This document shows positions 1 to 64,000 of a stretch of 64,000 bases of DNA, one piece after another (within the stretch, counting starts at the first letter, position 1; each line of letters begins with the position of its first letter). The DNA comes from an uncultured Phycisphaeraceae bacterium (GTDB lineage Bacteria; Planctomycetota; Phycisphaerae; Phycisphaerales; Phycisphaeraceae). The position numbers and the translations under genes were made by a program. The notes beneath the pieces are model-generated. The model was not told the DNA's origin, made no database searches, and saw only the letters and a list, made by a program, of their open reading frames with translations. The stretch spans positions 12,732-76,731 of the forward strand of contig CAYRTH010000002.1 of the NCBI GenBank assembly GCA_964427135.1, read 5' to 3'.

Positions 1-2
1 AG

Positions 3-308
3 AACGTGGTGGGCATTTTGAATGAGGTCAACAAGTTCAACCGCGAGATCACGCTGACCAGTGAGGTGCGACCGCTGCCTGATGGAAGCTCGGCAGAGGT
101 GGCGGCGGTGTACCTGGGCGTGGGGCAGGGGTATTACGTGAGCGCCAACGGCAACCTGGCGGGTTATGGTCGGCCCAAGACCGAGGGTTGGACCTGGACG
201 GCGGACAATGCGATTGCTCCGCAGGTGAGTCTGATGCTGGCGATCATGAAAAACGAGCAGGTGGCTTCGTTTGTTCGTCTTCCCATTGAAATTCCGCAAA
301 CCAAGTAA
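3..308 (+). CDS. DUF3450/TtpB-like periplasmic protein, C-terminal fragment (5' end outside window)
   Basis: The ORF is open to the window start. Its tail reads ...GWTWTADNAIAPQVSLMLAIMKNEQVASFVRLPIEI. It sits directly upstream of a long MotA/TolQ/ExbB gene, the TtpB slot of TonB2-type clusters. Confidence 0.5.
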   Translation, partial: NVVGILNEVNKFNREITLTSEVRPLPDGSSAEVAAVYLGVGQGYYVSANGNLAGYGRPKTEGWTWTADNAIAPQVSLMLAIMKNEQVASFVRLPIEIPQTK

Positions 309-318
309 GTGAACTGAC

Positions 319-1821
319 ATGAAAAAACTTTTTGCCAGTGTGGGTTTGATGTTGATGCTGTCGGCGATGCCGTTGGCGGTGGCAGAGGAACAGACCAAGC
401 CGACGTTCGAACAGGCGGCTGGTTCGTTACAACAACGGCTGGAGGCGAGCCTGCGCGAGTTGAGCGAGTTACGCGCCAAGTCAGCCGAGCAAATGATTCC
501 GCTGTCCAGGCAGCTTGGTGAACTGGAAAGCGAACTCACCAAAGCCCGCAGCGAGTTTCAACAGACGACGCGCATTTTGGACTCACGGACGCTGGACCTG
601 ACGAACCTGCGCAACGAGATCAAGAGCAGGCAGGATGAGACCGGTTATCTGACGACGCTGATGACCGAGTACATCCGCAATTTTGAATCAAGGCTGCACA
701 TTACGGAATTGCAGCGCTACAGGCCGCCGTTGGACACGGCCCGACTGGCGATGGAGAACACGCAACTCAACGAGTTGGAGGTGTTCAAGGCACAGTCGGC
801 TTTGTTGACGCTGTCGCTGGATCGGCTGGGGGATGCGTTGGGGGGCAAAGCATTTGAAGGACAGGCGGTGGATGCGGGGGGCATGGTCAAACCGGGGCGA
901 TTTGTGGTGGTCGGTCCGCTGGCGTTGTTTGCGTCCAACGATGGGGCGACGGTGGGCACGGCTGAGCAGCGGCTGGGGTCGTTGGAACCGACGGTGATAC
1001 CTTTCAGTGTGCCGGAGGATGCGCTGGCGGCTGGGGCGCTGGTGAAAAGCGGATCGGGGCACTTTCCGATGGACCCGACGCTGGGCAATGCGCACAAGAT
1101 CGAAGCGACTCAGGAAACATTGATGGAACACATCAAAAAGGGTGGGCCGGTGATGGTGCCCATTTTTGTGCTGGCGGGAGCGGCGCTGTTGGTGGCGCTT
1201 TACAAGTGGTTGATGCTGACGCTGCAACGTCGGCCTTCACGCAAACACATGCAGGCGTTGCTGGATGCGGTGGCCAAGCATGATGCGGGCGGGGCGATGA
1301 ATGCTGCCAAGCGCATCGGCGGACACACCGGGGCGATGCTGGTGGTGGGCGCGGAACATATCAAGGAACCGCGTGAACTGATCGAAGAAGTGATGTACGA
1401 AAAGGTGATGACCGCGAAGCTGAAGGTGACGCGATTCATACCGTTTATTGCGATTGCTGCTTCGTCCGCGCCGCTGCTAGGGCTGTTGGGCACGGTCACC
1501 GGCATCATCAACACGTTCAAGTTGATCACAGTGTTCGGCACGGGGGATGTGAAAATGCTGTCCAGCGGTATTTCGGAAGCACTGATCACCACCGAGTATG
1601 GTTTGATCGTGGCGATTCCGTCATTGCTGCTGCATGCGTTTTTGAATCGCAAGGCACGGGGCATTGTCGATGACATGGAAAAGGCAGCGGTGGCATTCGT
1701 GAATCAGGTGAGCAAGGCGGGAAGCACCCCGGCGCCAACCGTACCGCCGACCCCACCGGCGCCACCGGCTCCGACGACACCACCGCCGTCGCCATCGACA
1801 CCGGAAAGCAAAGCAGCGTGA
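319..1821 (+). CDS. Long MotA/TolQ/ExbB proton-channel protein (TtpC-like)
   Basis: 500 aa with signal peptide MKKLFASVGLMLMLSAMPLAVA and a long coiled-coil N-domain. A 3-TM ExbB core follows (APLLGLLGTVTGIINTF, SSGISEALITTEYGLIVAIP), then a Pro-rich tail. Confidence 0.8.
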   Translation: MKKLFASVGLMLMLSAMPLAVAEEQTKPTFEQAAGSLQQRLEASLRELSELRAKSAEQMIPLSRQLGELESELTKARSEFQQTTRILDSRTLDLTNLRNEIKSRQDETGYLTTLMTEYIRNFESRLHITELQRYRPPLDTARLAMENTQLNELEVFKAQSALLTLSLDRLGDALGGKAFEGQAVDAGGMVKPGRFVVVGPLALFASNDGATVGTAEQRLGSLEPTVIPFSVPEDALAAGALVKSGSGHFPMDPTLGNAHKIEATQETLMEHIKKGGPVMVPIFVLAGAALLVALYKWLMLTLQRRPSRKHMQALLDAVAKHDAGGAMNAAKRIGGHTGAMLVVGAEHIKEPRELIEEVMYEKVMTAKLKVTRFIPFIAIAASSAPLLGLLGTVTGIINTFKLITVFGTGDVKMLSSGISEALITTEYGLIVAIPSLLLHAFLNRKARGIVDDMEKAAVAFVNQVSKAGSTPAPTVPPTPPAPPAPTTPPPSPSTPESKAA

Positions 1822-1908
1822 TGGGGTTGGTATGGCTGCAGGGATGCGTAAGTTTGCTGGCGGAAAGCGTGAGTGATGACGGGTGGAAGTCGGCGTGTTG
1901 GAAACGAT

Positions 1909-2658
1909 ATGAATCATTGGATGTTACAACTTCAATCGTTGTGGGAGCAGGCGTGGGTGCTGTGGCTGTCGGGCGGCTGGGCCATGCCCGCGATCGCGCT
2001 GACGGCGGTGGTGATGTTCGGCATCGGGGTGCACTTGCAGCTTAAGTTTTTCAGCAAGGGTTTTTTGAATGTGCCGGAGAAGACCTGGCGGCACTGGATT
2101 GATCACCCGCAGGAACGCAGCGGGCCGATCGGCGAGATGCTGGAGTTTGTGACCGGGGCGCATACGCTGCGGGAAATGAGCGTGGCGTTTGAAGAATTGC
2201 GGACGACGGAGATTGCCCCGCTGACGCGCGATTTGAAGGTGATGAAAATATGTGTCGGGGTGGCGCCATTGCTGGGGCTTTTGGGCACGGTGACGGGCAT
2301 GATCACGACGTTCGGGGCGCTGTCATCAGGGTCGGGGGGTGAGAAGACGATGACGCTGGTGGCATCGGGTATTTCGGAGGCGTTGATCACGACGATGACG
2401 GGTTTGGTGATTGCCCTGCCGGGGTTGTTTTTTCAGTATCAACTGGCACGCAAGCACGATCGCTACAAAGCGTTTTTGATGCACTTGGAAACGGTGTGTA
2501 CGCAGCGGCTGTATCGGCGCATGAAGGCGATGGAAAAGCTGGCAGCCAGGCATTCATCGCCATCGTCATCATCGGGTTCGGGTTCGGCGTCGTCGCCGGG
2601 AGCGTCGGTGAGCGCGGAGGCGACCGGTACTTCGCCGATGAAACCCAGTGGCGCATGA
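1909..2658 (+). CDS. exbB: ExbB/TolQ-family proton channel
   Basis: Core motifs APLLGLLGTVTGMITTF and ASGISEALITTMTGLVIALP are present. The ATG at 1909 is preferred over the ORF-track start at 1873. Confidence 0.85.
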   Translation: MNHWMLQLQSLWEQAWVLWLSGGWAMPAIALTAVVMFGIGVHLQLKFFSKGFLNVPEKTWRHWIDHPQERSGPIGEMLEFVTGAHTLREMSVAFEELRTTEIAPLTRDLKVMKICVGVAPLLGLLGTVTGMITTFGALSSGSGGEKTMTLVASGISEALITTMTGLVIALPGLFFQYQLARKHDRYKAFLMHLETVCTQRLYRRMKAMEKLAARHSSPSSSSGSGSASSPGASVSAEATGTSPMKPSGA

Positions 2659-2733
2659 GTCGGAGCGATGTCGAAAAATGTAAAGATCAAGCTGTGACAC
2701 GATAGCAAAGCAGGGTATCGACGGGAGTTTGAT

Positions 2734-3147
2734 ATGGGACGTTTTCGAGATTCAGGCGCGGATGACAGCGGTGAAGCGGGCATTGACATGTCGCCGCTGA
2801 TCGACTGCGTGTTCATTCTGCTGATTTTTTTCATTGTGACGACGGTGTTCGTGGAAGAGACGGGCGTGGAGGTGGACAAACCGCAGGCAGCGTCGGCGGC
2901 GCAGCTGGAAAAGACCAGCATATTGATTGCGCTCACGAGCAAGGGTGAAGTGGTGTACGGGGGGCGTGAGATTGGAATCAGCGGGGTGCAGCCGTTGGTG
3001 AAGCGGATGCTGCAAAAGGAAAACGTGCCGGTGATCATTCAGGCGGATGCCGCGAGTCAGTCGGGTTTGCTGGTGCGAATTATTGATGAAGCGAAGCTGG
3101 CGGGTGCGGAGAAGGTGAGTTTGGCGAGCTTGCCGCCCAAGCGATGA
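2734..3147 (+). CDS. exbD: ExbD/TolR biopolymer transport protein
   Basis: 137 aa with a single N-terminal TM segment ([19 protein letters not shown]) and a typical ExbD periplasmic domain. Confidence 0.85.
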
Positions 3148-3157
3148 AAGTCAAAGC

Positions 3158-3832
3158 GTGAAACAGCGAAAAGCGACCCATTTTTTGAAGGCTTTGTTGC
3201 ACCGCGTGCTGGTGGTGGTGGGTGCATTGGGTTTGACGCTGCTGTTTTTCATGGTGTTGCCGTTGATGCAGAGTATCAGTGGCGGGCCCCAGGCCGACAC
3301 GATGGTGACGACGGTGGATGTAACGGATGTACCACCCCCGCCCCCGCCGCCGGAGGAGGAGCCACCCAAGCCGGAGGAGCCGCCACAGGAACCGCCGGAG
3401 TTGCAGGAACCGATGGAGCAGCGGCTGGATTTGTCGCAGTTGGAGTTGGCATTGAACCCGGGTGGGTTTGGCGACGGGTCGTTTGGCGGTGATTTTGCGG
3501 TGAAGCTGAACACGGTGACGGCTTCGAAGGCGGAAGATGTCGATGCGTTGTTTTCGTTGTCGGATTTGGATCAGCAGCCACGGATTGTGTATCAGCCCGG
3601 GCCGACGATCGATGCGACCATTCGGCGGAAAGCCCCGGGTACGGTGCACATTATTTTCATTGTGGACCAGCGCGGCCGGGTGGAGAACCCGATCGTGCAA
3701 CAATCGACGGACCCGATTTTTGACAAGCCCGCATTGGCGGCTGTTCGGCAGTGGAAATTTGAACCAGGCAAGCGTCAGGGCCAGCCGGTGCGATTCCGCA
3801 TGCGTGTCCCCATTACATTCCCGAAAGATTAA
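3158..3832 (+). CDS. tonB: TonB-family energy transducer
   Basis: GTG start, TM anchor and Pro/Glu spacer PPPPPPPEEEPPKPEEPPQEPPE. The C-terminal TonB domain reads ...AAVRQWKFEPGKRQGQPVRFRMRVPITF. Confidence 0.85.
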   Translation: MKQRKATHFLKALLHRVLVVVGALGLTLLFFMVLPLMQSISGGPQADTMVTTVDVTDVPPPPPPPEEEPPKPEEPPQEPPELQEPMEQRLDLSQLELALNPGGFGDGSFGGDFAVKLNTVTASKAEDVDALFSLSDLDQQPRIVYQPGPTIDATIRRKAPGTVHIIFIVDQRGRVENPIVQQSTDPIFDKPALAAVRQWKFEPGKRQGQPVRFRMRVPITFPKD

Positions 3833-3838
3833 AGCATC

Positions 3839-5380
3839 ATGAAACGATTGGCATTAAGCGTGTTGTTGGTCGGCATGGGCGTGAGCACCGTGAGCGAATC
3901 GGTGCGGGCGCAGGGTTCGCCTTCATCGGTAACGCCCGCAGCGGCATCGGCGCAAGGGCAGCAGCCCGACGGCGGTGCGGTGGCGGCGGGGGCGTGGTGG
4001 AAGGAATCGCCCCCGGCTGGTGTGGCGGCAGAAGGCACGGTGACGAGTGCGGCTGCGAGTGTGAACAGCGCCAGTCGTGGTGGCGAGTCATTGGATATGT
4101 CAGCGATCATGCGCTCGGCGGAGTTTCAAAAACAACTGGCGGAAAGCTACCTTTCAGAAACCGACGTCGAACCGCGCGTGTCCGTGAAGGAACGCGAAAC
4201 GATGATCAAGGTGATGGAGTTCATCGCCGGGAATCAGATGCCCCAGGCGATTGAATTGCTGGAAAAAAGTCGGGGCGAAGCGGTGAGCGCGGTGTTTGAT
4301 TTCACGCTGGCGAATGTGCATTTTCAGCGCGAGGAATATGAACCGGCGGCGGCGGCGTATGCGGTGGCAGTGAAAAAATTCCCCAAATTTCGCCGGGCAT
4401 GGCGGAACCTGGGTTTGATTTACATGCGGTTGAATCAGTTCGACAAGGCGATACCGGCCCTGACCAAGATGGTCGAACAGGGCGGGGGTGACGGGCTGGC
4501 GTTTGGGCTGCTGGGGTTTGCCTATGCATCGCTGGAGAATCAACTGGCGGCGGAGTCGGCTTACCGCATGGCGATATTGCTGGACCCGGGCACGCTGGAT
4601 TGGAAGATGGGTTTGGTGCGCAGCTTTTACAAACAAGAGCGGTGGCACGATGTAATCGCGCTGGTGGGCAAACTGATCAACGACAACCCGCAGCGCGGCG
4701 ACTTGTGGCTGCTGCAGGCCAATGCGTATATCGGTTTGAATCAACCGATGCGGGCGGCGGAAAACTATGAAATTATGGATCAGATGGGTCAATCGACGCT
4801 GGCGAGTTTGATGATGCTGGCGGACATTTACATCAACGAGGGGTTGTACGGGCAGGCGGTGGATGTGTATATCAAGGCAATGGCGCTGGACCCGAAAGTG
4901 AAACCCGAGCGTGCGGTGCGGGCGGCCAAAGTGCTCACGGCTCGGGGGGCGCTGGACGATACCCGTCGATTGCTGGATTACATTGATCAACACCATGCAG
5001 AACAGTTCAGTGCTGACGAACGCAAGGATGTTTTGAAGTTGCGGGCACGCCTGGCGGTGGCACAGGGTGCGGGCGAGGAAGAATCGCGATTGCTGGAAGA
5101 AATTGTGAAACTGGACCCGCTGGATGGGGAAGCGTTGATTTTGTTGGGTCAGTACAAGTTGCGTGCGGGGGACCGGGACCAGGCGATTTTTTACTTTGAA
5201 CGGGCGGCAGCGATGGAAAAGTTTGAAGCGGATGCGAAGGTTCGACATGCACAGCTGCTGGTGCGCGAGGGCAAGTATGACCAGGCCCTGCCGTTGTTGC
5301 GAAGGGCGCAACAGGTCAACCCGCGCGAAAACATTCAGACCTACCTCGAACAAATTGAACGGGTGGCCCGCGGTCGGTAG
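3839..5380 (+). CDS. TPR-repeat protein in the TtpD position of a TonB2-type cluster
   Basis: Signal peptide MKRLALSVLLVGMGVSTVSESVRAQG followed by a run of TPR-like helices. It directly follows tonB. Confidence 0.6.
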   Translation: MKRLALSVLLVGMGVSTVSESVRAQGSPSSVTPAAASAQGQQPDGGAVAAGAWWKESPPAGVAAEGTVTSAAASVNSASRGGESLDMSAIMRSAEFQKQLAESYLSETDVEPRVSVKERETMIKVMEFIAGNQMPQAIELLEKSRGEAVSAVFDFTLANVHFQREEYEPAAAAYAVAVKKFPKFRRAWRNLGLIYMRLNQFDKAIPALTKMVEQGGGDGLAFGLLGFAYASLENQLAAESAYRMAILLDPGTLDWKMGLVRSFYKQERWHDVIALVGKLINDNPQRGDLWLLQANAYIGLNQPMRAAENYEIMDQMGQSTLASLMMLADIYINEGLYGQAVDVYIKAMALDPKVKPERAVRAAKVLTARGALDDTRRLLDYIDQHHAEQFSADERKDVLKLRARLAVAQGAGEEESRLLEEIVKLDPLDGEALILLGQYKLRAGDRDQAIFYFERAAAMEKFEADAKVRHAQLLVREGKYDQALPLLRRAQQVNPRENIQTYLEQIERVARGR

Positions 5381-5458
5381 CGACAGCCAACCACTCAGAA
5401 GCGCCCCAGGGGACCGTCGGCGGCGCGGGTACGAAAGATCGAGGGGTTGGAGAAAGTC

Positions 5459-7738
5459 ATGAACGGAAAATTCACATCATTTTCACGCTGCCTGCTGGGG
5501 GCGGCGTGTTTGTATTTGGGCAGCATGGGGGTGTGGGCGCAGGGAACGACAACGCCCAGCGATGAAGGAACGACACCAGCGCAGCAGGGCATGGTGACGC
5601 TCAACTTCCCGGAAAATGTCGATTTGCGGGTGTTGGTGGATTACGTCGGTAAACGACTAAACATCAATTTTGTGTTTGATGAAACGGTGGGGGCACGCAA
5701 GGTGACGCTGAAGGTTCCGGCGGCGATACCGTCGGACATGCTGATGACACTGCTGGAAAGTGTTTTGAAGATGCATGGGTTGGTGGCGGTGCAGACGGAA
5801 GTGCCGGGGCTGATGCGGGTGGAAAACGTCAAGCAACTGACGACGATCGCGGTCGGGCCGGGGACGACGGGGGATGTTCGACTGACGCAGCCGGTGACGC
5901 GGGTGTTTGAATTACGACATGCGCCGACGGCACAGATGCAGCAGTTGGTGACGCCGTATTTGTCGAGCAATTTGGCGAGTGTAACGGTATTGGCGGATCG
6001 GGGGCTGGTGATGGTGACGGATTATGCGGGGAACGTGGCGCGGATTGAGCAATTGATGAGTGTGATTGATCGGCCGAGGCGTGAAGTGGCGGTGCGTCAG
6101 ATAGCGGTGGTGCACACGGAGGCGGCGGGGCTGGCGCAACGGGTGACGCAGGTGATCAGCAGCAAGGCCAAGGCTCAGGGGGGCGATGCCCCGGGGGCGG
6201 GAGCGACGACATTGTCGGTGTTGCCGGATGAAAGGACCAATCAACTGACGGTGGTGGGTTTGCCGGGCGAGGTGGAAGAAGTGGTTGAGTTGATTCGTTC
6301 GATGGATGTGTCGCTGGGGTTGGAGACGAAGGTGTATGCGTTGACCACGGCTGCGCCGGAACAGGTGGATCGATTGGTGAAAAGTTTGATTGGTGAGCTG
6401 ACAGCAAAACGGTTGTATCAGTCGGCGACGGATCGGGAGGCGAATTTGTTGATTGCGACGACGACGGCGCAGGTGCATGAGCGGATTGCGGGGATGCTGG
6501 AGGTGCTGGATAAGCCGGTGGCCGAAGCGCAAAGCCCGATACGGTTTTACAAGTTGGAAAATGCAAAAGCGCTGGATGTGCTGAGCACGTTACAGGATAT
6601 CGAGGGCGAGGGCTTGGCGGGGGTGAGTTTGGACGGAGCGACCACAGCAGGGGAAGGTGTGACAAGTGGGCAGCGCGAACGTACACAAGCTGCGGATCGA
6701 GTATTCATTGATGGACCGACGCAGGAGAGCCTTAACACCCCAGGCCTTGGGGCGACGGATGCGGGGAAGGACGGTCAACGGCGAGGTGGCGGGCGATCGG
6801 TGCAGTTGCGTGATGCGCGGTTGATTGCGGATGAAGCGACGAACACGATCATCATGATTGCGCCGCCGTCGATGCACGCGGTGTATGAAAAGTTGATTCA
6901 GCGATTGGATGTGCGTCGGCCACAGGTGCTGGTGGATGTGACGATTGTGGTGTTGGATACGAGCGACAATTTTTCACTGGGGGTGGAAATCAAGCGCAGG
7001 GACGGTGTGGACGGGGGGAACTTGCTGAATTTCACATCGTTTGGGTTGAGTACGAGGAACCCGCCGGGGACCGGGGCGCTGACATTGCAGCCGGGGCTTG
7101 GTTTTACCGGGGCGCTGATCAGTGCGGACATTGCGGAGGTGGTGATTCGGGCGCTGGAATCGGACAGCAGGGCGAGGGTGCTTTCGAGGCCGAGCATTTT
7201 GGTGAACGATAATGCGACGGGTTCGCTGGTGAGCGAGAATGAGGAGCCGTTCACGACGTTGATTGCGACGGGTGAGGCGTCGAGGGAGGGGTTTGGTGGG
7301 TTTGTGAAAGCGGGGACGAACCTGACGATCACGCCACAGATCAGCGAAGGCGATTATTTGAAGCTGGAATACGAAGCGACACTGAGCAGTTTCAGCAGTG
7401 AGGGATCGGAGACGCTGCCACCGGCCAGGCAGAGCAACACGCTTAAAAGCGTGGCGACGATACCGGACGGGTACACGATCGTGGTGGGCGGACTGACGCG
7501 CGAGAATTTGTCGGAGTCGGTGGACCGTGTGCCGATTTTGGGGCGCATTCCGCTGGTGGAATATTTGTTTTCCAATCGCAGTAAGGAAGCGCGACAGGCG
7601 ACGCTTTTTGTGTTCATTCGTCCGGTGATTTTGCGGGATGACAAGTTCAAGCACCTGAAAATATTGTCAAGCCAGGCAGCAACCCAGGCGCAACTGTTGA
7701 GTGATTTTCCGACCAGTGAGCCGGCGGCGGTGAGGTAA
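5459..7738 (+). CDS. gspD: Type II secretion system secretin GspD
   Basis: Signal peptide, N-domain repeats and the secretin C-terminal motif VPILGRIPLVEYLFSNRSKEARQATLFVFIRPVIL. A GGAGA sits upstream of the ATG at 5459; the ORF track begins at a TTG at 5447. Confidence 0.9.
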   Translation: MNGKFTSFSRCLLGAACLYLGSMGVWAQGTTTPSDEGTTPAQQGMVTLNFPENVDLRVLVDYVGKRLNINFVFDETVGARKVTLKVPAAIPSDMLMTLLESVLKMHGLVAVQTEVPGLMRVENVKQLTTIAVGPGTTGDVRLTQPVTRVFELRHAPTAQMQQLVTPYLSSNLASVTVLADRGLVMVTDYAGNVARIEQLMSVIDRPRREVAVRQIAVVHTEAAGLAQRVTQVISSKAKAQGGDAPGAGATTLSVLPDERTNQLTVVGLPGEVEEVVELIRSMDVSLGLETKVYALTTAAPEQVDRLVKSLIGELTAKRLYQSATDREANLLIATTTAQVHERIAGMLEVLDKPVAEAQSPIRFYKLENAKALDVLSTLQDIEGEGLAGVSLDGATTAGEGVTSGQRERTQAADRVFIDGPTQESLNTPGLGATDAGKDGQRRGGGRSVQLRDARLIADEATNTIIMIAPPSMHAVYEKLIQRLDVRRPQVLVDVTIVVLDTSDNFSLGVEIKRRDGVDGGNLLNFTSFGLSTRNPPGTGALTLQPGLGFTGALISADIAEVVIRALESDSRARVLSRPSILVNDNATGSLVSENEEPFTTLIATGEASREGFGGFVKAGTNLTITPQISEGDYLKLEYEATLSSFSSEGSETLPPARQSNTLKSVATIPDGYTIVVGGLTRENLSESVDRVPILGRIPLVEYLFSNRSKEARQATLFVFIRPVILRDDKFKHLKILSSQAATQAQLLSDFPTSEPAAVR

Positions 7739-7747
7739 TACGATGAA

Positions 7748-7801
7748 GTGGCCGAGTGGCCGAGTGGCCGAGTGGCCGAGTGGCCGAGTGGCCGAGTGGC
7801 C
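7748..7801. repeat. Tandem 8-mer array (GTGGCCGA) x about 6.75
   Basis: Read directly from the sequence. It starts 10 nt after the gspD stop codon. Confidence 0.9.
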
Positions 7802-7865
7802 AAATGAAATGTGATGCAGGATGTGAAGGTCATGATGCACAGGGCTGCAATGAAGGAAAAGAAAA

Positions 7866-7980
7866 CCGGGGCTAAAGCCCTCGGCGTCAATGAATGAAAA
7901 GACGATGACGGTTTGGCTGAAGCCCTCGGCGTCAATCAAGGGAATGACGGTGAAGGCCTAGGCCAAGCCCTCGGCGTCAA
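7866..7980. repeat. Three direct copies of AAGCCCTCGGCGTCAA at an exact 45-bp period (degenerate short hairpins of the TGACGCCG family)
   Basis: Copies start at 7875, 7920 and 7965. The inter-copy segments resemble each other (gaatgacgg...). Confidence 0.85.
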
Positions 7981-8041
7981 GCAGTGAAAGCACAATGTGT
8001 ACATGGGCTGATGATGGCGGCATCAACAGGTGATATTTGTG

Positions 8042-9631
8042 ATGAAGGCAGCGGCGGACAACTTGCAGTCGGAGACATCGACCCCGGCACCGTCAGTGTC
8101 AACGGAGGGGGTGGCGATGGACTTGGCGAAGCTGCAACCATCGGCGAGCTTTGTGCAGAAGGTGCCGATTCATTTTGCGCGGAGTAAAAAGGTGTTGGGG
8201 TTGGCCAGTGACAACGGGCATGTGCTGGTGGCGATGACGAACCCGAATGATGCGCAGACGCTGGATGTATTGCGTCGTCGGCTGGGGGGTGTGGTGAAGG
8301 TGGTGGCGGTGGATGAAAAAAACCTGCATGCAGCGATCAACGTGGCCTATGGGCAGCAGACAGGCGCGGCGCAGGCATTTGTGGAGAAATTGGATCGGCA
8401 GCAGGTGATGGAGGAAGTGCAGGGATTGGCGGCGCGGGAGGATTTGCTGAACGTGGCGGATCGTGCGCCGGTAATCAAACTGGTGAACCTGATTTTGTTT
8501 GAAGCGGTGCAGCAGGAGGCATCGGACATTCATGTTCAGCCGTATGAGGATAAGTTGATGGTTCGGCTGCGGATGGACGGGGTGTTGTTTGATGTGTTTA
8601 CGTTGCCGGGGGGAGTGAGAGAGGAAGTGACCAGTCGCGTGAAAGTGATGGGGAAGATGAACATTGCGGAAAAGCGGCTGCCGCAGGACGGACGGGCGAC
8701 GGTGCAGGTGGGGGATCGGGTGATTGATTTGCGGATATCGTCGGTGCCGGCGAGTCACGGGGAGCGGGTGGTGATTCGGTTGCTGGATAAAAGTGCGCGG
8801 TTGTACACGCTCAATGAGTTGGGGATGGATGCGCGGGCGCACGATCGGTTTGCGCGACTGATCGGGGTGGAACATGGGTTGATATTGGTGACCGGGCCGA
8901 CGGGTTCGGGAAAGTCAACGACGTTGTATGCGTCGCTGGGTCAGATCAATTCGAAGCAGCACAACATCATCACGCTGGAAGACCCGATCGAATATCAGTT
9001 GGATGGCATCAGCCAGATTCAGATCAGTGACAAAAAGGGGATGACGTTTGCCAGCGGGTTGAGGAGTGTGCTGCGGCAGGACCCGGACATTGTAATGATC
9101 GGGGAAATACGTGATCACGAGACGGCGGTGTTGGCGATTCAAGCGGCGCTGACGGGGCATTTGGTGTTCAGCACGTTGCATACCAATGATGCGGCGAGTG
9201 CGGTGACGAGGCTGCTGGATTTGGGGATTGAGCCGTATTTGGTGAGTAGTTCGCTGGTGGGGGTGCTGGCACAACGATTGGTGCGCAAAGTGTGTCGGCA
9301 ATGCGGGCAGAAGTATGAGCCGACGGAGGCGGAGTTGGCAGCGTTGCATTATCAGCCGGGGGCGGAGGAATTGGAAAAATATCGGAAAGGAATGGGTTGC
9401 AAGGCATGTCGCGGGACGGGGTATCACGGGCGGATCGGTTGTTTTGAATTGCTGATGATGGATGATCGAATTCGCGGGCTGGTGCAGGCACGGGAGACGG
9501 CCTCGGCGATCAACCGGGCGGCAGTGGAAGCGGGTATGCATCATTTGTCGGATGACGGGTTGGCGAAGGTGGCGAAGGGATTAACGACACTGGATGAAGT
9601 GATGCGAGTGTCGATGCGGGGGGTGATGTGA
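8042..9631 (+). CDS. gspE: Type II secretion ATPase GspE
   Basis: Contains Walker A GPTGSGKST, a T2SE N-domain and the tetracysteine motif CRQCGQ...CKACRGTG. The ATG at 8042 lies inside the ORF-track frame that starts at 8030. Confidence 0.9.
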   Translation: MKAAADNLQSETSTPAPSVSTEGVAMDLAKLQPSASFVQKVPIHFARSKKVLGLASDNGHVLVAMTNPNDAQTLDVLRRRLGGVVKVVAVDEKNLHAAINVAYGQQTGAAQAFVEKLDRQQVMEEVQGLAAREDLLNVADRAPVIKLVNLILFEAVQQEASDIHVQPYEDKLMVRLRMDGVLFDVFTLPGGVREEVTSRVKVMGKMNIAEKRLPQDGRATVQVGDRVIDLRISSVPASHGERVVIRLLDKSARLYTLNELGMDARAHDRFARLIGVEHGLILVTGPTGSGKSTTLYASLGQINSKQHNIITLEDPIEYQLDGISQIQISDKKGMTFASGLRSVLRQDPDIVMIGEIRDHETAVLAIQAALTGHLVFSTLHTNDAASAVTRLLDLGIEPYLVSSSLVGVLAQRLVRKVCRQCGQKYEPTEAELAALHYQPGAEELEKYRKGMGCKACRGTGYHGRIGCFELLMMDDRIRGLVQARETASAINRAAVEAGMHHLSDDGLAKVAKGLTTLDEVMRVSMRGVM

Positions 9632-10893
9632 TGGCGGTGTTTGTTTACACGGCGCAGTCGTCGTCGGCTTCGCACGGCCAAGCTGTTGGCGAGGGCAATG
9701 GCGTGGGCATTGGCGGAGCGTGGGGCGGGACGGTGCGCGGGTCGATACAGGCGGACTCGGCGAGGGCGGCGCGGGACCAGTTGCGGGCACGGGGGCTTTT
9801 GGTACGGGAATTGGTGCAATCAAAAGCGCGATCGGGGCAGGGTCGATGGACCGGGTACCTGGTGAATCGGCATCGCAGCGAAGTGACAAGTTTGCTTCAG
9901 GAAATGGCGACACTGCTGGGTGCGGGGATACCGTTATTGGAGGCGCTGGACACGATCGGTCGGCAACATCAGGGGCGGTTTGCGCAGGTGATTTTGCTGT
10001 TGCGGGATCATGTGGCGGGCGGGGGAAGTTTGACGTCGGCGATGGCAGAGCAGCCGGGGTTATTTGATGAATTGTGTTTGAACATCGTGGAGGTGGGGGA
10101 AAATGCAGGGACGCTGGATGTGTCACTGGCACGATTGGTGGAGTTTCGGCGCAAGTGGTCGGGGTTGCAGAACCGGGTGATGTCGGCGTTGATTTATCCG
10201 TGCATTGTGCTGTCGATGGGGGTGGTGCTTTCGGTGTTCATGATGATGTATGTGATGCCGAATTTGCTGGGGGTGCTGGTGGAGAGTGGCAAGCCGTTAC
10301 CGACGGTGACGCTGGTGGTCAAGGGCATGAGTGATGTGCTGGTGGGGTGGTGGTGGTTGATGCTGATCGGGGTGGGGTTGCTGGTGATGGGGGTGCGGGG
10401 GTTTTTGCGGAGGGAGAGGGGGCGAAGATGGTGGCATGAGGTGAAGTTGCGGTTGCCGGTGGTGGGGGATTTGATACGCAAGCAGGCGATTGCGCGAATG
10501 TCGATGGTACTGGCGACGCTGTTGAAAAGCGACCTTGCGTTTGTGAAAGCGGTGCAGATTGCGCAGCGGACGGTGAGCAATGAGGTTTTAAGGGAGGCAC
10601 TGGTGGCGTGTGAAAAGGCGGTGCTGGCGGGAAGGGACATTGCACCGGCGTTGGAGGAGACCAAGGCGTTTCCGCCGTTGGTGATTCAGGTGTTTGCGGT
10701 GGGTCAAGCTTCGGGGAAGTTGGAGACGATGCTGGAGAATTTGGCGGCGGATTACGATGTGCAGGTGGACATTGCGACGAGTCGGCTGACGGCGCTGTTG
10801 GAGCCGGTGATGATGGTTTTGCTGGCGATCGGGGTGGGTTTTTTTGCGTTTGCGACGATTTTGCCGATTTTGGAAGCGGGGGATGTGTTGTGA
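9631..10893 (+). CDS. gspF: Type II secretion inner-membrane platform protein GspF
   Basis: About 420 aa with a duplicated GspF/PilC domain and 3 TM segments. Its start overlaps the gspE stop (GTGATG). Confidence 0.85.
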   Translation: MAVFVYTAQSSSASHGQAVGEGNGVGIGGAWGGTVRGSIQADSARAARDQLRARGLLVRELVQSKARSGQGRWTGYLVNRHRSEVTSLLQEMATLLGAGIPLLEALDTIGRQHQGRFAQVILLLRDHVAGGGSLTSAMAEQPGLFDELCLNIVEVGENAGTLDVSLARLVEFRRKWSGLQNRVMSALIYPCIVLSMGVVLSVFMMMYVMPNLLGVLVESGKPLPTVTLVVKGMSDVLVGWWWLMLIGVGLLVMGVRGFLRRERGRRWWHEVKLRLPVVGDLIRKQAIARMSMVLATLLKSDLAFVKAVQIAQRTVSNEVLREALVACEKAVLAGRDIAPALEETKAFPPLVIQVFAVGQASGKLETMLENLAADYDVQVDIATSRLTALLEPVMMVLLAIGVGFFAFATILPILEAGDVL

Positions 10894-10913
10894 GGATTTT
10901 CAATGCAAAGAAA

Positions 10914-10947
10914 TTACACCGCAGAGAGCGCAGAGAACGCGGAGAAG
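10914..10947. repeat. Solo arm of the CACCGCAGAGA tandem-word family in the gspF-gspG spacer
   Basis: The sequence ttacaccgcagagagcgcagagaacgcggagaag matches the arms at 35965, 36077, 47725 and 47954. Confidence 0.7.
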
Positions 10948-10980
10948 AAATGGAAGCGGAACGGGCGAAAGGAGAAACAA

Positions 10981-11397
10981 ATGAAAACGGCAAAGAGATG
11001 TGGACGAAACAGAAACAGGGCGGGGTTTTCGTTCATTGAAGTAATGGTGGTGGTGGTGATTATTGGATTACTGGCGGGAGCGGTGGTGCTGCGGGTGGCG
11101 GGGAATGTGGATGCAGCGAAGGTGAATCGCGCCAAGTCGGACATCGCGACGATCGTCAATGGCATTGAGATGTTTTACCTCAACCACAGCCGATACCCGA
11201 GCAATGAAGAAGGGCTGAGCAAGATTGATCTGAAAAGCAGGACGGACCCATGGGGCAACCCATACGCATACAACAGCCCGGCGGAGAAGGAGCCGTTTGA
11301 GGTGATCAGTTTCGGAGCTGATGGTCAACCCGGCGGCGAGGGAATCAATACGGACGTTTTCAGTTGGAATTTGGAAACCAAGGCCAAGGGTGACTGA
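10981..11397 (+). CDS. gspG: Major pseudopilin GspG
   Basis: SD AAAGGAG upstream. The prepilin leader is ...NRAG|FSFIEVMVVVVIIGLLAG with Glu+5. GspG body motifs include SRYPSNEEGL and DPWGNPY. The ORF-track start at 10903 runs through a repeat. Confidence 0.9.
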   Translation: MKTAKRCGRNRNRAGFSFIEVMVVVVIIGLLAGAVVLRVAGNVDAAKVNRAKSDIATIVNGIEMFYLNHSRYPSNEEGLSKIDLKSRTDPWGNPYAYNSPAEKEPFEVISFGADGQPGGEGINTDVFSWNLETKAKGD

Positions 11398-12011
11398 TGC
11401 GTAGCGCGTTCACATTCATTGAGGTGATGGCGGTGGTGCTGCTGATGGGTTTACTGGCGGCAGCGACGGCGTGGTCGATGGCGGGCCAGGTGCGTCAGGG
11501 GAGCAGGCAAGGGGCGGTGCAACAGGTGGTGCAGGCTGAGCGGTTGACGCGATTGGCGGCACAAAGAGCGGGGCAGGCGACGGTTTTGCGGATTGATTTG
11601 AATCGGGGTGAACTGCGACGAATGACGCACGGACGTGACGGGGCTGAGGCGGGGGGTCATACGGTGCGATTGGCGATGAATCGGGGGTTGAGGATCGAAA
11701 AGGTGATTTTGCCGGGGGAGTCGTTGTGGTTGGAGGATGAAGCGGGAAGCAGGCGGATCAATACGGTGAGATCGGGGGTGGTGGACGTGAGGTATTCAAC
11801 GCAGGGTCGGAGCGAAACGTTTGCGGTGCGGTTGGGGTGGGTCGTGGACCAAACGAATAAGGATGAGGCGAAGGGGGTCAATGAGTTTCGTGGTGATGGT
11901 GTGTGGTTGATATTTGCGGGACTGACAGGACAGGTGACGCTGATACATGATGAACAGGAAGTGCAAAACCTGTTTGAGTGGCTGGAAGCGGGCGGGGCTG
12001 TCGCTGGTTGA
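11397..12011 (+). CDS. gspH: Minor pseudopilin, GspH-like
   Basis: The N-terminus MRSA|FTFIEVMAVVLLMGLLAA has Glu+5. Its start overlaps the gspG stop (TGATG). Confidence 0.6.
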   Translation: MRSAFTFIEVMAVVLLMGLLAAATAWSMAGQVRQGSRQGAVQQVVQAERLTRLAAQRAGQATVLRIDLNRGELRRMTHGRDGAEAGGHTVRLAMNRGLRIEKVILPGESLWLEDEAGSRRINTVRSGVVDVRYSTQGRSETFAVRLGWVVDQTNKDEAKGVNEFRGDGVWLIFAGLTGQVTLIHDEQEVQNLFEWLEAGGAVAG

Positions 12012-12480
12012 AGTGGTGGCGGCGATCGTGATATTGGGCACGATACTGGTGGGGGTGGTATTGGCCAAGGCGCGACACACCCGGCAACTGGCGATAGCGC
12101 AGCAGCAGCAGGTGGCGGTGCGCGCTGCGGATGAATTGCTGTCGGGTTGGTGGGTGAGCAGGGAAGGGGTGCCCAGGGAGGGACGGGGTCAGTTGGCGAC
12201 GCAGCCGGGGATGGTGTGGGAGACGAAGGTGGTGGAAAACGCAGAAGTGCAGCGACTGGGGGCGCGGGTGGTGCGGCTGGAGGTGAGGTTGGCCGAGGGG
12301 TTGGGGCAGGCGGGATCGATCAGTTCAGAGGACCAGATACTGGTGAAGGTGGATTTGATGCAACCGGACCCGGCAGTGGAGGCGGCGAGATTGGCACGGC
12401 GGCAAGCGGAGCAGGCAGCACGTGAACGGAGAAATCAGGCAGGTCGTGTCCGTCAACCGGCACGGGAGGCGCGACCATGA
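11974..12480 (+). CDS. gspI: Minor pseudopilin, GspI-like
   Basis: The prepilin motif KRAG|LSLVEVVAAIVILG has Glu+5. A TTG at 11974 gives a short leader; the alternative ATG at 11947 overlaps gspH by 65 nt. Confidence 0.55.
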   Translation: MSGWKRAGLSLVEVVAAIVILGTILVGVVLAKARHTRQLAIAQQQQVAVRAADELLSGWWVSREGVPREGRGQLATQPGMVWETKVVENAEVQRLGARVVRLEVRLAEGLGQAGSISSEDQILVKVDLMQPDPAVEAARLARRQAEQAARERRNQAGRVRQPAREARP

Positions 12481-13349
12481 AGAATCGCGTGCCGTTACAA
12501 CAGGGATTGACGCTGGTGGAGTTGTTGCTGGCATCGGCATTGGCGACGGTGCTGATGGTGGGCGTATTGGCGGTCGTGACGAATCTGACAATGACGGAGA
12601 AGGCGTTGAACCCGTTGCGGGGTGAGAGTGGAAAGAACAAAGCGATGACGTTGGAGGAGCTGGATGCGTGGGCGAGTTTGTTGCGGGAGGATTTGAACCA
12701 TGCGGGGAGGATCGAGGCATTGGCGTCGGGGGAAGTGCAACTGACGGGATATCAGGCAATGGTGGGATCGGCGCGGGAAGTGACGCATCGGGTGGCAACG
12801 GTTCGGTATCAGATGCAGGAAGTCGATGGTCGGCGATGGGTGGTGCGACGACAGACGATGCGCGATGGGTTGGCAGGTGCACAGACAACGCGGGATTTGG
12901 TTGGAGCGGGCGTGAGGCGATTTGAGCTTGTACCGACGGGCTATCGTCAGATTGGGACGGGGTTGGTATCGGGCGCTGCCAATGCAACGTTATCGAGCGA
13001 GACGACCTCGGCAACGACAACGAGTCAAATGGGAGCGGCAGGAGTGACACGAATTGGGGGGGTAGTGGTGGATTTGTCGGAGTATCAACGCGCTTGGCAT
13101 CGGTGGGAGGGGCAGTGGTTGTGTATTGAAAACGCGCCTCCCTGGATCAAGGCAATGCGGCCGGATGCACTGGGACGGCCAAGTATGGAAACAACAGAGC
13201 AAGAGTTGAAGGGCGTACAGGCAGACGAACAGGGTGAAGGTACGGATTTGATTCGTGAAATTGTACCGGGCGGGTTTGTCTGGCGGTTGCGGGTGTGGAT
13301 GGATGATGCGGTGATGCCGACGCATGAAAGGATACTGACGATTCAATGA
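12477..13349 (+). CDS. gspJ: Minor pseudopilin, GspJ-like
   Basis: The N-terminus LQQG|LTLVELLLASALATVLM has Glu+5. It overlaps gspI by 4 nt. Confidence 0.55.
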   Translation: MKNRVPLQQGLTLVELLLASALATVLMVGVLAVVTNLTMTEKALNPLRGESGKNKAMTLEELDAWASLLREDLNHAGRIEALASGEVQLTGYQAMVGSAREVTHRVATVRYQMQEVDGRRWVVRRQTMRDGLAGAQTTRDLVGAGVRRFELVPTGYRQIGTGLVSGAANATLSSETTSATTTSQMGAAGVTRIGGVVVDLSEYQRAWHRWEGQWLCIENAPPWIKAMRPDALGRPSMETTEQELKGVQADEQGEGTDLIREIVPGGFVWRLRVWMDDAVMPTHERILTIQ

Positions 13350-14353
13350 AGCCCCCCCGGAAGATACAAGGCGAGGTCGGGATGACACACACGCGAAACG
13401 GTGGGTTTGTGCTGCTCATGGCGTTGGTGTTGGTGCTGGTGGCTGGGGTGGCATTGGCGGGGATTGCGGGGCTGAGTATGAATAGCGCGCTGCATGCACG
13501 CAGCGGGGTGGAGGAATTGCAACGGCGCTGGGCGGTGACCAGCTTGCGGGCGACGCTGGCGGGGCAAATGGAGGAGTTGTTGAAACAAGCGGAACGGGGA
13601 GGAGCGGCGATTGCAGAACCCGGTGAAGTGCAGATATATGAAGGTGAACCGACGAGCGAGCGACGTTTTTGGTTGACCCTGGCGGAACAAGATTATGAAC
13701 TGATCATCACCGATGAACAGGCGAAGTTGAATGTGAACCAATTACTGGAAGGAAACTCGAGCGCGAAGTTGACAAGCTGGTTGCGACGAACGGTACAGGT
13801 AAGTGGTTCGGGGGCGAATGTTGGTGAGGTGGTACAGGTTCGGGTAAGGCCGATGGCGGAAGGGTTGGTGATGGGGGAATCGTTCAAGGGGTTGGCGCGG
13901 TTGGGGGGTTATGGTCAGTTGTTTGCAAACGCACAGCCGGGGGATTTGGTCGGCAGTGAAAAAGCAAGCGGATTGGTGCGTGATATCACTTGCTGGGGGA
14001 ATGGTGCGGCAAATGCGCGGCGGGCATCGGAGCGGGTGTTGGAGCAAGTGTTGGGTGAATTGCTGACCAAAAAACAGATGGGGGATTTGATGGAAGCAAG
14101 GCGGGAGCAACCGTTTGGAACGATGTCGCAGTGGTTGAAAGCGGTGACGGATTTGGATGACCCAACCCGGCAGCGATTGCAGGGGGTGATGACGGATCAA
14201 TCGGAGGTGCATGGACTTTGGATTATTCGCCGAGGGGCACAACGCGACTGGTACACACTGATGGTGACGGTGGGCGGGTTGCTGGCTGAGAATGAAACAG
14301 GCAGTGTCGCAGCACGTATCAATGATGGGCAACAATTTGAGTTTGCATGGTGA
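13346..14353 (+). CDS. gspK: Minor pseudopilin, GspK-like
   Basis: About 335 aa with a hydrophobic N-terminus RNGGFVLLMALVLVLVAG that lacks Glu+5, as expected for GspK. It contains ITDEQAKLNVNQLL. Confidence 0.6.
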   Translation: MKPPRKIQGEVGMTHTRNGGFVLLMALVLVLVAGVALAGIAGLSMNSALHARSGVEELQRRWAVTSLRATLAGQMEELLKQAERGGAAIAEPGEVQIYEGEPTSERRFWLTLAEQDYELIITDEQAKLNVNQLLEGNSSAKLTSWLRRTVQVSGSGANVGEVVQVRVRPMAEGLVMGESFKGLARLGGYGQLFANAQPGDLVGSEKASGLVRDITCWGNGAANARRASERVLEQVLGELLTKKQMGDLMEARREQPFGTMSQWLKAVTDLDDPTRQRLQGVMTDQSEVHGLWIIRRGAQRDWYTLMVTVGGLLAENETGSVAARINDGQQFEFAW

Positions 14354-15135
14354 ACATGACCCGACAAAAGCAGCAATATTGGATGAAGCTGACTGCGGCG
14401 ACGCTGATGGTGGTGTCGTTGCTGGTGTTGCTGATGGGGGTTTTGTTACCAGTGAAAACCGAGGCGGTGGAGGCGGAAACCCAATCGTTGATGGGCACAA
14501 ACGCAGCAGGTGCAGGCACCGCAACGCCCCCAGCGAAAACAACAACCATTGATCGGGTGGACCTGGCGGCACTGCTCAAAGTGGCGAGGGTCAACTGGCA
14601 GCGGCCTGTGTTCGCGGAGGGGGGCGATGATGAATTGGCAGCGGGGGATGGTTCGGGCTTGCCGATGAGTTTGCGACTGGTGGGGGTGGTTTATGAACCG
14701 GGGCATTCGATGGCGATTTTTCAAAGACAGGATGGGTCGATGGAAGTGTGCCCGGTGGGGCAGATGGTGGACGATGCGGGCGGCAATGTGAAAGTGACTC
14801 GGGTGGAGGTGGACCGTGCGGTGGTGGTGTTCGGCGGGGTGACGCAGACGTTGATGGTGCCGATGCAGACCGAGGCGTCGATGACAACCGGCGTGGGTGC
14901 GGCAGGTGGAGCATCGACTACAGCGGCAGGTGGCGCAACAGCGGGTTCGACCGTGGGCACAACCCGGCGACCGTTGCCGCCGGAGTTGCAGAAAAGGTTG
15001 GATGAAATCAGAGCCAACCGCGCGAAGCAAAAAGCAGCAGGGGCTTCAACCCCACAGCCCACGACGACCACCAATGATCGAACGAATACAGGGACACCCC
15101 ACGACACAAATAAAACGCAAGACAACCCCGGTTGA
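14347..15135 (+). CDS. GspC/PilP-like secretin-interacting protein
   Basis: N-terminal TM segment, then a beta-rich HR/PilP-like segment (LRLVGVVYEPGHSMAIFQRQDGSMEVCPVGQMVDD...VTRVEVDRAVVVFGG) and a low-complexity tail. Overlaps gspK (ATGGTGA). Confidence 0.45.
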   Translation: MVNMTRQKQQYWMKLTAATLMVVSLLVLLMGVLLPVKTEAVEAETQSLMGTNAAGAGTATPPAKTTTIDRVDLAALLKVARVNWQRPVFAEGGDDELAAGDGSGLPMSLRLVGVVYEPGHSMAIFQRQDGSMEVCPVGQMVDDAGGNVKVTRVEVDRAVVVFGGVTQTLMVPMQTEASMTTGVGAAGGASTTAAGGATAGSTVGTTRRPLPPELQKRLDEIRANRAKQKAAGASTPQPTTTTNDRTNTGTPHDTNKTQDNPG

Positions 15136-15141
15136 TGCAAC

Positions 15142-16584
15142 ATGAGTGAAGCAAGGGTCATTATGTTGGAGTCGGATCACGCGCTGGTGATGGTCAAGCG
15201 TGAGGGGTCGTGTCGTGCCGTGGTGGTGTCATGGTCGGACAATGAAGCGATGGACCAGCGCGCGGGGAAAGTGAAGCAGGCGATGGGGTTGGAAGGGGCT
15301 GTCGATCAGCCGACGGTATTGGCGGTGCCGTCGTCGTGGTGTTTGTGTGCGACGGTGGATACGAGTGCCTTGCCACGATCGGGTCGACGGCAGGCGATGA
15401 TGTATGCGCTCGAGGAACATTTGCCGGTGTCAGCCGAGGACATGGTGGTTGATTTTGTGGAAATGAGCGATGCGCAGGCAATGGGGGTGGCTTGTGAGAC
15501 CAAGCTGCTGCAACCGATGATCGAGGCGTTGGAAAAGGTCGGGGTGTCGGTGCGACATGTGGTGCCGATGAGTTTACTTGCGGCGGGGTATGTACTCGAA
15601 CAACAGCCGATGCTCATGGGTTTGTTGGTGGCGATACCAAACAGCAACTCGGACAATCGCAGCGAGGGCGAGCGTGATGAAAAATCAGCGACAAACGCGC
15701 AGGGGGCCATCGGTTTTGACTGGCTGAGTTTGCGTGAAGGTCGGGTGGTCGGATGGTCATGGTTGGCGACGGATGCAGCCGAAGCAAAAGCATGTGTTGA
15801 GAAAGCGATACAGTCGGATGAGGCCAACCCGTCAACTGACAAACAACCGCTGGTCGCGGTGTGTGGTGATGTTGAGGCATCAACACGATCATGGACAGAA
15901 TCAATACGTCAGCGTGTGGTTGATTTATCGACGACAACCTTGGCCGACGCGGCTTGTTTGCAGGCGGAAAAAATCATCGGCGGCACCGCACAACCCATCG
16001 TTGATTTGCGCCGCGATGCGTTGGCGGCCCCGGATCATCAGGGCGCGTATCAACGTTCATGGTTGATGTTGGCGACAGCGATCATGGTGCTTTTCGTGAG
16101 TGTGAGCGTGGCCATGCAGTGGCGTGGTCGGCAATATCAGGGACAAGTGCGCGAATCATTGCAGGCCCAGGCGCAGGTGTTCAAACAGGCGATACCGGAT
16201 CAGCGTGTGCCGACGGGGAACATTCGTGGTCGACTGGTGAGTGAGCAGCGTAAACTGGCGGGGCTTAGTGGTCAGGCGGAAACGGGATTGCAGCAAGGGA
16301 CCAGCGCCAATGCCTTGCAGCATTTATTGCAGGTGTTGGCGAGCGTGCCGCGTGATTTGCGGGTGCGCATTTTGGAATTGAGTGTTGAGCCGGGGGTGGT
16401 GCGGGTGGATGGCGAGGCACGCAGTCACAGCGATGCGGAACGGTTGGCGACGGTGGTTCGGCAAACAGGGTGGTATGAAGTGGAACCGCCACGGACGCAG
16501 GTGCTGCGTGAACAGGGGGTTGGTTTCAGTTTCACCGCCAAGCCGAGGGTGAGTTTGGCAGTGAGTCAGCGGGGTGAGCCATGA
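15142..16584 (+). CDS. gspL: Type II secretion protein GspL
   Basis: The cytoplasmic actin-like domain carries the GspL-type segment RRQAMMYALEEHLPVSAEDMVVDF. One TM segment and a periplasmic C-domain follow. Confidence 0.65.
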   Translation: MSEARVIMLESDHALVMVKREGSCRAVVVSWSDNEAMDQRAGKVKQAMGLEGAVDQPTVLAVPSSWCLCATVDTSALPRSGRRQAMMYALEEHLPVSAEDMVVDFVEMSDAQAMGVACETKLLQPMIEALEKVGVSVRHVVPMSLLAAGYVLEQQPMLMGLLVAIPNSNSDNRSEGERDEKSATNAQGAIGFDWLSLREGRVVGWSWLATDAAEAKACVEKAIQSDEANPSTDKQPLVAVCGDVEASTRSWTESIRQRVVDLSTTTLADAACLQAEKIIGGTAQPIVDLRRDALAAPDHQGAYQRSWLMLATAIMVLFVSVSVAMQWRGRQYQGQVRESLQAQAQVFKQAIPDQRVPTGNIRGRLVSEQRKLAGLSGQAETGLQQGTSANALQHLLQVLASVPRDLRVRILELSVEPGVVRVDGEARSHSDAERLATVVRQTGWYEVEPPRTQVLREQGVGFSFTAKPRVSLAVSQRGEP

Positions 16585-17189
16585 GTTTGGCACGATTGAC
16601 AAGCAAGGCTCGTTCCGACGGTGCGGGTGCGTTGGGTGATGCAAGCCTGCGACAGCGTTTGCTGGCGGGGCTGCTCGTGGTGTTATTGGCGGGGGCAGCC
16701 TGGTGGAATTATTCATGGATGACCAGTCAACGTCGGCAGGCGCAGACGATGGCGCAGGATTTGGCGGTGTGTTTGCAGGCAGCGGAAGACATTGAAAGGT
16801 TACGTGCCCAGCCGAGGGTGGCCTCGGTGCGGGACATGGGGGTGCAGGAACTGGGTCAGCGGATTGAGCAGGCGATGCAGCAGGCACAGTTACCCTCCGC
16901 GACGTTGGAGAGCGTGGCACCGCAATCGAGTCGTCGGGTGGGCGATACGCCGTATGTGCATAAACCCACAGCTCTGTCATTGCGGGGGGCGACGCTGACG
17001 CAGTTGGTGACGATGCTTTATCATCTGACCAACGACACGGGGCTTTCGGTGCGTGATTTGCGATTGCGAACATCGCGTAGCGGGACGGATGAGCAGCCGA
17101 AGTGGGATGCACAGGTGACGGTGGTGTATTTGTTATACGCACCGACCAGCCGGGGACAGCGTGAGGTTCGAGGGCAACCAGGTTCATGA
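16581..17189 (+). CDS. gspM: Type II secretion protein GspM-like
   Basis: About 200 aa bitopic protein with TM segment LLAGLLVVLLAGAAWW. It overlaps gspL by 4 nt and occupies the position after gspL. Confidence 0.5.
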   Translation: MSLARLTSKARSDGAGALGDASLRQRLLAGLLVVLLAGAAWWNYSWMTSQRRQAQTMAQDLAVCLQAAEDIERLRAQPRVASVRDMGVQELGQRIEQAMQQAQLPSATLESVAPQSSRRVGDTPYVHKPTALSLRGATLTQLVTMLYHLTNDTGLSVRDLRLRTSRSGTDEQPKWDAQVTVVYLLYAPTSRGQREVRGQPGS

Positions 17190-17815
17190 GTATGAATATG
17201 CATCATTGGTGCGTGACAATTGTTGGATGGATCATCGTAATGGGCGCGATGCTGGGTTGTGGTCAACCCAAAGCGCGGATCGGCGATGATGTCGGCAACG
17301 CCTCGGGCAACTATCGCACGATCAGCGCTTCGCCCTTGCGTGACACGGATGCAGCCAGACGGTTGCATGAACAGGGGTTGAAGGCGTTGGACGCTGGGCA
17401 GATCGACGAAGCGGAAAAGGCGTTCAAGGCGGCGCTGGAGGCGGATGTCGATTTTGGACCGGCGCACAACAACCTGGGCAAGGTGTATTTCAAGAAAAAG
17501 GATTGGTACGCAGCGGCGTGGGAATTTGAGTTTGCCAAAAAGCTGATGCCCCGACAGGCCGAGCCTTGGAATAATTTGGGGATGGTGTACGAACAGGCGG
17601 GGGAATTGGATCGCGCGGTGGAGGAGTATCGTAAAGCGATCGGATTGGACGGGGAGAATGTGAGTTATCAGGCGAACCTGGCGCGGGCTTTGGTGCGTCG
17701 GGGGGACAAGGGCGATGAAGTCAGACGGTTGCTGACGGTGGTGGTGGCAAAGGACAGCCGAGTGGAATGGGCGAGCTGGGCGCGGGAGCAGTTGGCACGG
17801 TTGGGGGCTGAGTGA
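17186..17815 (+). CDS. TPR lipoprotein (PilF/PilW-like, candidate secretin pilotin)
   Basis: Lipobox-like signal ...IVMGAMLGCGQ followed by about 4 TPR units. It overlaps gspM (ATGA) and is the last gene of the block. Confidence 0.5.
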   Translation: MSMNMHHWCVTIVGWIIVMGAMLGCGQPKARIGDDVGNASGNYRTISASPLRDTDAARRLHEQGLKALDAGQIDEAEKAFKAALEADVDFGPAHNNLGKVYFKKKDWYAAAWEFEFAKKLMPRQAEPWNNLGMVYEQAGELDRAVEEYRKAIGLDGENVSYQANLARALVRRGDKGDEVRRLLTVVVAKDSRVEWASWAREQLARLGAE

Positions 17816-17824
17816 TTATGCGAT

Positions 17825-18041
17825 GTGGTGATTTGGTGATTTTGAATTTTACACACCCGAATTGCTTTGCCTACCACGCCTGAACTTCACGTCCGCGTGA
17901 AGTTCAGGATTTTACTTTTTCATGACTCATCCATTTTCATCATTTTCATAAACAAAAACCATCCTGAACTTCGCCGCCGCCGACGAAGTTCAGGCGTGGA
18001 TGATTCAAAATCACCCCATCACCCCATCACCCCATCACCAC
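17825..18041. repeat. Composite element: 8-mer-word inverted arms flanking two opposed hairpin-plus-T-tract modules (bidirectional terminator)
   Basis: Arms are gtggtgatttggtgattttgaat and attcaaaatcaccccatcaccccatcaccccatcaccac. Hairpin 17875-17910 is followed by TTTTACTTTTT. Hairpin 17961-17998 has a T-tract on the minus strand. The element lies between convergent genes. Confidence 0.75.
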
Positions 18042-18057
18042 CCAATCATTTCAATTT

Positions 18058-18450
18058 TCACTCGCGCAGCAATGTCGCCACCTGCCTGCTGTCGAGGGTG
18101 GAAGCCTGTTGTTCGACGGTTTGGCCATGAGCATCGTCAAGTCGCAAGGCTCGGCCAAGCTCATTCAAAAAATCACGCTCCGGCGGAGTGATCGACCCCT
18201 GAGCCTCACAAACACACACCGCCCACTCGTACGCCAATTGACGCAATTCAGGCGTAGTGAGCGGCTGCACCACTTCCGCGATCAGCGGTTTGCGCAATAA
18301 CACTTGTTGAAATAGGCCGGGGGGAATGTCCGAGCCTAAACTGTCCATCACCTGACGAATCTGATCACGCTCACGATCGTGTTTATGACCGTCGGCAAAG
18401 GCTGCCAGCAGACATAAAGTGAGTACGGCTTGTTTTTCAGCGGGGGTCAT
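18058..18450 (-). CDS. TerB-like (tellurite-resistance TerB / DjlA N-domain fold) protein
   Basis: The motifs MTPAEKQAVLTLCLLAAFADGHKHDRERDQIRQVMDSL and ...ITPPERDFLNELGRAL are typical TerB helices. The start is moved to the ATG at 18450. Confidence 0.5.
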   Translation of the reverse strand: MTPAEKQAVLTLCLLAAFADGHKHDRERDQIRQVMDSLGSDIPPGLFQQVLLRKPLIAEVVQPLTTPELRQLAYEWAVCVCEAQGSITPPERDFLNELGRALRLDDAHGQTVEQQASTLDSRQVATLLRE

Positions 18451-18539
18451 GGTGAATACTTCCGGGGGGTTGATTGATGGTACGCTGCTGCGGGACCGGG
18501 GTTCATGCCGAATGAGCAAAACCCTGACAGGGACATGTC

Positions 18540-19028
18540 ATGAGCGACAGTGATGCATCGTTACATTCAGCGTTGGAACCCTTGTGGTCGGCGTTGCCGC
18601 GGGATCAGGCGATGCAGGCTTTGGTGGTGGTCGAACCGGTGGTCGATGCACGGGGTTATGTCACCAAATTGATGGTAAACCCGGTGCTTGCCAGTCACCC
18701 GCGACATGAAGCGCTGTTGGCGGGATTGTGGTTGTATGTCGATGATTTGGAAGCTGCTCATCAGATATGTCAAAGGCACGAGGGCCAGCCGACGTTCGAC
18801 TATTGGCATGCGATTTTGCACAGGCGCGAAGGTGATTTTGGCAACAGTCGATATTGGTATCGCCGGGCGGCTGCCCATGAATTGTTGCGCGATCAAAACC
18901 GCTGGCGACAGACGACAACGCTGCTGGATGAAGTCGAAAAGGTACAGGGGGCATCGACAACGGATGTGTCGCTGGCGCAGAGACAACGCGCCGAGTGGTG
19001 GACGCTTTGGGAGTGGTGCGGGCGATGA
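18540..19028 (+). CDS. Hypothetical protein
   Basis: 162-aa ORF with coding-like composition (…WHAILHRREGDFGNSRYWYRRAAAHE…). No family recognised. Confidence 0.45.
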   Translation: MSDSDASLHSALEPLWSALPRDQAMQALVVVEPVVDARGYVTKLMVNPVLASHPRHEALLAGLWLYVDDLEAAHQICQRHEGQPTFDYWHAILHRREGDFGNSRYWYRRAAAHELLRDQNRWRQTTTLLDEVEKVQGASTTDVSLAQRQRAEWWTLWEWCGR

Positions 19029-19138
19029 ATTTCGGATTTCGGATTTTGAATTTTGGATTTAACAAGCCAAGGACGAGGAACGCAGTGACGAGGACTTGGG
19101 TATCGGATGAGTCCAAAGTCCAAAGTCGAAATTCGATT
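19028..19138. repeat. 7-mer-word array (TTTCGGA/TTCGAAA) plus CAAGCC...GGGTAT core plus TCCAAAG array
   Basis: Starts inside the stop codon of the 18540 ORF. The same modules recur at 34865, 38775, 42210, 55079 and 57408. Confidence 0.8.
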
Positions 19139-19149
19139 ATCCTTGCGGC

Positions 19150-19836
19150 ATGTCACTTTCACTTTCGCATGGCAAGCCGATGGATGTCACAGGTTACGGG
19201 TACACGCTGGCGGACCTGCCGGCGTTACCCACCGAACCCGGTGCCCCGCTGCCGTATCAAACCGGTTTTCATCCGCGTCAATGGTTCCCGATTGGGTCGC
19301 AGCAGCACCCCTTGGAACTGGAAATCGGTTCGGGCAAGGGCACGTTTTTAGTGCAGCACGGATCGCTCTTGCCGGGGGTGAATTTCATCGGCATCGAGTA
19401 TGCCCGGGCTTTTTGGAAATATGCCGCCGACCGGGTGCGCCGTCACGCCATGGCCAACGTGCGTTTGCTTCATGGTGAAGCCGCATCGTTTGTCGCCTGC
19501 TACCTGCCGGATGCGTGCCTGCGGACGGTGCATATTTACTTCCCCGACCCCTGGCCCAAAACCCGTCACCACAAACGTCGGTTGATTCAGGTCGCTTTTT
19601 TGCGTGAATTGCATCGTGTGCTTGAAGCGGGCGGATGTGTGCGTTTGGCCACGGATCACGCGGATTATTTTGCATGGATGCAGGATCGCGCGGCCCAGGT
19701 GTCGGAGTTGTTTGCCGTGGAACCATTTGAGCCACCGGCCGGGGCGGGCGAAGGGGAATTGGTGGGTAGTAATTTTGAACGTAAATACAAGCGTGAGGGC
19801 CGGCCGTTCAACGCCATGGTTTTGCGTCGTCGATGA
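19150..19836 (+). CDS. trmB: tRNA (guanine-N7)-methyltransferase
   Basis: Motifs LELEIGSGKGTFLV, FIGIEY and YFPDPWPKTRHHKRRL. Confidence 0.9.
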   Translation: MSLSLSHGKPMDVTGYGYTLADLPALPTEPGAPLPYQTGFHPRQWFPIGSQQHPLELEIGSGKGTFLVQHGSLLPGVNFIGIEYARAFWKYAADRVRRHAMANVRLLHGEAASFVACYLPDACLRTVHIYFPDPWPKTRHHKRRLIQVAFLRELHRVLEAGGCVRLATDHADYFAWMQDRAAQVSELFAVEPFEPPAGAGEGELVGSNFERKYKREGRPFNAMVLRRR

Positions 19837-19881
19837 AATCGAGTGCCACTGGCAGCTTGCCGCCGGTGACACATGTGTCCT

Positions 19882-19944
19882 TGACGCCGTGCCCTTTAGG
19901 GCCGGATGTTTGAGAAAAATCCGGGGCTAAAGCCCTCGGCGTCA
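19882..19944. repeat. Palindromic element, TGACGCCG...CGGCGTCA family
   Basis: TGACGCCGTGCCCTTTAGGGCCGGAT...ATCCGGGGCTAAAGCCCTCGGCGTCA. Other copies are at 41835, 53286, 55759 and 59653, with halves at 7866 and 57958. Confidence 0.9.
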
Positions 19945-20005
19945 GTTGTTGTTTGTATCGCATGGGTGCCACAGGCACCCTGCGTCTGTGCGATTTTTCA
20001 TATAA

Positions 20006-20030
20006 CCCTCGGTCATTGACCGGGGGCTAT
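20006..20030. repeat. Hairpin repeat CCC(C/T)CGGTCATTGACCGGGGGCTAT
   Basis: Copies at 20006, 35731 and 40598. Confidence 0.85.
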
Positions 20031-20045
20031 ATGCCCCGAGTCCAT

Positions 20046-20074
20046 GAAAAAACCACGGGCTTGCGCTCGTGGTT
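20046..20074 (-). terminator. Rho-independent terminator of the coiled-coil/small-TM operon
   Basis: On the minus strand: AACCACG-AGCGCAAGCC-CGTGGTT followed by TTTTTT, 23 nt after the stop of the 54-aa ORF. Confidence 0.7.
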
Positions 20075-20096
20075 CACCAATATTCATTTCAGCAAA

Positions 20097-20261
20097 TCAT
20101 TCCACCAGTGCAAAGGGGTTGACACTTTCGGTCATGTTGGTGTTCTTGTAAGTCACATAGCCGATGCCTGCCAACAGCATGAGGACCGACACCAGCGCCA
20201 GCACGGTGTACACGTTGCTTTTGGCGGGAACCGTCGCGGTTGGAGTGCTCATTTGCGTCAT
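20097..20261 (-). CDS. Small single-pass membrane protein (54 aa), below the ORF-track cutoff
   Basis: Hand translation: MTQMSTPTATVPAKSNVYTVLALVSVLMLLAGIGYVTYKNTNMTESVNPFALVE. GAAGGA lies 8 nt upstream and a terminator follows. Confidence 0.5.
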   Translation of the reverse strand: MTQMSTPTATVPAKSNVYTVLALVSVLMLLAGIGYVTYKNTNMTESVNPFALVE

Positions 20262-20354
20262 GTCAAAAATCCTTCAACAAGCGGTCGTCGGGCAAAGGGT
20301 GATTCAAGCGATCACATCAACCTGACTCGATGATGTTGAAAACACAGGCGAGGT

Positions 20355-21245
20355 TCAAAACACGCCGCTCATCACCCGGTCGCCTGCGGACAGGGGCACC
20401 TGATTGAGTTCCACCCGGCCCACGGCTTCACGATCGCTGACGGTCATGATGATGAGGTTGCCCATGAACTTGTTGTCCCGATAAATCATGAACTTGGTGT
20501 TGGGGGCGACCTTGTCGGTTTTGCCCAGGTTGATTTGTGCGAAGGTCTGATCGCCGACGGTTTCGATTTTGGTGATCTGCCCACGCACGGGCACAGCGGT
20601 TTGCACGGCCTCAACCACGCCGGCGGCGGCCGCAGCCGTGGTCTGGGTCAATCGATCACGCACATCCTGCGGCACGCGGGTCCATAGGTCGCTGATCTTG
20701 TTCTTTTCCTCGTCGAGCTGGGTCATCTGCTCGTTGAGCCGACGCACCTGACGGTTGTAGGCTTCGACCTGATTCATCAGTTCATTATTGCGGTCGGCCA
20801 GTTGAATGGCACGGGTTTCCAGCTTCACCGCATCATCACGACGCTGCGCCAGTTCCTTGAGGGCGGCATCCAGAATCGCCTGGTTCTGCGACATCGCAGC
20901 CGACAGACCCGACACCTGGGCTTCCAGCTTGGCGGTGTCACGACGGGTACCGGCCAGTTCGGCACGCACGGTTGCAAGCTGGTCTTCCGCAGCCTTGGCC
21001 TGCGCCAGCTTGGCGTTGATTTCGTCAGCGTAGGTCTTGGCCTGCTTGTCCCACTCTCCTTTGAGCAGGTTGAGTTCGCCCTGAATCAGGCGGGCCTTGG
21101 CGTCAAAGCTGTCTCGCTCGGCTTTGACTTCCGTGAATTGCTGTTTGAAGTTTTCAGTGTTGGCGACAAAGGCGATGACCAATGCCACCAGCGCCACCGA
21201 CAACACGTTCACCAGCACGACGAAGACTTTGGTGAGAACGCTCAA
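20355..21245 (-). CDS. Membrane-anchored coiled-coil protein with a C-terminal beta domain
   Basis: TTG start at 21245, 5 nt after AAGGAGG. N-terminal TM segment SVLTKVFVVLVNVLSVALVALVIAFV, about 190 aa of heptad-like coiled coil, and a C-terminal domain ...FMIYRDNKFMGNLIIMTVSDREAVGRV. Confidence 0.6.
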   Translation of the reverse strand: MSVLTKVFVVLVNVLSVALVALVIAFVANTENFKQQFTEVKAERDSFDAKARLIQGELNLLKGEWDKQAKTYADEINAKLAQAKAAEDQLATVRAELAGTRRDTAKLEAQVSGLSAAMSQNQAILDAALKELAQRRDDAVKLETRAIQLADRNNELMNQVEAYNRQVRRLNEQMTQLDEEKNKISDLWTRVPQDVRDRLTQTTAAAAAGVVEAVQTAVPVRGQITKIETVGDQTFAQINLGKTDKVAPNTKFMIYRDNKFMGNLIIMTVSDREAVGRVELNQVPLSAGDRVMSGVF

Positions 21246-21629
21246 GGCGACCTCCTTACAACAGGGCCAGTTGTGACAGGGAGTTCCATCTCGAAAAACG
21301 ATCGGGTGCCACACCCGATCACGATGGAGCCATTATGACGCAGGGCGTGAAAGCTTGTCAAACGGGGGGTTCGAAGAAGTGGCCAACGGGTCGTTGCTGA
21401 AAAAGTAACTTTCAGGCCAGGGTATATCGTGAGGCAGTGAGCATGAGCAGGTTCCACAGTTCTAAGCCCCGTTGGAGCAGCCTGGTTCAAAGCGCACAGG
21501 GTAAAAGCCTGATGAGCCGTGCATGAGCAACGCCGTGGCTTATCACCTTATACTATGGTTCGACTGATTCGCTGCGTATCGGTTGGTTTCCCGAATACCA
21601 CCTTTTATAGAGAAATGGACAATCGATCC

Positions 21630-23627
21630 ATGCCCCTGACCCTGCCCAACCGTCAGATTCACCTGGACTTTCACACCGGCCCGGCCATCCCCGATGTCGG
21701 CTCGCAATGGGACGCTGACACCTTCGGCGACATGCTGGCCCAGGCCCACGTCAACAGCGTGACACTCTTTGCCAAGTGTCACCATGGCCACCTTTACTAC
21801 GACACCCAAGCCTCGGCACGTCATCCTTCGCTGCCCAAGGGCCTTGATTTATTGGGTGAACAGATCGATGCCCTGCACAAGCGCAACATCGCGGCCCCGG
21901 TGTATATCTCGGTGCAATGCGATGAGTTTGCCGCCGACACGCACCCGGATTGGATCGCCCTGAACCCCGATGGCAGTCGCGTCGGTCGCAAACCGCTGGA
22001 AGGCAACCAGTTCTCATGGCAAATACTGGACATGTCCAGCCCGTATGCCGACTACCTGGCGCAGCAGATTGAAGAAGTCTGTGACAAGTACAAACCATTG
22101 GACGGGCTGTTTTTGGACATGTGCTGGGACCAGCCCTCGGTCAGTAACTGGGCCAAGGCTGGCATGGTGAAACAAGGTTTGAACCCCGTCCACGAAAACG
22201 ACCGCGCCACTTATGCCCGCTGGGTGGTCCATCAATACATGACGCGCTACAACAAACTATTGGCCAAGTATCACAAGAAGGCGCCCAAAGTTTACTACAA
22301 CAGCCGACCGAAGGTGCATCTGCCCAGTGAAAAGAAGTACCTGCAACATATTGAAATCGAAGCCCTGCCCACCGGCGGCTGGGGCTATACCTACTTTCCC
22401 CTCAACGTTCGCTTTGCCCGCAATTTCGATCTGCCTGCCATCGGCATGACCGGACGCTTTCATAAAAGCTGGGCGGACTTCGGCGGACTCAAACCCCATG
22501 CCGCCCTGCTCTACGAATGCACACAAATGCTCGCCCATGGCTGCGGCTGCTCCGTCGGTGATCAACTGCACCCGCGCGGCACCCTCGATCGTGCGGTGTA
22601 CCAAGCCATCGGCAGTGTCTATCAACATGTGCAAGCCTGTGAACCCTGGTGCGTCGATGCCAAACCCGTCACCCAAATCGGCATCATGCGTTCGTTGGAC
22701 CCCAAACAATATCAAGCCAAACCCGGCGATGCGCCCGAAGGTGTCGTCCGTGCCCTGCAACAACTGGCTCACCAGTTCGACTTCGTGCATATCGATAGCA
22801 ACCTCGATGACTATGAACTGATCATCGTGCCCGATGGGTATCAAGTCGATGATACTTTGGCAGGTAAGTTGCAAAAGTATGTTGCAGCAGGCGGTGCGGT
22901 ACTGTTCAGTGGTCCCGCAGGGTTTGATAGCGAGGGCAAACCGTGGTTGAAGGAACAGGGCATTGAAAACCTTGGCGCTTCGCCTTACACGGTGACGTAC
23001 CTGCGCCTGGACAAAGCCGACCTGGGTGAACTGCCTGCCAGTGATCATGTGATGTACGAACCGGGTCTGCGTTTGGCGTTGAAAAATAAAAATGCGCTGG
23101 GCGTTGGTAAGGTCGTCGAACCCTACTTTGAGCGTGCCTGGAACCATTTCTGTTCACATGCCCAGACGCCGACGGACAAAGCCAGTCGATACCCGATTGC
23201 GGTGCAATGCGGACGGGTGATCACCAGTGCGTACCCCTTGTTCAAGGCTTACGCCACGCATGGCACGTTGTCGAGTCGGCAGGTCATCGCTGCGTGCCTG
23301 AATCGCTTGCTCCCCGAACAACTTACCCTGTGGCAAGGGCCCAAACACGCGGAAATCACCGTCACCACGCAACAGGTCGGACGTAATCACCAGCGCACGA
23401 TTGTGCATGTGCTCAGTTTCGTGCCCGCCCGGCGAACCCCGACGCTGGACATCGTGGAAGAACCCACGCCGTTGGTGAACGCCAAACTTTCATTGATGCT
23501 GCCCCGCGCCCCTGAGCAGGTGACGCTGCAACCGGTGGGGGAAGCATTGCCCTTTGAGTATGTCAACGGCCGGGCGGTCGTCAGCCTCACCAGCACCCGT
23601 GGCCATGACATGATGGTGTTTGAGTGA
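21630..23627 (+). CDS. Putative glycoside hydrolase (TIM-barrel, GH42-like)
   Basis: MPLTLPNRQIHLDFHTGP... is the N-terminus I associate with GH42-like proteins and related uncharacterised hydrolases. The product assignment is tentative. The ORF-track start is 21519. Confidence 0.45.
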   Translation: MPLTLPNRQIHLDFHTGPAIPDVGSQWDADTFGDMLAQAHVNSVTLFAKCHHGHLYYDTQASARHPSLPKGLDLLGEQIDALHKRNIAAPVYISVQCDEFAADTHPDWIALNPDGSRVGRKPLEGNQFSWQILDMSSPYADYLAQQIEEVCDKYKPLDGLFLDMCWDQPSVSNWAKAGMVKQGLNPVHENDRATYARWVVHQYMTRYNKLLAKYHKKAPKVYYNSRPKVHLPSEKKYLQHIEIEALPTGGWGYTYFPLNVRFARNFDLPAIGMTGRFHKSWADFGGLKPHAALLYECTQMLAHGCGCSVGDQLHPRGTLDRAVYQAIGSVYQHVQACEPWCVDAKPVTQIGIMRSLDPKQYQAKPGDAPEGVVRALQQLAHQFDFVHIDSNLDDYELIIVPDGYQVDDTLAGKLQKYVAAGGAVLFSGPAGFDSEGKPWLKEQGIENLGASPYTVTYLRLDKADLGELPASDHVMYEPGLRLALKNKNALGVGKVVEPYFERAWNHFCSHAQTPTDKASRYPIAVQCGRVITSAYPLFKAYATHGTLSSRQVIAACLNRLLPEQLTLWQGPKHAEITVTTQQVGRNHQRTIVHVLSFVPARRTPTLDIVEEPTPLVNAKLSLMLPRAPEQVTLQPVGEALPFEYVNGRAVVSLTSTRGHDMMVFE

Positions 23628-23667
23628 CTTTTGTATCGGAGCCGCGAACGCAAGTGCGCGGTGTTTG

Positions 23668-23842
23668 GATGTGGTGATGTGGTGATTTTGAATCATACAC
23701 GCCTGAACTTCACGTCCGCGTGAAGTTCAGGATTCTTTTGATCATCAACCTGCTGCTTTCATTCCCAAAACCATCCTTAATCTTGCAGGCAGCCAAGGAA
23801 AGCGTATGCGGCATTTTGCATGCGCTTGCAAGATAAGGCGTG
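23668..23842. repeat. Word-arm plus opposed hairpin pair (bidirectional terminator, variant stem)
   Basis: Arm gatgtggtgatgtggtgattttgaat. Hairpin 23698-23733 is identical to 17875-17910. The second hairpin at 23773-23842 keeps the ATCC...GGCGTG flanks with a different stem (TTAATCTTGCA/TGCAAGATAA). Confidence 0.7.
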
Positions 23843-23867
23843 GTTGTAACGGCGGTGGGTTTGCCAA

Positions 23868-23955
23868 AGCAGCGGATGGTATCCGCTGTCTTCATGGAAC
23901 ATTTGATTCATCCTTCCCCCCGACGAACCGACCGCCGATACCATCGGCGGCTTTA
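23868..23955. repeat. About 90-bp two-hairpin element (GGCGGAT-N3-ATCCGCC plus CCGCCGAT-N3-ATCGGCGG)
   Basis: Copies at 23868, 41936, 57858 and 60892 in both orientations. The roughly 40-nt spacers between the two hairpins are alignable. Confidence 0.8.
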
Positions 23956-23968
23956 TGATCAACCAACC

Positions 23969-26900
23969 TCATTGGGGCACCACTGCCGTCGCAGGTTCAC
24001 GGTTCGCACTTGCCGCCTCAATCTTCCCCGGCAATGTCGTCTTCAATCGAACCACTTCGGGGTCGTCCTTCATCATTTCGTCGGTGATGCCCTCCAATGC
24101 CACCTGCCAGTAACGCACGGCTTCGGTCTTGCGCCCTGCCCGCCAGAGTGCATCACCCAGGTGATCCAAAATCACCGGATGGTCCCCGCCCGGCCGCATA
24201 CGGGCTTTGGTGAGCTGGTCCACCGCGCCGTTGAAATCCCCCAGCTTGTAAAGCACCCAGCCCAGTGAATCCAGGTATGCTGCGTTCTCCGGTTCCTTCA
24301 CCAGTGCCTGCCCAATCATTTTTTTCCCTTCCTCCAACCGCACACCCCGATCCGCCCACGCATACCCCAGGGCGTTGAGCACCCGTGCATCACTGGGCGA
24401 TAGCTCCAGCACCCGCAGCAACTCTTTTTCCGAACGCTCGCCTTTCTGTAATCGCTGCAACATCATCGCCCATTCAAAACGCAGTTCCGCTTCCTGCGAC
24501 GGGTGCTTGCGCAACATCCGTTCAAACAGCGGGTCGATTTCCGCAGCACGATTCAGCCGAAGTAGTGCCCGTGACAAAAGTCCGATCGCCTGATCCAAAC
24601 TCGGTTGGTCATCGGCCTGTAACTCGGCTTCCTGTTCTTCCGTCACGCTTGATGGCATCGACTCTGGCAAAGTCGTCGTCACCTGGTGGGCCGATTCACC
24701 CTTGCCCTGCACCCGCACCGGCCAATTATCCACCGTTTGCGTCAGCAGCGCCACCGCCTGCTCCGCTCGCTCCGTCTGCAAATACAGACTCGCCAGTTGT
24801 ACATCACGCCTTGCCCCCGCCGGCTCCAACAGCGCCAGCCGTTCAAACATCGCCATCGCCTTGTCACGTTGTCCTGTGCCTGCATAAATCTGCTGCGCCA
24901 AAATCAACCACCGCTTGTCCGTCGTGGCGGGTCTGACATGTCGATCCAGCAGCGCTTGTGCCGCATCAGCCTGCCCGCTGCGATAGAGCACAATCAACAT
25001 CAACTGCACGGTTGCCAGATCATCCGGCTGCTCGGTGAGCAGGTTTTCCAACTGCCTGCGAGCTTCCACCAAATCATTGGCACGCACATGCTCCTCCGCC
25101 CGTTTCAAACGAATCAAACGCGCCGTCGGCAAATGCTGCATCCCTTTGCGAAGTAAAGCCACGCGCTGCCGGGCCGCATTGGGCACACGATCCCGGTCGT
25201 ACATGCCAAACAACAGTTGATAAAAACGTTCCTGCGAGGGCGACGCTTCCACTGCTGTCAATAACAATCGCTCGGCTTCCTGCGCCTGTAATGGTTCACC
25301 ACTTTGCAGCAGCAGCAGTGCCTTGGCGATGAGGTAATCCACCTGCGTCGGTTGCGCTTTGAGTTGCTCATCCAGCAACGTCATCGCTTCATCGCGTTTA
25401 CCCGTCGCACTCAGCCATTGCACCCGCAAGCCCACCACTTCGACGCTGCTTTCGGGGATACCCTCGAGCACTCTGCCCGCATGGTCCCACTGACGCTGCG
25501 CAAGCAGGACTCGCACCAAATCAAGCTGTGCTGCGGGGATGGTTGGTTCAAACGTCAGTGCTTCCCGCAAGGCGATTTCCGCAGCCAACCAGCGCTGTTG
25601 TCGTATCGCCGCTTGTGCGGACAAATACAAAAGCCCCGCGCGTTTTTGCCCCGATTCGCGCAGGTTTTGCACCGCCTGTTCCACCTGCTGGGCAGACACC
25701 GTTTCGAACAAAGCCTGGGCATACGCCCCGGCCGCCCGCGGGGTTTTTTCAATCGCCTTTTGCGTGGTCAAAAGGGCGCCTCGTAAACCCGTCGTATCAC
25801 GCTGCCCCGACTTTTTTGTTTTACCTGTCGGCTGTGCCTGTTCTTCCTGCACCGCCAGTTGCAGCAACCTGGCAAACACGCGCCAGGCCGTCGGGTCGTA
25901 AGTCAGATGTTCCTGCAATAATTTCTGCGCTTGGCGTTTGTCCGAAAGCTCCGCCAAGGCCAGTGCCAAACCCTCCGGCCGACTGGCGTTGGCGTACACC
26001 TGTTGCAGGCGCTCAACAAACATCTCCGGGGGTAACTCATACCCACGCAGATAAGTCACCAACTCAATCCCACGCGGATCACTCGGGGAAGTTTCCAGAA
26101 AATCCAACACTGCTTCTGATGCCGCCTGCTTTTGACCCAGGCGAAGATTGACATAGGCAAGTCGTGCGGTCAGCCCGGGCCGATCCTGCGGGTCATCCAG
26201 TTCCGCCGAACGCTGGTACGCCCTGGCTGCCTCGTCCCATCGACCCACCCGTGCCCACAGGTCTCCGACGCTCTGCCAAAGTTGGGGCTTCTGGCGATTG
26301 AGTAAAAGTAATTCGCGCTGGTAAGTGCTGGTGCGACCAAACGGGGCTTGTTGATCCAGGTACATGGTGAACTGCTCGGCTGCGGCCACATCGTAACCCT
26401 GCCTTTCCAAAGCCGTGCCCAGCAAGTGACCCGTGAGCACCCCCATGCCCGCATCGGTGGACGATGATGTTGTTTGCCCCTGCATGCGTTGTAACAACTC
26501 GGCCAACAGTGCGATGGCCTGGTCCCACTGGCCCTGTTCCCAGGCCGATCGCCCCAGTAAAAAAAGCGATTCGACATCCGTCGGGTCCCCCGCCACCGCC
26601 TGTTCCAAAAACAGCACACCCCTTGCCCGCTGATTGAGGGTTAATAAGTGAATGCGACCCAGCAGTGCCAGCACCTGCGGTTGATCCGGCACCAATCGCA
26701 GCGCACTGTTCAACTGATTGATCGCCTCAGCCGTCTGCCCTGCCCGCCAGGCCAATCGACCGGCGGTGTAGGCGCGTAACACTTCGGGGGGCAGAGATGA
26801 AGTGGCCACTTGGTCACTTCCCTCCTTCAAATACACCGGCCAAGGCAATGTCGCCAATACATCCGCCAACGTCATCTGTGCCTTTGCCAGGGCTTCATCA

Positions 26901-27073
26901 CGACGTAACTCCAGCAGAGCAGGGGCCAACCCAGGCGGCAATGCCGCGTTGATCGGCTGCAATTCCGCCTTGTCCGCAATCCCCGGCCCGACCGGTGCCG
27001 TCTGACACCCCATCGCACCCAGCAAACCCAGGGCGATCACCCCACCACATATCCATGAAGTATTGCAACGCAT
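23969..27073 (-). CDS. Large TPR-repeat lipoprotein
   Basis: 1034 aa with lipoprotein signal ...ALGLLGAMGCQT and TPR units throughout (e.g. AAYLDSLGWVLYKLGDFNGAVDQLTKA). Confidence 0.75.
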   Translation of the reverse strand: MRCNTSWICGGVIALGLLGAMGCQTAPVGPGIADKAELQPINAALPPGLAPALLELRRDEALAKAQMTLADVLATLPWPVYLKEGSDQVATSSLPPEVLRAYTAGRLAWRAGQTAEAINQLNSALRLVPDQPQVLALLGRIHLLTLNQRARGVLFLEQAVAGDPTDVESLFLLGRSAWEQGQWDQAIALLAELLQRMQGQTTSSSTDAGMGVLTGHLLGTALERQGYDVAAAEQFTMYLDQQAPFGRTSTYQRELLLLNRQKPQLWQSVGDLWARVGRWDEAARAYQRSAELDDPQDRPGLTARLAYVNLRLGQKQAASEAVLDFLETSPSDPRGIELVTYLRGYELPPEMFVERLQQVYANASRPEGLALALAELSDKRQAQKLLQEHLTYDPTAWRVFARLLQLAVQEEQAQPTGKTKKSGQRDTTGLRGALLTTQKAIEKTPRAAGAYAQALFETVSAQQVEQAVQNLRESGQKRAGLLYLSAQAAIRQQRWLAAEIALREALTFEPTIPAAQLDLVRVLLAQRQWDHAGRVLEGIPESSVEVVGLRVQWLSATGKRDEAMTLLDEQLKAQPTQVDYLIAKALLLLQSGEPLQAQEAERLLLTAVEASPSQERFYQLLFGMYDRDRVPNAARQRVALLRKGMQHLPTARLIRLKRAEEHVRANDLVEARRQLENLLTEQPDDLATVQLMLIVLYRSGQADAAQALLDRHVRPATTDKRWLILAQQIYAGTGQRDKAMAMFERLALLEPAGARRDVQLASLYLQTERAEQAVALLTQTVDNWPVRVQGKGESAHQVTTTLPESMPSSVTEEQEAELQADDQPSLDQAIGLLSRALLRLNRAAEIDPLFERMLRKHPSQEAELRFEWAMMLQRLQKGERSEKELLRVLELSPSDARVLNALGYAWADRGVRLEEGKKMIGQALVKEPENAAYLDSLGWVLYKLGDFNGAVDQLTKARMRPGGDHPVILDHLGDALWRAGRKTEAVRYWQVALEGITDEMMKDDPEVVRLKTTLPGKIEAASANREPATAVVPQ

Positions 27074-27139
27074 GACAGATTATAGAGCATCGCCGGGTGC
27101 CACTGGCAGCTCGTATGCTATTGATTCAATCATTGCTTT

Positions 27140-27211
27140 GCCGCGGGTTTCCACCCGCGGCTATGAGGAAATGTGATTGATCTGTCTAGCCGCGGGTGGA
27201 AACCCGCGGTG
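27140..27211. repeat. Inverted pair of hairpins GCCGCGGGTTTCCACCCGCGGCTAT / TAGCCGCGGGTGGAAACCCGCGGTG
   Basis: Read directly. Each arm is itself a hairpin. Confidence 0.85.
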
Positions 27212-27262
27212 CTTCGATTGATAAAAGCACAGTTCATTGACGGTCGTGGTTCGTTATCAACC

Positions 27263-27808
27263 TCAATCCCCCGGCTCCAAATCCATGTCAATATTCAACC
27301 GATCACACAACGACTCCAGCGAACCACGCAACTTTTTCACCGACACGGTTGCCGGAACCGTCAGCAAGGCCTGCATCGTAAACAACGTCGTCCCCGCAAA
27401 CGGGGCCGACTCCTGCCTCGTCGTCAATTCCTCAATGTTCACCCCATGCTCATGCAAAATGCTCGTCACCCCATGCACGATGCCGGGTTGATCCATCGAG
27501 TAGGTCTTCAACCGATACGGCACCCCCGCCCCCGGAATTGTGCCACCGAGACCACTCACCCCTGGACTGTGCATCGCTGCCACGGTCACCTGCAAACCAA
27601 TCGTTGCCCCCGCCTGCGGTGCGCTGGTTTCCAACGATTGCAACTTCGCTGCTTCCCCTTCCACCAACAAGAGCAGTGCAAACTGACCGCGCAGGTTCAC
27701 CATGCGTGAGTCCGCGATGTTCACCCCCGCCTGGTGCAAATGACCGGTGAATTGTCCGACCAACCCCGGGCGATCGGTTCCCACTGCCGTGATGATCCGC
27801 TCTGCCAT
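27263..27808 (-). CDS. Tandem ACT-domain protein (GcvR-like)
   Basis: Contains MAERIITAVGTDRPGLVGQFTGHLHQAGVNIADSRM and a second ACT unit SMDQPGIVHGVTSILHEHGVNIEEL. Confidence 0.75.
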   Translation of the reverse strand: MAERIITAVGTDRPGLVGQFTGHLHQAGVNIADSRMVNLRGQFALLLLVEGEAAKLQSLETSAPQAGATIGLQVTVAAMHSPGVSGLGGTIPGAGVPYRLKTYSMDQPGIVHGVTSILHEHGVNIEELTTRQESAPFAGTTLFTMQALLTVPATVSVKKLRGSLESLCDRLNIDMDLEPGD

Positions 27809-27877
27809 GGTGAAACTCCCTGTTAACGGGTGCTTGGGTGACGGTGTTGATGCGCCATCCAGCCGTGCGCCAAAAGG

Positions 27878-28894
27878 TTAACAGCTTCGTTCCACCGCTG
27901 CCGCGATGCGCGCCAATGATTTCATCAGTTCCGTCAGCGCCCCGGGGGTGATCGATTGTGCCCCATCGGTCATGGCGTGTTCCGGGTCATCGTGTACCTC
28001 AATAATCAAACCATCCGCCCCAGCCGCCACCGCAGCCCGGCACATGTCCGCCACGAGCCTGGCGTGCCCTGTGCCCTGCGACGGGTCCACGATCACCGGC
28101 AAATGCGTGCGCTGATGCAGTTCCGGGATCGCTGACAACGACAACGTGTTGCGGGTGTGATCTTCAAATGTACGAATGCCCCGTTCACATAAAATCACAT
28201 TGGGGTTGCCTGCCGCGAGTATGTATTCCGCTGCCTGAAGGTATTCATCAATGGTCATGGCCATGCCGCGTTTGAGCAGCACCGGCTTGGGCTGTTTACC
28301 GCAGACTTCCAACAAGCGAAAGTTTTGCGCATTGCGTGTGCCGATTTGCAGACAGTCAGCATAACGGGCCACCAATTCGACATCGCCGGGGGTCACCACT
28401 TCCGTGATTACCGCTAATCCGGTCTGTGCGCGGGCCTCGGCCAGTATTTTCAAACCCTCTTCCGCCAGGCCTTGAAACGCATACGGGCTGGTGCGGGGTT
28501 TGAATGCTCCGCCGCGCAGTGCATGTGCCCCCGCAGCCTTCACATGCTCGGCTGCGTTCAACAATTGATCATGACTTTCGACACTGCAAGGCCCGGCCAC
28601 CACCGGCACATGGTTGCCCCCGAACACGCAATTCGTACTGACCTTCACCTGCGTCGGTTGTTTACGCATTTCCCTGGCCGCCATTTTGTACGGCGCCAGA
28701 ATGCGCATGACGCGATCGACGCCCGGGGCCTGTTCGAGTCGGTCCTTGTCTTTTTTGCGATCATCGCCGATGACCGCTACGACGGTCAGTTCCGTGCCGA
28801 CGATGGGGTGGTCCTTGAGGCCCATTTCCCGTACCAGTTCTTTCACGTGTTCGACTTGCATGGGGGTGGCATCCGGTCGCATCACGACGATCAT
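27878..28894 (-). CDS. aroF: 3-deoxy-7-phosphoheptulonate (DAHP) synthase, type I-beta with N-terminal ferredoxin-like regulatory domain
   Basis: 338 aa that aligns with my recollection of Thermotoga-type DAHPS (MIVVM...VIGDD..., [54 protein letters not shown]). AAGGAG lies 6 nt upstream of the ATG at 28894. The ORF-track N-terminal extension is rejected. Confidence 0.92.
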
Positions 28895-28944
28895 GACTCG
28901 CTCCTTGGGGCTGTGGTTGGCGATCCGCCCGACACAGGCAATGG

Positions 28945-28980
28945 CCAACAACAAAAAACCCCGACGCAGCCGCGTCAGGG
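28945..28980 (-). terminator. Intrinsic terminator inside the aroF 5' leader (candidate attenuator)
   Basis: On the minus strand: CCCTGACGC-GGCT-GCGTCGGGG followed by TTTTTTGTTGTT. It lies about 50 nt upstream of the aroF ATG and 30 nt after the stop of the aromatic-rich ORF. Confidence 0.6.
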
Positions 28981-29010
28981 TTCGTGTGCTTCTTGTTCTT
29001 GGTAGAAGGA

Positions 29011-29100
29011 TTACGTTCCCGTCGCGGCTATCCGTGGGGTGGCCCAAAAGTACGCAAAATAAAACGCAGCGGTGAACATTATGCCGTAAGTCTGACGCAT
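29011..29100 (-). CDS. Candidate leader peptide rich in Phe/Tyr/Trp
   Basis: Hand translation: [29 protein letters not shown], with an alternative ATG at 29079. Seven aromatic residues occur in an 11-residue run. No clear SD. Confidence 0.35.
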
Positions 29101-29241
29101 AAACCGGTGAAAGTCAAATATTGACCACGAACTTACATTCAAGTATCCGTCGTTGTTTTGACGAAATGAATTTCGAGAGCTACGATCCAGAAGAATCATG
29201 ATTTCCCCATAATAATGATGAATCCTTAACAAGGGTTTACA

Positions 29242-29463
29242 ATGTCATCTTTCTGGCGCGGTTTTCTTTCACTGACAGCCTTGTTCCAAGGGCGCGATCA
29301 TGCTCCCATGGATGCACCCATCGTCTATCCTTGGCCAAGCGAGTCGGCTGCGCTACACAACGATTGGAAACGTGTGGGTGGTGATTTACGACGAGCCCTT
29401 CGTAGTTATGAACGCCAGGGAACCAAAGGCCAAATGCATTTGTTTGATGTCAGTACCAAGTGA
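29242..29463 (+). CDS. Hypothetical small protein
   Basis: 73-aa ORF whose end overlaps the next gene by 4 nt (GTGA). Visibly lower GC than the flanks. Confidence 0.35.
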   Translation: MSSFWRGFLSLTALFQGRDHAPMDAPIVYPWPSESAALHNDWKRVGGDLRRALRSYERQGTKGQMHLFDVSTK

Positions 29464-29963
29464 GTGAAGATTTACCAAATTCCCCGCTCGAAAAACGACC
29501 TTCTGCTTCTGAGGTTGTCTTGGAAGCTAATCAGGAAAAGGCCGGGCGATCTGCTTTGATTGCTGCCAGCTACCGCGAAGGTCCGTTACCTGCCGCAGAC
29601 GAGTTTGCTGATTATGAGCGCGTGTTGCCCGGTGCCGCTGATCGTATTTTGCGTATGGCGGAAGCCGAACAGCAACACCGCCATCAAATGGAATCAGACA
29701 GCACCAAAGTTTTTTCCGAAGATCGACAAGCACAAAACGCACAGTTTCGACGTGGTCAATTTTTTGCCCTGTTGATTGGCTTGTTGGCTTTGCTCGTGCC
29801 CGCGATCATCGCCATGCTTTATGACAACCCCACGGCAACGATCGTGGCGGGAGTGGTGAGTGTCGTACTCGGAGGCAGCGGCCTGGTCGCGGTCATTCGA
29901 GCTTTTACGGGGCCACGGGGTCAAACTTCCGACTCTTCTTCCGATACCGTCACACGTTCATGA
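29460..29963 (+). CDS. DUF2335-like membrane protein
   Basis: Contains YREGPLPAADEFADYERVLPGAADRILRMAEAEQQHRH followed by two TM helices. Confidence 0.55.
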   Translation: MSEDLPNSPLEKRPSASEVVLEANQEKAGRSALIAASYREGPLPAADEFADYERVLPGAADRILRMAEAEQQHRHQMESDSTKVFSEDRQAQNAQFRRGQFFALLIGLLALLVPAIIAMLYDNPTATIVAGVVSVVLGGSGLVAVIRAFTGPRGQTSDSSSDTVTRS

Positions 29964-29972
29964 AGTGATGAC

Positions 29973-32459
29973 TCAAGGCCTTGGGTCCACCGTTTCCGGG
30001 CTCACATGATTGGCCGTCGCTGGGGGCAGGGGCGCGGGTGTCACCGCCTGCACCGGGCCGATCACTTTTTCCAACTCCGCCAAAGTCGCGCGATGCACCT
30101 GCGGTAACGCTCCGGGCAGTGCCTCCTGCATCACCAAAATCAGCGCCCGGGCGCGTTCGGGTTTGTCCGGCAATTGCTTTTGCGCCGCCTGCAAAAACAG
30201 GGTTACCAATTCATTCACCATCGGGTCCGATGTCGCTGTATTTTCCGCGCTCGTATCCACCGGTGCCCCCGCTGGCGCAGCCGTGACCAGTTTCGCATAC
30301 GAACCCAGCAGGTCGTAATCCGCCAGCATCAGTTTGCCTTGTGTCACCAGCAGTGCCCATTGCCGCCGCTCTTGCAAGGTGATCGACCCTTGCAACTGAT
30401 GGCGTTCGATTTTCAGGGCATCGCTCAAAGCCGGTCTCCACTGTTTTTCACCCGCGTGCAACTGCGCCCTTGCCAACAGCAACGCCCCCGCAGTCTGCGC
30501 TTGTGCCAGTGACCATTTGCTCGTGTCGTGCGTTACCGATGCCCCTGCATTGCCGTTGGCGTTGGTATTGCCGTTGCTCGTCACGCCTGCGGTCGCGCCG
30601 GGGAACAATCGATCAATCGCCGCCGTGAGCACCCGTAAACGCAACTCCGGGCCGACGCCGTCGGTCAGCAATCGTTCATCCACCCGCAACACCATCGTGG
30701 CCGACTCGCGTCCGGCCAGGTTCACCAAAGCTCGTTCCCAGCGTTCGCTCAATGCGGTGTCCGTCGGTCGCTGTTCCACCAAAAACCACATCACGCCCGA
30801 TTCGCCCGGCTGTGTGCTTTGCTCCGGCGCGTTGCCCCGGGTCAATACACCCTCGAGCAATACGGCGTACAACTCGTCGCGTTCACCCGTCGGTAACTCT
30901 TTGAGTCGTTGCACTAGCGGCCAGAGCGACCGGGTTGACTCCGCCAACAAGCGTGCTGCGGTGCGACGTACCACCGGTTCACGATGATCCAAAAGCCCTT
31001 GGAGGTACTGCCAATCGTTTTCTTCACCCACCTTTGCCAGCAAACGCACCAGCGCGGGTTCGGGTGATTCACTGTTGATCACAGCCGAGCGTGTCGCCTG
31101 TAAAACCGAGGCCTGCTGTGCTGGATTGAGCATGGCATTGGCCGACAGTGATGATGTGGTCAAAAACTCGGCCGCTTCGCGCTGCAATTGACTTTGTTGC
31201 AAAAACTGGATCACCGGTTGCACCGCTGCCGTGCGCGGCATGCGTGTCAATAACAACAAATAGGCCCGCAACAATTCGGGCCGCTTTTCCTGTTCCAGTT
31301 GCAACACCGCTGCCGCCTTGTCCGCCGCTGCCGGTTCCGCCAGGTCACGTAACACCAGCGTGGCCCGCTGCCGCAGTTCAGGGAGTTGATCGTCCATGGT
31401 GGCCAGCAATGCCTGCCGCAATTCAGGCGTAGCCATGGTCGGCCCGGCTTCGCCCACCGCCAGTTCGCACAAACTCATGCCCAGCAAGCGCACCGCCTCG
31501 ACCGTGTCCCCAAGCATGGCTGTCAGCAGTGCCGGTCGTTTGTCAGCCGTGCTGTTGCGATAAAGTGATCGTTGTGATTCAACCAGCCGCAATTCCGTTT
31601 GCCTTAGTTGATTGATCAATTGATCGCGCTGCTGATCAAGGTTGTCAAAAATCAGCCGCTGCCACTGCTCAGCCGACAGATCACGATGCGTCAGCCACCA
31701 TTGCTGCCAACGCGCCTGGTCGTAGCCGAGGTTGCTTTGACCGGTGATGCGAATCAATCCGTTGTACGCGGCGTTACGTACCGTGGCTGGTTGCAGGGGT
31801 TCAATCAGTTGCATCAGCGTGGCGGTGGCGTTGCGACTTCGCTCTACCGACAACGCATTGATTGCTGCCACCCTTGCCGGTTGAGGCAAGCGCGGGTCCA
31901 GCGCCAAAGCCGACACACCTGACAAGGTTGCCGGGTCGTTGTAACGCGACAGGGTTAAACTCAATTCCGACAATAACGGTTCCTCGGCTGACGCCAGCAA
32001 ATCCGTCAGCACCGCCACCCACTCCCTCGGCGGGGCAGCCCCCTGTGAACTCAATGCCACTCCTCGTAAAATCGCCCAGGGCACCACCGGGTCCGGCGAA
32101 GTGGCCAATTCCAAGCGCAACTGATTCCGTGCAGCCGGGTCACCCGATTCATACAACCTACCCACCGCCTGTACCCGCACATTGGCATCCGCCTGCGGGT
32201 TGCGCAGGGTTTTGAGCAACTCCGCCAATGTCGCCCCCTGTGGGTTCGCTTCCGCCGGCGTCACTAAACCCGGTACCGCCCCCGGTGTCGTGCCCGGCTG
32301 GGTCGCGGGTATGGGGGCCTGATTTTGTGCATAAACCGCAGCAACCGGACCGAGCACACCCAACACCGCCCCCACGCCAACCTGTGACCAGGTGCGGGCT
32401 TTGAACCAGGGCTTGATGGGGGACGATGGTTTCATAAAAAACAAGGCGTGATATTGCAC
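29973..32459 (-). CDS. Large secreted HEAT/ARM-like repeat protein
   Basis: 828 aa with an N-terminal signal-like segment and repeated helical units (ANVRVQAVGRLYESGDPAAR, EPVVRRTAARLLAES). An alternative start is the ATG at 32435. Confidence 0.5.
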   Translation of the reverse strand: MQYHALFFMKPSSPIKPWFKARTWSQVGVGAVLGVLGPVAAVYAQNQAPIPATQPGTTPGAVPGLVTPAEANPQGATLAELLKTLRNPQADANVRVQAVGRLYESGDPAARNQLRLELATSPDPVVPWAILRGVALSSQGAAPPREWVAVLTDLLASAEEPLLSELSLTLSRYNDPATLSGVSALALDPRLPQPARVAAINALSVERSRNATATLMQLIEPLQPATVRNAAYNGLIRITGQSNLGYDQARWQQWWLTHRDLSAEQWQRLIFDNLDQQRDQLINQLRQTELRLVESQRSLYRNSTADKRPALLTAMLGDTVEAVRLLGMSLCELAVGEAGPTMATPELRQALLATMDDQLPELRQRATLVLRDLAEPAAADKAAAVLQLEQEKRPELLRAYLLLLTRMPRTAAVQPVIQFLQQSQLQREAAEFLTTSSLSANAMLNPAQQASVLQATRSAVINSESPEPALVRLLAKVGEENDWQYLQGLLDHREPVVRRTAARLLAESTRSLWPLVQRLKELPTGERDELYAVLLEGVLTRGNAPEQSTQPGESGVMWFLVEQRPTDTALSERWERALVNLAGRESATMVLRVDERLLTDGVGPELRLRVLTAAIDRLFPGATAGVTSNGNTNANGNAGASVTHDTSKWSLAQAQTAGALLLARAQLHAGEKQWRPALSDALKIERHQLQGSITLQERRQWALLVTQGKLMLADYDLLGSYAKLVTAAPAGAPVDTSAENTATSDPMVNELVTLFLQAAQKQLPDKPERARALILVMQEALPGALPQVHRATLAELEKVIGPVQAVTPAPLPPATANHVSPETVDPRP

Positions 32460-32523
32460 GATCTATGCTTATAATATCGAACGTTTGACCCCCCGCTGAG
32501 CAGACTTTGTTTTGCGTGACCTT

Positions 32524-33921
32524 ATGAGCGATTGGAATCAGGCCGAACATCACGCCGAGCGAGCCCGACGCTTTTATCAGGCCGGCCAATGGGAAAAAGC
32601 CCTGGCCGAGTTGAACTGCGCCCTGGCGTCCAACCCGCAACAGGGCGATTGGCACTTTGGTAAAGGTTTAACGCTCGATGCCCTGCGTCGGTTCGACGAA
32701 GCCGTCGCCAGTTTTGAAGAAGCCTGGCGATTGCGGGGCGACGATGTCGAAACCATGCTGCATCTGTCGGTGGACCTCATCCGAGCCGACAAACCCCAGC
32801 GTGCCATTGAAGTACTGGAAAAAGTCGCAGCCGTGGACCCGGATTGCGAATCATCCTTTTGTTACCGCATTGCCGCTTACGCCCAATTGGGTGACCACGA
32901 AGCCGCGGAAACCATGTTTTACCTGGCAAGGCAACTTTCCGATGAATGCCCGGTGTGCCTGGATCATTTAGCGCAAAGTCTGGCCACGCGGGGCAACTAC
33001 ATCAAGGCGCAATGGTGTTGGCAGCAGGTGGTGAAAATCGAGCCGCGCTTTCCGGGTGTGCACCTGAACCTTGCCCGGCTGTATTGGAAGACCGGTCGGC
33101 ATGAGCGTGCTGAACAGGAATACCACCAACACCTGCGTGAAGACCCCGGTGATGCCCACACCCGCCTTGAATATGGTCAGTTGCTGTTGGAAGAAGACCG
33201 CCGGGCCGAGGCAACCGAGCAATTCAACCGTGTGCTTGAGTTTGATGCGACGCAGACGCGGGCAATGCTGCATTTGGGTGAATTGGCCCTGGCCGATGGT
33301 CATTATGATGCGGCGCAAAAATTATTGGAGCGCACCGCCCAGCAGCAGCCTGATTTGCCGGGGTTGAAGCTGCGCCAGGCCCAGTTGCTTTTTCAGCGCG
33401 ACAAAATGAGCAAGGCTCGGGAACTGGCGCTGGAAGAAATCACCACCCCCGGTTTGAATCCGTCACAGGCGCTGGAATTGGGCCGACTACTCATCGAACT
33501 GCACACCCCCGGCCCGGTGCCGCGTTTGCTCGAATCGTTCATCAATAAAGCCGTCGAACAGAGTTACCCTGATGAACTTCATGCCACGCTTTTGCTTTGC
33601 CGGGGCGTGTCGCGCTTGTTGGATGAACAGTACCACGCCGGTATCCGTGATTGTCAGCGTGCCCATCGTTTGAACCCCAGGCACCTGCTGGCACCGCACA
33701 ATCTGATACTGGCGTACCTGCACGAACGACGCTGGCCACGCGCTTTTTTCTGGATGCGCAAAGCATTGAGCTTGGCACCCAAAGAAAAAGACTTAAAACG
33801 CCTGCGCTGGCGGCTGCGCTATCACTTTGTCCGCGATCGATTCCGACGACTGTTAATGAAGTTACGCCCACGCCTGAACTTTGTCGCTTTGGACAAAGAT
33901 CAGGATGGTTTGAGGAAATAG
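32524..33921 (+). CDS. TPR-repeat protein
   Basis: TPR units throughout. The ATG at 32524 is preferred over the TTG at 32512. Confidence 0.7.
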   Translation: MSDWNQAEHHAERARRFYQAGQWEKALAELNCALASNPQQGDWHFGKGLTLDALRRFDEAVASFEEAWRLRGDDVETMLHLSVDLIRADKPQRAIEVLEKVAAVDPDCESSFCYRIAAYAQLGDHEAAETMFYLARQLSDECPVCLDHLAQSLATRGNYIKAQWCWQQVVKIEPRFPGVHLNLARLYWKTGRHERAEQEYHQHLREDPGDAHTRLEYGQLLLEEDRRAEATEQFNRVLEFDATQTRAMLHLGELALADGHYDAAQKLLERTAQQQPDLPGLKLRQAQLLFQRDKMSKARELALEEITTPGLNPSQALELGRLLIELHTPGPVPRLLESFINKAVEQSYPDELHATLLLCRGVSRLLDEQYHAGIRDCQRAHRLNPRHLLAPHNLILAYLHERRWPRAFFWMRKALSLAPKEKDLKRLRWRLRYHFVRDRFRRLLMKLRPRLNFVALDKDQDGLRK

Positions 33922-33946
33922 AAGCAAGCGGTGGGTGATCCAAAGA

Positions 33947-33982
33947 ATCCTGAACTTCATGAGGACATGAAGTTCAGGCGTG
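33947..33982. repeat. Hairpin of the CACGCC-TGAACTTCA family (reverse orientation)
   Basis: ATCCTGAACTTCATGAGGACATGAAGTTCAGGCGTG, ending 16 nt before the mutM ATG. Confidence 0.85.
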
Positions 33983-33997
33983 GCATAAAATCCTTTC

Positions 33998-34840
33998 ATG
34001 CCGGAACTGCCCGAAGTCGAAACCACCCGTCGAACCCTGCTCCCTGCGCTGGGCAAACAGATCGTCCAAGTCCAACTGCGCACACCTCACTACGTCACCG
34101 GCCGACGTGATGCCGACAGTTTGCTCGAAGGTTGCACCCTCACCGCACTGCAGCGCCAGGGTAAAGAATTGTTGATGGTGGGTCGGCAACAACATTCGCA
34201 TCAACCTGACGATCAACCAACCTTGGGTTTGCATCTGGGCATGACCGGCTCGCTCTGCCTGGTGTCGGACACTTCACCCCTGGTGCAACGCAAACATGTG
34301 CACATCACCTGGCACCTGGACGATCAGCGAGCCATCGTGTTTCACGACCCCCGCAAGTTCGGCGGCGTATGGTCATTCCGTGATGTAAAAATCGCGCAAT
34401 CAGTACGTTTTGCCAAACTCGGCCCCGATGCTTTGCTCATCAACCCCGATGATTTATTCACTCGCCTTCATCACACCCGCCGATGCCTCAAAGTAGCATT
34501 GCTGGATCAACAACTCGTGGCCGGGCTTGGCAATATTTATGTGGATGAAACCCTTTTCCGTGCAGGCGTTTCACCCCGCAAAATGGCGCATCGGGTCAGC
34601 ATGGAACAAGCAATACTTATCGCCATCGAATCGAAAAAGGTATTGCACGAAGCGCTCGACTCCGGCGGATCGACTCTGCGCAATTATGTCAACGGCGACG
34701 GTCAACCCGGTGCCTTTCAAATGCAATTACGGGTTTACGGCCGTGGCGGTCAACCTTGCCTGCAATGCAATACCAAACTTCATAGCATCACCCTGGCGGG
34801 ACGAACCACGGTGTACTGCCCCCAATGTCAGCGGGCGTGA
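33998..34840 (+). CDS. mutM: Formamidopyrimidine-DNA glycosylase
   Basis: N-terminus MPELPEVETTRR and C-terminal zinc finger CLQCNTKL...YCPQCQ. Confidence 0.92.
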   Translation: MPELPEVETTRRTLLPALGKQIVQVQLRTPHYVTGRRDADSLLEGCTLTALQRQGKELLMVGRQQHSHQPDDQPTLGLHLGMTGSLCLVSDTSPLVQRKHVHITWHLDDQRAIVFHDPRKFGGVWSFRDVKIAQSVRFAKLGPDALLINPDDLFTRLHHTRRCLKVALLDQQLVAGLGNIYVDETLFRAGVSPRKMAHRVSMEQAILIAIESKKVLHEALDSGGSTLRNYVNGDGQPGAFQMQLRVYGRGGQPCLQCNTKLHSITLAGRTTVYCPQCQRA

Positions 34841-34864
34841 ATGACAAACCTGATGCATTGCCGT

Positions 34865-35064
34865 CAAGCCAAGTACGAATCGGCACCGTAGTTGACGATG
34901 AGGGCTTGGGTATTTTTTATGTCCAAAGTCCAAAGTCACGAATAGTATTTGACCATGGACTTTGGACCTGTGACTTTGGACGCACCAGATACCCAAGCCC
35001 TCGGCTTCCCCCGGGGGTCAGCCTCGTTCTTGGCTTGGTAAATCCGAAATTCGAAATTCGAAAT
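34865..35064. repeat. About 200-bp inverted-repeat mosaic (CAAGCC..GGGTAT cores, central TCCAAAG word pair, terminal TCGAAAT array)
   Basis: Left core at 34865-34913 and right core plus array at 34989-35064. The centre holds GTCCAAAGTCCAAAGTCAC and GTGACTTTGGAC. Confidence 0.75.
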
Positions 35065-35194
35065 ATGTCTTCGCTGGCTGGACTTTTCATTTTGCGGTAC
35101 ATTGCCGATGAGTTCCCTGAACCGTGCAGGCATCGTGGTCGGTGGCGTGTTGTCAACCAACCACCCCCCCCATTCCAACGAGGAGTTCTTCCCC

Positions 35195-35692
35195 ATGCAG
35201 ACGACATTCAAGCTGATGGCTGTGCTTCTGGTCAGTGCGACTATGTTGGCTTGTGAATCCACCACGACGACCTCAGCCGACAAAACCACCGGCGCGGTCG
35301 CTCCCGCCGTCATGCCGGTGACGGTGTTGCGGCAAATCAGTGGCAATGACCCGGCTTTGAAATTCCCCGCGGTCATGCTGATCAAAACTCAGGTGGAACT
35401 CGACGCCCTGCAGGCCAAGGAATTGGCTGGCGCAAAGGTCGATTTCAGCAAAGAGTCAATGGTCGTGATCGCCCTGGGTGAACAGGCCACCGGCGGATAC
35501 TGGGCACAGGTGACCGCAGTGCAATCCGCAGGTTCGCAATTGTTTGTGCAAGGTATCGCCAACCGTCCGGGTAAAGATGAAGTTACCACGCAGGTGAAAA
35601 CTTACCCCTTTGCCGCCGCCGTGATCGCCAAGTCCGCCGCTGGCAGCGTGCGTAGTGATGTGCAATCGGTGGTTGGGCAGAAGAAGCCTTGA
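35195..35692 (+). CDS. PrcB C-terminal-domain lipoprotein
   Basis: AGGAG upstream. Signal MQTTFKLMAVLLVSATMLAC and PrcB_C-like segment VVIALGEQATGGYWAQVTAV...TYPFAAAVI. Confidence 0.5.
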   Translation: MQTTFKLMAVLLVSATMLACESTTTTSADKTTGAVAPAVMPVTVLRQISGNDPALKFPAVMLIKTQVELDALQAKELAGAKVDFSKESMVVIALGEQATGGYWAQVTAVQSAGSQLFVQGIANRPGKDEVTTQVKTYPFAAAVIAKSAAGSVRSDVQSVVGQKKP

Positions 35693-35730
35693 GTGAATTA
35701 AGCATCGCGATTGTTTTGCAAATTCATTTC

Positions 35731-35756
35731 GCCCCCGGTCATTGACCGGGGGCTAT
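35731..35756. repeat. Hairpin repeat GCCCCCGGTCATTGACCGGGGGCTAT
   Basis: Same family as 20006 and 40598. Confidence 0.85.
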
Positions 35757-35846
35757 GTTTTTCATGAGGCATTCAGGGCAACCGCAGCTTTCATCATTGG
35801 CGAAATTTGTTACAGAGACATGACAGGACGAACTATGCAGAAAGTG

Positions 35847-36300
35847 CCACGAAGTCACGAAGGACACGAAGAAGACCGAAAACATATTGCCGAACCAAAC
35901 AGGGGCCATTGAACAACGCCAAGACGCCAAGTAGATCATCATGGATCGTGAACTTCACCCAGAGTTTCACCGCAGAGTACGCAGAGAGCGCCGAGCAGAA
36001 AGGTGCTGAGTGCTCGGAGCTTGTGGTTAGGTTAAACCGCATCATTTTTGAATCTACCCAGGCGCTCGCCATTTGGTATCTCTGCGTTCTCCGTGTTCTC
36101 TGCGGTGTCAACATGCCGATGAAGTACGGCTGGCCATGGTTGCTGGTCAAGGCAATCGTCAAGAACAGTAAATGAATATCGCAGTAAGCACAGAGGTGAT
36201 TTTGCAACCCCCTTTTTCTTCGATTACTTCCTCTTCGTGTACTTCGTGACTTCGTGGCCCCTCTCTGCTTGGCAACTTGGCCCCTTGGCGGCTTGGCGTT
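35847..36300. repeat. Tandem-word inverted-repeat mosaic (CACGAAG, GCCAAG and GCAGAGA words)
   Basis: A 35847-35874, B 35925-35941, C 35965-35992, C' 36077-36110, A' 36228-36257, B' 36267-36300. Confidence 0.8.
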
Positions 36301-36517
36301 TAAAAGCGAAGGTAGTGTTTCGAGGGTGGAAATTCGGGTGCTGCAAGTAGAACGCGGTTACCCTGCATGATGCATTGAATGACGAAACAGTATTTCAACC
36401 CATGGGGCGGGTTGTTATGCCACCGGTGAATTCATGTTAAAATCCGGGAGTCGTGTTAACCTTTTTCTGACGTGGCGCTGACCGGAAGCTCACGATCGGG
36501 CGCTAGGGTGGTTGCAC

Positions 36518-38467
36518 ATGACCCTTACCAAATGGGCCAGTCAGAAGGTCAAACGTGCCGCGGCGCGAAGGCGCATGGCTGTCAAGCGTTCACGTCGGGT
36601 GAACCCATCGGTATCCGTTGCCCAGGCTGGTGATTCCAAGACTTCAACCAAGGCTCAGCCGTTCCGCATTGACCTGTCACGCAATCACGTTTGGACCAAA
36701 GGCCCCATCGGCTCGGCCCTCGAACGTTCGCTGGAAAAAATGCTGCATTTCCCGGAAATGCGTGACATTTATCGACGGGTGCACGCCATGCACGATGATC
36801 GCCACTTTGTTGACAAAGTGCTGGCGGCGATGAGCGTGGCTGCGGACGTTTCCGACGACGACCTGGCGCGCATACCGACCACTGGGCCGGTGGTTGTGGT
36901 GGCCAATCACCCGTTTGGCGCCATTGAAGGGTTGGTGCTGGCGTCGGTGTTGCGACGGGTTCGGCCGGATGTGAAGGTCATGGCCAACTACCTGCTTTCA
37001 CGTTTGCCCGAACTCGACGATGTGATGTTGTACGTCGATCCGTTTGGCAAAAAGGAGAGCGCAGCGCGCAATTTGAAGTCGATGCGCGGCGCGGTCGATT
37101 GGGTGAAAAAGGGCGGGCTACTGGCCGTGTTTCCAGCCGGGGCGGTGGCCCATTTGCACCTGCATCAACGGGCGATTGTCGATCCGCCCTGGAGCGCGAG
37201 CATCAGTCGCATCATTCGCCGCACCCAGGCGCCGGTGGTGCCGCTTTTTTTCGGCGGCAGCAATGGGCCGATGTTCCAATTGGCCGGGATGGTGCATCCC
37301 CTTTTGCGTACCGCGATGCTGCCCCGTGAACTGCTCAACAAGCAACACAGCAAACTGCCCCTGGTCATCGGCAATGCAATCCCCGTCGGCAAAATCAAAA
37401 CCTTTGACGACGATCAAACGCTGATTAACTACCTGCGGGTGCGCACCTACATCCTGGGCAATCGATTGGCTCGACCCGCCACGGTCCATATGACCGATGC
37501 GACCTGGGCACATGGGGAAACGCATCGGCAACAGGAGCCGATCGTACAGGCGGTGGAGCCGCACACCCTGGCGTGGGAAATCGATCATTTGCCCCAGGAG
37601 GCGAAACTGGTCGATGCGGGAACGCAGTCGGTGTATCTGGCGGCTGGCAAACAGGCGCCGCACGTGCTTCGGGAAATTGGTCGCTTGCGTGAAGTGACGT
37701 TCCGCAAAGCCGGCGAAGGGACCGGACAGTCGATCGATTTGGATCAGTACGACCCGCATTATTTGCATTTGTTCATCTGGAATCAGCCGACGCGGGAGAT
37801 CGTCGGGGCGTATCGACTGGGACGGACGGATGTGATTTTGCGTGAACAGGGGCTTAAGGGTTTATACACCAGCGACCTGTTCGGGTACCCACGCCAGTTG
37901 CTCGATCAAGTCGGCCCGGCACTGGAGTTGGGGCGCGCCTTTGTCAGGCCGGAGTATCAGCGTTCGTATTCGCCGCTGATGCTGCTTTGGAAAGGCATCG
38001 GCCAGGTGATCACCCGTGAGCCTAAGTACCGCCATTTGCTCGGGCCGGTGAGCATCAACAACGAATACCACAGCGTGAGCAGGGAATTGATCATCGCCTT
38101 TTTGAAGGCCAACAAACTCGATCCGCAATTGGCGAAACTGGTCAAGCCCAAAAACCCGCCCAAGCTGCGGGGCGTGCGTGATGGGGCCACGGGGCTGTCG
38201 CTGGTGGTGAAGGACATCGAAGATGTTTCGACGATGGTGTCGGAGATCGAGCAGGACCACAAGGGCGTACCGATTTTGCTCAAACAGTACCTCAAGCTCA
38301 ACGCCCGGATGCTGGGCTTCAATGTGGACCCGGCGTTCGGCGATGTGACCGATGGACTGATTCTGGTGGACCTGATGCAGACCGAGCCGCGCATTTTGCA
38401 GAAGTACGTCGGGGCTGAGGGCACGGCTGCACTGCAACGGACGCATGGTCAAGAAGCCAATCATTGA
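36518..38467 (+). CDS. Bifunctional acyltransferase, OlsF-like (PlsC-type O-acyltransferase plus OlsB/GNAT-type N-acyltransferase)
   Basis: The N-half carries VVVANHPFGAIEGLVL and FPAGAV. The C-half carries LREVTFRKAGEGTG...DPHYLHLFIWN...IVGAYRLGRTD. Confidence 0.6.
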   Translation: MTLTKWASQKVKRAAARRRMAVKRSRRVNPSVSVAQAGDSKTSTKAQPFRIDLSRNHVWTKGPIGSALERSLEKMLHFPEMRDIYRRVHAMHDDRHFVDKVLAAMSVAADVSDDDLARIPTTGPVVVVANHPFGAIEGLVLASVLRRVRPDVKVMANYLLSRLPELDDVMLYVDPFGKKESAARNLKSMRGAVDWVKKGGLLAVFPAGAVAHLHLHQRAIVDPPWSASISRIIRRTQAPVVPLFFGGSNGPMFQLAGMVHPLLRTAMLPRELLNKQHSKLPLVIGNAIPVGKIKTFDDDQTLINYLRVRTYILGNRLARPATVHMTDATWAHGETHRQQEPIVQAVEPHTLAWEIDHLPQEAKLVDAGTQSVYLAAGKQAPHVLREIGRLREVTFRKAGEGTGQSIDLDQYDPHYLHLFIWNQPTREIVGAYRLGRTDVILREQGLKGLYTSDLFGYPRQLLDQVGPALELGRAFVRPEYQRSYSPLMLLWKGIGQVITREPKYRHLLGPVSINNEYHSVSRELIIAFLKANKLDPQLAKLVKPKNPPKLRGVRDGATGLSLVVKDIEDVSTMVSEIEQDHKGVPILLKQYLKLNARMLGFNVDPAFGDVTDGLILVDLMQTEPRILQKYVGAEGTAALQRTHGQEANH

Positions 38468-38505
38468 TCGACGTTCGTTCGGATTCAAACTGGTTCACAA
38501 CCAAT

Positions 38506-38848
38506 CTGGTGGGGTAGGCGTCCCGCCTGCCAATGGGCGACCAAGCCCATTTCGAACGACACCGTGCATGAACATGAGCCTTCGGCTCATTGACAGGCCA
38601 GAGGCCTGCCCCACCCAGACCTGTGATGAAACAATCTTTTAGCGCCGCGACTTGTCGCGTCTCTTGTAGCCCAGCCGCCCCCGGCTGGGTGAATCATCAT
38701 TGACAATCACACCGCCGAGGGCGGCGGTGCCACATGAAGCGTGGTGGTGCAAACATCATCAATTCGTAAGCAATGAATACCCGGGCCTTCGGCCTGTCGG
38801 CCTCATTCCCGGCTTGTTAAATCCGAAATCCGACCTTCGAAATTCAAA
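38506..38848. repeat. Cluster of short GC-rich hairpin repeats (BIME-like) ending in a core plus 7-mer array abutting the guaA stop
   Basis: Includes GTAGCCCAGCCGCCCCCGGCTGGGTG (38666), CACACCGCCGAGGGCGGCGGTGCCACA (38705) and AATACCCGGGCC...GGCTTGTTAAATCCGAAAT (38775). Confidence 0.8.
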
Positions 38849-40510
38849 TCATTCCCACTCGATCGTCGCCGGGGGTTTGCTGGAAATGTCGTACACCACC
38901 CGGTTGATGCCGCGCACTTCGTTGATGATGCGGTTGCTGATGACCGCCAGGACATCGTAGGGAATGCGCGCCCAGTCTGCGGTCATGAAATCCTGCGTTT
39001 CCACCGCCCGCAGCGCAATCACCTGGTCATACGTTCGGCCATCCCCCATCACACCCACCGCCCGCACCGGCAGCAGCACCGCGAAGACCTGACTGGTTTT
39101 GCGATACAAATGGTTGGCGACGATTTCCTCCAGCAAAATTTCATCCGCGTCCCGCAACAGGTCCAGTTGCGGCTTGCTCACTTCGCCCAAACAACGCACC
39201 GCCAACCCGGGGCCGGGGAACGGGTGTCGCCAAACCATCTGTTCGGGCAGCCCCAGCACCTGGCCGAGCATACGTACTTCATCCTTGAACAAAGAGCGCA
39301 AGGGTTCGATGAGTTCAAAGCCCAGTTGTTCGGGCAGGCCGCCGACGTTGTGATGCAGTTTGATATTGGCAGCCGTGCCCGCGTAACCCTGACCCGATTC
39401 GATCACGTCCGGGTAAAGCGTGCCCTGCGCTAGATAGCGAATTTCGAATGTCGAATGTCGAATTTCGAATTTGTCAGAAGCTTGCTTAGGTTGATTGGCT
39501 TGCGCACCGTCGTTTTGTAATTGATGAGCTGTTTGCTTGAACACCTCGATGAACCGGTGACCGATGCGTTTGCGTTTGTCCTGTGGGTCGGCGATGCCCT
39601 GTAAATCACTCAAAAATTGTTCAGCAGCATCAATCACGCGCAGGTCGATGTCAAAGTGACCACGGAAAGTCGATTCGACCAGGTCGCGTTCCCCTTTGCG
39701 GAGTAAACCGTTGTCCACAAAAATGCAGGTGAGTTGTTTGCCGATGGCCTTGGCCAGCAGAGCGGCTACAACGGAGGAATCGACTCCGCCGGATAAACCG
39801 CAAATCACCCGGCTAATGCCAACGCGCTGACGGATGATTTCAATCTGTGATTCCAGAAAGTCGGTCATGCGCCAGGTGCCGGTGCAGCCGCAGATGCCAA
39901 AAAGGAAATTGCGCAGAATGTCGATGCCGTGGGGCGTGTGGGTGACTTCGGGGTGAAACTGCACCCCGTAAAAATCGAGCTTACGATGCTTCACCGCAGC
40001 AATCGGGCAGGTGGGCGTGGTGGCCAGGGGTTGAAAATCGTCGTTGAGTTGGGTCACCTGATCGCCGTGGCTCATCCATACGGTGGTGTGCGCCGGCACC
40101 CCCGGAAATAATCGATGAGCACCGGTGACCTGCAATGCAGTACGACCAAATTCACGAGCCGGGTTGCCTTGGACCTTGGCGCCCAGTAGTTCGCAGCCGA
40201 TTTGCATGCCGTAGCAGATGCCAAGGACAGGCACGCCCAGATCGAAAAGTCGTTTGTCACAGGTGGGGGCGTTGTTTTCATAGACACTCGCCGGGCCGCC
40301 GGAAAGAATGATGCCCATGGGGGCGATGGCCTTCAAGTCTTCAACAGCAATGTTGGGCGGAACCAGCACCCCAAAGACCCCTGCTTCACGCACTCGGCGG
40401 GCGATGAGCTGAACATACTGTGAGCCGAAATCCAGAATGGGTACGATTTCCGTCACCCCGGACGGAATTTCGAGTTTGCTGCGATCGATGCGGATCACGG
40501 GCATGGTCAT
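38849..40510 (-). CDS. guaA: GMP synthase (glutamine-hydrolysing)
   Basis: GATase domain (GICYGMQ), ATP-PPase motif SGGVDSSV and C-terminal ...PPATIEWE. Confidence 0.95.
39437..39514. repeat. In-frame repeat-derived insertion within guaA
   Basis: A TCGAAT(G/T) array at 39437-39472 plus adjacent sequence encodes [26 protein letters not shown] just before the conserved [13 protein letters not shown]. Confidence 0.7.
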
Positions 40511-40597
40511 GGTGCGTTCCTTGGAAAAGAACGATCATATCACCAGCCGATGCGTGTGTTGGGCGCGAGGTGATCGCAACGATCATGATTGCACTTA

Positions 40598-40622
40598 GCC
40601 CACGGTCAATGACCGGGGGCAC
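40598..40622. repeat. Hairpin repeat GCCCACGGTCAATGACCGGGGGCAC
   Basis: Variant of the 20006/35731 family, located in the guaA/aroB divergent spacer. Confidence 0.7.
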
Positions 40623-40649
40623 AATGTCAAAAATCAAGGATTCATTGAA

Positions 40650-41735
40650 ATGTCCACCATTGACCTCACATTCCCGCAGCATCGTTACACCGTATACATC
40701 GCCCCCGGCTTGTTGCAGCAGGCCGGCTCACTCATGAAGCAGGTTGTGCCGCATGGTCAGGCCGCCCTGTTCATGGATGCAACCGTGGCCCCCCTGCATG
40801 GTCCAGCCGTGCAACAAGCATTGGTTGCTGCCGGGTATCAGGTGGTCAGTCACGCCGTGCCCAACGGCGAGGAACATAAAAACCTGGAAACGGTGCGCGG
40901 GTTGTACGAGGTGATGCTCGACGCCAAGTTGGAACGTAAAAGCCCGGTCGTGGCACTGGGCGGCGGGGTGTTGGGCGACACCGCCGGGTTCGCGGCGGCC
41001 ACGTATTTGCGGGGTGTGCCGTTGGTACAGATACCCACGACGTTACTGGCGATGGTGGATTCATCGGTGGGGGGCAAGGTGGGGGTGAATGTGCCACAGG
41101 GCAAAAATTTGATTGGGTCGTTTCATCAGCCGGGGTTGGTGGTGATCGATCCGCAGACGTTGCTGACGCTGCCCTTGCGCGAATTGCGCTGTGGTTTGGC
41201 GGAGTGTGTGAAGCATGGGGTGATTCGTCAGCCGGGCAAGTTTGTGTGGTTGAGTGAGCAACTTGAAAAAGTGATGAAGTTGGAGGTAGAGACGTTAGCG
41301 GAATTGGTGGATTGGAATGTGCGGATCAAAGCTGATGTGGTGATGAAGGACGAAAAGGAGACGGGGGAACGGGCACACCTGAACTTCGGCCACACCTTTG
41401 CGCATGCGATCGAAGCAACCGCCGGTTACGGGACGTTTCATCATGGCGAAGCGGTGTCGCTGGGGATGGTGGCAGCCACGACCCTGGCGGTGAATATCGG
41501 TCGATGTGAGCGGGGGGTGTTGACGGAACTGGTGCGTTTGCTGGAACGCATCGGGCTGCCGGTACGGGCGGACAATTTGCCGGTGGTGGATGTGTTGATG
41601 CAGGCGATGACGCTGGACAAAAAGGTGGCCGGGGGCGTGGTGCGATTGGTGTTGCCGATGAAAATGGGCCAGGTGGTGGTGACGACGGATGTGCCGGGCC
41701 GTGAGATTGAAAAAGCCTGGCAGGCGATACGATGA
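40650..41735 (+). CDS. aroB: 3-dehydroquinate synthase
   Basis: 361 aa with GGGVLGDTAGFAAATYLRGV, VDSSVGGKVGVN and HGEAVSLGM. Confidence 0.92.
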   Translation: MSTIDLTFPQHRYTVYIAPGLLQQAGSLMKQVVPHGQAALFMDATVAPLHGPAVQQALVAAGYQVVSHAVPNGEEHKNLETVRGLYEVMLDAKLERKSPVVALGGGVLGDTAGFAAATYLRGVPLVQIPTTLLAMVDSSVGGKVGVNVPQGKNLIGSFHQPGLVVIDPQTLLTLPLRELRCGLAECVKHGVIRQPGKFVWLSEQLEKVMKLEVETLAELVDWNVRIKADVVMKDEKETGERAHLNFGHTFAHAIEATAGYGTFHHGEAVSLGMVAATTLAVNIGRCERGVLTELVRLLERIGLPVRADNLPVVDVLMQAMTLDKKVAGGVVRLVLPMKMGQVVVTTDVPGREIEKAWQAIR

Positions 41736-42322
41736 ATTTCGGATTTAGCGGGACGACCCGCTGTTGAAGCCGTCGGATTTCGGATTTTGAATTGATGTTT
41801 GATGTTTAGCGCGGACGCTTCGCGTCGGCGTGCTTGATGCCGTGCCCTTCAGGGCCGGATTCGGGGTATGAAATCCGGGGCTATAGCCCTCGGCGTCAGT
41901 GTGTGTCGTGGCATCACCGCATTCGACGATGTGACAAAGCCGCCGATGGCATCGGCGGTCGGTTTGACTCGATGAGTGACAAATCAAGGATGCAATCAAG
42001 ACGGCGGATACCATCCACCGCTTTGTGAATCACACCGCCGAGGGCGGCGGTGCCACAATCAAAATACGCGCGGGTGCCTGTGGCACGTCTGCGTGCCACA
42101 GAAGCTTGTTGCTGTGGGCAGGCAAAATCGCCTGCCCACAGGCACCCAGGGCAAACAGGTATCATTCACGCGACCACTTCTTTTTACCGATTCGCCGATT
42201 CACCGCGCAGAATACCCAGGCCCTCGACCTCCCCCGGGGATCGGTCTCGTTCCCGGCTTGGTAAATCCGAAATTCGAATTTCGACGGCTTCAACAGCGGG
42301 TCGTCCCGCTAAATCCGAAATT
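41735..42322. mobile_element. About 588-bp composite non-autonomous element bounded by perfect 41-bp terminal inverted repeats
   Basis: 41735-41775 is the exact reverse complement of 42282-42322. The interior is built from other repeat families (41835-41898, 41936-42025, 42028-42057, 42072-42146, 42210-42281). No ORF with coding character. Confidence 0.75.
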
Positions 42323-42330
42323 TTTCTTCC

Positions 42331-44808
42331 TCAAATCCCCAAGGCACTGCGCCGCAATAATTCCTTCACACCGCTCGGCCGTTGCACCTGATACCCCGAG
42401 AGCGGAATCACATGTTCATGAATCGCGTCGAGTATGTCATTGGTGAACGGGAAGAAAGTATCTTCCACCTCATCAGCCGGGGTGATCCAATTCCGTGCCC
42501 CCACCACCACCGGCGGAGCATCCAACTCATCAAACGCAAGCTGCGTGATTTTCGCTGCCATCGTCTGCAACACACTGCCCCGTTCACACGCATCGCTGGC
42601 CAGTACGATCTTGCGCGTCTTTTTCACCGATTCCAACACCAGCGTGTAATCAAAGGGCACAATGCTGCGGGCGTCGATCACTTCCACCGACAACCCATAC
42701 TGTTCCTCCAACACCTTGGCAGCCTCCAGCGCCCGATACAACGTCGCACCCACGGTCAAAATCGTCAGGTCCTTGCCGACCTTTTTCACGTCAGGCTGAC
42801 CCATCGGTATTTCGTATCGACCTTCGGGCACTCCGCCAGCCGCAAACATCTCCGGCATGTCGTACAGCCGTTGACTTTCGAAAAACACCACCGGGTCTGT
42901 GCCCAGCAGTGCCGAGTACATCAAACCCTTGGCGTCATACGGCGTGGCCGGGAACACCACCTTCAATCCCGGAATATGCGCACACAAAGCCGTCCAATCC
43001 TGACTGTGCTGCGCCCCGTATTTACTGCCCACCGACACCCGCAACACCACCGGCATCTTCAACAACCCGCCCGACATCGACTGCCACTTGGCGAGCTGGT
43101 TGAATATTTCATCGCCCGCCCGGCCCATGAAATCGCAGTACATCAATTCCACCAGCGGCCTGCCACCTTCCAACGCATACCCCACCGCCGATCCGACAAT
43201 CGCGCCTTCACTGATCGGTGAGTTAAACAGCCGATGGTAAGGCAACGCCTCGGTCAACCCGCGATACACCGCAAACGCCCCGCCCCAGTCACGGTTTTCC
43301 TCCCCGTAAGCCACCAGCGTCGGGTCGGTGTAAAACATATCCAAAATCGCTTCAAACAAAGCGTCGCGCATCAGTATGCACTTGCTCTTGGCAACAGGTT
43401 TGCCCGACGCATCAACCCCATTGCGCGACTTACCCACCAAACTTTTACTGCGCGGGTTGTCCGCTTTGTTTTCAATCAACACCTCCGGCTTACGGTCTTC
43501 CAACTTTTCCATACGACCGTTGGAAAACATCGTCTGTTCCAGCAAATTGCCCGGCTGCATCAGGTCCGCACGGGGGCTGATCTTCAAATCGATCGCCTTC
43601 TGATAACAACGCAGCATCATCGCATCGATGCCCGCCTTCATCGCATCGATGTCGCCCTGCTTGCACACGCCCGCTTCGACCAGTTGCTGACCGAACACAT
43701 GCAACGGGTCCTGCTGCTGCCAGGCTTCGACTTCCTGTTTGTCACGGTAGCTCGACGCATCCGACGGCGAATGCCCTGAAAACCGGTAGGTGACCGTATC
43801 CAGCAACACCGGGCCGTCGCCTTTTTCGATGATCGCTTTTTTCCGACCGATGGCATCGACCACCGCCAGCGGGTTGAAGCCGTCGATGCGCTCGGCGTGC
43901 ATCTGATTAGGGCACAACCCGGCACCCAGCCTTGCCAGCATTTTGAAACCCATGGTTTCGCCCACGGGTTGGCCGCCCATCCCGTAAAAGTTGTTGACGA
44001 AATTGACGATCAGCGGCAGGCCGTGTTTGTGGGCCCCGGTCCACAGTTCCTTGAACTGGTCCATGGTGGCAAAGCAAAGCCCTTCCCACACCGGCCCGCA
44101 CCCAGCCGAGGCATCGCCGATGTTGGCGATCACCACCCCCGGTTTGCGATTGACATGTTTGAACAGGGCTGCCCCGACCGCGATGTCGCCCGATCCGCCG
44201 ACGATGGCGTTGTTGGGGTAAATGCCAAAGGGCGGAAAGTAGGCGTGCATCGACCCGCCCAACCCTTTGTTGAACCCGGTTTCGCGAGCGAAAATTTCCG
44301 CCAATGCCCCGTACACCAGGTAATCAATCGCCAGTTCGCGCGTCGTGCCTTTGAACCCCTGTTCGACGACTTTGAGGCACTGCCCGCCGAAGTAATCTTT
44401 CATCAGGCTCATCAGCCGGGCGTCGTCGAGCTTGGCGATGGCGGACAAACCCTTGGCCAGAATTTCACCATGACTGCGGTGCGAACCATAAATATGGTCA
44501 TCGACGGTCAGCAAATACATTTCGCCCACGGCTGTCGCTTCCTGTCCGATCGACAGATGCGCCGGCCCGCGATGGTTGTATTCAATCCCCTGATAGTTGC
44601 CCTGACGCTTGACGCTGTCGAGCATCATTTCAAAGGCGCGAATCACCATCATGTCGAACTGAATGCGCAACAAGTCGGCTTTGGTGAACCTGCCGCCGAC
44701 CAATTCGTCCTTGATCGACCGGTCATAGCTGTTGACCGGGATGGGCTGAAAGGTGATCTGCGCTTTGCTGCGCGCGGTTTTGGGGTCGATCATGATACTT
44801 TTGGGCAT
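42331..44808 (-). CDS. Fused E1 alpha-beta subunit of a 2-oxoacid/acetoin-type dehydrogenase complex (TPP-dependent)
   Basis: 825 aa. The N-half is E1-alpha-like ([23 protein letters not shown]). The C-half is E1-beta-like ([25 protein letters not shown], transketolase C-like end). Confidence 0.85.
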
Positions 44809-44839
44809 GGGTAGGCTCCAGTACGGCTTTGGATTTCAA

Positions 44840-44972
44840 TTTTCACCACAGAGACAACATGTGGCTGGGTGCTAGTGACTGGGTGCTGGGCAGAATGGCT
44901 GGTGGTGGTTGTTTTTTTCTAGCCACCAGCTACCAACTCCTAGCTTCCCTTTTCTGTGCCTCTGTGGTGAAT
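44840..44972. repeat. Inverted-arm element (TTCACCACAGAG ... CTCTGTGGTGAA) with internal CTGGGTGCT words and a hairpin
   Basis: Read directly. The right arm overlaps the last 11 codons and the stop of the DeoR ORF. Confidence 0.7.
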
Positions 44973-45800
44973 GCTTTGCGTTTCCGCTTCCGACTCCGGT
45001 TGCGGGTAAATCACTTCAATATTGTGTTCCCGGAAAAACGCCAGCCAGTGTTCATCCGGCGTCTGATCGGTGACCAGTTTCTGTATTCGTGGCCAATCGA
45101 CCAGCTTGAAGAGCGATGCGCTCTGAAACTTGCTGTGATCGACCACCACAATGGTTTCGCGGGCGTGTTGCACCGCCAGTCGGTACAAGTGGGCGCTGTC
45201 GATGTCGGCAGCCGAGGGACCAAAATCCATCGCCAGGCCGTCGGCCCCGATGAAGCATTGAAACCCGCGCAGTTGTTCAAGGGTGCTGGTGGCAATCGGG
45301 CCGATGGTGTCCATGCGATCGGGGCGATATTGTCCGCCGAGCATGATGAGACTGAGGTTGCCCATGCCGTTGCCAGCCGGACCGGTGCTGGTGTTGTGGG
45401 CAACGCCTTGCAATTCCATGGCCAGTCGGGTGCTGTTCAAAATGATGGACAGATTGCGACGACGGCGCAGGTGGGCTGCCATTTCAAAACAGGTGGTGCC
45501 CGAATCCAAAAATATTTGATCGTTGTCGGTCACCAGTTCCGCCGCCAAAGCCCCGGCCACTTTTTTGGCGTCCAGGTTACGCAGGTGCTTGGCATCAAAG
45601 GAAAACCCCGACACCGGTGACAATGTGGCTCCGCCATGCACGAGGGTGAGTTTGCCATCGTCGGCCAGGCTGCGCAAATCACGCCGAATGGTCGCTTCGC
45701 TGACGGCCAGCAAAGCCGACAGATCGCGCACGGTCAGGTGGGTTTTGTCCACCAGCCCGCCAAGGATGCGATCCCGTCGTTGAGCCGTCGCCATCGACAT
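44940..45800 (-). CDS. DeoR-family transcriptional regulator
   Basis: Start MSMATAQRRDRILGGLVDKTHLTVRDLSALLAVSEATIRRDLRSL (HTH) followed by a DeoR C-terminal sensor domain. The ORF-track N-terminal extension is rejected. Confidence 0.85.
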   Translation of the reverse strand: MSMATAQRRDRILGGLVDKTHLTVRDLSALLAVSEATIRRDLRSLADDGKLTLVHGGATLSPVSGFSFDAKHLRNLDAKKVAGALAAELVTDNDQIFLDSGTTCFEMAAHLRRRRNLSIILNSTRLAMELQGVAHNTSTGPAGNGMGNLSLIMLGGQYRPDRMDTIGPIATSTLEQLRGFQCFIGADGLAMDFGPSAADIDSAHLYRLAVQHARETIVVVDHSKFQSASLFKLVDWPRIQKLVTDQTPDEHWLAFFREHNIEVIYPQPESEAETQSIHHRGTEKGS

Positions 45801-45927
45801 TCGAACATCACTCCAATTTGCACATAGTGAACACCAAAACGTCAAAAAAGTCAATAGAATATTCAATATAATCATAAAATGTACTTGACTTGTGACGGAT
45901 TTTATCTAATTTAGTCAATATCGACAT

Positions 45928-45991
45928 CAAGCCGACAAGCCGAGTACGAAGACAAGCCGAGTACGAGGCCGACAGGCCGAGGGCTCGGGTA
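45928..45991. repeat. CAAGCCGA(C/G)... tandem words plus GGCCGAGGGCTCGGGTAT core
   Basis: caagccgacaagccgagtacgaagacaagccgagtacgaggccgacaggccgagggctcgggtat. Confidence 0.75.
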
Positions 45992-46058
45992 TGTTTGGTG
46001 CTTCCAAGCATTGTGAAGCGATGACCAAGGCTTGGTCTTGTATGAAATCAGGTGACCC

Positions 46059-47714
46059 ATGGCCGAGTTGAAATTGCCCGACAAACTGCCCTCACCACAA
46101 GCGACCCTGCGTCGTTGGCTGGTGCAACCCGGCCAAGCGTTTGCCATGGGCGCAACCTTGGCGGAATTGGAATTGGAAGAGGCGCTGATTCACCTATTCG
46201 CCCAGCAGCCGGGCGCGGTGGGCAAGGCGTTGGTATCACCGGGGCAGACCGTCGCAGCCGGGGCAACCTTGGCGCTGCTTACCACCTCCGAGGGCGGGGG
46301 CACGGTGACTGCGAGCACGGGTCATACATCATCGGTCGTTCATCAACAAACCAATTCGTCAGCGGGGAAGGACAAACCCATGACTCAAAGCTCAGCCGGC
46401 AGTGCAACACCGATTTTGATGCCCCAGGCCGGGAACACGATGGAAGAAGGCCGGGTGCTTGCATGGAAAGTCAAAGAAGGCGACACCATCACGGTCGGCC
46501 AGGTGATTTGTGAAATTGAGACCGACAAGGCGACGATGGAATTTGAATCACCCATCGCTGGCAAGCTGGCCAAAATCGTGGTGCCCGAAGGCGAAGCCGC
46601 CCCGGTGAAAACGCCGATTGCGTTTGTCGGAGAGGGGGACATTTCGAATATCGGATTTCGGATTTCGAATTTGGAAAACAACCCGGCGGCTACCAATCAA
46701 TCAACCCCTGCAGCCGCGGACACACAAACAACCACTTCCGAAAATTCCAATTCCGAAATTCGAAATTCGAAATTCGATGGTCGTCCGAAAATATCACCTG
46801 CCGCTCGAGTCATCGCAGCACAACAAAACCTCGACCCGGCAGCGCTGGCAGCCGTTGGTAACGGTTCAGGGCCGGGCGGTCGGATATTGAGCAGCGATGT
46901 GGCAGGGTTGGCCAGTCGTTTGACCACGCAGGCCACAAGTCAGACACGCCCTCACCCTAATGTGAGCGCAGCGAGCACTCCTACTCTCCCGGAGGGAGAG
47001 GGGACCAAAGCCAAGCCCCCATCTGCGATCACCAGTACCCCCTGGGTCGATGGCATCACGCGCAGGCCGATGTCGAAAATGCGTCGGGCGATCGGTTTGA
47101 ATTTGCAACAATCCAAGCAGACCGTGCCGCATTTTTATGTGCGGCAGACCATTGATGCCCAGCCGTTGATCTCTTATCAAAAAGCCATGAAACAACTGGC
47201 CGGGTGTTCGATCAACGATTGCATTTTGTACCTGCTGGCCCGCACCATGAAATCGTTCCCCGCGTTTCGCAGTCGGCTGGAAGGTGACACGATCGTCGAA
47301 TACGCAGCCGTGAACCTGGGCGTGGCGGTGGGTATCGACGATGGGCTGGTCGTGCCGGTGCTGATGAATGCCGATACTCGATCATTGGCGGATTTATCGG
47401 CTGAAACCAAACGCATCATCGAAAGCGCCCGCAAAGGCAAGCTCGAAAACCTGGGCAAAACCAGTTTCACCGTCAGCAACCTGGGCATGTTCGGCATTGA
47501 GGAATTCGCAGCCATCATCAACCCCCCGGAAGCGGGCATATTGGCCGTGAGCGCCGCCCGTGAAGGCGTGCTGGTGAAGGGCGGAGCACTGCGGGCAGGG
47601 CAGGTGATGACGCTGACGATTTCCGCCGACCATCGCATCGTCGATGGCATGCTGGCGGCCCAGTTCATGGCGGCGTTCAAACTCAACCTCGAAAACCCGG
47701 GCAATGTGGCATGA
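46059..47714 (+). CDS. Dihydrolipoamide acyltransferase (E2) with one degenerate and one canonical lipoyl domain
   Basis: Lipoyl domain 2 carries EIETDKATMEF. A PSBD (SPAARVIAAQQNLDP...GPGGRILSSDV) and a catalytic domain (DHRIVDG) follow. Confidence 0.9.
   Translation: MAELKLPDKLPSPQATLRRWLVQPGQAFAMGATLAELELEEALIHLFAQQPGAVGKALVSPGQTVAAGATLALLTTSEGGGTVTASTGHTSSVVHQQTNSSAGKDKPMTQSSAGSATPILMPQAGNTMEEGRVLAWKVKEGDTITVGQVICEIETDKATMEFESPIAGKLAKIVVPEGEAAPVKTPIAFVGEGDISNIGFRISNLENNPAATNQSTPAAADTQTTTSENSNSEIRNSKFDGRPKISPAARVIAAQQNLDPAALAAVGNGSGPGGRILSSDVAGLASRLTTQATSQTRPHPNVSAASTPTLPEGEGTKAKPPSAITSTPWVDGITRRPMSKMRRAIGLNLQQSKQTVPHFYVRQTIDAQPLISYQKAMKQLAGCSINDCILYLLARTMKSFPAFRSRLEGDTIVEYAAVNLGVAVGIDDGLVVPVLMNADTRSLADLSAETKRIIESARKGKLENLGKTSFTVSNLGMFGIEEFAAIINPPEAGILAVSAAREGVLVKGGALRAGQVMTLTISADHRIVDGMLAAQFMAAFKLNLENPGNVA
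46641..46778. repeat. In-frame inverted-arm element in the E2 lipoyl-PSBD linker
   Basis: Arms are atttcgaatatcggatttcggatttcgaatttgg and ccaattccgaaattcgaaattcgaaattcgat. Translated as ISNIGFRISNLENNPAATNQ...SENSNSEIRNSKFD. Confidence 0.75.
46945..47003. repeat. In-frame copy of the CACGCCCTCACCCT..CTCCCGGAGGGAGAGGG hairpin in the E2 PSBD-catalytic linker
   Basis: The intergenic copy is at 49601-49637. The coding copy carries an internal insertion of about 27 nt and is translated as RPHPNVSAASTPTLPEGEG. Confidence 0.65.
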
Positions 47715-47724
47715 GGTTTTGAAA

Positions 47725-47986
47725 TTTCACCGCAGAGAACGCAGAGAACGCAGAGAAAACAATAAAAAGTACTTCAAGCCAAGATTTGGTGAGATCCATA
47801 CGAAGTAATCGAATCGGAAGACGCCCCAAAAGGATGAAGAAGCACAGATTATGAATAATATTACTCAACGAGGTATAGCAGAGATTCATTTCTATGCTTT
47901 GAACATGACTAATCATCCATGATTGCCCTTGCCATTGATATGAAATTGTTTTTGTCTCTGCGATCTCTGCGATCTCTGCGGTGAAT
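47725..47986. repeat. MITE-like element with GCAGAGAA-word inverted arms and an AT-rich core
   Basis: The left arm tttcaccgcagagaacgcagagaacgcagaga and the right arm tctctgcgatctctgcgatctctgcggtgaat show 2 mismatches in about 30 nt. Lies between E2 and E3. Confidence 0.8.
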
Positions 47987-48024
47987 CTCGGCTCTGTCCT
48001 GCTGCAAAATCAAGAAGCGTGTAA

Positions 48025-49515
48025 ATGAATATGACAAACGATCAATACGACATACTCGTTTTGGGAGCAGGCCCGGGGGGTTATATCGCCGCGCTCAAAG
48101 CAGCGCAACTGGGCGCGAAAGTCGCCATCGTCGAAAAACATCACTTGGGCGGCACGTGCCTGAACTACGGCTGCATTCCGTCCAAGGCACTGCTGGCCAG
48201 TGCGGAGCTTTTGCACGGCATACACCACGCCAGGGACTACGGCATCAGCGTGCCAGCGGGGGTCAGCTTTGACTGGTCCGCGATCCAGCAGCGCAAAGAC
48301 AAAGTGCTTCGTCAACTGCGCGGCGGGATCGGCTCGGCATTCAAAAATCGTGCCGTGACTTTGCTACCGGGATTGGGGCGATTTGATGGGTCGGTCAATC
48401 AGGTGGTGGTGGACCCGACGCAAGCCGACCCCAAACCCCCGGCCACGGGGGCGGGGACTGGTAACCAGCCGGGGTCGCCGTATGCGGTGCAGGCCAAAAA
48501 CGTGATACTGGCGGTGGGCAGTGTGCCGGTGCGTATTCCGGGTTGGCCGGGGGATGTGAATATCGTGTGTACGTCCGACGAGGCGGTGCATTGGAAGAGC
48601 TTGCCGACGAAATTGCTGATTGTGGGCGGGGGGGTGATTGGTTGTGAGTTTGCGTGTCTGATGAATGCGATGGGGGTGCAGGTGACGGTGGTGGAATTGC
48701 TGCCGAGGTTGCTGCCGACGCTGGATGGTGAACTGGGCGCGGGGCTGGAAAAAATATTCAAAGCCCGGGGCATCACGCTGCATCTGCAAACCAAAGTCGA
48801 TGATTTGAAACTCAATGCCGCAGGCACCGGGGCGGTGGCGCAATTGTCGAGCAGCACCAAGCTGGAAGTCGATCGTGTGCTGGTGTGTGTGGGGCGGGCA
48901 CCCAATACCAAAAACCTGGGGCTGGAAACGCTGGGCGTGAACCTGTCGAAAAAGGGGTTCGTACCGGTGGACGACACGATGCAGACCAACAAGCCGGGGT
49001 TGTACTGCATCGGTGACGCCAATGGACGATGCTTGCTGGCTCATGCCGCCAGTGCTCACGGTGTTGCGGCGGTGGAAAACGCCCTGGGGCATGGTCATGG
49101 GTTCACAGCACCGATACCCTCGGCGGTGTACACGTTCCCGGAAGTCGGTGCGGTGGGCTTGTCACAGGAAGAATGTGCTGCTCAGGGGTTACCCGTGTCG
49201 ATTGGTCGATTCCCGCTGGGGTATTTGGGCAAAGCCATGGCTGCGCTACACACCGAAGGGTTTGTGAAGGTGATCAGGCATCGTGAAACCGATGCGATTT
49301 TGGGCGTGCACATATTGGGTCACAATGCCACGGAATACATTGCTGCAGCGGGAACGATGGTGCATCAAAAAGCGAGCGTGCACGACCTGGCGGAAGTGGT
49401 GTTTGCCCATCCGACCTTGAGCGAGGCGATCAAAGAGTCGGCGGAGGATGCGCTGGGCATGGCCCTGCACCTGCCCCCACGGAAGATTCACAAACTCGAG
49501 GCGGTGATGGTGTGA
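48025..49515 (+). CDS. lpdA: Dihydrolipoyl dehydrogenase (E3)
   Basis: Motifs GAGPGGY, GGTCLNYGCIPSK and a C-terminal dimerisation motif HPTLSE. Confidence 0.92.
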   Translation: MNMTNDQYDILVLGAGPGGYIAALKAAQLGAKVAIVEKHHLGGTCLNYGCIPSKALLASAELLHGIHHARDYGISVPAGVSFDWSAIQQRKDKVLRQLRGGIGSAFKNRAVTLLPGLGRFDGSVNQVVVDPTQADPKPPATGAGTGNQPGSPYAVQAKNVILAVGSVPVRIPGWPGDVNIVCTSDEAVHWKSLPTKLLIVGGGVIGCEFACLMNAMGVQVTVVELLPRLLPTLDGELGAGLEKIFKARGITLHLQTKVDDLKLNAAGTGAVAQLSSSTKLEVDRVLVCVGRAPNTKNLGLETLGVNLSKKGFVPVDDTMQTNKPGLYCIGDANGRCLLAHAASAHGVAAVENALGHGHGFTAPIPSAVYTFPEVGAVGLSQEECAAQGLPVSIGRFPLGYLGKAMAALHTEGFVKVIRHRETDAILGVHILGHNATEYIAAAGTMVHQKASVHDLAEVVFAHPTLSEAIKESAEDALGMALHLPPRKIHKLEAVMV

Positions 49516-49534
49516 AGCAAGTGGTCGATTAAAA

Positions 49535-49637
49535 ACCAAGCCGGGAACGAGGCTGACAAGCCGAGGGCCCGGGTATGTGGGTCGATGAATCAACATTAAA
49601 CCACGCCCTCACCCTCTCCCGGAGGGAGAGGGAACCC
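49535..49637. repeat. ACCAAGCCGGGAACGAG...GGGCCCGGGTAT core plus CCCTCTCCC-GGA-GGGAGAGGG hairpin
   Basis: Read directly. The families are shared with 55111-55161 and 46945-47003. Confidence 0.8.
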
Positions 49638-49644
49638 AACCATC

Positions 49645-50925
49645 ATGAACAACTCGTTCACACAAAACTTGTCAGCACTGGGCCACTCCGATGAACTTTG
49701 GCAGGCGGCGCGCGACTTGAAAGCGTTACCCGCCCCACGACCGCATAATGCGCATGTGCATTTGCCCCCGAATTTCAGCGCGTTTACGACGGTGGAGCAG
49801 GCGGTGCAATTGGCACAAGCTCAATCACTGGTCGGGCTGGGCACAGCCAACTATTACGACTACACCGTTTACGATCAGTTTGCCCCACTCGCGCAACAGG
49901 CGGGCGTGTTTCCGCTTTTGGGCCTTGAAATATTGAGCATGGATGATGGGTTGCGTCAGGCAGGCATCAAGGTCAACGACCCGGGCAACCCCGGCAAAGT
50001 GTACCTGTGCGGCAAAGCGATCCAACCTTCAGCCTCACAGTTTTCCGCCAAGGCACGCAACACCATCGAACGCATTCGTCAGGGGGATGCAGAGCGCCTG
50101 GCGCAAATGATCGACAAACTCGAAACTTACCTGAAGCAGCAGGGCACACCCACAGGGCTGAACTATGCCCGCATTGTCAAGCGGGTCGTGGCCCGTCATG
50201 GCTGCCCAGCCCAGACAGTGTTTTTACAGGAACGGCACGTCGCGCAGGCGTTTCAAGAATTATTGTTTGAAAAATTACCAGGCGCCCAACGGCTTGAAAA
50301 ACTCAGCGGATTGCTGGGCGCAACGACCAAAGCCAAGTCGCCCGATGATGCGGTGACAGTGCAGAACGATTTGCGTTCACACCTGCTCAAGGCGGGCAAA
50401 GTGGCGTTTGTGCCTGAACCATTTATTCAACTGGAAGAAGCCCGCGCCCTGGTGCTGGAATTGCGCGGAATACCCGCATACCCCGTGCTGGCGGACGGCG
50501 CTTCGCCCATCTGCCCGTTTGAAGACCCGGTGAGTGCGTGCATTCATGAACTCAAAAAACGCAAATTGCATGCGGTGGAGTTAATCCCTGTACGCAACAG
50601 CCCGCAGGTGTTGTCGCAGTATGTACAGGCGTTTCGCGCTGCGGGGCTGGTTGTGACAGCCGGGACGGAACACAACACCCTCGACTTGCTGCCGATGGCG
50701 CCGACTTGCGTGAAAGGTGCGGCAATCCCCGCGGAAGCGGCGGCTGTGTTCTGGGAAGGGTTTTTGGTACTGGTCGCTCATCAATACCTGACCAGTGTCG
50801 GAGCACCAGGGTTTGTGCAAAGCAGTGGTGAACCGTGTGCTGGTTTTGCGAATGCCGATGAGCGCATCTGCGCGTTTGCAAAATTGGGCGCGGTGGTGTT
50901 GGAAAGGTTTGGGTCAGGGCATTAA
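49645..50925 (+). CDS. Hypothetical protein, possible metal-dependent hydrolase (N-terminal HxH)
   Basis: 426 aa. The segment NAHVHLPPNFSAF near the N-terminus suggests a PHP/amidohydrolase-like metal site. No confident family. Confidence 0.4.
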   Translation: MNNSFTQNLSALGHSDELWQAARDLKALPAPRPHNAHVHLPPNFSAFTTVEQAVQLAQAQSLVGLGTANYYDYTVYDQFAPLAQQAGVFPLLGLEILSMDDGLRQAGIKVNDPGNPGKVYLCGKAIQPSASQFSAKARNTIERIRQGDAERLAQMIDKLETYLKQQGTPTGLNYARIVKRVVARHGCPAQTVFLQERHVAQAFQELLFEKLPGAQRLEKLSGLLGATTKAKSPDDAVTVQNDLRSHLLKAGKVAFVPEPFIQLEEARALVLELRGIPAYPVLADGASPICPFEDPVSACIHELKKRKLHAVELIPVRNSPQVLSQYVQAFRAAGLVVTAGTEHNTLDLLPMAPTCVKGAAIPAEAAAVFWEGFLVLVAHQYLTSVGAPGFVQSSGEPCAGFANADERICAFAKLGAVVLERFGSGH

Positions 50926-51187
50926 CCACGAAGACACGAAGGACACGAAGAAGAAATCAGAAATGATGTGACAAGTTGAAGGCGACAACGCCAAGACGCC
51001 AAGATAGGAAGACGCCAAGAAGAAGGAACCGACCAAGCAAACATGAACAATCAATAGAAAATATTGAGTCAAGAAACGAACTCGATACGGTTGTTCTGTG
51101 AGAAAAAAATAGTTTCTTTCGGTGGCTCGTTTGCTTCTTCGTGTCCTTCGTGTCTTCGTGGCCAACACTCTTCTTGGCGACTTGGCG
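50926..51187. repeat. Tandem-word inverted-repeat mosaic (CACGAAG and GCCAAG words) with a perfect 28-nt inverted repeat
   Basis: A at 50926-50953 is the exact reverse complement of A' at 51134-51161. B at about 50987-51026 pairs with B' at 51168-51187. The element starts 1 nt after the stop codon. Confidence 0.85.
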
Positions 51188-51243
51188 AAAAAAGATCGCA
51201 GAGCAGACCGTTTGCATTTTGCATGAATTAAAGGACTGGAACC

Positions 51244-53271
51244 ATGGCTTGGCCGACGTTTGCAGCAAGTGATGACCCGGTGGAAGTTTTGGTGAAGCTG
51301 TCGCGCTACTACGGCGGTGACGCTGATTTTGTATTGGCGGGGGGCGGCAACACCTCGGTGAAAATCAGCGATCGACTGCACATCAAGGCCAGTGGTTACC
51401 CGTTGGCAACACTCACCCGCGACGGACTGGTCGAACTGGACCGCTCCCGGTTGACAACCTTGCTGCAAAGCGACCTTGGTCATGACCGGTGGCAACGCGA
51501 AGAACGTTTCAAAAGCGCGATCATGGAAAGTCGTATCGATCCTTCGGCGGGTCGTCGGCCTTCGGTCGAGTCGGTGGTGCATCATGTCGTGCCGGGCCAA
51601 TATGTGGTGCATACCCATGCGACCGTGGCCAATGCCTTGACGTGCTGTGTGCAGGGCGAGGCTTTGTGTCGCAAGTGGTTTGGGGAAGCGGTGCTGTGGG
51701 TGCCGGTGGTCGATCCGGGGTTTGTGCTGGCGCAGACGATTCACCAGTTATTGCAACAACGCAGCGATCAGGGCAAAGGTGTGCGTGCCATACTCATGGC
51801 CAATCACGGGCTGATCGTGTCGGGTGATACGCCGCAAATCATTCGTGAAAATACCGACTTTGTGTTGCAAACCATTGGAGCGCACCTGGGGCTGGATTGG
51901 GAACAGGCACTGGGTACCCCCGTGGGCATCGACAGCCCGCGTTTGTTGGTGAACACCATCGCGCCCTTGTTGCGCGGGTTGCTGGCCGACGACGCGAAGT
52001 TGAAAGTGGTTGCTTTCGATGACAGTGACCGGGTGATGCGACTGGTGGGTACAGCGTTGGGTAAACAACTGGTCATGAGCGGGCCGCTGACCCCCGATCA
52101 GATTGTGTATTGCAACAGCTACCCGTTGTGGGTGGAAGTGAACCCCTCAACCGACGCCCCGGCCCTTGCACAACAATTGCGCCAGGCCATTGAGCAACAT
52201 CGTCAAAGCAAAGGCGACCAGCCCAAAGTGGTGCTGGTGGCGGGGCTGGGGCTTTTTGCCATCGGCGATGACCCGGCAGGGGCGGCCACGGTGCGCGAAT
52301 TGTACCTGGATGCGATTCGTATCATGAGCGGGGCGCAGCGACTGGGCGGCGTGCATCACTTACCCGATGACCAACGCAAATTCATCGAAAACTGGGAAGT
52401 GGAAGCGTATCGCAAATCGATCGCCAAATTGAACGCAGGCAAAGTGGGTCGCGCGGCAGGCAAGGTGGCGGTGGTGACCGGGGCAGCCCAGGGTTTTGGG
52501 CTTGAAATCGCGCAATCATTTGCAGGCGAAGGCGGCTGCGTGGTGCTGACGGATTTGAATCACGCAGCGGCGGAGGCAGCGGCAAGTACGTTGTGTGAAA
52601 AACTGGGGCGCGGCAGGGCGATTGCATTACCCATCAACGTGACCGACAGTGCTTCGGTGGCTGAGTGTCTGCATCAGGTGGTGCGAACCTTCGGCGGGTT
52701 TGATGTGTTCATCAGCAATGCTGGGGTGCTCAAAGCCGGCAGCGTGAAAACGCAGGCGGTGAAGGATTTCGATTTTGTCACCGCGGTGAACTACAAGGGT
52801 TACTTCGTCTGCGTGCAGCAGGCAGCCCCGATCATGGGGTTGCAGCGACTGGCGCAGCCGACGTATTTGTCGGACATCATTCAAATCAATTCAAAGTCGG
52901 GTTTGCAGGGCAGCAACAAAAACGGGGCGTATGCGGGCAGCAAGTTCGGGGGTATCGGGCTGACGCAATCATTTGCGCTGGAATTGATTGAGGACGGCAT
53001 CAAGGTGAACTCGATTTGTCCGGGTAATTTTTTCGATGGGCCGTTGTGGAGTGACCCGAACACTGGGTTGTTTGTGCAATACCTGAGGACGGGCAAGGTG
53101 CCGGGGGCGAAAACGATTGAGGACGTGAAAAAGTTTTACGAGGCGAAGGTGCCGATGGGCCGGGGGTGCACGACGCCGGATGTGATGAAAGCGGTGTTTT
53201 ATTTGATGGAGCAGCAATACGAAACCGGGCAGGCGGTGCCCGTCACCGGCGGACAGGTGATGCTGAATTGA
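51244..53271 (+). CDS. Bifunctional class II aldolase/adducin-domain plus short-chain dehydrogenase (RhaEW/YuxG-like)
   Basis: 675 aa. The N-half is aldolase-like (GGGNTSVK, HTHA). The C-half is an SDR (VTGAAQGFG, YAGSKFG). Confidence 0.8.
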   Translation: MAWPTFAASDDPVEVLVKLSRYYGGDADFVLAGGGNTSVKISDRLHIKASGYPLATLTRDGLVELDRSRLTTLLQSDLGHDRWQREERFKSAIMESRIDPSAGRRPSVESVVHHVVPGQYVVHTHATVANALTCCVQGEALCRKWFGEAVLWVPVVDPGFVLAQTIHQLLQQRSDQGKGVRAILMANHGLIVSGDTPQIIRENTDFVLQTIGAHLGLDWEQALGTPVGIDSPRLLVNTIAPLLRGLLADDAKLKVVAFDDSDRVMRLVGTALGKQLVMSGPLTPDQIVYCNSYPLWVEVNPSTDAPALAQQLRQAIEQHRQSKGDQPKVVLVAGLGLFAIGDDPAGAATVRELYLDAIRIMSGAQRLGGVHHLPDDQRKFIENWEVEAYRKSIAKLNAGKVGRAAGKVAVVTGAAQGFGLEIAQSFAGEGGCVVLTDLNHAAAEAAASTLCEKLGRGRAIALPINVTDSASVAECLHQVVRTFGGFDVFISNAGVLKAGSVKTQAVKDFDFVTAVNYKGYFVCVQQAAPIMGLQRLAQPTYLSDIIQINSKSGLQGSNKNGAYAGSKFGGIGLTQSFALELIEDGIKVNSICPGNFFDGPLWSDPNTGLFVQYLRTGKVPGAKTIEDVKKFYEAKVPMGRGCTTPDVMKAVFYLMEQQYETGQAVPVTGGQVMLN

Positions 53272-53285
53272 TGGAGTATGTGCAC

Positions 53286-53360
53286 TGACGCCGAGGGCTT
53301 TAGCCCCGGATTGTTTTGAATGTCGCCGATGCCCATCCGGCCCTGAAAGGCTCGGCGTCA
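53286..53360. repeat. Palindromic element, TGACGCCG...CGGCGTCA family (reverse orientation)
   Basis: TGACGCCGAGGGCTTTAGCCCCGGAT...ATCCGGCCCTGAAAGGCTCGGCGTCA. Confidence 0.9.
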
Positions 53361-53397
53361 ACAGCGTCATGAATGGTTCGAAAATGTCCGACACGCG

Positions 53398-55047
53398 ATG
53401 ACCAATCAAGGATTTGCCATGACAAATGCCACGCTTCCGACGACGCAACAGGCTGTGCAACTGGTCGGCCCGGGTGAACTCAAACTCAACCCGGCGAAAA
53501 AAGTACCCACGCCCGGCCCGCATGAAATACTGGCCAAGGTTGAGGCGGTCGGGTTGTGCTTTTCCGACCTGAAACTGCTCAAACAATTTGACACCCATGC
53601 CCGCAAGAGTGAAGTGGTGGCGGGGCTGTCGCCGGAAACGTTGGCCCAAGTGCAAAGTTATGTGCCGGGCAAAAAGCCGACGGTGCCGGGCCATGAGGTG
53701 GTGTGCCGAATCGTGGCTGTGGGCAGCCAGGTCAAACATCACAAGGTCGGCGAACGCTGCCTGGTACAGACCGACTACCGGGACCTGCCGACCGCCAACT
53801 CGGCCTCGGCATTTGGTTACAACTTCGAAGGCGCGCTGCAGGAATACATCGTCATGGACGAGCGCGTGGTGGTCGATTCGAAGGGGCAGCGATATCTGAT
53901 TCCGGTGAGTGAAGAAAAAAGTTCATCAGCGGTGGCGCTGGTGGAACCCTGGGCCTGCGTGGAAGATTCATACGTCACCCGTGAACGGCAAACCATCAAA
54001 CCCATGGGGCGATTACTGGTGGTGGCGACACCGGGCGCCAGTTTCGATGGTCTGCCCAGGGCCTATTCACCCTCAGCGCCCCCGGCTCAGGTGACGGTGA
54101 TCGCCCCCGATGCCGCAGCGACGCAACCTGATGAAGGGTTTGATGACATTGTGTATTTCGGAGCGGACAAATCGGTGATCGAAATTTTGAATGACAAGCT
54201 CGCTTCACGGGGCATCATCAACATCGTGCTGGGCGGTCAAAAAATCGGGGCCCCGGTGAACGTCGGTGTGGGTCGGGTGCATTATGGCTTGACACGCTGG
54301 GTTGGCACCACCGGCAATGACCCGGCCCAGTCATATCAAAACATACCGGCCACGGGCGAGGTGCGCGCGGGGGATCGTATATTGGTCGTCGGGGCGGGTG
54401 GGCCGATGGGTCAGATGCACGTGCTGCGCAATGTCAGTTTGGGCTTGGCGAACCTGCACCTGGTGGGCACGGACATGGATGACCCCCGGCTTGCCTCGTT
54501 GCTGCATAAAGCACAACCCCTGGCGGACAAATTCGGCGTGAAGCTCGAGCTGGTCAACACCAAAACCAGCAAACTGACGGGCAGGTTCAGTTACATCGCA
54601 CTCATGGCCCCGGTGGCGCCGCTGGTGGCACAAGCCGTGGTCGATGTCAGTGATAACGCGATCATCAATATTTTCGCGGGCATCCCCGCCCCGGTGAAAC
54701 AGGTGATGGATTTGGACGCCTACATCAGCAAAAAGTGTTTCATGTTCGGCACGAGTGGTTCGACCATTGCCGACATGATGATCGTGCTGGACAAGGTGGA
54801 AAAAGGATCACTGGACACCAATGCGTCACTGGATGCGGTCAGCGGTATCGCCGGGGCGATTGATGGTATTGCTGCGGTGGAAAACCGCACCCTTGCGGGC
54901 AAAATCATGGTGTACCCGATGCTGCGTGAGTTGCCGTTGACACCGCTGACGGAACTGGCGAAAAAATTTCCGACGGTGGCCGCCAAGCTCGATCGTGGCC
55001 AGTGGACCAAGGCAGCGGAAGAGGAGTTGTTGAAGGTGGCGCGGTGA
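53398..55047 (+). CDS. Atypically long zinc-type (MDR) alcohol/polyol dehydrogenase
   Basis: GroES-like N-domain (GPHEILAKVEAVGLCFSDL, PGHEVV). The Rossmann motif VVGAGGPMGQ appears only near residue 330. An alternative ATG is at 53419. Confidence 0.7.
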   Translation: MTNQGFAMTNATLPTTQQAVQLVGPGELKLNPAKKVPTPGPHEILAKVEAVGLCFSDLKLLKQFDTHARKSEVVAGLSPETLAQVQSYVPGKKPTVPGHEVVCRIVAVGSQVKHHKVGERCLVQTDYRDLPTANSASAFGYNFEGALQEYIVMDERVVVDSKGQRYLIPVSEEKSSSAVALVEPWACVEDSYVTRERQTIKPMGRLLVVATPGASFDGLPRAYSPSAPPAQVTVIAPDAAATQPDEGFDDIVYFGADKSVIEILNDKLASRGIINIVLGGQKIGAPVNVGVGRVHYGLTRWVGTTGNDPAQSYQNIPATGEVRAGDRILVVGAGGPMGQMHVLRNVSLGLANLHLVGTDMDDPRLASLLHKAQPLADKFGVKLELVNTKTSKLTGRFSYIALMAPVAPLVAQAVVDVSDNAIINIFAGIPAPVKQVMDLDAYISKKCFMFGTSGSTIADMMIVLDKVEKGSLDTNASLDAVSGIAGAIDGIAAVENRTLAGKIMVYPMLRELPLTPLTELAKKFPTVAAKLDRGQWTKAAEEELLKVAR

Positions 55048-55050
55048 AGA

Positions 55051-55161
55051 AGTGGCCAAGTGGCCAAGTGCGTTCAATATTTTGAATTTCGAATTTCGAA
55101 TTTCGGATTTACCAAGCCGGGAACGAGACCGACCCCCGGGGGAGGCCGAGGGCCCGGGTAT
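55051..55161. repeat. GGCCAAGT 8-mer array plus TTCGAAT 7-mer array plus ACCAAGCCGGG..GGGTAT core
   Basis: Read directly. Starts 4 nt after the stop codon of the dehydrogenase gene. Confidence 0.85.
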
Positions 55162-55201
55162 GGTTTGGTTAATTGAGTGATTTGGCGATTGTCAATTCAC
55201 T

Positions 55202-55237
55202 CACGCCTGAACTTCACGTGCTTGTGAAGTTCAGGAT
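55202..55237 (+). terminator. Hairpin of the CACGCC-TGAACTTCA family, possible terminator
   Basis: CACGCCTGAACTTCACGTGCTTGTGAAGTTCAGGAT followed by GGTTTTCC. Confidence 0.45.
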
Positions 55238-55344
55238 GGTTTTCCAACATACAGACGCGATCAATCGCGGCGCTAACCAAACACCCTGCATACAACCAAG
55301 TCCCGCGCTGCCAACTTTTTTTACAGTTCGCTACAATATTAGAC

Positions 55345-55373
55345 TTGTGGATTGAATGATCCTTTGTTAGAAT
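55345..55373 (+). promoter_or_regulatory. Possible sigma70-like promoter of the ferredoxin gene
   Basis: TTGTGG-N17-TAGAAT about 65 nt upstream of the ATG. Promoter rules for this phylum are uncertain. Confidence 0.25.
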
Positions 55374-55438
55374 GATTATGAAAACCACGGGTGAGGCTGG
55401 TATCAGCCGATTCGTGGACTTAACTGAAAGGAACCCCC

Positions 55439-55612
55439 ATGCCTGCTCAAGTAGATGCCGAAAAGTGCAACGGTTGCAAGACATGCCTGGACAGTTGCCC
55501 CAACGAATCGATCAAAATGGCCGACGACAAGGCGGTCGTCGATCGTGACTCCTGCATCGACTGCGAAGTCTGCATGAGCAACTGCCCGCAATCCGCGATC
55601 GCGATGGAATAA
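55439..55612 (+). CDS. 2x[4Fe-4S] ferredoxin (57 aa), below the ORF-track cutoff
   Basis: Hand translation: MPAQVDAEKCNGCKTCLDSCPNESIKMADDKAVVDRDSCIDCEVCMSNCPQSAIAME, with two CxxCxxCxxxCP motifs. GAAAGGAA upstream and a terminator downstream. Confidence 0.85.
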   Translation: MPAQVDAEKCNGCKTCLDSCPNESIKMADDKAVVDRDSCIDCEVCMSNCPQSAIAME

Positions 55613-55650
55613 TCCCGCTCCCCCGGTGAACGACAATCTGTGACCTTCGC

Positions 55651-55679
55651 AACCCGCACTTTCAGAGTGTGGGTTTTTT
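55651..55679 (+). terminator. Rho-independent terminator after the ferredoxin gene
   Basis: AACCCGCAC-TTTCAGAG-TGTGGGTT followed by TTTTTT. Confidence 0.7.
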
Positions 55680-55706
55680 CATAGGTTGACGTGATGACTG
55701 ACGCAT

Positions 55707-55823
55707 GTGTGCCACTGGCAGCTTGTCTGCCAGTGCCGCTGCCGACTTACCAAACGACTGACGCCGAGGGCTTTAGCCCCGGATGATTCCCACAGTCATC
55801 GGGCCCTATAGGGCTCGGCGTCA
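55707..55823. repeat. GTGCCACTGGCAG palindrome plus a TGACGCCG-family palindromic element
   Basis: gtgccactggcagcttgtctgccagtgcc at 55709-55737, with half copies at 19843 and 27098. The palindromic element is at 55759-55823. Confidence 0.85.
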
Positions 55824-55864
55824 ACAGCACCGAAGCCAAGCGTCTGCGCTAAACAAAGACAATC

Positions 55865-55888
55865 ACTCGGCCACTTGGCCACTTCAAG
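55865..55888. repeat. CACTTGGC 8-mer array abutting the gatA stop
   Basis: actcggccacttggccacttcaag. Confidence 0.8.
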
Positions 55889-55890
55889 TA

Positions 55891-57351
55891 TCACCCCAAC
55901 CCCGGTCGCGCCTGATGATGCGTCGTGGCGGCTTCATAAATCTGCGCAATTTGCAGCAGTTTCGCCTCGCCGAACATCGGCCCAAACAGCTGCAGACCGA
56001 TCGGCAACTTTTTGCCCGCTTCCTCCACCAATCCGCCCGGCAGCGAAATGCCCGGTATGCCCGCCAAATTGCAATTCACCGTGTACACATCATTCAAATA
56101 CATCGTCAGCGGATCATCGGTCTTCGCGCCCAGTTCAAACGCAGGCCCGGTACTGGTCGGACACAAAAGTACATCGACCCTGGCAAACGCCTGGTCAAAA
56201 TCCTGTTTGATCAGTCGCCGAACTTTGAGCGCCCGCAGGTAGTACGCATCGTAATATCCGCTGGAAAGCACATACGTACCCAACATGATGCGCCGTTTGA
56301 CTTCATCGCCAAACCCCTCGGCTCGTGAGGCGGTGTAAACCTCCAGCAAATCACTGGCCGAGGCACTGCGATGTCCGTAGCGCACGCCGTCGTAGCGCGC
56401 CAGGTTGCTGGAGGCTTCAGCCGTGGCCACGATGTAATAGGTGGGTATCCCGTACTGGGTGTGCGGCAAATCCACCTCGATGATTTGTGCCCCCGCTTGC
56501 CTGTAAATCTGCAAGGCTTCATCCATCATCGACCGCACTGCCGGGTGATTGGCGTCCGACATGTACTGTTTGGCGACACCAATGCGCAAGCCTTCGACCT
56601 TTTGCGTCAACGCCTTGGCGTAATCAGGGACGGGCACCGGGGCGCTGGTCGAATCCAAATCATCATGCCCAGCGATTGCGTGCAGCAACAACGCCACATC
56701 GCTGACACTGTGCCCAAAGCAGCCGACCTGATCCAAACTCGAAGCGTAGGCGACCAACCCGTAACGTGATATGCGACCATAACTGGGTTTCAAGCCGACG
56801 ACCCCGCAGTACGCCGCAGGCAAGCGCACCGAACCACCTGTGTCCGACCCCAAGGAACCAGCACACAAATCCGCAGCCACGCTCACCGCGGAACCGCTGG
56901 ACGACCCGCCCGGTGTTCGTGTGGTGTCCCACGGGTTACGACAAGGCCCCCAGGCACAATTTTCCCCCGATGAACCCATGGCAAACTCGTCCATGTTGGT
57001 CTTGCCCAGCACAATCGCCCCCGCAGCTTCAAGTTTTTGGACCGATGTGGCGGTGTAGGGCGCGTGAAAGTTGCCCAGCATTTTGGATGAGCAGGTGGTT
57101 GAGCCGTAGTCGGTGCAAAGCACATCTTTGATGGCCACGGGTACGCCGGCCAGTGGGCCGGTGATTTTGCCATCATCCACCAGCTGGGCGCGTTGCAAAG
57201 CCCGCTGTGTGAATGTTTCGTGGTAGGCATTGAGTTGCGGGTCGAGTTTTTCAATGCGCTGCAGATACGCACGGGTGAGTTCAAGTGCGGACACTTGCCG
57301 CTGGAGCAAAGCATCGCGCAGTTGGGTGAGGGTGGTTTGGGTGAGGTTCAT
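55891..57351 (-). CDS. gatA: Glutamyl-tRNA(Gln)/aspartyl-tRNA(Asn) amidotransferase subunit A
   Basis: Amidase signature GGSSSGSAVSVAA. The start is moved to MNLTQTTLTQLRDAL at 57351. The ORF-track extension runs into repeats. Confidence 0.92.
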   Translation of the reverse strand: MNLTQTTLTQLRDALLQRQVSALELTRAYLQRIEKLDPQLNAYHETFTQRALQRAQLVDDGKITGPLAGVPVAIKDVLCTDYGSTTCSSKMLGNFHAPYTATSVQKLEAAGAIVLGKTNMDEFAMGSSGENCAWGPCRNPWDTTRTPGGSSSGSAVSVAADLCAGSLGSDTGGSVRLPAAYCGVVGLKPSYGRISRYGLVAYASSLDQVGCFGHSVSDVALLLHAIAGHDDLDSTSAPVPVPDYAKALTQKVEGLRIGVAKQYMSDANHPAVRSMMDEALQIYRQAGAQIIEVDLPHTQYGIPTYYIVATAEASSNLARYDGVRYGHRSASASDLLEVYTASRAEGFGDEVKRRIMLGTYVLSSGYYDAYYLRALKVRRLIKQDFDQAFARVDVLLCPTSTGPAFELGAKTDDPLTMYLNDVYTVNCNLAGIPGISLPGGLVEEAGKKLPIGLQLFGPMFGEAKLLQIAQIYEAATTHHQARPGLG

Positions 57352-57407
57352 GCTGGCGTTTTTTTGGTCAATATTGAATGTAATTGCATTCATTGGTTCA
57401 TCGATAC

Positions 57408-57494
57408 AGATACCCAAGTCCTCGTCACTGCGTTCCTCGTCCTTGGCTTGTTTTTTCACTTGGCCACTCGACCACTTGGCCACTTGGCCACTTC
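57408..57494. repeat. GGGTAT..CAAGCC core plus CACTTGGC 8-mer array inside the gatC-gatA spacer
   Basis: The core is the reverse complement of 19060-19105. The array is cacttggccactcgaccacttggccacttggccacttc. Confidence 0.85.
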
Positions 57495-57495
57495 T

Positions 57496-57804
57496 TCAAG
57501 CTCCGCTGCCATCGTCGATGACTTTGGGCACCATGAAAAAGGGCGGTTCCTTGGCCGGGGCGTTGGCCAGTACCTGTTCCACCGATAAGCCCGGTTTGGG
57601 TTCATCTGGGCGGAGCACATTGGTCAGGTCCAGCGCGTGGGCCATGGGCTGCACCTCATCGAGGTTCAATTCGTTGAGTTTTTCCACGTAAGTCAGAATG
57701 TCGGACAGTTGCCGGGCGAACTGCGCCACTTCCGCCTCGCTGAGTTTGAGTCGGCTCAGCTTGGCGACGTGACGCACCTGATCATGGGTGAGTGTTTGGC
57801 TCAT
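57496..57804 (-). CDS. gatC: Amidotransferase subunit C
   Basis: MSQTLTHDQVRHVAKLSRLKLSEAEVAQFARQLSDILTYVEKL...LRPD, 102 aa. Confidence 0.9.
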   Translation of the reverse strand: MSQTLTHDQVRHVAKLSRLKLSEAEVAQFARQLSDILTYVEKLNELNLDEVQPMAHALDLTNVLRPDEPKPGLSVEQVLANAPAKEPPFFMVPKVIDDGSGA

Positions 57805-57857
57805 GGGTGAATAGGTTAACGGCCTGACTGTGCGTTGCAAAAGGCCAAGTGGATTTA

Positions 57858-57981
57858 CAAAGCGGCGGATGTTATCCGCCGTTTTTATTGAACCATTGAT
57901 TTACCCTCGGTTGTGTCAAACAGACCGCCGATAACATCGGCGGCTTTGCCATCGCTTCCGGGGCTAAAGCCCTCGGCGTCA
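57858..57981. repeat. Two-hairpin about 90-bp element plus a half TGACGCCG-family element
   Basis: GCGGCGGAT-GTT-ATCCGCCG at 57862, CCGCCGAT-AAC-ATCGGCGG at 57925 and CCGGGGCTAAAGCCCTCGGCGTCA at 57958. Confidence 0.85.
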
Positions 57982-58117
57982 TACTGAATGCAAATGCCAA
58001 ACAAAAAAACCCCCGCACAAAATTTTCACATCACAACCGCAATAACTCCCCTGATGGTGTAAGATGCAGCTTCAATCATCCATCCACCCTTATCCCTTGC
58101 AACACGGAATCGACATC

Positions 58118-59626
58118 ATGAGCCAAGTGCAGACGCGCTTCATCGACACCTCCCTGCGTGACGGTCATCAATCCCTGCTGGCGACGCGCATGAGTACCTC
58201 GCAGTGCATGCGGGTGCTGCCGATGCTCAAGGACGTCGGCTACCCCATTCTCGAACTTTGGGGCGGGGCCACGCTCGATAGTGCCCTGCGTTTCACCGGT
58301 GATAATCCCTTTGATCGCCTTGACCAGTTTTACAAGGTACTGGGCAAAGATGGCCCGGCCATTCGTTCGCTTTGTCGCGGGCAAAACCTTTTTGGTTACT
58401 CGCCCTATGCCGACAACGTGGTCGTCGAGTTCATGAAGGAAGCGGTGCGCAGCGGCAACCATCGCGTACGCATTTTCGATGCCCTCAACGACTGGCGCAA
58501 CATCATGGTCGCCATCATGGCCACCAAAACCTACAACGGCCACGCTGAAGCGGCGCTGTCCTACACCACCAGCCCGATTCATGATGTGAATCATTTTGTG
58601 AACTTCTGCCGTCATGCCCTGGACCTTGGCGCTGATTCACTGGCGATCAAGGACATGGCCGGGCTGTTGCATCCTTCGACGGCGTACGAAATGATCGAAG
58701 CGATGCAAAAGGAATTCCCCGGCGTACCGATCACCCTGCACAGCCACTGCACCAACGGCCTGGCAATCGCCAGTTACGTCGTGGCCATGATCAAGGGCAT
58801 CGACTACATCGACACGGCCTACGGCCCCATGGCCGGTGCCACCAGCCAACCCCCTGTCGAACTCATGGCACTCTTCGCCCGTGAACTGGGCATCAAGGTG
58901 GACCTGGACCTGTCCAACACCGCGAAGATCGACGCGGAGTTGCGCGCCATTCGCAAGGAACTGGTCAAGGTCGATGCCGCCCCCGACAAATTCGGCAACC
59001 CCTGGCCCAGTGAACCCGATGCCACCCTGCGCGGTCGTATCAGCGAAGCTGTGAAACTTTTGCAGAAGCGCGACAAGGCCAGCCTCGATGAGGCCATTGC
59101 GATCATTGAAGATCAGATCATGGTCGATCAGGGTTACCCGGCCATCGACCGCAAACAACTCGATGCCCAGGTGCCCGGCGGGATGCTTTCCAACCTGCAC
59201 AACCAGCTCAAGGAACAGGGCAAGCTCGACCTCATGCCGCAGATTTTGGAAGAAGTGCCCCGCGTGCGTGCAGCTTCGGGGTTTGTGCCGTTGGTGACGC
59301 CCACGAGTCAGATCGTCGGTTCGCAGGCAGCGTTCAACGTGATGACGGGCAATCCGTACAGCATGATGACCAAGGAATTCAAAGCCCTCATGGCCGGTCG
59401 TTACGGTCGCACGCCCGCCCCGCCGGATGAAAAGGTGTTGGAAAAGGTGATCGCAGCCGGGGAACAGGTGCTGACCAAGCGGCCGGCGGACTACGTTCCC
59501 GAAGCCGACCTGGCGGCCATTTACAAGGAACATGGCGACCTGATCAAGTCGCCACGCGATGTGCTGCTGCTGATTTTGTTCCCGTTGCCTGCCAAGCAAT
59601 TTTTGGAAAAACGCAAAGCGGGCTGA
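58118..59626 (+). CDS. Carboxyltransferase (oxaloacetate decarboxylase alpha / transcarboxylase 5S-like) without a biotinyl domain
   Basis: FIDTSLRDGHQSL and a HMGL-like TIM barrel. The C-terminus ends without an AMKM biotinylation motif. Confidence 0.8.
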   Translation: MSQVQTRFIDTSLRDGHQSLLATRMSTSQCMRVLPMLKDVGYPILELWGGATLDSALRFTGDNPFDRLDQFYKVLGKDGPAIRSLCRGQNLFGYSPYADNVVVEFMKEAVRSGNHRVRIFDALNDWRNIMVAIMATKTYNGHAEAALSYTTSPIHDVNHFVNFCRHALDLGADSLAIKDMAGLLHPSTAYEMIEAMQKEFPGVPITLHSHCTNGLAIASYVVAMIKGIDYIDTAYGPMAGATSQPPVELMALFARELGIKVDLDLSNTAKIDAELRAIRKELVKVDAAPDKFGNPWPSEPDATLRGRISEAVKLLQKRDKASLDEAIAIIEDQIMVDQGYPAIDRKQLDAQVPGGMLSNLHNQLKEQGKLDLMPQILEEVPRVRAASGFVPLVTPTSQIVGSQAAFNVMTGNPYSMMTKEFKALMAGRYGRTPAPPDEKVLEKVIAAGEQVLTKRPADYVPEADLAAIYKEHGDLIKSPRDVLLLILFPLPAKQFLEKRKAG

Positions 59627-59652
59627 TCGATCGTCAAAAGATTATCGCATGT

Positions 59653-59725
59653 TGACGCCGTGCCCTTCAGGGCCGGTTGGTTTTCTTTTTCATGGAAGCA
59701 TCCGGGGCTAAAGCCCTCGGCGTCA
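59653..59725. repeat. Palindromic element, TGACGCCG...CGGCGTCA family
   Basis: TGACGCCGTGCCCTTCAGGGCCGG...ATCCGGGGCTAAAGCCCTCGGCGTCA. Confidence 0.9.
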
Positions 59726-59785
59726 AGTTGAATGTGGCCCGCCTCAACCGGTTCAACTTTTGGACCGATCTTTTATAATGAACGT

Positions 59786-60697
59786 ATGACTCCGCCCGCT
59801 TCCAAAACCAACCCCGCCCCGCGCACGCTTTCGCTGTCGCGCCTGTTTGCCGACCATGCTCGAAAGTGGCGCGATTTTACTTACATTTACCCGGTCATCA
59901 GTCGTCGATCGCGCGGCCTGTCCATCGGCGTCAATGTCAACGTCCATCAGCAATGCACCTTCGACTGCGTGTACTGCTCCGTCGATACCGATGCGCCGCC
60001 GACGGTCACCAAGGTCGATTTGAATCGCTTGCAAAGTGAACTGTCGCAGTTGCTCACCCAGGTGAAAACCGGCTCGTTCTGGGACGATCCGCAGTTTCGT
60101 GACACGCCTGAAAAGTATCGTCGCCTGAGCGACATCGCCTTCTCCGGCGATGGTGAGCCGACGCTTTACGCCAAACTGGACCAGGCCGTCGAATCGGTCG
60201 CCCAGGTGAAAAAAGAACACGAGCTGAATGATGCGAAAATTGTACTGGTGACCAACGCGACTGGATTGAGTCGTCTGTCGGCGCAGCGGGCCTTGACGGT
60301 TATTGATCGTGAACAGGGCGAAATATGGGCCAAGCTCGACGCGGGCACCGAGGGTTATTATCAGCAAATCAATCGTTCGCCCATCGCCTTCAAACACATT
60401 TTGCGCAACATCCTTCAATGCGGTCAGGTCCGGCCGATCGTGATTCAAACCATGCTGCTCCGCTGGCAAGGCACGATGGTCCCCCGTGAAGAATTGGAAG
60501 CCTACACCCAGCGATTGGCGGACCTTTTGCTGCGCGGTTGCATGATTGATCGTGTGCAGCTTTACACCGTCGCCCGTCACACCCGTAAAGCGGCTGCCAG
60601 GCCGATCGGCAATGCGCAGTTGGATCGCTTGGCGGAGCTGGTCCGCAAACGTCTGCCCATGTTGAGTGTCGAAGTGTTTTACAAAAGCGGGGAATGA
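59786..60697 (+). CDS. Radical SAM domain protein
   Basis: CTFDCVYC (CxxxCxxC) cluster motif and GDGEPTLY. The ATG at 59786 is preferred. Confidence 0.7.
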   Translation: MTPPASKTNPAPRTLSLSRLFADHARKWRDFTYIYPVISRRSRGLSIGVNVNVHQQCTFDCVYCSVDTDAPPTVTKVDLNRLQSELSQLLTQVKTGSFWDDPQFRDTPEKYRRLSDIAFSGDGEPTLYAKLDQAVESVAQVKKEHELNDAKIVLVTNATGLSRLSAQRALTVIDREQGEIWAKLDAGTEGYYQQINRSPIAFKHILRNILQCGQVRPIVIQTMLLRWQGTMVPREELEAYTQRLADLLLRGCMIDRVQLYTVARHTRKAAARPIGNAQLDRLAELVRKRLPMLSVEVFYKSGE

Positions 60698-60704
60698 GTT
60701 AGCT

Positions 60705-60972
60705 GTAGCCCAGCCGCCCCCGGCTGGGTTTGCGCATGGGTGCCTGTGGCACGGTCGCGTGCCACAGCACGATACCAGTGTGTGCAGCCAAAAACGCCCA
60801 CAACCGTCCGCCGCTTTGTTACAACACACCGCCGAGGGCGGCGGTGCCACATGCTTACGGTGGTAGCCCAGCCGCCCCCGGCTGGGTGCACAAAGCCGCC
60901 GATGTCATCGGCGGACGGTTTTGATGGATGTGAACTTAATGACATGAAGACGGCGGATACCATCCGCCGCAT
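60705..60972. repeat. BIME-like cluster of five hairpin-repeat families
   Basis: GTAGCCCAGCCG...CGGCTGGGT occurs twice (60705, 60863). GGGTGCCTGTGGCAC..GTGCCACAG is at 60738 and CACACCGCCGAGGGCGGCGGTGCCACA at 60822. A two-hairpin element spans 60892-60972. Confidence 0.85.
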
Positions 60973-61155
60973 TGTTCCATCACACAGTCGTATTCGTCCT
61001 GTTTTCCGTTATCATGAATATTTATGTGCCAGTTTGTCATCGACGAACCAGTCTGACATCCCTGGCGTAGTATCGCTGAAAGCCATTAACCCTTACCACC
61101 TATGCGACGTACTTTCATGATGTCCTCCTCAGCATGAGCTTGAGCCTTTTGCCCC

Positions 61156-62190
61156 ATGAACCCGACTTCGCCCAAAATCAAACCGACGACCCTCAGCCCA
61201 GCCGATGCAGCCGCACTCGATGCGTTGCTACAAGCCTCATCTGCTGCCCCCGCGAACCCTTCCGCCCCAATCACTTCCGCTAGCGACCCGCGCACCGCCC
61301 AGCTTCACCAAATTCTCCAACTGCTCAACGAGCACCCTGTTGAAGCACCTTCCGATGATTTGACGAATCGGGTGCTGATGAAAGTGCAGGAAGAAGAGCA
61401 GCGCATTCAACTGGCGATGCGGATTCAAGCCTTGTCGGCCCCGGCTGTGGCGTTTCGGTGGCGGGAAATGTTTGCCGTGGCTGCGGTATTGCTCATGGGC
61501 TTGTCGGTACTTTGGCCGACGTTGGCCGCCAGCCGTGAGGAAGCGCGTCGCCTGGCGTGTCAGAGCAACCTTGGCGTGACCGGCATGGCCATGGCCCGTT
61601 ACGCAGCCGACCATCAGGGTTTCATGCCCCGCACCGCTTCGATGCCCTCGGCCAGTTGGGCCTCCGTCGGCATGGGTTCAGGCGGCTCGTTTGCCAACAG
61701 CCAGTCATCACAGCGTCCACAAATTTCCAATCCCGCTCAACTGTTTCTGCTGGCTCGTCAGGGTTACATCACACCACAGACCATGTCGTGCCCGGACAAC
61801 CCCAACGCCCCCAAAACCTTTGCCACCGGCGCCATCGATTGGCCCAATGCCCCGGCTGTGTCGTTCAGTTATCAAAATCAATTCACCGCCAAACCGTTAC
61901 GTTTGGATCGTTCCCCAGACATGGCCGTGCTCGCTGACAAAAACCCCTTGTTCGTCGCCACGGCTCACGACCCCCGGCTGGTGGTCTTCCGTGCCGATCT
62001 GCAAACGTCAGCAGCCAGTCCGTTTCATCGTGAACGTGGGCAAAACATTTTGTTTGCCTCCGGCGCCAGCCTGTGGAATCAGCAGCCAACCACCCGCAGC
62101 GGTGACAACATTTGGACCGCCCAGGGCGTGCGTAATTACATCGGAACGGAATCCCCCGCCCACGAAGATGATTCCTTCCTCGTGCCCTGA
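61156..62190 (+). CDS. DUF1559-domain protein with a cytoplasmic N-terminal extension instead of a prepilin leader
   Basis: A TM segment is followed by SREEARRLACQSNLGVTGMAMARYAADHQGFMP, the DUF1559 signature. The C-terminal motif HRERGQNILFASGAS is an H-X9-DG variant. Confidence 0.7.
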   Translation: MNPTSPKIKPTTLSPADAAALDALLQASSAAPANPSAPITSASDPRTAQLHQILQLLNEHPVEAPSDDLTNRVLMKVQEEEQRIQLAMRIQALSAPAVAFRWREMFAVAAVLLMGLSVLWPTLAASREEARRLACQSNLGVTGMAMARYAADHQGFMPRTASMPSASWASVGMGSGGSFANSQSSQRPQISNPAQLFLLARQGYITPQTMSCPDNPNAPKTFATGAIDWPNAPAVSFSYQNQFTAKPLRLDRSPDMAVLADKNPLFVATAHDPRLVVFRADLQTSAASPFHRERGQNILFASGASLWNQQPTTRSGDNIWTAQGVRNYIGTESPAHEDDSFLVP

Positions 62191-62199
62191 CCCTTCATT

Positions 62200-62305
62200 C
62201 ACGCCTGATCTTCATGGTCCCCCATGAAGATCAGGATTCTTTTTTTCAACCTCAACTGTTCACAAAAACCATCCTGAACTTCACGCGACGTGAAGTTCAG
62301 GCGTG
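62200..62305. terminator. Bidirectional terminator: two opposed hairpins with T-tracts between convergent genes
   Basis: CACGCCTGATCTTCA..TGAAGATCAGGAT is followed by TCTTTTTTT. ATCCTGAACTTCA..TGAAGTTCAGGCGTG has GGTTTTTG on the minus strand. Confidence 0.7.
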
Positions 62306-62318
62306 ACGGAAATGTCAT

Positions 62319-63998
62319 TCACACCGCCTGACTGAGTTGTGCATATCCATCACGGCGGAGGTACTGCTCGGCTTCGTCGGCAGGCAGTGGCATGGCAAAG
62401 AAATACCCCTGGCCATGGTCGGCTTCGAGCGTCTGTAATTGCAACAACTGATTGGCGTTTTCCAGTCCCTCGGCCACGACCTTCATGCCCAGGTGATGCG
62501 CCAGGCTCACGATCGCCTGCACCACCGCCGAGTAATCCGTGCGCTGGCCCATCGAGTGAATGAACGCCCGATCGATCTTCAAACCATCAATCGGGAATTG
62601 ATGCAGGCACGACAGCGATGAATACCCGGTGCCAAAGTCATCCATGTAAAGCTGCACATTGAGTTTTTTAAGTTGCTCAAGGGTTTGACGCATCAGCGAC
62701 TGATCTTTCATCATGGCGCTCTCGGTGATCTCCAGCTTCAATCGATCAGCTCGAATGCCCGTGGCTCGTAATATCTGATGCACCGTGGTGCTCAGTTCCG
62801 GGTCGCCGATCTGTTTGACAGACAGGTTGACACTCATGGTCAGCTCGGCTGCCTGGGGCAGTCGCGCACTCCAACGCATCAACTGACGACAAGCTTCGAG
62901 CAACACCCATTTGCCCAGCGGTATGATCAGCCCGGTTTCCTCCGCAATGGGAATGAAATCACTGGGGACGATAAACCCGCGTGTCGGATGTCGCCAGCGA
63001 ACCAGTGCCTCAAACCCGACCGTAAGATGCGATTCCAAATCCATGATCGGCTGATACAACAGCACAAACTCGTTGCGTTCGATGCCCTTGCGCAGATCGT
63101 TTTCCAGCGCCAACCGGGCACGGATCGCCTCGTGCATCTGCTGATCAAACACCTGATACCGAGCCTTGCCCATGCCTTTTGCCCGGTACATGGCGTTGTC
63201 AGCATCACGCAACACTTCTTCGGGATGCGTGTAACCCAGGTCGGAAAGGGCGATGCCCATGCTCACGGTGGTGACGACTTCCTGTCCTTCGAGTTCGACC
63301 GGGGCGGACAGTTCTCGTTGCAGTCGGTCGGCCACGCGAATGGCATCGGTCGTGTCCGAAATGTCTTCCAACAGCACCACAAACTCATCACCCCCAAGAC
63401 GCGCCACGGTGTTCATGTCGGTTTTGCGGGCGATGGTGTCGGTGCCGCGCAGCGTACCGGTGAGTCGCCGGGCCATGGTTTTGAGCAATTCATCACCACA
63501 GGCGTGCCCCAGACTGTCGTTGATGAGTTTGAAGCGATCCAGGTCCAGAAAGATCAGGGCAAAGCGACGCTGCGGATGACGCTGATGGCGACTCAGACAG
63601 CGTTGCAGCCGATCCATGAGCATCAGCCGATTGGGTAAGCCGGTGAGGGCATCGTGATGCGACAGGTGGACCAGCCGTTGTTCCGTGGTTTTGCGTTCGG
63701 TGATGTCGCGCATGATGCCGATGACGTTGGTGAGTTTGCCATGGTCGTCGAAAACGCCCTGGGAATCGAAGGTAGCCCACACCCGGTTGTTGTCACGGGT
63801 ACGAATCTGCAATTCAAGGTTGACACTGCGTCCCGAGACGATGCGTTCCCTGCTGTCTTCCAACAGGGCGGGGTCGATGTCCGGGTCGATGATGGCCTGA
63901 CTGACGCGCTTGCCTCGTACATCGTCGATGGTCATTTGCGTCAGATGGGTGAAGCCATCGTTGATCCATTCAATGCAGTGATTCTCATCGCAGATGAA
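62319..63998 (-). CDS. PAS-GGDEF-EAL signalling protein (N-terminus outside window)
   Basis: Contains RLGGDEFVVLL, the EAL segment GFEALVRWRHP and DDFGTGYSS. The reading frame stays open upstream of the M at 63935 to the window end (…FICDENHCIEWINDGFTHLTQM…). Confidence 0.9.
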   Translation of the reverse strand, partial: FICDENHCIEWINDGFTHLTQMTIDDVRGKRVSQAIIDPDIDPALLEDSRERIVSGRSVNLELQIRTRDNNRVWATFDSQGVFDDHGKLTNVIGIMRDITERKTTEQRLVHLSHHDALTGLPNRLMLMDRLQRCLSRHQRHPQRRFALIFLDLDRFKLINDSLGHACGDELLKTMARRLTGTLRGTDTIARKTDMNTVARLGGDEFVVLLEDISDTTDAIRVADRLQRELSAPVELEGQEVVTTVSMGIALSDLGYTHPEEVLRDADNAMYRAKGMGKARYQVFDQQMHEAIRARLALENDLRKGIERNEFVLLYQPIMDLESHLTVGFEALVRWRHPTRGFIVPSDFIPIAEETGLIIPLGKWVLLEACRQLMRWSARLPQAAELTMSVNLSVKQIGDPELSTTVHQILRATGIRADRLKLEITESAMMKDQSLMRQTLEQLKKLNVQLYMDDFGTGYSSLSCLHQFPIDGLKIDRAFIHSMGQRTDYSAVVQAIVSLAHHLGMKVVAEGLENANQLLQLQTLEADHGQGYFFAMPLPADEAEQYLRRDGYAQLSQAV

Positions 63999-64000
63999 TA

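Follow-up and report, generated by a model that had tools for sequence, protein, structure and literature searches.

We asked whether aroF in an uncultured Phycisphaeraceae bacterium is controlled by a leader peptide that senses the end products of the pathway it opens. The product of aroF, DAHP synthase, is the first enzyme of aromatic amino-acid synthesis and its committed step. The window, i.e. the whole stretch of 64,000 nucleotides that was analysed (its contig belongs to PRJNA315555), carries aroF on the minus strand, and the initial annotation had proposed that a short reading frame rich in Phe, Tyr and Trp codons, together with an intrinsic terminator, forms an attenuator in front of this gene. 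The genes concerned are:

27878 to 28894, minus strand: aroF, type I-beta DAHP synthase with an N-terminal ferredoxin-like (FXD) domain (PF00793, E 3.8e-75; PF18152, E 2.8e-23)
27263 to 27808, minus strand: gene for a tandem ACT-domain protein (Pfam ACT_6 and ACT), 69 nt downstream of aroF

The aroF product combines the Pfam domains DAHP_synth_1 and DAHP_snth_FXD, and aroF is the predicted regulated gene, probably co-transcribed with the ACT gene. Its AAGGAG (28906-28901) and ATG (28894) lie behind the terminator, as described earlier. The absence of a nearby minus-strand gene end was also correctly noted: the nearest such gene ends at 29973, and the plus-strand genes between the element and this position run away from the element. 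The further suggestion of layered regulation, through the FXD domain of the enzyme and the tandem-ACT protein, held in part. The enzyme does have the FXD domain, but a gene for a tandem-ACT protein was found in only 15 of 80 related loci, directly downstream of aroF in 11, and is therefore not general.

Taken alone, the evidence from this single sequence is modest. The fold z-score is only -1.57, which is not exceptional, and translating all 64 kb of the window in six frames gave seven sites with at least six aromatic residues in 11. Both observations speak for a chance co-occurrence of an aromatic-rich frame with an ordinary terminator. The combination of promoter, start codon, short ORF and terminator is unique in the window; a window-wide scan, in this order, for a promoter, an ATG or GTG within 5-11 nt and an ORF of 5-40 aa gave three hits, with a terminator behind 29079 only.

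The distribution of the element among relatives was determined by searching a covariance model (R1) against the aroF loci (~7 kb each) of 80 species-level Phycisphaeraceae genomes. The element was present directly upstream of aroF, as one copy, in 70 of the 80 genomes (~88%; E 1.6e-29 to 6e-8), with 21 matching loci lying outside the seed alignment of the model, and it was absent from the other 10 aroF orthologues. No second copy, that is no other plus-strand match, was found within those ~7 kb loci. The initial annotation had made its proposal depend on conservation of the uORF in relatives, and this check brought no refutation: uORF, terminator and antiterminator are kept together in the 70 Phycisphaeraceae. 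The aroF identity of this conserved set is 68-95%, and we regard conservation of the whole arrangement over such distances as decisive on the question of chance. Chance co-occurrence is already refuted by these comparative data, and we give it practically no weight.

In the window itself, the model gave a single strong match (77 bits). A weak match on the plus strand (55562-55683) was rejected as an ordinary terminator behind a Cys-rich ORF, unrelated to the element. Carriers with complete genomes include strain ZRK32 (L068; CP066225.1, around positions 709588-716604) and Poriferisphaera sp. WC338 (L072; NZ_CP194516.1), both cultivable, as well as strain syqfu (L048). The matches listed by an aroF protein homology search all had at least 73% identity and all came from Phycisphaeraceae. 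Metagenomes were scanned for the leader before other genes with the pattern TGGTTY-N(9-15)-GCCGC-N(35-62)-CCCYGAYGCGG. This gave at least 120 matches, nearly all of them chance occurrences in GC-rich DNA; among those listed, the only real elements were L104 and L169, which likewise precede aroF.

The upstream part of the element consists of the following features:

29112 to 29117, minus strand: -35 box TTGACT; almost all of ~58 aligned loci have TTGAC(A/T) here, with a spacing of 17 +/- 1 nt to the -10 box
29089 to 29094, minus strand: -10 box CAGACT; family consensus cATAcT / gATAcT, often with TG before it
29011 to 29079, minus strand: leader ORF, 22 codons and a TAA stop, the ATG conserved directly behind the promoter
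29044 to 29064, minus strand: regulatory codon block F6 Y7 F8 A9 Y10 F11 W12; family motif approximately FFFGYFWF

The window promoter reads TTGACT, 17 nt, CAGACT, and its -10 box, which ends 9 nt before ATG 29079, matches TATAAT at three of six positions and the family consensus CATACT at five of six. In nearly all loci, the family promoter (TTGACA, 17 nt, (TG)n-cATAcT) ends 6-11 nt before the leader ATG. This conserved promoter predicts a transcription start site (TSS) near 29082 and an mRNA that would be leaderless or nearly so, with a 5' UTR of ~3 nt. The predicted TSS is thus not downstream of 28945, a location that the initial annotation had named as counting against its proposal. It also bears on the ORF as first annotated, from 29100 to 29011. 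The reported translation (29 aa) was correct, but the start at ATG 29100 was not upheld, because the promoter places this codon inside its spacer; ATG 29079 is most likely the start. In the closest relative, L001, the upstream ATG reads GTG. An extension of the frame to TTG 29232, which would give 73 aa, was rejected as a gene because it crosses the conserved promoter. Most likely, the leader proper is the ORF of 22 codons at 29079-29011, with its TAA at 29013; gene finders had missed this ORF.

We then considered the peptide. Its translation contains the reported seven aromatic residues in 11, with Phe, Tyr and Trp all present. Of the 22 codons of the window leader, 5 are for Phe, 2 for Tyr and 1 for Trp; one of the Phe codons, F2 (29076-29074), lies outside the regulatory block. 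Across 61 loci, the related ORFs are 17-28 aa long and follow the motif M-x(3-7)-FFFGYFWF-(T/D)R(P/T)x-AAxG; mean codon counts per leader are 4.5 for Phe, 1.4 for Tyr and 1.1 for Trp, and 53 of the 61 leaders contain all three amino acids. The column aligned with F11 is composed of TTC (27), TTT (25), TAT (5) and TAC (4), with an entropy of 0 at the first and 1.0 at the third codon position, and the Tyr column of TAC (19) and TAT (15). In the alignment, substitutions that are synonymous and keep the amino acids are the pattern of a coding sequence. Non-aromatic residues are conserved as well, namely a Gly within the block and T/D-R-P behind it, and codon sensing alone leaves this conservation unexplained.

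A peptide this well conserved, non-aromatic positions included, is unusual for a leader and might instead be the product of an independent small-protein gene (e.g. an aromatic, hydrophobic micropeptide) that has a promoter and a terminator to itself, aroF being transcribed separately from a site downstream of the terminator. Some loci have space for such a second promoter, as the terminator-to-aroF distance varies from 25 to 217 nt. We nevertheless consider an independent gene very unlikely: the last codons of the ORF covary with the 5' arm of the terminator, the spacing to stop codon and terminator is fixed to the nucleotide, the element occurs only directly upstream of aroF, and in the window the stretch from terminator to aroF showed no promoter-like site.

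The RNA part of the element, on which attenuation of aroF would depend, comprises:

29018 to 29029, minus strand: region 2, antiterminator 5' strand AGCCGCGACGGG, within the last leader codons A18 A19 T20 G21; pairs with 28969-28980
28989 to 29008, minus strand: small spacer hairpin CTTCT...AGAAG, predicted, enclosed by the antiterminator helix
28956 to 28983, minus strand: intrinsic terminator stem-loop, 12 pairs, GGCT loop, -20.3 kcal/mol
28969 to 28980, minus strand: region 3, CCCTGACGCGGC, terminator 5' arm and part of the loop, common to antiterminator and terminator
28947 to 28958, minus strand: U-tract TTTTTTGTTGTT, the first three T's also closing the stem; a T-run lies behind the hairpin in element-bearing loci

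The terminator and T-run were as initially described, with GAACCCTGACGC-GGCT-GCGTCGGGGTTT (28983 to 28956) followed by TTTGTTGTT. RNAalifold returned the terminator as the consensus structure; 97.6% of cells were paired and compensatory changes occurred at 7 pairs, values that were reached by none of 500 shuffles. A simple perfect-stem scan scored no terminator in 10 loci having a leader. Folding of these loci gave a bulged terminator in every one, so that the apparent absence is an artefact of the scan.

The antiterminator proposed from the window sequence, GCCGCGACGGG (29028 to 29018) with the region 3 strand (28980 to 28969), was likewise recovered and comprises 6 bp, an A/A mismatch and 4 bp including one G-U. 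Pairing was 87.9% in 49 sequences and 87.4% in 70 distinct sequences, compared with 34-45% in slid controls. Doubly changed cells numbered 22 in the 49 sequences (5.2 +/- 1.8 in shuffles) and 25 in the 70 (7.0 +/- 2.4), and 0/500 shuffles reached these counts; at one position, A-U replaces G-C in 12 sequences. The mean energy of the leader/arm duplex was -20.3 kcal/mol for cognate partners, -17.9 for non-cognate partners and -13.3 for shuffled leaders. Spacers elsewhere often hold a hairpin of other sequence, with weak statistics (mean z -0.8). A classical 1:2 anti-antiterminator or pause hairpin was not supported, as neither of two candidate helices showed convincing covariation: a CGGC/GCCG mini-hairpin (columns 22-25 with 31-34) was 73.7% paired and a second helix (columns 25-28 with 34-37) 51.5%, the covariation not being significant in either.

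The geometry of the element is also constrained. Region 2 begins 18 nt after the Trp codon in 64 of 72 sequences and ends 7 nt before the stop codon in 47 of 72, the window included in both cases; the stop codon precedes the terminator by a median of 27 nt. With these distances, a ribosome at the stop codon would mask the antiterminator strand, and a ribosome stalled on the aromatic codons would leave it free. Masked folding of the window gave the terminator without a ribosome and with a ribosome at the stop codon, and the antiterminator (-35.9 kcal/mol) with a stall at F6 or F8. With a stall at F11 or W12 and a 14-nt downstream mask, the terminator was still the minimum-energy fold. Among 51 loci, a ribosome at the stop codon gave the terminator in 50, and the terminator was lost at some stall position in only 37. 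Because equilibrium folding is imperfect in this respect, a kinetic argument is needed, in which pairing of region 2 with region 3 precedes the synthesis of region 4.

These features suggest how the element would work. A sigma-70-type promoter would start the transcript at or within ~3 nt of ATG 29079, and the 22-codon leader would be translated as a leaderless mRNA by a ribosome close behind RNA polymerase. With an ample supply of charged Phe-, Tyr- and Trp-tRNAs, the ribosome would reach the TAA at 29013 and cover region 2 (29029-29018); region 3 would then pair with region 4, the terminator would form and transcription would stop at the U-tract before aroF. A shortage of any one of these charged tRNAs would stall the ribosome on the F-Y-F-A-Y-F-W block. 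Region 2 would stay free during the stall because it begins 18 nt past the Trp codon, and would pair with region 3 once this is made, enclosing the small spacer hairpin. With the antiterminator formed, there would be no terminator, and polymerase would read into aroF and probably into the ACT gene too.

Two mutually exclusive, covarying helices are common to all types of attenuation, and the choice between them could also be made by a non-ribosomal factor, such as a T-box-like tRNA contact, a riboswitch ligand or an RNA-binding protein, with the ORF being incidental. cmscan of 28500-29700 at E up to 10 gave no match to T-box or riboswitch models, nor to the leader families of Rfam, including Phe_leader and Trp_leader; the sole match listed was BcKCsr7, at 21.7 bits against a gathering score of 59. 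Moreover, the ORF has a conserved ATG at the predicted TSS, a conserved stop position and length, and a coding substitution pattern. Since the transcript is predicted to begin at the ATG, no conserved structured aptamer would lie upstream of it. A T-box riboswitch was rejected on these grounds, as there was no Rfam T-box match and an ATG at the predicted transcript start leaves no room for stem I. We consider control by a non-ribosomal factor highly improbable.

Taken together, the results point to a leaderless or near-leaderless, ribosome-mediated leader-peptide transcription attenuator controlling aroF in this Phycisphaeraceae bacterium, a reading to which we assign a probability of roughly 85%. 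Its backing is in silico, where every test run was passed: all parts including the promoter are conserved, the leader has a coding signature, both alternative helices covary and the geometry is fixed. The initial proposal of an attenuator sensing Phe, Tyr and Trp before DAHP synthase is supported by the same conservation, coding signature, covariation and geometry. From these we infer where the transcript starts, that the leader is translated, that transcription can terminate or read through, and that it responds to aromatic amino-acid supply.

The attenuator may have a further layer, in which the nascent chain acts as an arrest peptide (TnaC-like), or the released peptide or the ~130 nt terminated RNA acts in trans. 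Sensing of hungry codons does not require the degree of amino-acid conservation seen in the FWF-(T/D)R(P/T) core, and a role in trans has precedent for both a leader peptide and an attenuator RNA (PMC7298713, PMC7968998). We hold such a layer to be improbable, however. The RNA accounts for part of the conservation, as the AAxG codons are region 2 itself; the interchange of F and Y and the synonymous changes fit codon sensing; and TnaC-type induction by a free amino acid is the wrong logic for a biosynthetic gene. That the conserved peptide (core FFFGYFWF-T/D-R-P) or the ~130 nt RNA is more than a passive codon sensor, either as an arrest element that tunes stalling or by acting in trans on other aromatic-pathway genes, is a long shot. 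If true, the leader peptide or RNA would be a pathway-wide regulator in Phycisphaerae.

The element shares features with several known attenuators. Like E. coli pheL-pheA and trpL-trpEDCBA, it combines codons for the end products with an intrinsic terminator and an antiterminator 5' strand that would be masked by a ribosome at the stop codon, but it has no homology to pheL-pheA or trpL in sequence or structure, and the Rfam models Phe_leader and Trp_leader do not match it. In the E. coli pheL and trpL leaders, a 5' UTR carries a Shine-Dalgarno sequence and the 1:2 pause hairpin is well defined, whereas the mRNA here is predicted to be leaderless and a 1:2 helix is unsupported. Furthermore, the E. 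coli pheL-pheA and trpL attenuators control terminal branches for one amino acid each, in contrast to the aroF element, which would control the common entry step and carries codons for three.

The closest precedent is the aroR-aroF attenuator of Corynebacterium glutamicum, with a resemblance that is functional (gene class and aromatic leader). There too, a short aromatic-codon leader lies upstream of a DAHP synthase gene, stalling raises read-through, and leader peptides are typically found on leaderless transcripts. The aroR leader (Phe-Tyr-Phe) attenuates aroF (Neshat et al. 2014, as cited in PMC11802643 and PMC4046766), and the attenuator is reported to respond to Phe, not Tyr. C. glutamicum belongs to the Actinomycetota, unlike the present bacterium (Planctomycetota, class Phycisphaerae), and a further difference lies in the enzyme, here a DAHP synthase of type I-beta that has an FXD domain. 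Whereas AroR has only Phe-Tyr-Phe, the leaders here contain 4-5 Phe codons, 1-2 Tyr codons and a nearly invariant single Trp codon, so that each of the three end products has codons in the leader.

In Actinobacteria, leader peptides are usually leaderless (PMC8079986). The trpL1, leuL and ilvL leaders of Streptomyces lividans resemble the element in having the leader ORF at the TSS and a hairpin with a U-stretch before the structural gene, but they belong to another phylum and regulate other genes, and an aroF leader is absent from the S. lividans list (PMC8079986). Sinorhizobium meliloti trpL is likewise a ribosome-dependent attenuator, which releases a peptide (peTrpL) and a terminated RNA (rnTrpL) when the amino acid is plentiful. 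Trans functions have been demonstrated for both in S. meliloti; for the aroF element, they are pure speculation.

Attenuation of a DAHP synthase gene by a leader peptide is thus not new in itself, given aroR-aroF of C. glutamicum (PMC11802643, PMC4046766). The initial annotation knew of no leader-peptide attenuation in Planctomycetota; a literature search found no earlier report for the phylum, and the element is, as far as we found, its first case. The mechanism works only with ribosomes close behind polymerase, and the conservation of the element is therefore indirect genomic evidence for coupling of transcription and translation in this lineage. Compartmentation of the two processes is debated for the phylum, for Gemmata (PMC6212462, PMC6554331, PMC5394234). 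The promoter, leaderless leader ORF, antiterminator and terminator would together make up a new cis-regulatory family, present in ~88% of the sampled Phycisphaeraceae and without an Rfam match. In this family, a single leader appears to act as a three-input sensor, reading Phe, Tyr and Trp at the committed step of their pathway.

All sequence features named in the initial annotation, namely the aromatic-rich ORF, the hairpin, the T-run, AAGGAG-ATG, aroF and the ACT protein, were correct on re-examination, and the locus is laid out as follows.

Features of the aroF locus in the window
27263-27808, minus: tandem ACT protein (ACT_6 + ACT), 181 aa, starting 69 nt after aroF
28894 (ATG), minus: aroF (DAHP synthase), 338 aa, with DAHP_synth_1 (E 3.8e-75) and N-terminal ferredoxin-like DAHP_snth_FXD (E 2.8e-23)
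28906-28901, minus: AAGGAG ahead of aroF
28983 to 28956, minus: terminator hairpin GAACCCTGACGC-GGCT-GCGTCGGGGTTT, 12 pairs, -20.3 kcal/mol, then TTTGTTGTT
29100 to 29011, minus: aromatic-rich frame of the initial annotation, translated as 29 residues
29117-29112 and 29094-29089, minus: leader promoter, -35 TTGACT, 17 nt, -10 CAGACT, then 9 nt to ATG 29079
29242-29463, plus: small protein gene, 73 aa, no Pfam match
29460-29963, plus: DUF2335 predicted membrane protein, 167 aa

The TAA stop of the leader lies 27 nt from the terminator hairpin. The nearest upstream gene on the minus strand ends only at 29973, and the two plus-strand genes in between point away; thus the terminator serves no preceding gene, as had been proposed. 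These two genes overlap by ATGA and are transcribed divergently from the element. The pair starts ~125 nt from the -35 box of the leader promoter, which places both promoters in one short intergenic region.

Taken alone, the window sequence separates the element only weakly from chance. Six-frame translation gave seven sites with at least six aromatic residues in 11, and the z-score for the fold of 28890-29110 was only -1.57. The combination of a promoter and a short ORF occurred at three sites window-wide, with a terminator behind 29079 only. The decisive evidence for the element is comparative. A scan with one genome per species yielded 80 aroF loci (68-95% identity), almost always from Phycisphaeraceae or Phycisphaerales where named below phylum; about a dozen records were labelled just Planctomycetota or Planctomycetes. 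In ~62 of the 80, an upstream short ORF ending 83-273 nt before aroF shared a common motif, roughly M-x(3-7)-FFFGYFWF-(T/D)R(P/T)x-AAxG-x(1-4)-stop, and in the related loci a hairpin and T-run followed the leader stop at a nearly constant gap. A perfect-stem scan scored ten loci as having no terminator; this was rejected, as all ten have bulged terminators.

A search of relatives for a leader plus terminator upstream of aroF, as suggested in the initial annotation, was carried out with R1, a covariance model built from 49 leader-locus sequences (alignment A1). In 70/80 loci, 21 of them outside its seed, R1 matched the plus strand once, immediately ahead of aroF (E 1.6e-29 to 6e-8). No second copy was found within the ~7 kb loci, where the remaining matches were reverse-strand echoes of the palindromic hairpin. 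Over the 64 kb window, R1 gave a single strong match (28949-29058, 77 bits). A weak match at 55562-55683 (+; 10.7 bits) was unrelated to the leader: here a Cys-rich, ferredoxin-like ORF is followed by an ordinary intrinsic terminator, AACCCGCACTTTCAGAGTGTGGGTTTTTT.

The codon pattern suggests that the leader ORF is read as protein. In a codon alignment of 61 leaders (17-28 aa, median 23), aromatic positions hold the amino acid or swap F/Y, with a varying third base. For example, one Phe/Tyr column contains TTC 27, TTT 25, TAT 5 and TAC 4 times (entropy by codon position 0, 0.6 and 1.0), a Tyr column TAC 19 and TAT 15 times, and a Gly column GGC 25 and GGT 10 times. At least three Phe were present in 61/61 leaders, Tyr in 58/61, Trp in 55/61 and all three in 53/61.

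The start proposed in the initial annotation, ATG 29100, did not hold, as this codon falls between the two promoter boxes and reads GTG in L001, the closest relative. A sigma-70-type promoter is kept in nearly all loci: TTGAC(A/T), 17 +/- 1 nt, then cATAcT, gATAcT or cATAAT, often with TG ahead. In nearly all loci, 6-11 nt separate the end of the -10 hexamer from the leader ATG, leaving no room for a Shine-Dalgarno sequence. Since transcription usually starts ~7 nt from the -10 box, the predicted start coincides with the ATG or precedes it by 1-4 nt, and the leader mRNA would be leaderless or nearly so. The leader is most likely the 22-residue peptide encoded from 29079 to 29011 on the minus strand.

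Two alternative helices were then compared: the terminator, and an antiterminator in which region 2, in the last leader codons (29018-29029), pairs with region 3, the terminator 5' arm and part of the loop (28969-28980). Both covary. For the terminator (A1 columns 96-106 with 116-126), 97.6% of cells were paired, with compensatory change in 7 pairs; 0/500 shuffles reached the observed value, and slid controls were 34-53% paired. The antiterminator, GCCGCGnnGGG with CCCnGAnGCGGC, was paired in 87.9% of cells across the 49 sequences, with 22 doubly changed cells (shuffles 5.2 +/- 1.8; 0/500; slid controls 34-44%). In A2, an alignment of 70 distinct sequences, the values were 87.4% and 25 (shuffles 7.0 +/- 2.4; 0/500; slid controls 36-45%). 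A2 was fitted to the terminator, which is also the RNAalifold consensus structure, so its antiterminator counts are not tilted towards the antiterminator. Individual changes include arm GATGCGGC with leader GCCGCA, a G-C to A-U change in 12 sequences, arm CCCTGACAC with leader GTGTCAGG (L060, L065), and arm CCGACAC with leader GTGTCGG (L073). Mean leader/arm duplex energies were -20.3 kcal/mol for cognate, -17.9 for non-cognate and -13.3 for shuffled leaders. Because region 2 is coding sequence, conservation of the AAxG peptide tail largely mirrors this RNA constraint. The spacer enclosed by the antiterminator often holds a small hairpin (CTTCT/AGAAG in the window), a weak feature with a mean z of -0.8. 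The classical 1:2 hairpin was not supported on testing.

The spacing fits attenuation. Counted from its first base, the Trp codon lies 18 nt from region 2 in 64/72 sequences, region 2 ends 7 nt from the stop codon in 47/72, and the stop codon is a median of 27 nt from the terminator stem. Established footprint sizes put ribosome coverage at ~12-15 nt to each side of the P site; a ribosome whose A site holds the stop codon would therefore cover region 2, and a stall at any aromatic codon, the last included, would leave region 2 free. Masked folding agrees with this model in part. The window folds into the terminator with no ribosome (-43.6 kcal/mol) or with one at the stop codon, and into an extended antiterminator lacking the terminator when the ribosome is stalled at F6 or F8 (-35.9 kcal/mol). 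For stalls at F11 or W12 with a 14-nt mask, the equilibrium fold is the terminator again, so the usual kinetic argument is needed, in which region 2 would pair with region 3 before region 4, the terminator 3' arm, is transcribed. Among 51 loci, the terminator formed with the ribosome at the stop codon in 50 and was removed by some stall position in 37.

Taken together, conservation in 70/80 loci, the coding pattern, the covarying helices and the spacing give strong comparative support to the reading of the element as a classical Phe/Tyr/Trp leader-peptide attenuator of aroF, as initially proposed from sequence. When charged Phe-, Tyr- or Trp-tRNA is scarce, the leader ribosome would stall, the antiterminator would form and aroF would be transcribed; with ample supply, the ribosome would reach the stop codon and transcription would terminate.

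No Rfam family matched at E up to 10 beyond BcKCsr7, a noise-level match scoring 21.7 bits where the gathering score is 59; the element does not belong to Phe_leader, Trp_leader or T-box. The closest functional case is C. glutamicum aroR, which encodes a Phe-Tyr-Phe leader ahead of the DAHP synthase gene aroF and is described as acting via ribosome stalling, with a reported response to Phe but not Tyr (PMC11802643; PMC4046766). For Actinobacteria, the norm is described as a leaderless leader peptide with a hairpin and U-stretch behind it (PMC8079986). In contrast to aroR, the present element belongs to another phylum, represents all three end products by pairing a nearly invariant Trp codon with 4-5 Phe and 1-2 Tyr codons, and precedes a type I-beta enzyme with an FXD domain; it also differs from known cases in having no supported 1:2 helix. 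In the literature searched by full text, no report of such leader peptides or of attenuation of this type was found for Planctomycetes, Planctomycetota or Phycisphaera, in line with the initial annotation, and such absence is not proof; PMC4833913 gives only a count of short upstream ORFs per phylum.

The element is absent from 10/80 loci, including L004, whose aroF is 80% identical to that of the window, which suggests scattered losses. In L011 and L026, both without the attenuator, a tRNA-like sequence immediately precedes aroF (last 260 nt), and in L004, L018, L049, L054 and L064 aroF closely follows an apparent other protein-coding gene. Given these neighbours, loss or replacement of the element seems to have occurred on several occasions. 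One sub-clade (L035, L041, L070, L078, L079; ~2810-2950, upstream of aroF) carries another terminator, AGCCCGGCC...GCCGGGTT, a leader whose C-terminus reads ...RPPAVLDVA, and a weaker, less clear antiterminator pairing (-12.6 to -15.5 kcal/mol); L041 has an apparent GTG start and fewer aromatic codons. In L010, L012, L017, L021 and L022, the stretch from terminator to aroF start codon is long (153-217 nt), with an extra GC-rich hairpin in L010, and could hold a further regulatory element or promoter.

Layered regulation had also been proposed. The FXD domain, which we take to be allosteric as in Thermotoga-type DAHP synthases, and the following ACT gene are indeed present in the window. Only 15/80 loci showed the tandem-ACT gene (directly downstream of aroF in 11), which therefore does not accompany the attenuator consistently. 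L001, the closest aroF relative (95% identity), gave no tblastn hit for it.

The aroF protein of the window has an identical counterpart on a contig from a stromatolite metagenome (PRJNA315555). On that source contig (L201), gene callers called nothing in the 348 nt that separate aroF from the divergent gene and contain the leader ORF; standard annotation misses such leaders.

Follow-up and report, generated by a model that had tools for sequence, protein, structure and literature searches.

The gene for GMP synthase (guaA) in this uncultured Phycisphaeraceae bacterium carries a tandem array of 7-nucleotide (nt) units within its reading frame. The array belongs to the family that dominates the repeat arrays of the window (the whole 64,000-nt stretch of DNA that was analyzed), and it falls in a loop of the enzyme that ranges from 12 to 54 amino acids (aa) among about 280 Phycisphaeraceae GuaA sequences. 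Our preferred reading, put forward with moderate confidence, is that the segment shows the present form of a hypervariable, array-derived loop that is old and was passed on vertically; the loop would change in steps of 21 nt and be tolerated as a disordered surface segment of the protein. This changes the picture drawn from the letters of the window alone, in which a repeat element had been inserted into the gene: instead of one insertion event, there appears to be an old loop that bears repeats.

The array and its place in the enzyme

The guaA gene (38849–40510, minus strand) codes for a glutamine-hydrolyzing GMP synthase of 553 aa with an intact reading frame, identified from its open reading frame (ORF) and its matches to PDB entries. 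The product aligns end to end with solved GuaA structures (7sbc, E = 5e-178; 5tw7; and 1gpm, 2e-169). The HMMER alignment shows a gap at residues 333–356 (window positions 39443–39514), where 7sbc has a single residue. The sequence-only reading had estimated about 23 extra residues here, where the known enzyme has about 12, and this holds: from EVF to LAQGT there are 35 residues, compared to 12 in the solved enzymes. The extra residues between ...FIEVF and LAQGTLYPD number 22 to 24, with 22 codons more than in the sister genome L037 and 23 more than in 7sbc. The segment at 39431–39533 (minus strand) is the sole part of guaA that cannot be aligned with L037, measuring 103 nt in the window and 37 nt in the sister between the blastn breakpoints.

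On the coding strand, the insert starts with a non-array part, CAAAACGACGGTGCGCAAGCCAATCAACCTAAGCAAGCTTCTGAC (39473–39517, minus strand), which is unique, fast-evolving, and about 45 nt long (45–51). Five heptamers follow at 39438–39472 on the same strand, AAATTCG twice, ACATTCG twice, and AAATTCG once more, which TRF scores as period 7, 5.0 copies, and 92% matches. The insert sits in frame within a conserved gene, so the in-frame heptamer repeat that had been noticed at the outset is confirmed by this array and by the intact 553-aa ORF. As the sequence itself shows, no frame of an AAATTCG repeat contains a stop codon, whichever strand is read, which makes these repeats readable wherever they land. 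The insert is a real feature of the gene. An assembly artifact was considered as its source and rejected because a separate assembly (Logan SRR24236060) holds a homologous guaA insert.

The position of the insert was modeled with AlphaFold2 from an alignment of 42 sequences (mean pLDDT 80). The model has a helix at residues 309–337, a coil at 338–356, and a strand at 357–361 leading into LAQGTLYPD, with pLDDT of 48–69 over residues 331–360. This supports placing the insert in the connection from helix to strand, as low-confidence coil, and the prediction fits a disordered extension of the loop just ahead of the strand.

The remainder of the insert gives little sign of kinship with other DNA. 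For the non-array part, no significant match turned up in the 64-kb window or in 163 fetched loci, and when the insert was compared by blastn-short with the window together with 80 loci, just array matches (in L021) and noise came back. The window or L081 version compared with six intergenic hairpin cores gave p > 0.48 throughout. A relationship with the insert in the linker of an E2 subunit (described below), which had been proposed from an alignment, is not supported: local alignment yields at best the 9-mer CAATCAACC, with a shuffle p = 0.049, and blastn-short found nothing significant in the window. The accompanying argument that both inserts are read in the same frame carries no weight because a heptamer array runs through all three frames every 21 nt.

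The insert also folds no better than its shuffles, which means that it is not palindromic. The predicted RNA fold of 39431–39533 is -13 kcal/mol, with z = -0.29 and, in a second run, z = -0.68. Neither terminal inverted repeats nor a target-site duplication are visible at the insert, whose flanks have diverged from L037. An inverted partner inside the insert and a repeated body in the window, which would mark a MITE, were looked for and not found, and in the 64 kb of genome searched it is just the heptamer array that recurs and not a whole element. A search of the whole window with Rfam at gathering thresholds gave no match.

The heptamer family at gene ends

The array word is common in the window. 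With up to one mismatch, the pattern TCGAATKTCGAAT has 15 matches compared to 0.2 expected, a count that none of 100 shuffles reached, which bears out the claim that guaA shares its word with the spacers between genes. There are at least nine other AAATTCG-family arrays, at 19029, 19110, 35040, 38819, 41773, 42263, 46641, 46742, and 55079. The family is the dominant one in the window, and 7 of the 15 other arrays match the guaA word compared to a background of 2.7%. Nearly all arrays of 7–9-nt units begin 1–50 nt past a stop codon. Arrays of at least 4.5 copies inside real genes are seen in guaA and in the E2 gene only.

Many of these arrays form part of larger composites. A GC-rich hairpin running from CAAGCC to GGGTAT is attached to five of the AAATTCG-family arrays (alignment A1). 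For example, a composite directly after the guaA stop codon (38778–38848, minus strand; fold z = -3.71) consists of an array in inverted orientation, UUUGAAUUUCGAAGGUCGGAUUUCGGAUUU, followed by the GC-rich hairpin CAAGCCGGGAAUGAGGCCGACAGGCCGAAGGCCCGGGUAU, also in alignment A1. Its array is predicted to pair in the RNA with the array inside the guaA ORF; the composite is missing downstream of guaA in both L037 and L081. Other arrays with hairpin cores lie between genes at 35040–35064 (minus strand, AAATTCG family; TRF and alignment A1), at 42263–42284 (minus strand, same family), 47 nt past the stop of the minus-strand gene at 42331–44808, and at 55079–55110 (plus strand, ATTTCGA), 32 nt past the stop of the gene at 53398–55047.

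Another intergenic composite, at 19029–19136 (plus strand, fold z = -5.03), starts 1 nt past a stop codon. It consists of (ATTTCGG/ATTTTGR)x4.6, the core CAAGCCAAGGACGAGGAACGCAGTGACGAGGACTTGGGTAT, and an array of GTCCAAA/GTCGAAA units whose pairing partner is the first array. This variant of the core occurs twice in the window, at 19063 and 57410, and is shared with the sister genome, and each copy is flanked by differing arrays. The 41-nt core is 97.6% identical between window and sister, compared to just 72% at third codon positions of guaA. A scan of viral contigs for the 41-nt core found none.

The second in-frame case is in the 2-oxo acid dehydrogenase E2 gene, in the linker that joins the lipoyl and E3-binding domains. 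TRF and the translation place there, at 46641–46777 on the plus strand, (ATTTCGA)x5, a 65-nt core, and (AAATTCG)x5, with the two arrays inverted relative to each other. This insert is a true palindrome, with a predicted RNA fold of -46.6 kcal/mol and z = -4.45. Its arrays are kept in the sister genome, and the 65-nt core between them is unalignable. The AAATTCG family is likewise present in L164, a sister contig syntenic with window positions 42333–55243, where orthologous spacers carry different array words out of a shared repertoire. Upstream of guaA, L037 also has a composite with no counterpart in the window.

The insert in close relatives

A scan of GTDB genomes with guaA assigns the window to the Phycisphaeraceae (phylum Planctomycetota). 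The presence or absence of the insert in relatives helps to date it. L037 (GCA_964547135.1) is the sister genome, with 86–91% nt identity on either side of the loop, and L081, a Logan contig, is the next relative. Outside the loop, GuaA aa identity to the window is 93.6% for L037, 87.9% for L081, and 80.5% for L001, values that give the relationships ((window, L037), L081), L001. A search of JGI metagenomes for closer relatives gave 74% identity at best.

L037 is without the insert, its loop being 13 aa long and the window gene having 66 nt more. L081 has a 28-aa loop laid out as in the window, with a non-array stretch of identical length followed by AAAACCG AAATTCG. The in-register identity of the two non-array stretches is 19 of 44 positions compared to 11 ± 2.8 expected (p = 0.005). 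Since this outgroup holds a homologous insert, the insert is older than the split of window and L037 and was lost in L037, and a recent insertion into guaA was rejected. The idea of an insertion survives in part: a sister lacks the segment, but the event was not recent, and a discrete element of the kind known from Rickettsia is not supported.

The two inserts also differ. The non-array part has only 43% in-register identity between window and L081, compared to 80% nt identity for the gene. Against the five heptamers of the window, L081 counts just two, which makes its array exactly 21 nt (7 aa) shorter. The array has thus changed between them by three units, which is the smallest in-frame step.

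A repeat hot spot across the Phycisphaeraceae

The same loop is variable across the family. Among the 120 best homologs, 49 have a loop of 12 aa and 38 a loop of 20 aa, and the remainder range from 16 to 54 aa. The lengths include a ladder of 7-aa steps at 13, 20, 27/28, and 35 aa. The sequence-only reading had named a segment of the same length in orthologs as evidence against an insertion; no such segment was found, yet many orthologs have array-derived segments at this exact site. Intact DNA arrays of differing words occur in the loops of L021 (AAATTCG x4.7), L001 (ACATCCG x4.7), L036 (CAATCAT), and L002 (AAATCAA), and L026 has an octamer array together with a heptamer array. Other loops hold nested inverted arrays such as (GGGCCAA)x4 ... 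(CTTGGCC)x4, with fold z of -9.0 in L087, -6.7 in L089, -4.8 in L090, and -3.5 in L049, and the loop of L057 has a hairpin-like insert, CCAAGCC...GGCTTGGG.

Counted over 154 loci, arrays number 1.58 per kb in the loop, compared to 0.02 in the remaining guaA and 0.074 in the flanks, which puts the loop about 77-fold above the rest of its gene. The more than 160 guaA orthologs examined are all in frame. An apparent 2.2-kb guaA match in L113 was a normal gene on inspection.

The 20-aa class shows what can become of such a repeat. Its consensus, KQTADQ[IL]KSE[IF]xNQKSEIK[FY], is a translated (AAATCAG)n, with an identity of 0.17 at offset 7 compared to 0.03–0.08 elsewhere. In L012, L015, and L024, the loop peptide is retained and the DNA repeat is gone. 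In a neighbor-joining (NJ) tree of the GuaA protein alone, the 12-aa and 20-aa classes are scattered, so counts of gains and losses drawn from this single-protein tree are unreliable; the scatter means either many losses or repeated gains.

It was also considered whether guaA takes the dominant array word of its own genome as a rule. This is true for the window and fails in L021 and L001, where the guaA word is absent among the arrays in 20 kb of flanking DNA.

How the loop may have formed

According to the account we favor, a heptanucleotide array of the kind common at gene 3' ends in these genomes would have entered the loop, between helix 309–337 and the LAQGTLYPD strand, in an ancestor within the Phycisphaeraceae. 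The array would thus have come before the peptide. Because guaA must stay in frame, a change in length is expected to survive only if it involves three heptamers at a time (21 nt, or 7 aa) or some other number of nt divisible by 3, with slippage as the probable mechanism. Within this limit the array could expand, contract, be homogenized, decay, or be deleted. The window lineage would then represent one such state, with about 45 nt of fast-evolving unique sequence and five AAATTCG-type units. On this account, translation of the segment would give the enzyme a hydrophilic, disordered loop at its surface, which it tolerates; the loop would be kept in the mature protein, evolve neutrally, and probably have no catalytic role.

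Several observations sit uneasily with this account. The perfect arrays of different words in L021, L001, and L036 need homogenization and are hard to reconcile with it, and the strict 20-aa length fits poorly. Homogenization at a fixed 20 aa would be difficult unless three units were lost and regained or sequence was copied from other arrays. That the guaA word is the dominant intergenic word could point to exchange with the dispersed family and not to purely local evolution. The scatter of loop classes in the NJ tree counts against the account, as does the 45-nt non-array part, whose origin it leaves out.

The main alternative is a discrete element. A mobile or templated element of RPE (Rickettsia palindromic element) or MITE type, with inverted arrays of 7–9-nt units around a core, could have landed in frame in the loop, and the window insert would be a decayed half-element or one refreshed by copying from dispersed AAATTCG arrays. 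Palindromic composites do occupy this exact loop in L087, L089, L090, and L049, with the hairpin-like insert of L057 beside them, and a palindromic pair of arrays (z = -4.45) occupies the E2 linker of the window itself. The array words that differ between orthologous spacers of window and sister, the upstream composite specific to L037, the 41-nt core so much better conserved (97.6%) than third codon positions (72%), and the identity of the guaA word with the dominant word of the genome all suit such an element too. However, the window insert is not palindromic, no match to its non-array part is seen among the cores, in the E2 sequence, or elsewhere, and no terminal inverted repeats or target-site duplication can be seen. 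L081 dates the insert before the split of window and L037, the words of L021 and L001 are missing from arrays in their 20-kb flanks, and no transposase is linked to the arrays. We therefore regard such an element as rather unlikely, though as the strongest competitor to the old, inherited loop.

A function for the extension is a good deal less probable. It could act as protein, by modulating the neighboring ATP-pyrophosphatase lid or an interaction, or as RNA, with array pairing that shapes mRNA stability or translation. The 20-aa peptide conserved where its DNA repeat has decayed suggests purifying selection at the protein level after insertion, and the E2 arrays are better conserved between the sisters than the sequence between them. 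When the 721 nt at the 3' end of the guaA mRNA are folded, the array in the ORF pairs with the array in the 3' untranslated region (UTR) in the minimum free energy (MFE) structure and in the centroid alike, but this long-range pairing is not conserved because L037 and L081 have no such 3'-UTR array. L037 manages without the insert, half of the relatives have a 12-aa loop, change in the non-array part is far more rapid than in the gene (43% in register compared to 80% nt), and pLDDT is low over the loop. Least credible of all is a phase-variation switch, in which guaA would be thrown out of frame by a slip of one or two heptamers and GMP synthesis reversibly shut down. The unit length is indeed not divisible by 3, the ORF contains the array, and copy number changes in the family. 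Against this, the array has just five units, and no more than two identical ones are adjacent because variant units interrupt it; guaA is a housekeeping gene, and no frameshifted allele is found among the more than 160 orthologs, all of which are in frame. We judge such a switch very improbable.

One could also consider a broader proposal, which we offer tentatively and with somewhat less than even confidence. The Phycisphaeraceae may have an undescribed repeat system, made of 7–9-nt arrays that are often inverted pairs around conserved GC-rich cores, that sit right after stop codons and are exchanged or replaced between the orthologous spacers of sisters. Such a system would have repeatedly colonized the GuaA loop and the E2 linker in frame and seeded the clade-conserved peptide KSEIxNQKSEI. 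If true, the guaA array would be one visible product of an active, possibly enzyme-driven process that generates or copies arrays, and a case from nature in which repeat DNA, selfish or structural, gave rise to new protein sequence.

Relation to known repeats

As DNA, the guaA insert is closest to the dispersed heptanucleotide repeats of other bacteria, and it is like the RPEs in being read in frame. [quoted passage not shown] Vioque reportedly described in 1997 STRR heptanucleotide arrays inside the RNase P RNA gene (rnpB) of heterocystous cyanobacteria. The guaA array similarly belongs to a 7-nt tandem family and occupies a stretch of an essential gene that is variable and tolerant, with no loss of function. 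It differs in its words and its phylum, and whereas the STRR case lies in an RNA gene, free of any frame, the guaA array is limited to 21-nt steps and becomes peptide.

The G-rich heptamers of Xanthomonas (GGGAATC) and Nostoc (GGGGAYT) form G-quadruplexes and occur less often than expected within coding regions (PMC4692102). They lie mostly between convergent or co-oriented genes, less than about 50 bp from stop codons, sometimes as inverted pairs, and vary in length and sequence between close relatives (PMC4692102). The window likewise has over-represented heptamers near stop codons, some in inverted pairs, with turnover between relatives. However, its words are AT-rich (AAATTCG) or mixed, and many words of 7–9 nt coexist, attached to GC-rich hairpin cores. 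With AAATTCG as its unit and a Phycisphaeraceae host, the guaA array stands outside the named STRR and Xanthomonas/Nostoc families.

The RPEs are about 100–150 bp long, recur over their whole length, and encode a conserved peptide (PMC10969869). The likeness to them that the sequence-only reading had drawn holds in one respect: the guaA insert too is dispersed repeat DNA that lies in frame in a conserved, essential metabolic enzyme, at a position that the fold allows, and lengthens the product by a peptide (PMC10969869). It does not extend to structure, since the guaA insert does not fold, only its 35-nt heptamer array recurs, and the remainder is unique. The loop inserts of L087, L089, L090, and L049 come nearer, being truly palindromic. 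A further difference is that the host is a free-living lineage of Planctomycetota, in which one site is reused family-wide with changing repeat words. The hairpin cores resemble REP/BIME and REPIN sequences as short GC-rich hairpins at many gene ends, conserved above neutral DNA (PMC3116915, PMC3733652, PMC3333891). They differ in that no GTAG/CGTC tag was noted in the window hairpins, no RAYT gene was identified, and the arrays on their flanks have no counterpart in REPs, which are extragenic by definition.

A search of the literature on heptamer or tandem repeats in Phycisphaera and Planctomycetes found no description of such arrays. A 7-nt repeat in an essential gene is unusual because each slip of a single unit is a frameshift, and in guaA the constraint is visible in relatives that differ by exactly three units. 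The main weight of the case lies less in this single insert than in the family-wide hot spot and the series from repeat to peptide. Many lineages have filled the loop with simple or palindromic arrays, and in one large clade the translated repeat is now conserved. This gives a traceable series outside the RPEs of Rickettsia, in which a repeat between genes leads to an insert that is tolerated and then to a peptide that is fixed, and a case of junk-like repeat DNA turning into protein sequence. The gene 3' ends of the Phycisphaeraceae also hold a rich repertoire of arrays and hairpins, which may affect transcription termination, mRNA stability, the assembly of metagenome-assembled genomes (MAGs), and gene calling.

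Inserts within coding sequences

The gene for the 2-oxo acid dehydrogenase E2 component (46059-47714) contains an inverted pair of heptamer arrays at 46641-46777 (+), with (ATTTCGA)x5 on one side of a 65-nt core and (AAATTCG)x5 on the other. The insert is in frame and lies in the linker joining the lipoyl and E3-binding domains, and its RNA fold has an energy of -46.6 kcal/mol (z = -4.45 against shuffles). In the sister genome, the arrays are kept on the syntenic contig L164 (10319-10350 and 10462-10478), while the core between them cannot be aligned.

In another Phycisphaeraceae clade (L087, from ERZ869936, and L089, L090, L049, and L026), the loop of GMP synthase (GuaA) between EVF and LAQGT is 40-54 aa long and is encoded by nested inverted arrays, such as (GGGCCAA)x4 (GGRRACA)x4 (RATCCRC)x4 (CTTGGCC)x4, with fold z-scores down to -9.0. 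These inserts are true in-frame palindromic elements.

In the window, the array immediately 3' of the guaA stop codon (within 38778-38848) is the reverse complement of the array inside the gene (39438-39472), and the predicted mRNA fold pairs the two over about 590 nt in the MFE and centroid structures alike. This predicted pairing is probably incidental, since the 3'-UTR array is absent from the sister guaA locus (L037) and from that of the next relative, the Logan contig L081.

Intergenic arrays and cores

The array pairs in orthologous spacers can differ entirely between the sister genomes. Window 47714-48025 carries CGCAGAGAA, whereas L164 11404-11596 carries ATGGATA/CATTATC; window 50925-51244 carries CACGAAGA/ACGCCAAG, whereas L164 14471-14768 carries CGCAGAGAA/CATCATC. 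Such wholly different words point to replacement of the arrays rather than point-mutational drift. In the sister genome, a composite of 160 nt lies upstream of guaA (L037 2790-2950) and is made up of a AAGTGGCC array, the 41-nt core described below, and a CGGTGAGT array with its inverted copy; the orthologous site in the window (40511-40650) is without it. The difference is one of presence or absence of a composite element.

A 41-nt hairpin core, CAAGCCAAGGACGAGGAACGCAGTGACGAGGACTTGGGTAT, is repeated at gene ends in the window at 19063-19103 (+) and 57410-57450 (-) and recurs in the sister genome (L037 2818-2858, L164 3302-3342). Its identity between the sister genomes is 97.6%, far above that of synonymous sites (72%), and the arrays on either side differ from copy to copy. 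A second core type, CAAGCCGGGAACGAG..CCCCCGGGGG..GGGCCCGGGTAT, occurs at 35000, 38784, 42210, and 55110.

Octamer and nonamer arrays occupy further intergenic spacers (7747-7801, 10920-10946, 18010-18039, 35848-36298, 47731-47757/47955-47980, 50927-51188, and 57457-57493), with the words CACGAAGA, ACGCCAAG, CGCAGAGAA, AGTGGCCG, ATCACCCC, and CACTTGGC, frequently as inverted pairs arranged A B ... A' B'. Some array words (CACGAAGG, AATGACC, CTTGGCG, and AAGTGGCC) are found again in distantly related Phycisphaeraceae genomes.

A separate dispersed element

Distinct from the array composites is a dispersed element of about 70 nt (consensus TGACGCCGAGGGCTTTAGCCCCGGAT..variable..ATCCGGCCCTAAAGGGCACGGCGTCA), with copies in the window at 19882-19946 (-), 41835-41902 (-), 55757-55823 (+), 59653-59725 (-), and about 60804-60985, and on L164 at 5870-5938, 16811-16885, and 18748-18821. 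It has no Rfam match at the gathering threshold. In structure, it combines an outer stem with an inner one (CCGGAT/ATCCGG) and has two local GGGC/GCCC hairpins. A REP-like element and a structured RNA not yet described are both candidate identities for it.

What the first reader, a model, noticed from the sequence alone, without database searches (positions are those of the whole stretch)
41735..42322. Entire aroB/E1 convergent spacer is a 588-bp composite bounded by perfect 41-bp terminal inverted repeats
41735-41775 (aatttcggatttagcgggacgacccgctgttgaagccgtcg) is the exact reverse complement of 42282-42322. The left arm begins inside the aroB stop codon, and the right arm ends 8 nt before the stop of the E1 gene. 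Between the arms there is no coding-like ORF. There are only copies of at least five other repeat families: the TGACGCCG palindrome, the two-hairpin 90-bp element, CACACCGCCGAGGGCGGCGGTG, GGTGCCTGTGGCAC and the GGGTAT/CAAGCC core. This looks like a non-autonomous element that has become a nest for further insertions, or like a structured RNA/DNA locus. Each arm also contains its own hairpin (GCGGG-ACGA-CCCGC).
Basis: seen in the sequence. Interest (0 to 1): 0.6.

Follow-up and report, generated by a model that had tools for sequence, protein, structure and literature searches.

The report
Two gene-end hairpin repeats facing each other
The perfect 41-bp "terminal inverted repeat" is real, but it is not the two ends of one mobile element: it is two separate copies of a tiny (27-nt core) hairpin repeat that this bacterium carries just behind many stop codons, one behind each of two converging genes, with ordinary REP-type repeats between them.

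Summary
Observation confirmed: 41735-41775 is the exact reverse complement of 42282-42322, extending to 59 nt at 92%. The spacer is almost entirely repeats from at least 9 families.

The "588-bp composite with TIRs" reading does not hold as a unit.
- The arm is a ~30-copy family in this Phycisphaeraceae genome, and copies occur singly.
- 23 of 30 copies lie co-oriented just behind a stop codon. In a congener the figure is 27/37, against 8/37 in a flipped control.
- Each arm sits inside a polar (AATTTCG)n heptamer array that starts at or near the stop.
- Two convergent genes that each carry the module therefore produce an inverted repeat.
- No second copy of the composite exists, and it has no target-site duplication.
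- The congener has no arm at either gene end, and aroB and E1 are not neighbours there.

Four filled/empty orthologous pairs define the variable unit as a 27-nt insert, TAGCGGG-NNNN-CCCGCTGTTGAAGCCG. It splits one heptamer (ATT^TCG) without duplication. Only 1 of 23 occupied sites is shared between the congeners.

The interior is a BIME-like mosaic. Families F and G bracket their own RAYT genes elsewhere in the genome, and 42072-42147 is a REPIN-type doublet.

The interior is ordinary. The 27-nt insert into stop-anchored heptamer arrays resembles cyanobacterial small dispersed repeats and is moderately novel. The scan had already noted heptamer arrays at gene ends in this window.

The parts
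40650..41735 (+). aroB (3-dehydroquinate synthase); its TGA overlaps the first base of the left arm
   Evidence: Pfam DHQ_synthase and DHQS_C, E 1e-46 and 1e-44; ORF list
41735..41793 (+). Left arm: heptamer unit(s) ATTTCGG, 27-nt core, then heptamers GATTTCG GATTTTG. It is co-oriented with aroB.
   Evidence: the family architecture (AATTTCG)n-core-(GATTTCG)n is seen in all 31 copies
41746..41772 (+). Left 27-nt core TAGCGGGACGACCCGCTGTTGAAGCCG (7-bp hairpin, 4-nt loop, conserved single-stranded tail). This is the unit that is present or absent between congeners.
   Evidence: Filled/empty pairs; hairpin pair counts 95.5% paired, 4 of 7 pairs with double changes, 0/500 shuffles; fold
41802..41898 (+). 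Families B + B' + C, a three-hairpin unit of about 97 nt that travels together. B' and the reverse complement of C are related (TGAyGCCG-hairpin-CCGGAT), forming an inverted doublet.
   Evidence: 109/163/177 copies in G000; at least 40 copies of the 97-nt unit at 80-89% in congener G001; fold -47.5 kcal/mol, z -2.3
41935..41960 (+). Family D hairpin (GCCGCCGAT-GGC-ATCGGCGGT)
   Evidence: 91 copies; fold z -2.3
41998..42027 (+). Family E hairpin
   Evidence: 90 copies
42031..42057 (+). Family F REP (CACCGCCG-AGGG-CGGCGGTG). Copies bracket a RAYT-like gene on contig C147.
   Evidence: 213 copies, orientation 35:35 in co-directional spacers; five F copies around C147:4074-4688; that protein scores 79.3 bits on NF047646 REP-associated tyrosine transposase, cut-off 80
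42072..42147 (.). REPIN-type doublet. It consists of family G (+) and variant H (-), which share the head GGGTGCCTGTGG. The cognate RAYT gene on contig C134 is bracketed by inverted G copies.
   Evidence: Inverted repeats I4 and I5; fold -56 kcal/mol, z -6.1; G copies flank C134:2999-3553; that protein scores 90.7 bits on NF047646, cut-off 80
42148..42205 (.). Non-repeated stretch, possibly a remnant of the original spacer
   Evidence: 0-1 genomic hits per position
42212..42262 (-). Family I (CAAGCC...GGGTAT), the commonest downstream partner of the arm. Here it follows the right arm in that arm's own orientation.
   Evidence: 34 copies; follows the arm in 11/31 copies in G000 and 24/41 in G001
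42264..42322 (-). Right arm: heptamers plus 27-nt core (42285-42311), co-oriented with E1
42331..44808 (-). Fused E1 alpha/beta 2-oxoacid dehydrogenase; its stop lies 8 nt from the right arm
   Evidence: Pfam E1_dh, Transket_pyr, Transketolase_C

Best explanation
The 588-bp spacer is not one element. In this Phycisphaeraceae genome many genes are followed, at or within about 30 nt of the stop codon, by a strand-polar tandem array of the heptamer AATTTCG/GATTTCG. In about 30 of these arrays a 27-nt hairpin unit (TAGCGGG-NNNN-CCCGCTGTTGAAGCCG) sits inside one heptamer (ATT^TCG), always in the same orientation relative to the array. aroB and E1 converge and each carries such a module behind its stop. 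The two modules therefore face each other and read as a perfect inverted repeat. Both copies are near-consensus and so probably young. Neither is present at the orthologous gene ends of the congener. The space between them has been filled by REP/REPIN-type hairpin families, at least two of which (F and G) have their own RAYT transposase gene elsewhere in the genome. The result is a BIME-like mosaic, as is usual for convergent spacers.

Shown: copy numbers, polarity, the exact 27-nt indel, rapid turnover, a maintained hairpin and tail, and the RAYT linkage of F and G.

Inferred: how the 27-nt unit spreads. I judge two routes about equally likely. One is strand-specific, duplication-free insertion at ATT^TCG by a HUH/Y1-type single-strand transposase acting in trans. 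The other is copying from a filled array into an empty one by gene conversion or template switching, using the heptamers as homology.

Inferred: its effect on the host, namely a REP-like RNA hairpin directly after the stop codon that could alter mRNA 3'-end stability or termination-coupled events. If either gene is read through, the two arms would close a duplex of about 57 bp.
For: The arm has 30-31 copies in G000, all single except for this locus. 23 of 30 are co-oriented behind a stop, mostly within 41 nt (binomial p=0.005). In G001 the figure is 27/37 in the true orientation against 8/37 flipped (p=2e-5). There are 272 heptamer arrays, 162 co-oriented behind stops; 70% of those lie within 30 nt of the stop, against 1.3% in the flipped control, and many start inside TGA. 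Four filled/empty orthologous pairs show the same 27-nt indel at ATT^TCG with no duplication. The aroB end in G001 has an intact ...GCATT TCGG... where G000 has the core. Only 1 of 23 G001 arm sites is occupied in G000. aroB and E1 lie on different contigs with different neighbours in G001. The hairpin is maintained, with compensatory changes, and the tail is about as conserved as the stem. The core occurs in 10 of 144 family genomes, 9 of which also have arrays, while arrays occur in 41 of 144. Nothing longer than about 100 nt of the spacer recurs. F and G bracket RAYT-like genes. The literature reports REPs as mainly downstream of genes, in convergent and unidirectional spacers, with several families per genome, and present in Planctomycetes (PMC3733652).
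Against: This is the only spacer in the genome with two arms. Under independent placement on gene ends about 0.06 such spacers are expected, so some local copying is implied; arms do cluster (5 pairs within 5 kb against 1.0-1.6 expected, p=0.004-0.015). [quoted passage not shown] Gene calls were crude longest-ORF calls, so 7 'start abuts' and 5 'inside' cases may be miscalls in either direction. No transposase is linked to the arm: none of the 8 Y1 genes of G000 is bracketed by it, and G001, with 49 copies, has only two weak Y1 hits. The direction of the indel (insertion or precise excision) is not resolved.
Confidence: 0.85

Rival explanations
1. One reading: a 588-bp non-autonomous transposon (MITE-like) whose 41-59-bp terminal inverted repeats are recognised by a transposase, and whose interior later became a nest for REP insertions.
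For: Perfect 41-bp inverted termini. The interior is entirely repeats. One other '+ ... -' arm pair exists 1.8 kb apart on C70. Arms cluster locally.
Against: There is no second copy of the unit, or of any part longer than about 100 nt. There is no target-site duplication. 28 of 30 arm copies are solitary. Arm orientation is predicted by the adjacent gene, not by a partner arm. The unit that varies between congeners is 27 nt. No DDE or other transposase with matching ends was seen.
Confidence: 0.05
2. A selected structural locus: the two arms exist in order to pair, either in RNA from read-through of the convergent genes or as a DNA cruciform. They would close a giant stem-loop serving as a bidirectional transcription barrier or an RNase III site.
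For: In a single strand the arms pair into a stem of about 57 bp. Whole-spacer MFE is -314 kcal/mol against -222 for shuffles, z -11. There is no intrinsic terminator beyond chance in the spacer (1 found, 1.2 expected), so some other way of ending transcription is needed.
Against: The arrangement is unique in the genome. Both arms, and the aroB/E1 adjacency itself, are absent in the congener. The high stability is an automatic result of stacking palindromic repeats. No covariation between the arms can be assessed because they are identical.
Confidence: 0.07
3. The arm is not mobile at all. It is an old, selected 3'-UTR regulatory motif (a protein- or RNA-binding site) inherited vertically and lost repeatedly by slippage within the flanking heptamer arrays.
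For: The stem and tail are strongly conserved across genera. Placement relative to stop codons is strict. The flanking tandem repeats could promote deletions.
Against: Only 1 of 23 sites is shared between congeners whose coding DNA is 79-92% identical. Copies within a genome are about 88% identical on average over 41 nt and many are 40/41. The same 27-nt boundaries recur at four loci with only a 1-nt flanking repeat, which slippage would not give. The distribution is patchy among and within genera.
Confidence: 0.1

Closest known systems
BIMEs / REP clusters of Enterobacteria and the GTAG/CGTC REP super-families (Gilson et al. 1991, from my own knowledge; Di Nocera et al. 2013, PMC3733652)
   Same: The spacer is an extragenic mosaic of short GC-rich hairpin repeats from several families in mixed orientation, lying downstream of genes in a convergent spacer. 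PMC3733652 reports REPs as mainly downstream of coding regions, with several families per genome, and present in Planctomycetes.
   Different: The sequences are unrelated. Many more families are packed into one spacer (at least 9). Only some units carry a GTAG head. IHF or gyrase binding, as reported for E. coli BIMEs, cannot be tested here.
REPIN-RAYT systems (Bertels & Rainey 2011, PMC3116915; Nunvar et al. 2010, from my own knowledge)
   Same: Families F and G bracket Y1-transposase genes that match NCBIfam 'REP-associated tyrosine transposase'. 42072-42147 is an inverted REP doublet that forms one long hairpin.
   Different: There are at least 6 differently bracketed Y1 genes in a 3.3-Mb genome. 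The arm family itself has no bracketed RAYT in G000 or G001.
Small dispersed repeats (SDR) of Nostocaceae (Elhai et al. 2008, Genome Res 18:1484). The paper is not held; its gist comes from my own knowledge and from citing papers PMC5861425, PMC2884548 and PMC3116915.
   Same: A unit of about 20-27 nt with no coding capacity is found inserted inside another short repeat (SDR5 in HIP1; here the core in a heptamer). It is present or absent between relatives, and no transposase has been identified.
   Different: The phylum and sequence differ. Here the host repeat is a stop-codon-anchored heptamer array, so the guest inherits a strict 3'-of-gene polarity. PMC5861425 states that no SDR-like repeat was found outside the Nostocaceae among the HIP1-rich cyanobacterial genomes it examined.
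Intergenic heptamer tandem repeats: cyanobacterial STRR (from my own knowledge) and TAACTGA repeats of Beggiatoaceae (MacGregor 2015, PMC4679880)
   Same: Hundreds of short, strand-polar heptamer arrays lie next to gene boundaries, with a patchy phylogenetic distribution.
   Different: TAACTGA arrays lie mostly just upstream of start codons. The AATTTCG arrays here lie just downstream of stop codons, often starting inside TGA.
IS200/IS605-type 'peel-and-paste' single-strand transposition (established mechanism, from my own knowledge)
   Same: Insertion is orientation-specific, leaves no target duplication, occurs next to a short fixed target sequence, and involves a hairpin in the moved DNA.
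   Different: There is only one hairpin and 27 nt in total, and no linked transposase gene. Enzymatic involvement is an inference.

Membership tests
MITE / composite non-autonomous transposon (the whole 588 bp) | The same TIR-bounded unit is present at several genomic sites | tested here: not met
   The genome-wide blast of the spacer finds no hit longer than about 100 nt other than itself. Arm copies elsewhere are solitary.
MITE / composite non-autonomous transposon (the whole 588 bp) | Target-site duplication flanking the TIRs | tested here: not met
   The flanks are ...GATACGATG | arm and arm | TTTCTTCCTC, with no direct repeat.
MITE / composite non-autonomous transposon (the whole 588 bp) | Empty site in a relative lacking exactly the unit | tested here: inconclusive
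   In congener G001 aroB and E1 are on different contigs with other neighbours, so no orthologous junction exists.
REP / REPIN-RAYT (interior families F and G) | Short palindromic repeat in high copy number, mainly extragenic | tested here: met
   F has 213 copies and G has 38. Most are intergenic and enriched in convergent spacers. The hairpins fold stably.
REP / REPIN-RAYT (interior families F and G) | Copies flank a RAYT (Y1 HUH transposase) gene | tested here: met
   C147:4074-4688 is flanked by 5 F copies. C134:2999-3553 is flanked by inverted G copies. On NF047646 the proteins score 79.3 and 90.7 bits (cut-off 80), against 20-25 bits on the IS200 model. The F-linked protein is 0.7 bit under the cut-off.
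REP / REPIN-RAYT (interior families F and G) | Two REPs in inverted orientation forming one hairpin (REPIN) | tested here: met
   42072-42147: G and rc(H) share the head GGGTGCCTGTGG. The segment folds at -56 kcal/mol, z -6.1.
REP / REPIN-RAYT (interior families F and G) | Unpaired GTAG or CGTC tag at one end | tested here: inconclusive
   G begins GGGTGCC and F is followed by GCCACAAT, so neither has a GTAG tag. The hairpin that partners F at the RAYT locus does carry one (TGTAGCCCAGCC). Definition from PMC3733652.
REP / RAYT (the arm core itself) | Copies flank a RAYT gene | tested here: not met
   None of the 8 Y1 loci in G000 has an arm within 600 nt. The two weak Y1 hits in G001 are not next to arms. 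The assemblies are 93% complete, so a missing gene cannot be excluded.
REP / RAYT (the arm core itself) | GTAG or CGTC tag adjacent to the stem | tested here: not met
   The 5' side is TTAG and pairs into the stem. A CGTCG lies 9 nt 3' of the stem, not adjacent to it.
Small dispersed repeats (SDR-like) | Unit of about 20-27 nt, dispersed, non-coding | tested here: met
   The unit is 27 nt by filled/empty comparison, with 27-46 copies per genome.
Small dispersed repeats (SDR-like) | Found inserted within another repeated sequence; present or absent between relatives | tested here: met
   It is always inside a heptamer array. Four clean indels were found. 1 of 23 sites is shared between congeners.
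Small dispersed repeats (SDR-like) | Sequence homology to the Nostoc SDR families | not tested
   The Elhai et al. paper and its sequences are not held. The resemblance is one of behaviour, not shared ancestry.
Rho-independent terminator | GC-rich hairpin followed by a T/U run | tested here: not met
   The arm hairpin is followed by GTTGAAGCCG. The scan finds 1 terminator-like site in the spacer against 1.2 expected in shuffles, and it is not in an arm.
Known RNA families (Rfam) | A match at the family's gathering score | tested here: not met
   The only hit is tfoR at 24.2 bits against a gathering score of 70, over the G/H doublet.

The most novel reading that the evidence does not exclude
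The 27-nt hairpin unit is a genuinely mobile element, among the smallest described. It inserts site- and strand-specifically into one position of a heptamer (ATT^TCG) without target duplication. Its host arrays are themselves an invasive, stop-codon-anchored repeat system in some Phycisphaeraceae lineages. Together, in the order octamer array, heptamer array, 27-nt hairpin, CAAGCC...GGGTAT element, they would form a layered and polar '3'-UTR cassette' that is written behind genes by an unknown mechanism and may act on mRNA ends.
Probability: 0.3. Interest if true: 0.65.

Novelty: new variant of a known kind. Interest (0 to 1): 0.45.

Why it matters
For this locus, the result removes a false lead. 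A perfect long inverted repeat around a repeat-filled spacer need not be a transposon. It can arise automatically when two convergent genes each carry the same polar 3'-end repeat.

More broadly, it shows that a planctomycete lineage holds an unusually rich set of REP/RAYT systems. It also holds a two-layer repeat system whose placement is tied to stop codons, and a 27-nt unit with exact, duplication-free boundaries in heptamer arrays.

That gives a concrete, testable substrate for two old questions. How do very small repeats without their own enzyme spread? What do extragenic hairpins directly after stop codons do to mRNA?

Tried and rejected
- Rfam scan of the spacer gave only a sub-threshold tfoR hit. 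Rejected as noise over a REP doublet.
- Pfam scan of four spacer ORFs gave nothing.
- The terminator and promoter scan found nothing above chance.
- I looked for the orthologous spacer in 80 aroB loci from the species collection. The best aroB is only about 60% identical and none of those loci has E1 nearby. The collection was therefore useless for empty-site analysis, and I used the same-genus genome G001 instead.
- I tested whether the two arms are a local duplicate of each other. Neighbouring pairs are not more alike than random pairs, so this cannot be shown.
- I tested whether a RAYT is linked to the arm, with negative results in G000 and G001.
- Integron attC was considered because attC sites also lie 3' of genes and are co-oriented with them. 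I rejected it by inspection. The core is 27 nt with one perfect 7-bp stem. GTTGAAG matches GTTRRRY at only 6 of 7 positions. There is no inverse core site. The carrier genes are dispersed housekeeping genes, not cassette arrays.
- The Elhai et al. 2008 paper could not be read.
- My first regular expression for collecting cores was one base short; it was redone correctly.
Full report
1. THE OBSERVATION

The window sequence, the repeat finder and a pattern search agree. 41735-41775 is the exact reverse complement of 42282-42322 (41/41, against none in 100 shuffles). The complementarity runs on to 59 nt at 92% (41735-41793 with 42264-42322).

They are aroB (40650-41735, +; Pfam DHQ_synthase) and a fused E1 alpha/beta dehydrogenase (42331-44808, -). 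The left arm starts on the last base of the aroB TGA. The right arm ends 8 nt from the E1 stop.

ORFs inside the spacer lie over repeats, and the four I scanned have no Pfam match. Rfam gives only a sub-threshold hit (tfoR, 24 bits against a gathering score of 70).

2. THE SPACER IS A MOSAIC OF INDEPENDENT FAMILIES

The window is contig C2:12732-76731 of a 3.29-Mb, 239-contig, 56% GC assembly.

I blasted the 588 bp against the whole genome. Almost every position belongs to a short repeat family:
- the arm: about 27-31 copies
- B: 109 copies
- B': 163 copies
- C: 177 copies
- D: 91 copies
- E: 90 copies
- F: 213 copies
- G: 38 copies
- H: 7 copies
- I: 34 copies

Only about 41904-41930 and 42148-42205 are unique. 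No hit other than the locus itself exceeds about 100 nt, so the composite is not repeated as a unit. Nearly all modules are stable hairpins.

3. WHAT THE ARM IS

All 31 copies in this genome share one architecture: (AATTTCG)n, then TTTAGCGGG-NNNN-CCCGCTGTTGAAGCCGTCG, then (GATTTCG)n. Apart from this locus they occur singly.

Polarity in this genome, using crude longest-ORF gene calls:
- 23 of 30 copies lie co-oriented directly behind a stop codon, mostly within 41 nt (binomial p = 0.005).

Polarity in congener G001, which has 49 copies. I fetched 40 regions holding 41 copies:
- 27 of 37 evaluable copies follow a co-oriented ORF of at least 100 codons that ends within 120 nt.
- Only 8 of 37 do so when the element is flipped (Fisher p = 2e-5).

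The heptamer arrays show the same rule more strongly:
- There are 272 arrays of at least 2 units.
- 162 are co-oriented behind a stop.
- 70% of those lie within 30 nt of the stop, against 1.3% in the flipped control.
- Many begin inside the TGA (TGAATTTCG...).

The inverted repeat at aroB/E1 is therefore what must appear when two convergent genes each carry the module. Each arm is oriented by its own gene.

4. THE VARIABLE UNIT IS 27 NT

In G001, aroB (80% nt identity) and E1 (89%) lie on different contigs, each with more than 1.5 kb beyond the stop. Neither stop is followed by an arm. Behind aroB, G001 reads TGA TTTTTGC ATT TCGG AATTGATGTTTAGCG... At that point G000 has the 27-nt core (TAGCGGGACGACCCGCTGTTGAAGCCG) and further heptamers between ATT and TCGG.

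I then took 23 G001 arm-bearing gene ends with clear G000 orthologs (79-92% nt identity). Only one is occupied in G000. Several others carry a plain heptamer array.

Pairwise alignment gave four clean cases: L106/C98, L112/C149, L115/C24 and L125/C56. All four have the same indel, TAGCGGG-NNNN-CCCGCTGTTGAAGCCG, lying between ...RATT and TCGRATT... One heptamer is split, with no duplication beyond an ambiguous T.

In window coordinates the cores are 41746-41772 (+) and 42285-42311 (-).

5. CONSTRAINT ON THE CORE

I used 54 distinct cores from three genomes. The 7-bp stem is paired in 95.5% of cells. Four of 7 pairs show double-sided changes, and no shuffle out of 500 reaches any measure. The loop is free to vary. 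The single-stranded tail TGTTGAAGCCGTCG is about as conserved as the stem.

Across 144 genomes of the family:
- The core is found in 10 genomes, spanning 8 genera. In other genera the top stem pair is swapped (GCGGC...GCCGC) while the tail is unchanged.
- Heptamer arrays occur in 41 genomes, spanning 20 genera.
- Nine of the ten core-bearing genomes have arrays.
- Several array-rich genomes have no core (for example 141, 83 and 87 array matches).

The core therefore looks like a guest of the arrays. Both layers are patchy even within genera. The 70%-complete congener G002 has neither.

6. HOW SPECIAL IS THIS PAIR?

It is the only 41/41 pair of 465. However, 13 other pairs are 40/41, and each window arm is 40/41 to copies on other contigs. 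So these are two near-consensus copies.

It is the only doubly occupied convergent spacer. By my own arithmetic, about 0.06 such spacers are expected if about 30 arms fall independently on about 2650 gene ends with 452 convergent spacers (background). Arms are locally clustered: 5 pairs within 5 kb against 1.0 expected on gene ends (p = 0.004) and 1.6 expected on heptamer sites (p = 0.015). Some local copying is therefore likely. Local pairs are not more similar than random pairs, though (p = 0.28).

The spacer itself is a lineage-specific junction. G001's aroB neighbours map to G000 contigs C68 and C148, and E1's downstream neighbour maps to C103. Only DeoR-E1 is conserved.

7. THE INTERIOR

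The genome has 8 matches to Y1_Tnp (PF01797) over the cut-off. At least six of these genes are bracketed by their own repeat family.

Spacer family F, with a GTAG-headed partner hairpin, surrounds the gene at C147:4074-4688. Inverted copies of family G flank C134:2999-3553. Both proteins match NCBIfam 'REP-associated tyrosine transposase' far better than the IS200 model. They score 79.3 and 90.7 bits against a cut-off of 80, compared with 20-25 bits on IS200.

42072-42147 consists of G plus an inverted variant H that shares the head GGGTGCCTGTGG. This is a REPIN-type doublet (-56 kcal/mol, z -6.1).

B+B'+C travels as a unit of about 97 nt, with at least 40 copies in G001. F and G show no orientation bias (35:35 and 7:5), and F, E and G are enriched in convergent spacers.

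This is the known picture of REP/BIME clusters. PMC3733652 reports REPs as mostly downstream of genes, between convergent or unidirectional ORFs, with several families per genome, and seen in Planctomycetes.

8. MECHANISM

Shown: the polarity, the exact indel, the turnover and the constraint.

Inferred, how the 27-nt unit spreads:
(a) A HUH/Y1 single-strand transposase acts in trans. This would explain strand specificity, the fixed target and the lack of duplication, as in the IS200/IS605 family (established knowledge). No such gene is linked to the arm, and G001 has few Y1 genes.
(b) Gene conversion or template switching from a filled array to an empty one, using the heptamers as homology. 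This needs no enzyme of its own. It explains the exclusive residence in arrays, the co-travelling neighbours (family I follows the arm in 11/31 and 24/41 copies) and the local clustering. On its own it does not explain conservation of the stem and tail across genera.

Inferred, effect on the host: a REP-like RNA hairpin immediately after the stop. There is no intrinsic terminator in the spacer beyond chance. In one continuous strand the arms would close a stem of about 57 bp (MFE -314 kcal/mol, z -11). This follows automatically from the sequence and is not conserved.

9. COMPARISON AND NOVELTY

The interior is a new member of a known kind (REP/REPIN/BIME).

The arm is closest in behaviour to the small dispersed repeats of the Nostocaceae. 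Those are about 20-27 nt, are inserted in other repeats such as HIP1, and have an unknown mechanism. Citing papers give the gist, but the original paper was not held.

Its host arrays resemble other intergenic heptamer systems. The difference is position: they sit behind stop codons, whereas TAACTGA repeats sit in front of start codons (PMC4679880).

I rate the whole finding as a new variant of a known kind. The specific claim that was handed to me, a TIR-bounded composite element, is not supported.

10. LIMITS

- Gene calls were crude.
- The assemblies are fragmented MAG-like drafts in which repeats and repeat-flanked genes may be missing.
- The direction of the 27-nt indel is unresolved.
- Earlier notes of this scan on the same window had already remarked that heptamer arrays litter gene ends and start at stop codons. 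I tested and quantified that here.

Noticed in passing
G000 contigs C147:4074-4688, C134:2999-3553, C13:15788-16327, C227:143-670, C99:5568-6347, C60:17143-17844 (outside the window): At least six Y1/RAYT-like genes in a 3.3-Mb genome are each bracketed by a different repeat family (about 11 to 200 copies each). That is an unusually large number of parallel REP-RAYT systems for one small genome, and it is in a planctomycete.
   Followed up: partly
genome-wide; e.g. upstream of arm copies on G000 C1:51604, C70:3954, C9:25164; window right of 41735 not affected: A second tandem 'word', the octamer GTGGYCRA (AAGTGGTCGAGTGG...), often lies between the stop codon and the heptamer array. This gives a recurrent order: stop, octamers, heptamers, 27-nt core, heptamers, then family I (CAAGCC...GGGTAT) or family B.
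   Followed up: partly
Family-wide search: The heptamer arrays are very patchy. There are hundreds of matches in G000, G001, G065, G125, G140 and G146 but none in most genera. None occur in the same-genus genome G002 (70% complete). This suggests lineage-specific bursts or horizontal spread of the whole repeat system.
   Followed up: no
window 40650-41735 (aroB) versus G001 C64: aroB has different neighbours on both sides in the two congeners. G001's flanking genes map to G000 contigs C148 and C68. The repeat-filled spacers therefore coincide with synteny breakpoints.
   Followed up: partly
L110 (G001:C25:53-2154), cores at 853 and 1323 of the contig: Two arm copies lie 470 nt apart in direct orientation behind consecutive ORFs. 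They have identical cores and identical flanks, including the following family-I element. This looks like copying of a segment larger than 27 nt.
   Followed up: no
genome-wide: 63 of 272 heptamer arrays fall inside my crude ORF calls. Others are probably gene-call errors.
   Followed up: no
L094 2744-2843 (G001:C64): A run of about 100 N interrupts the repeat mosaic downstream of G001 aroB, so that spacer could not be read completely.
   Followed up: no
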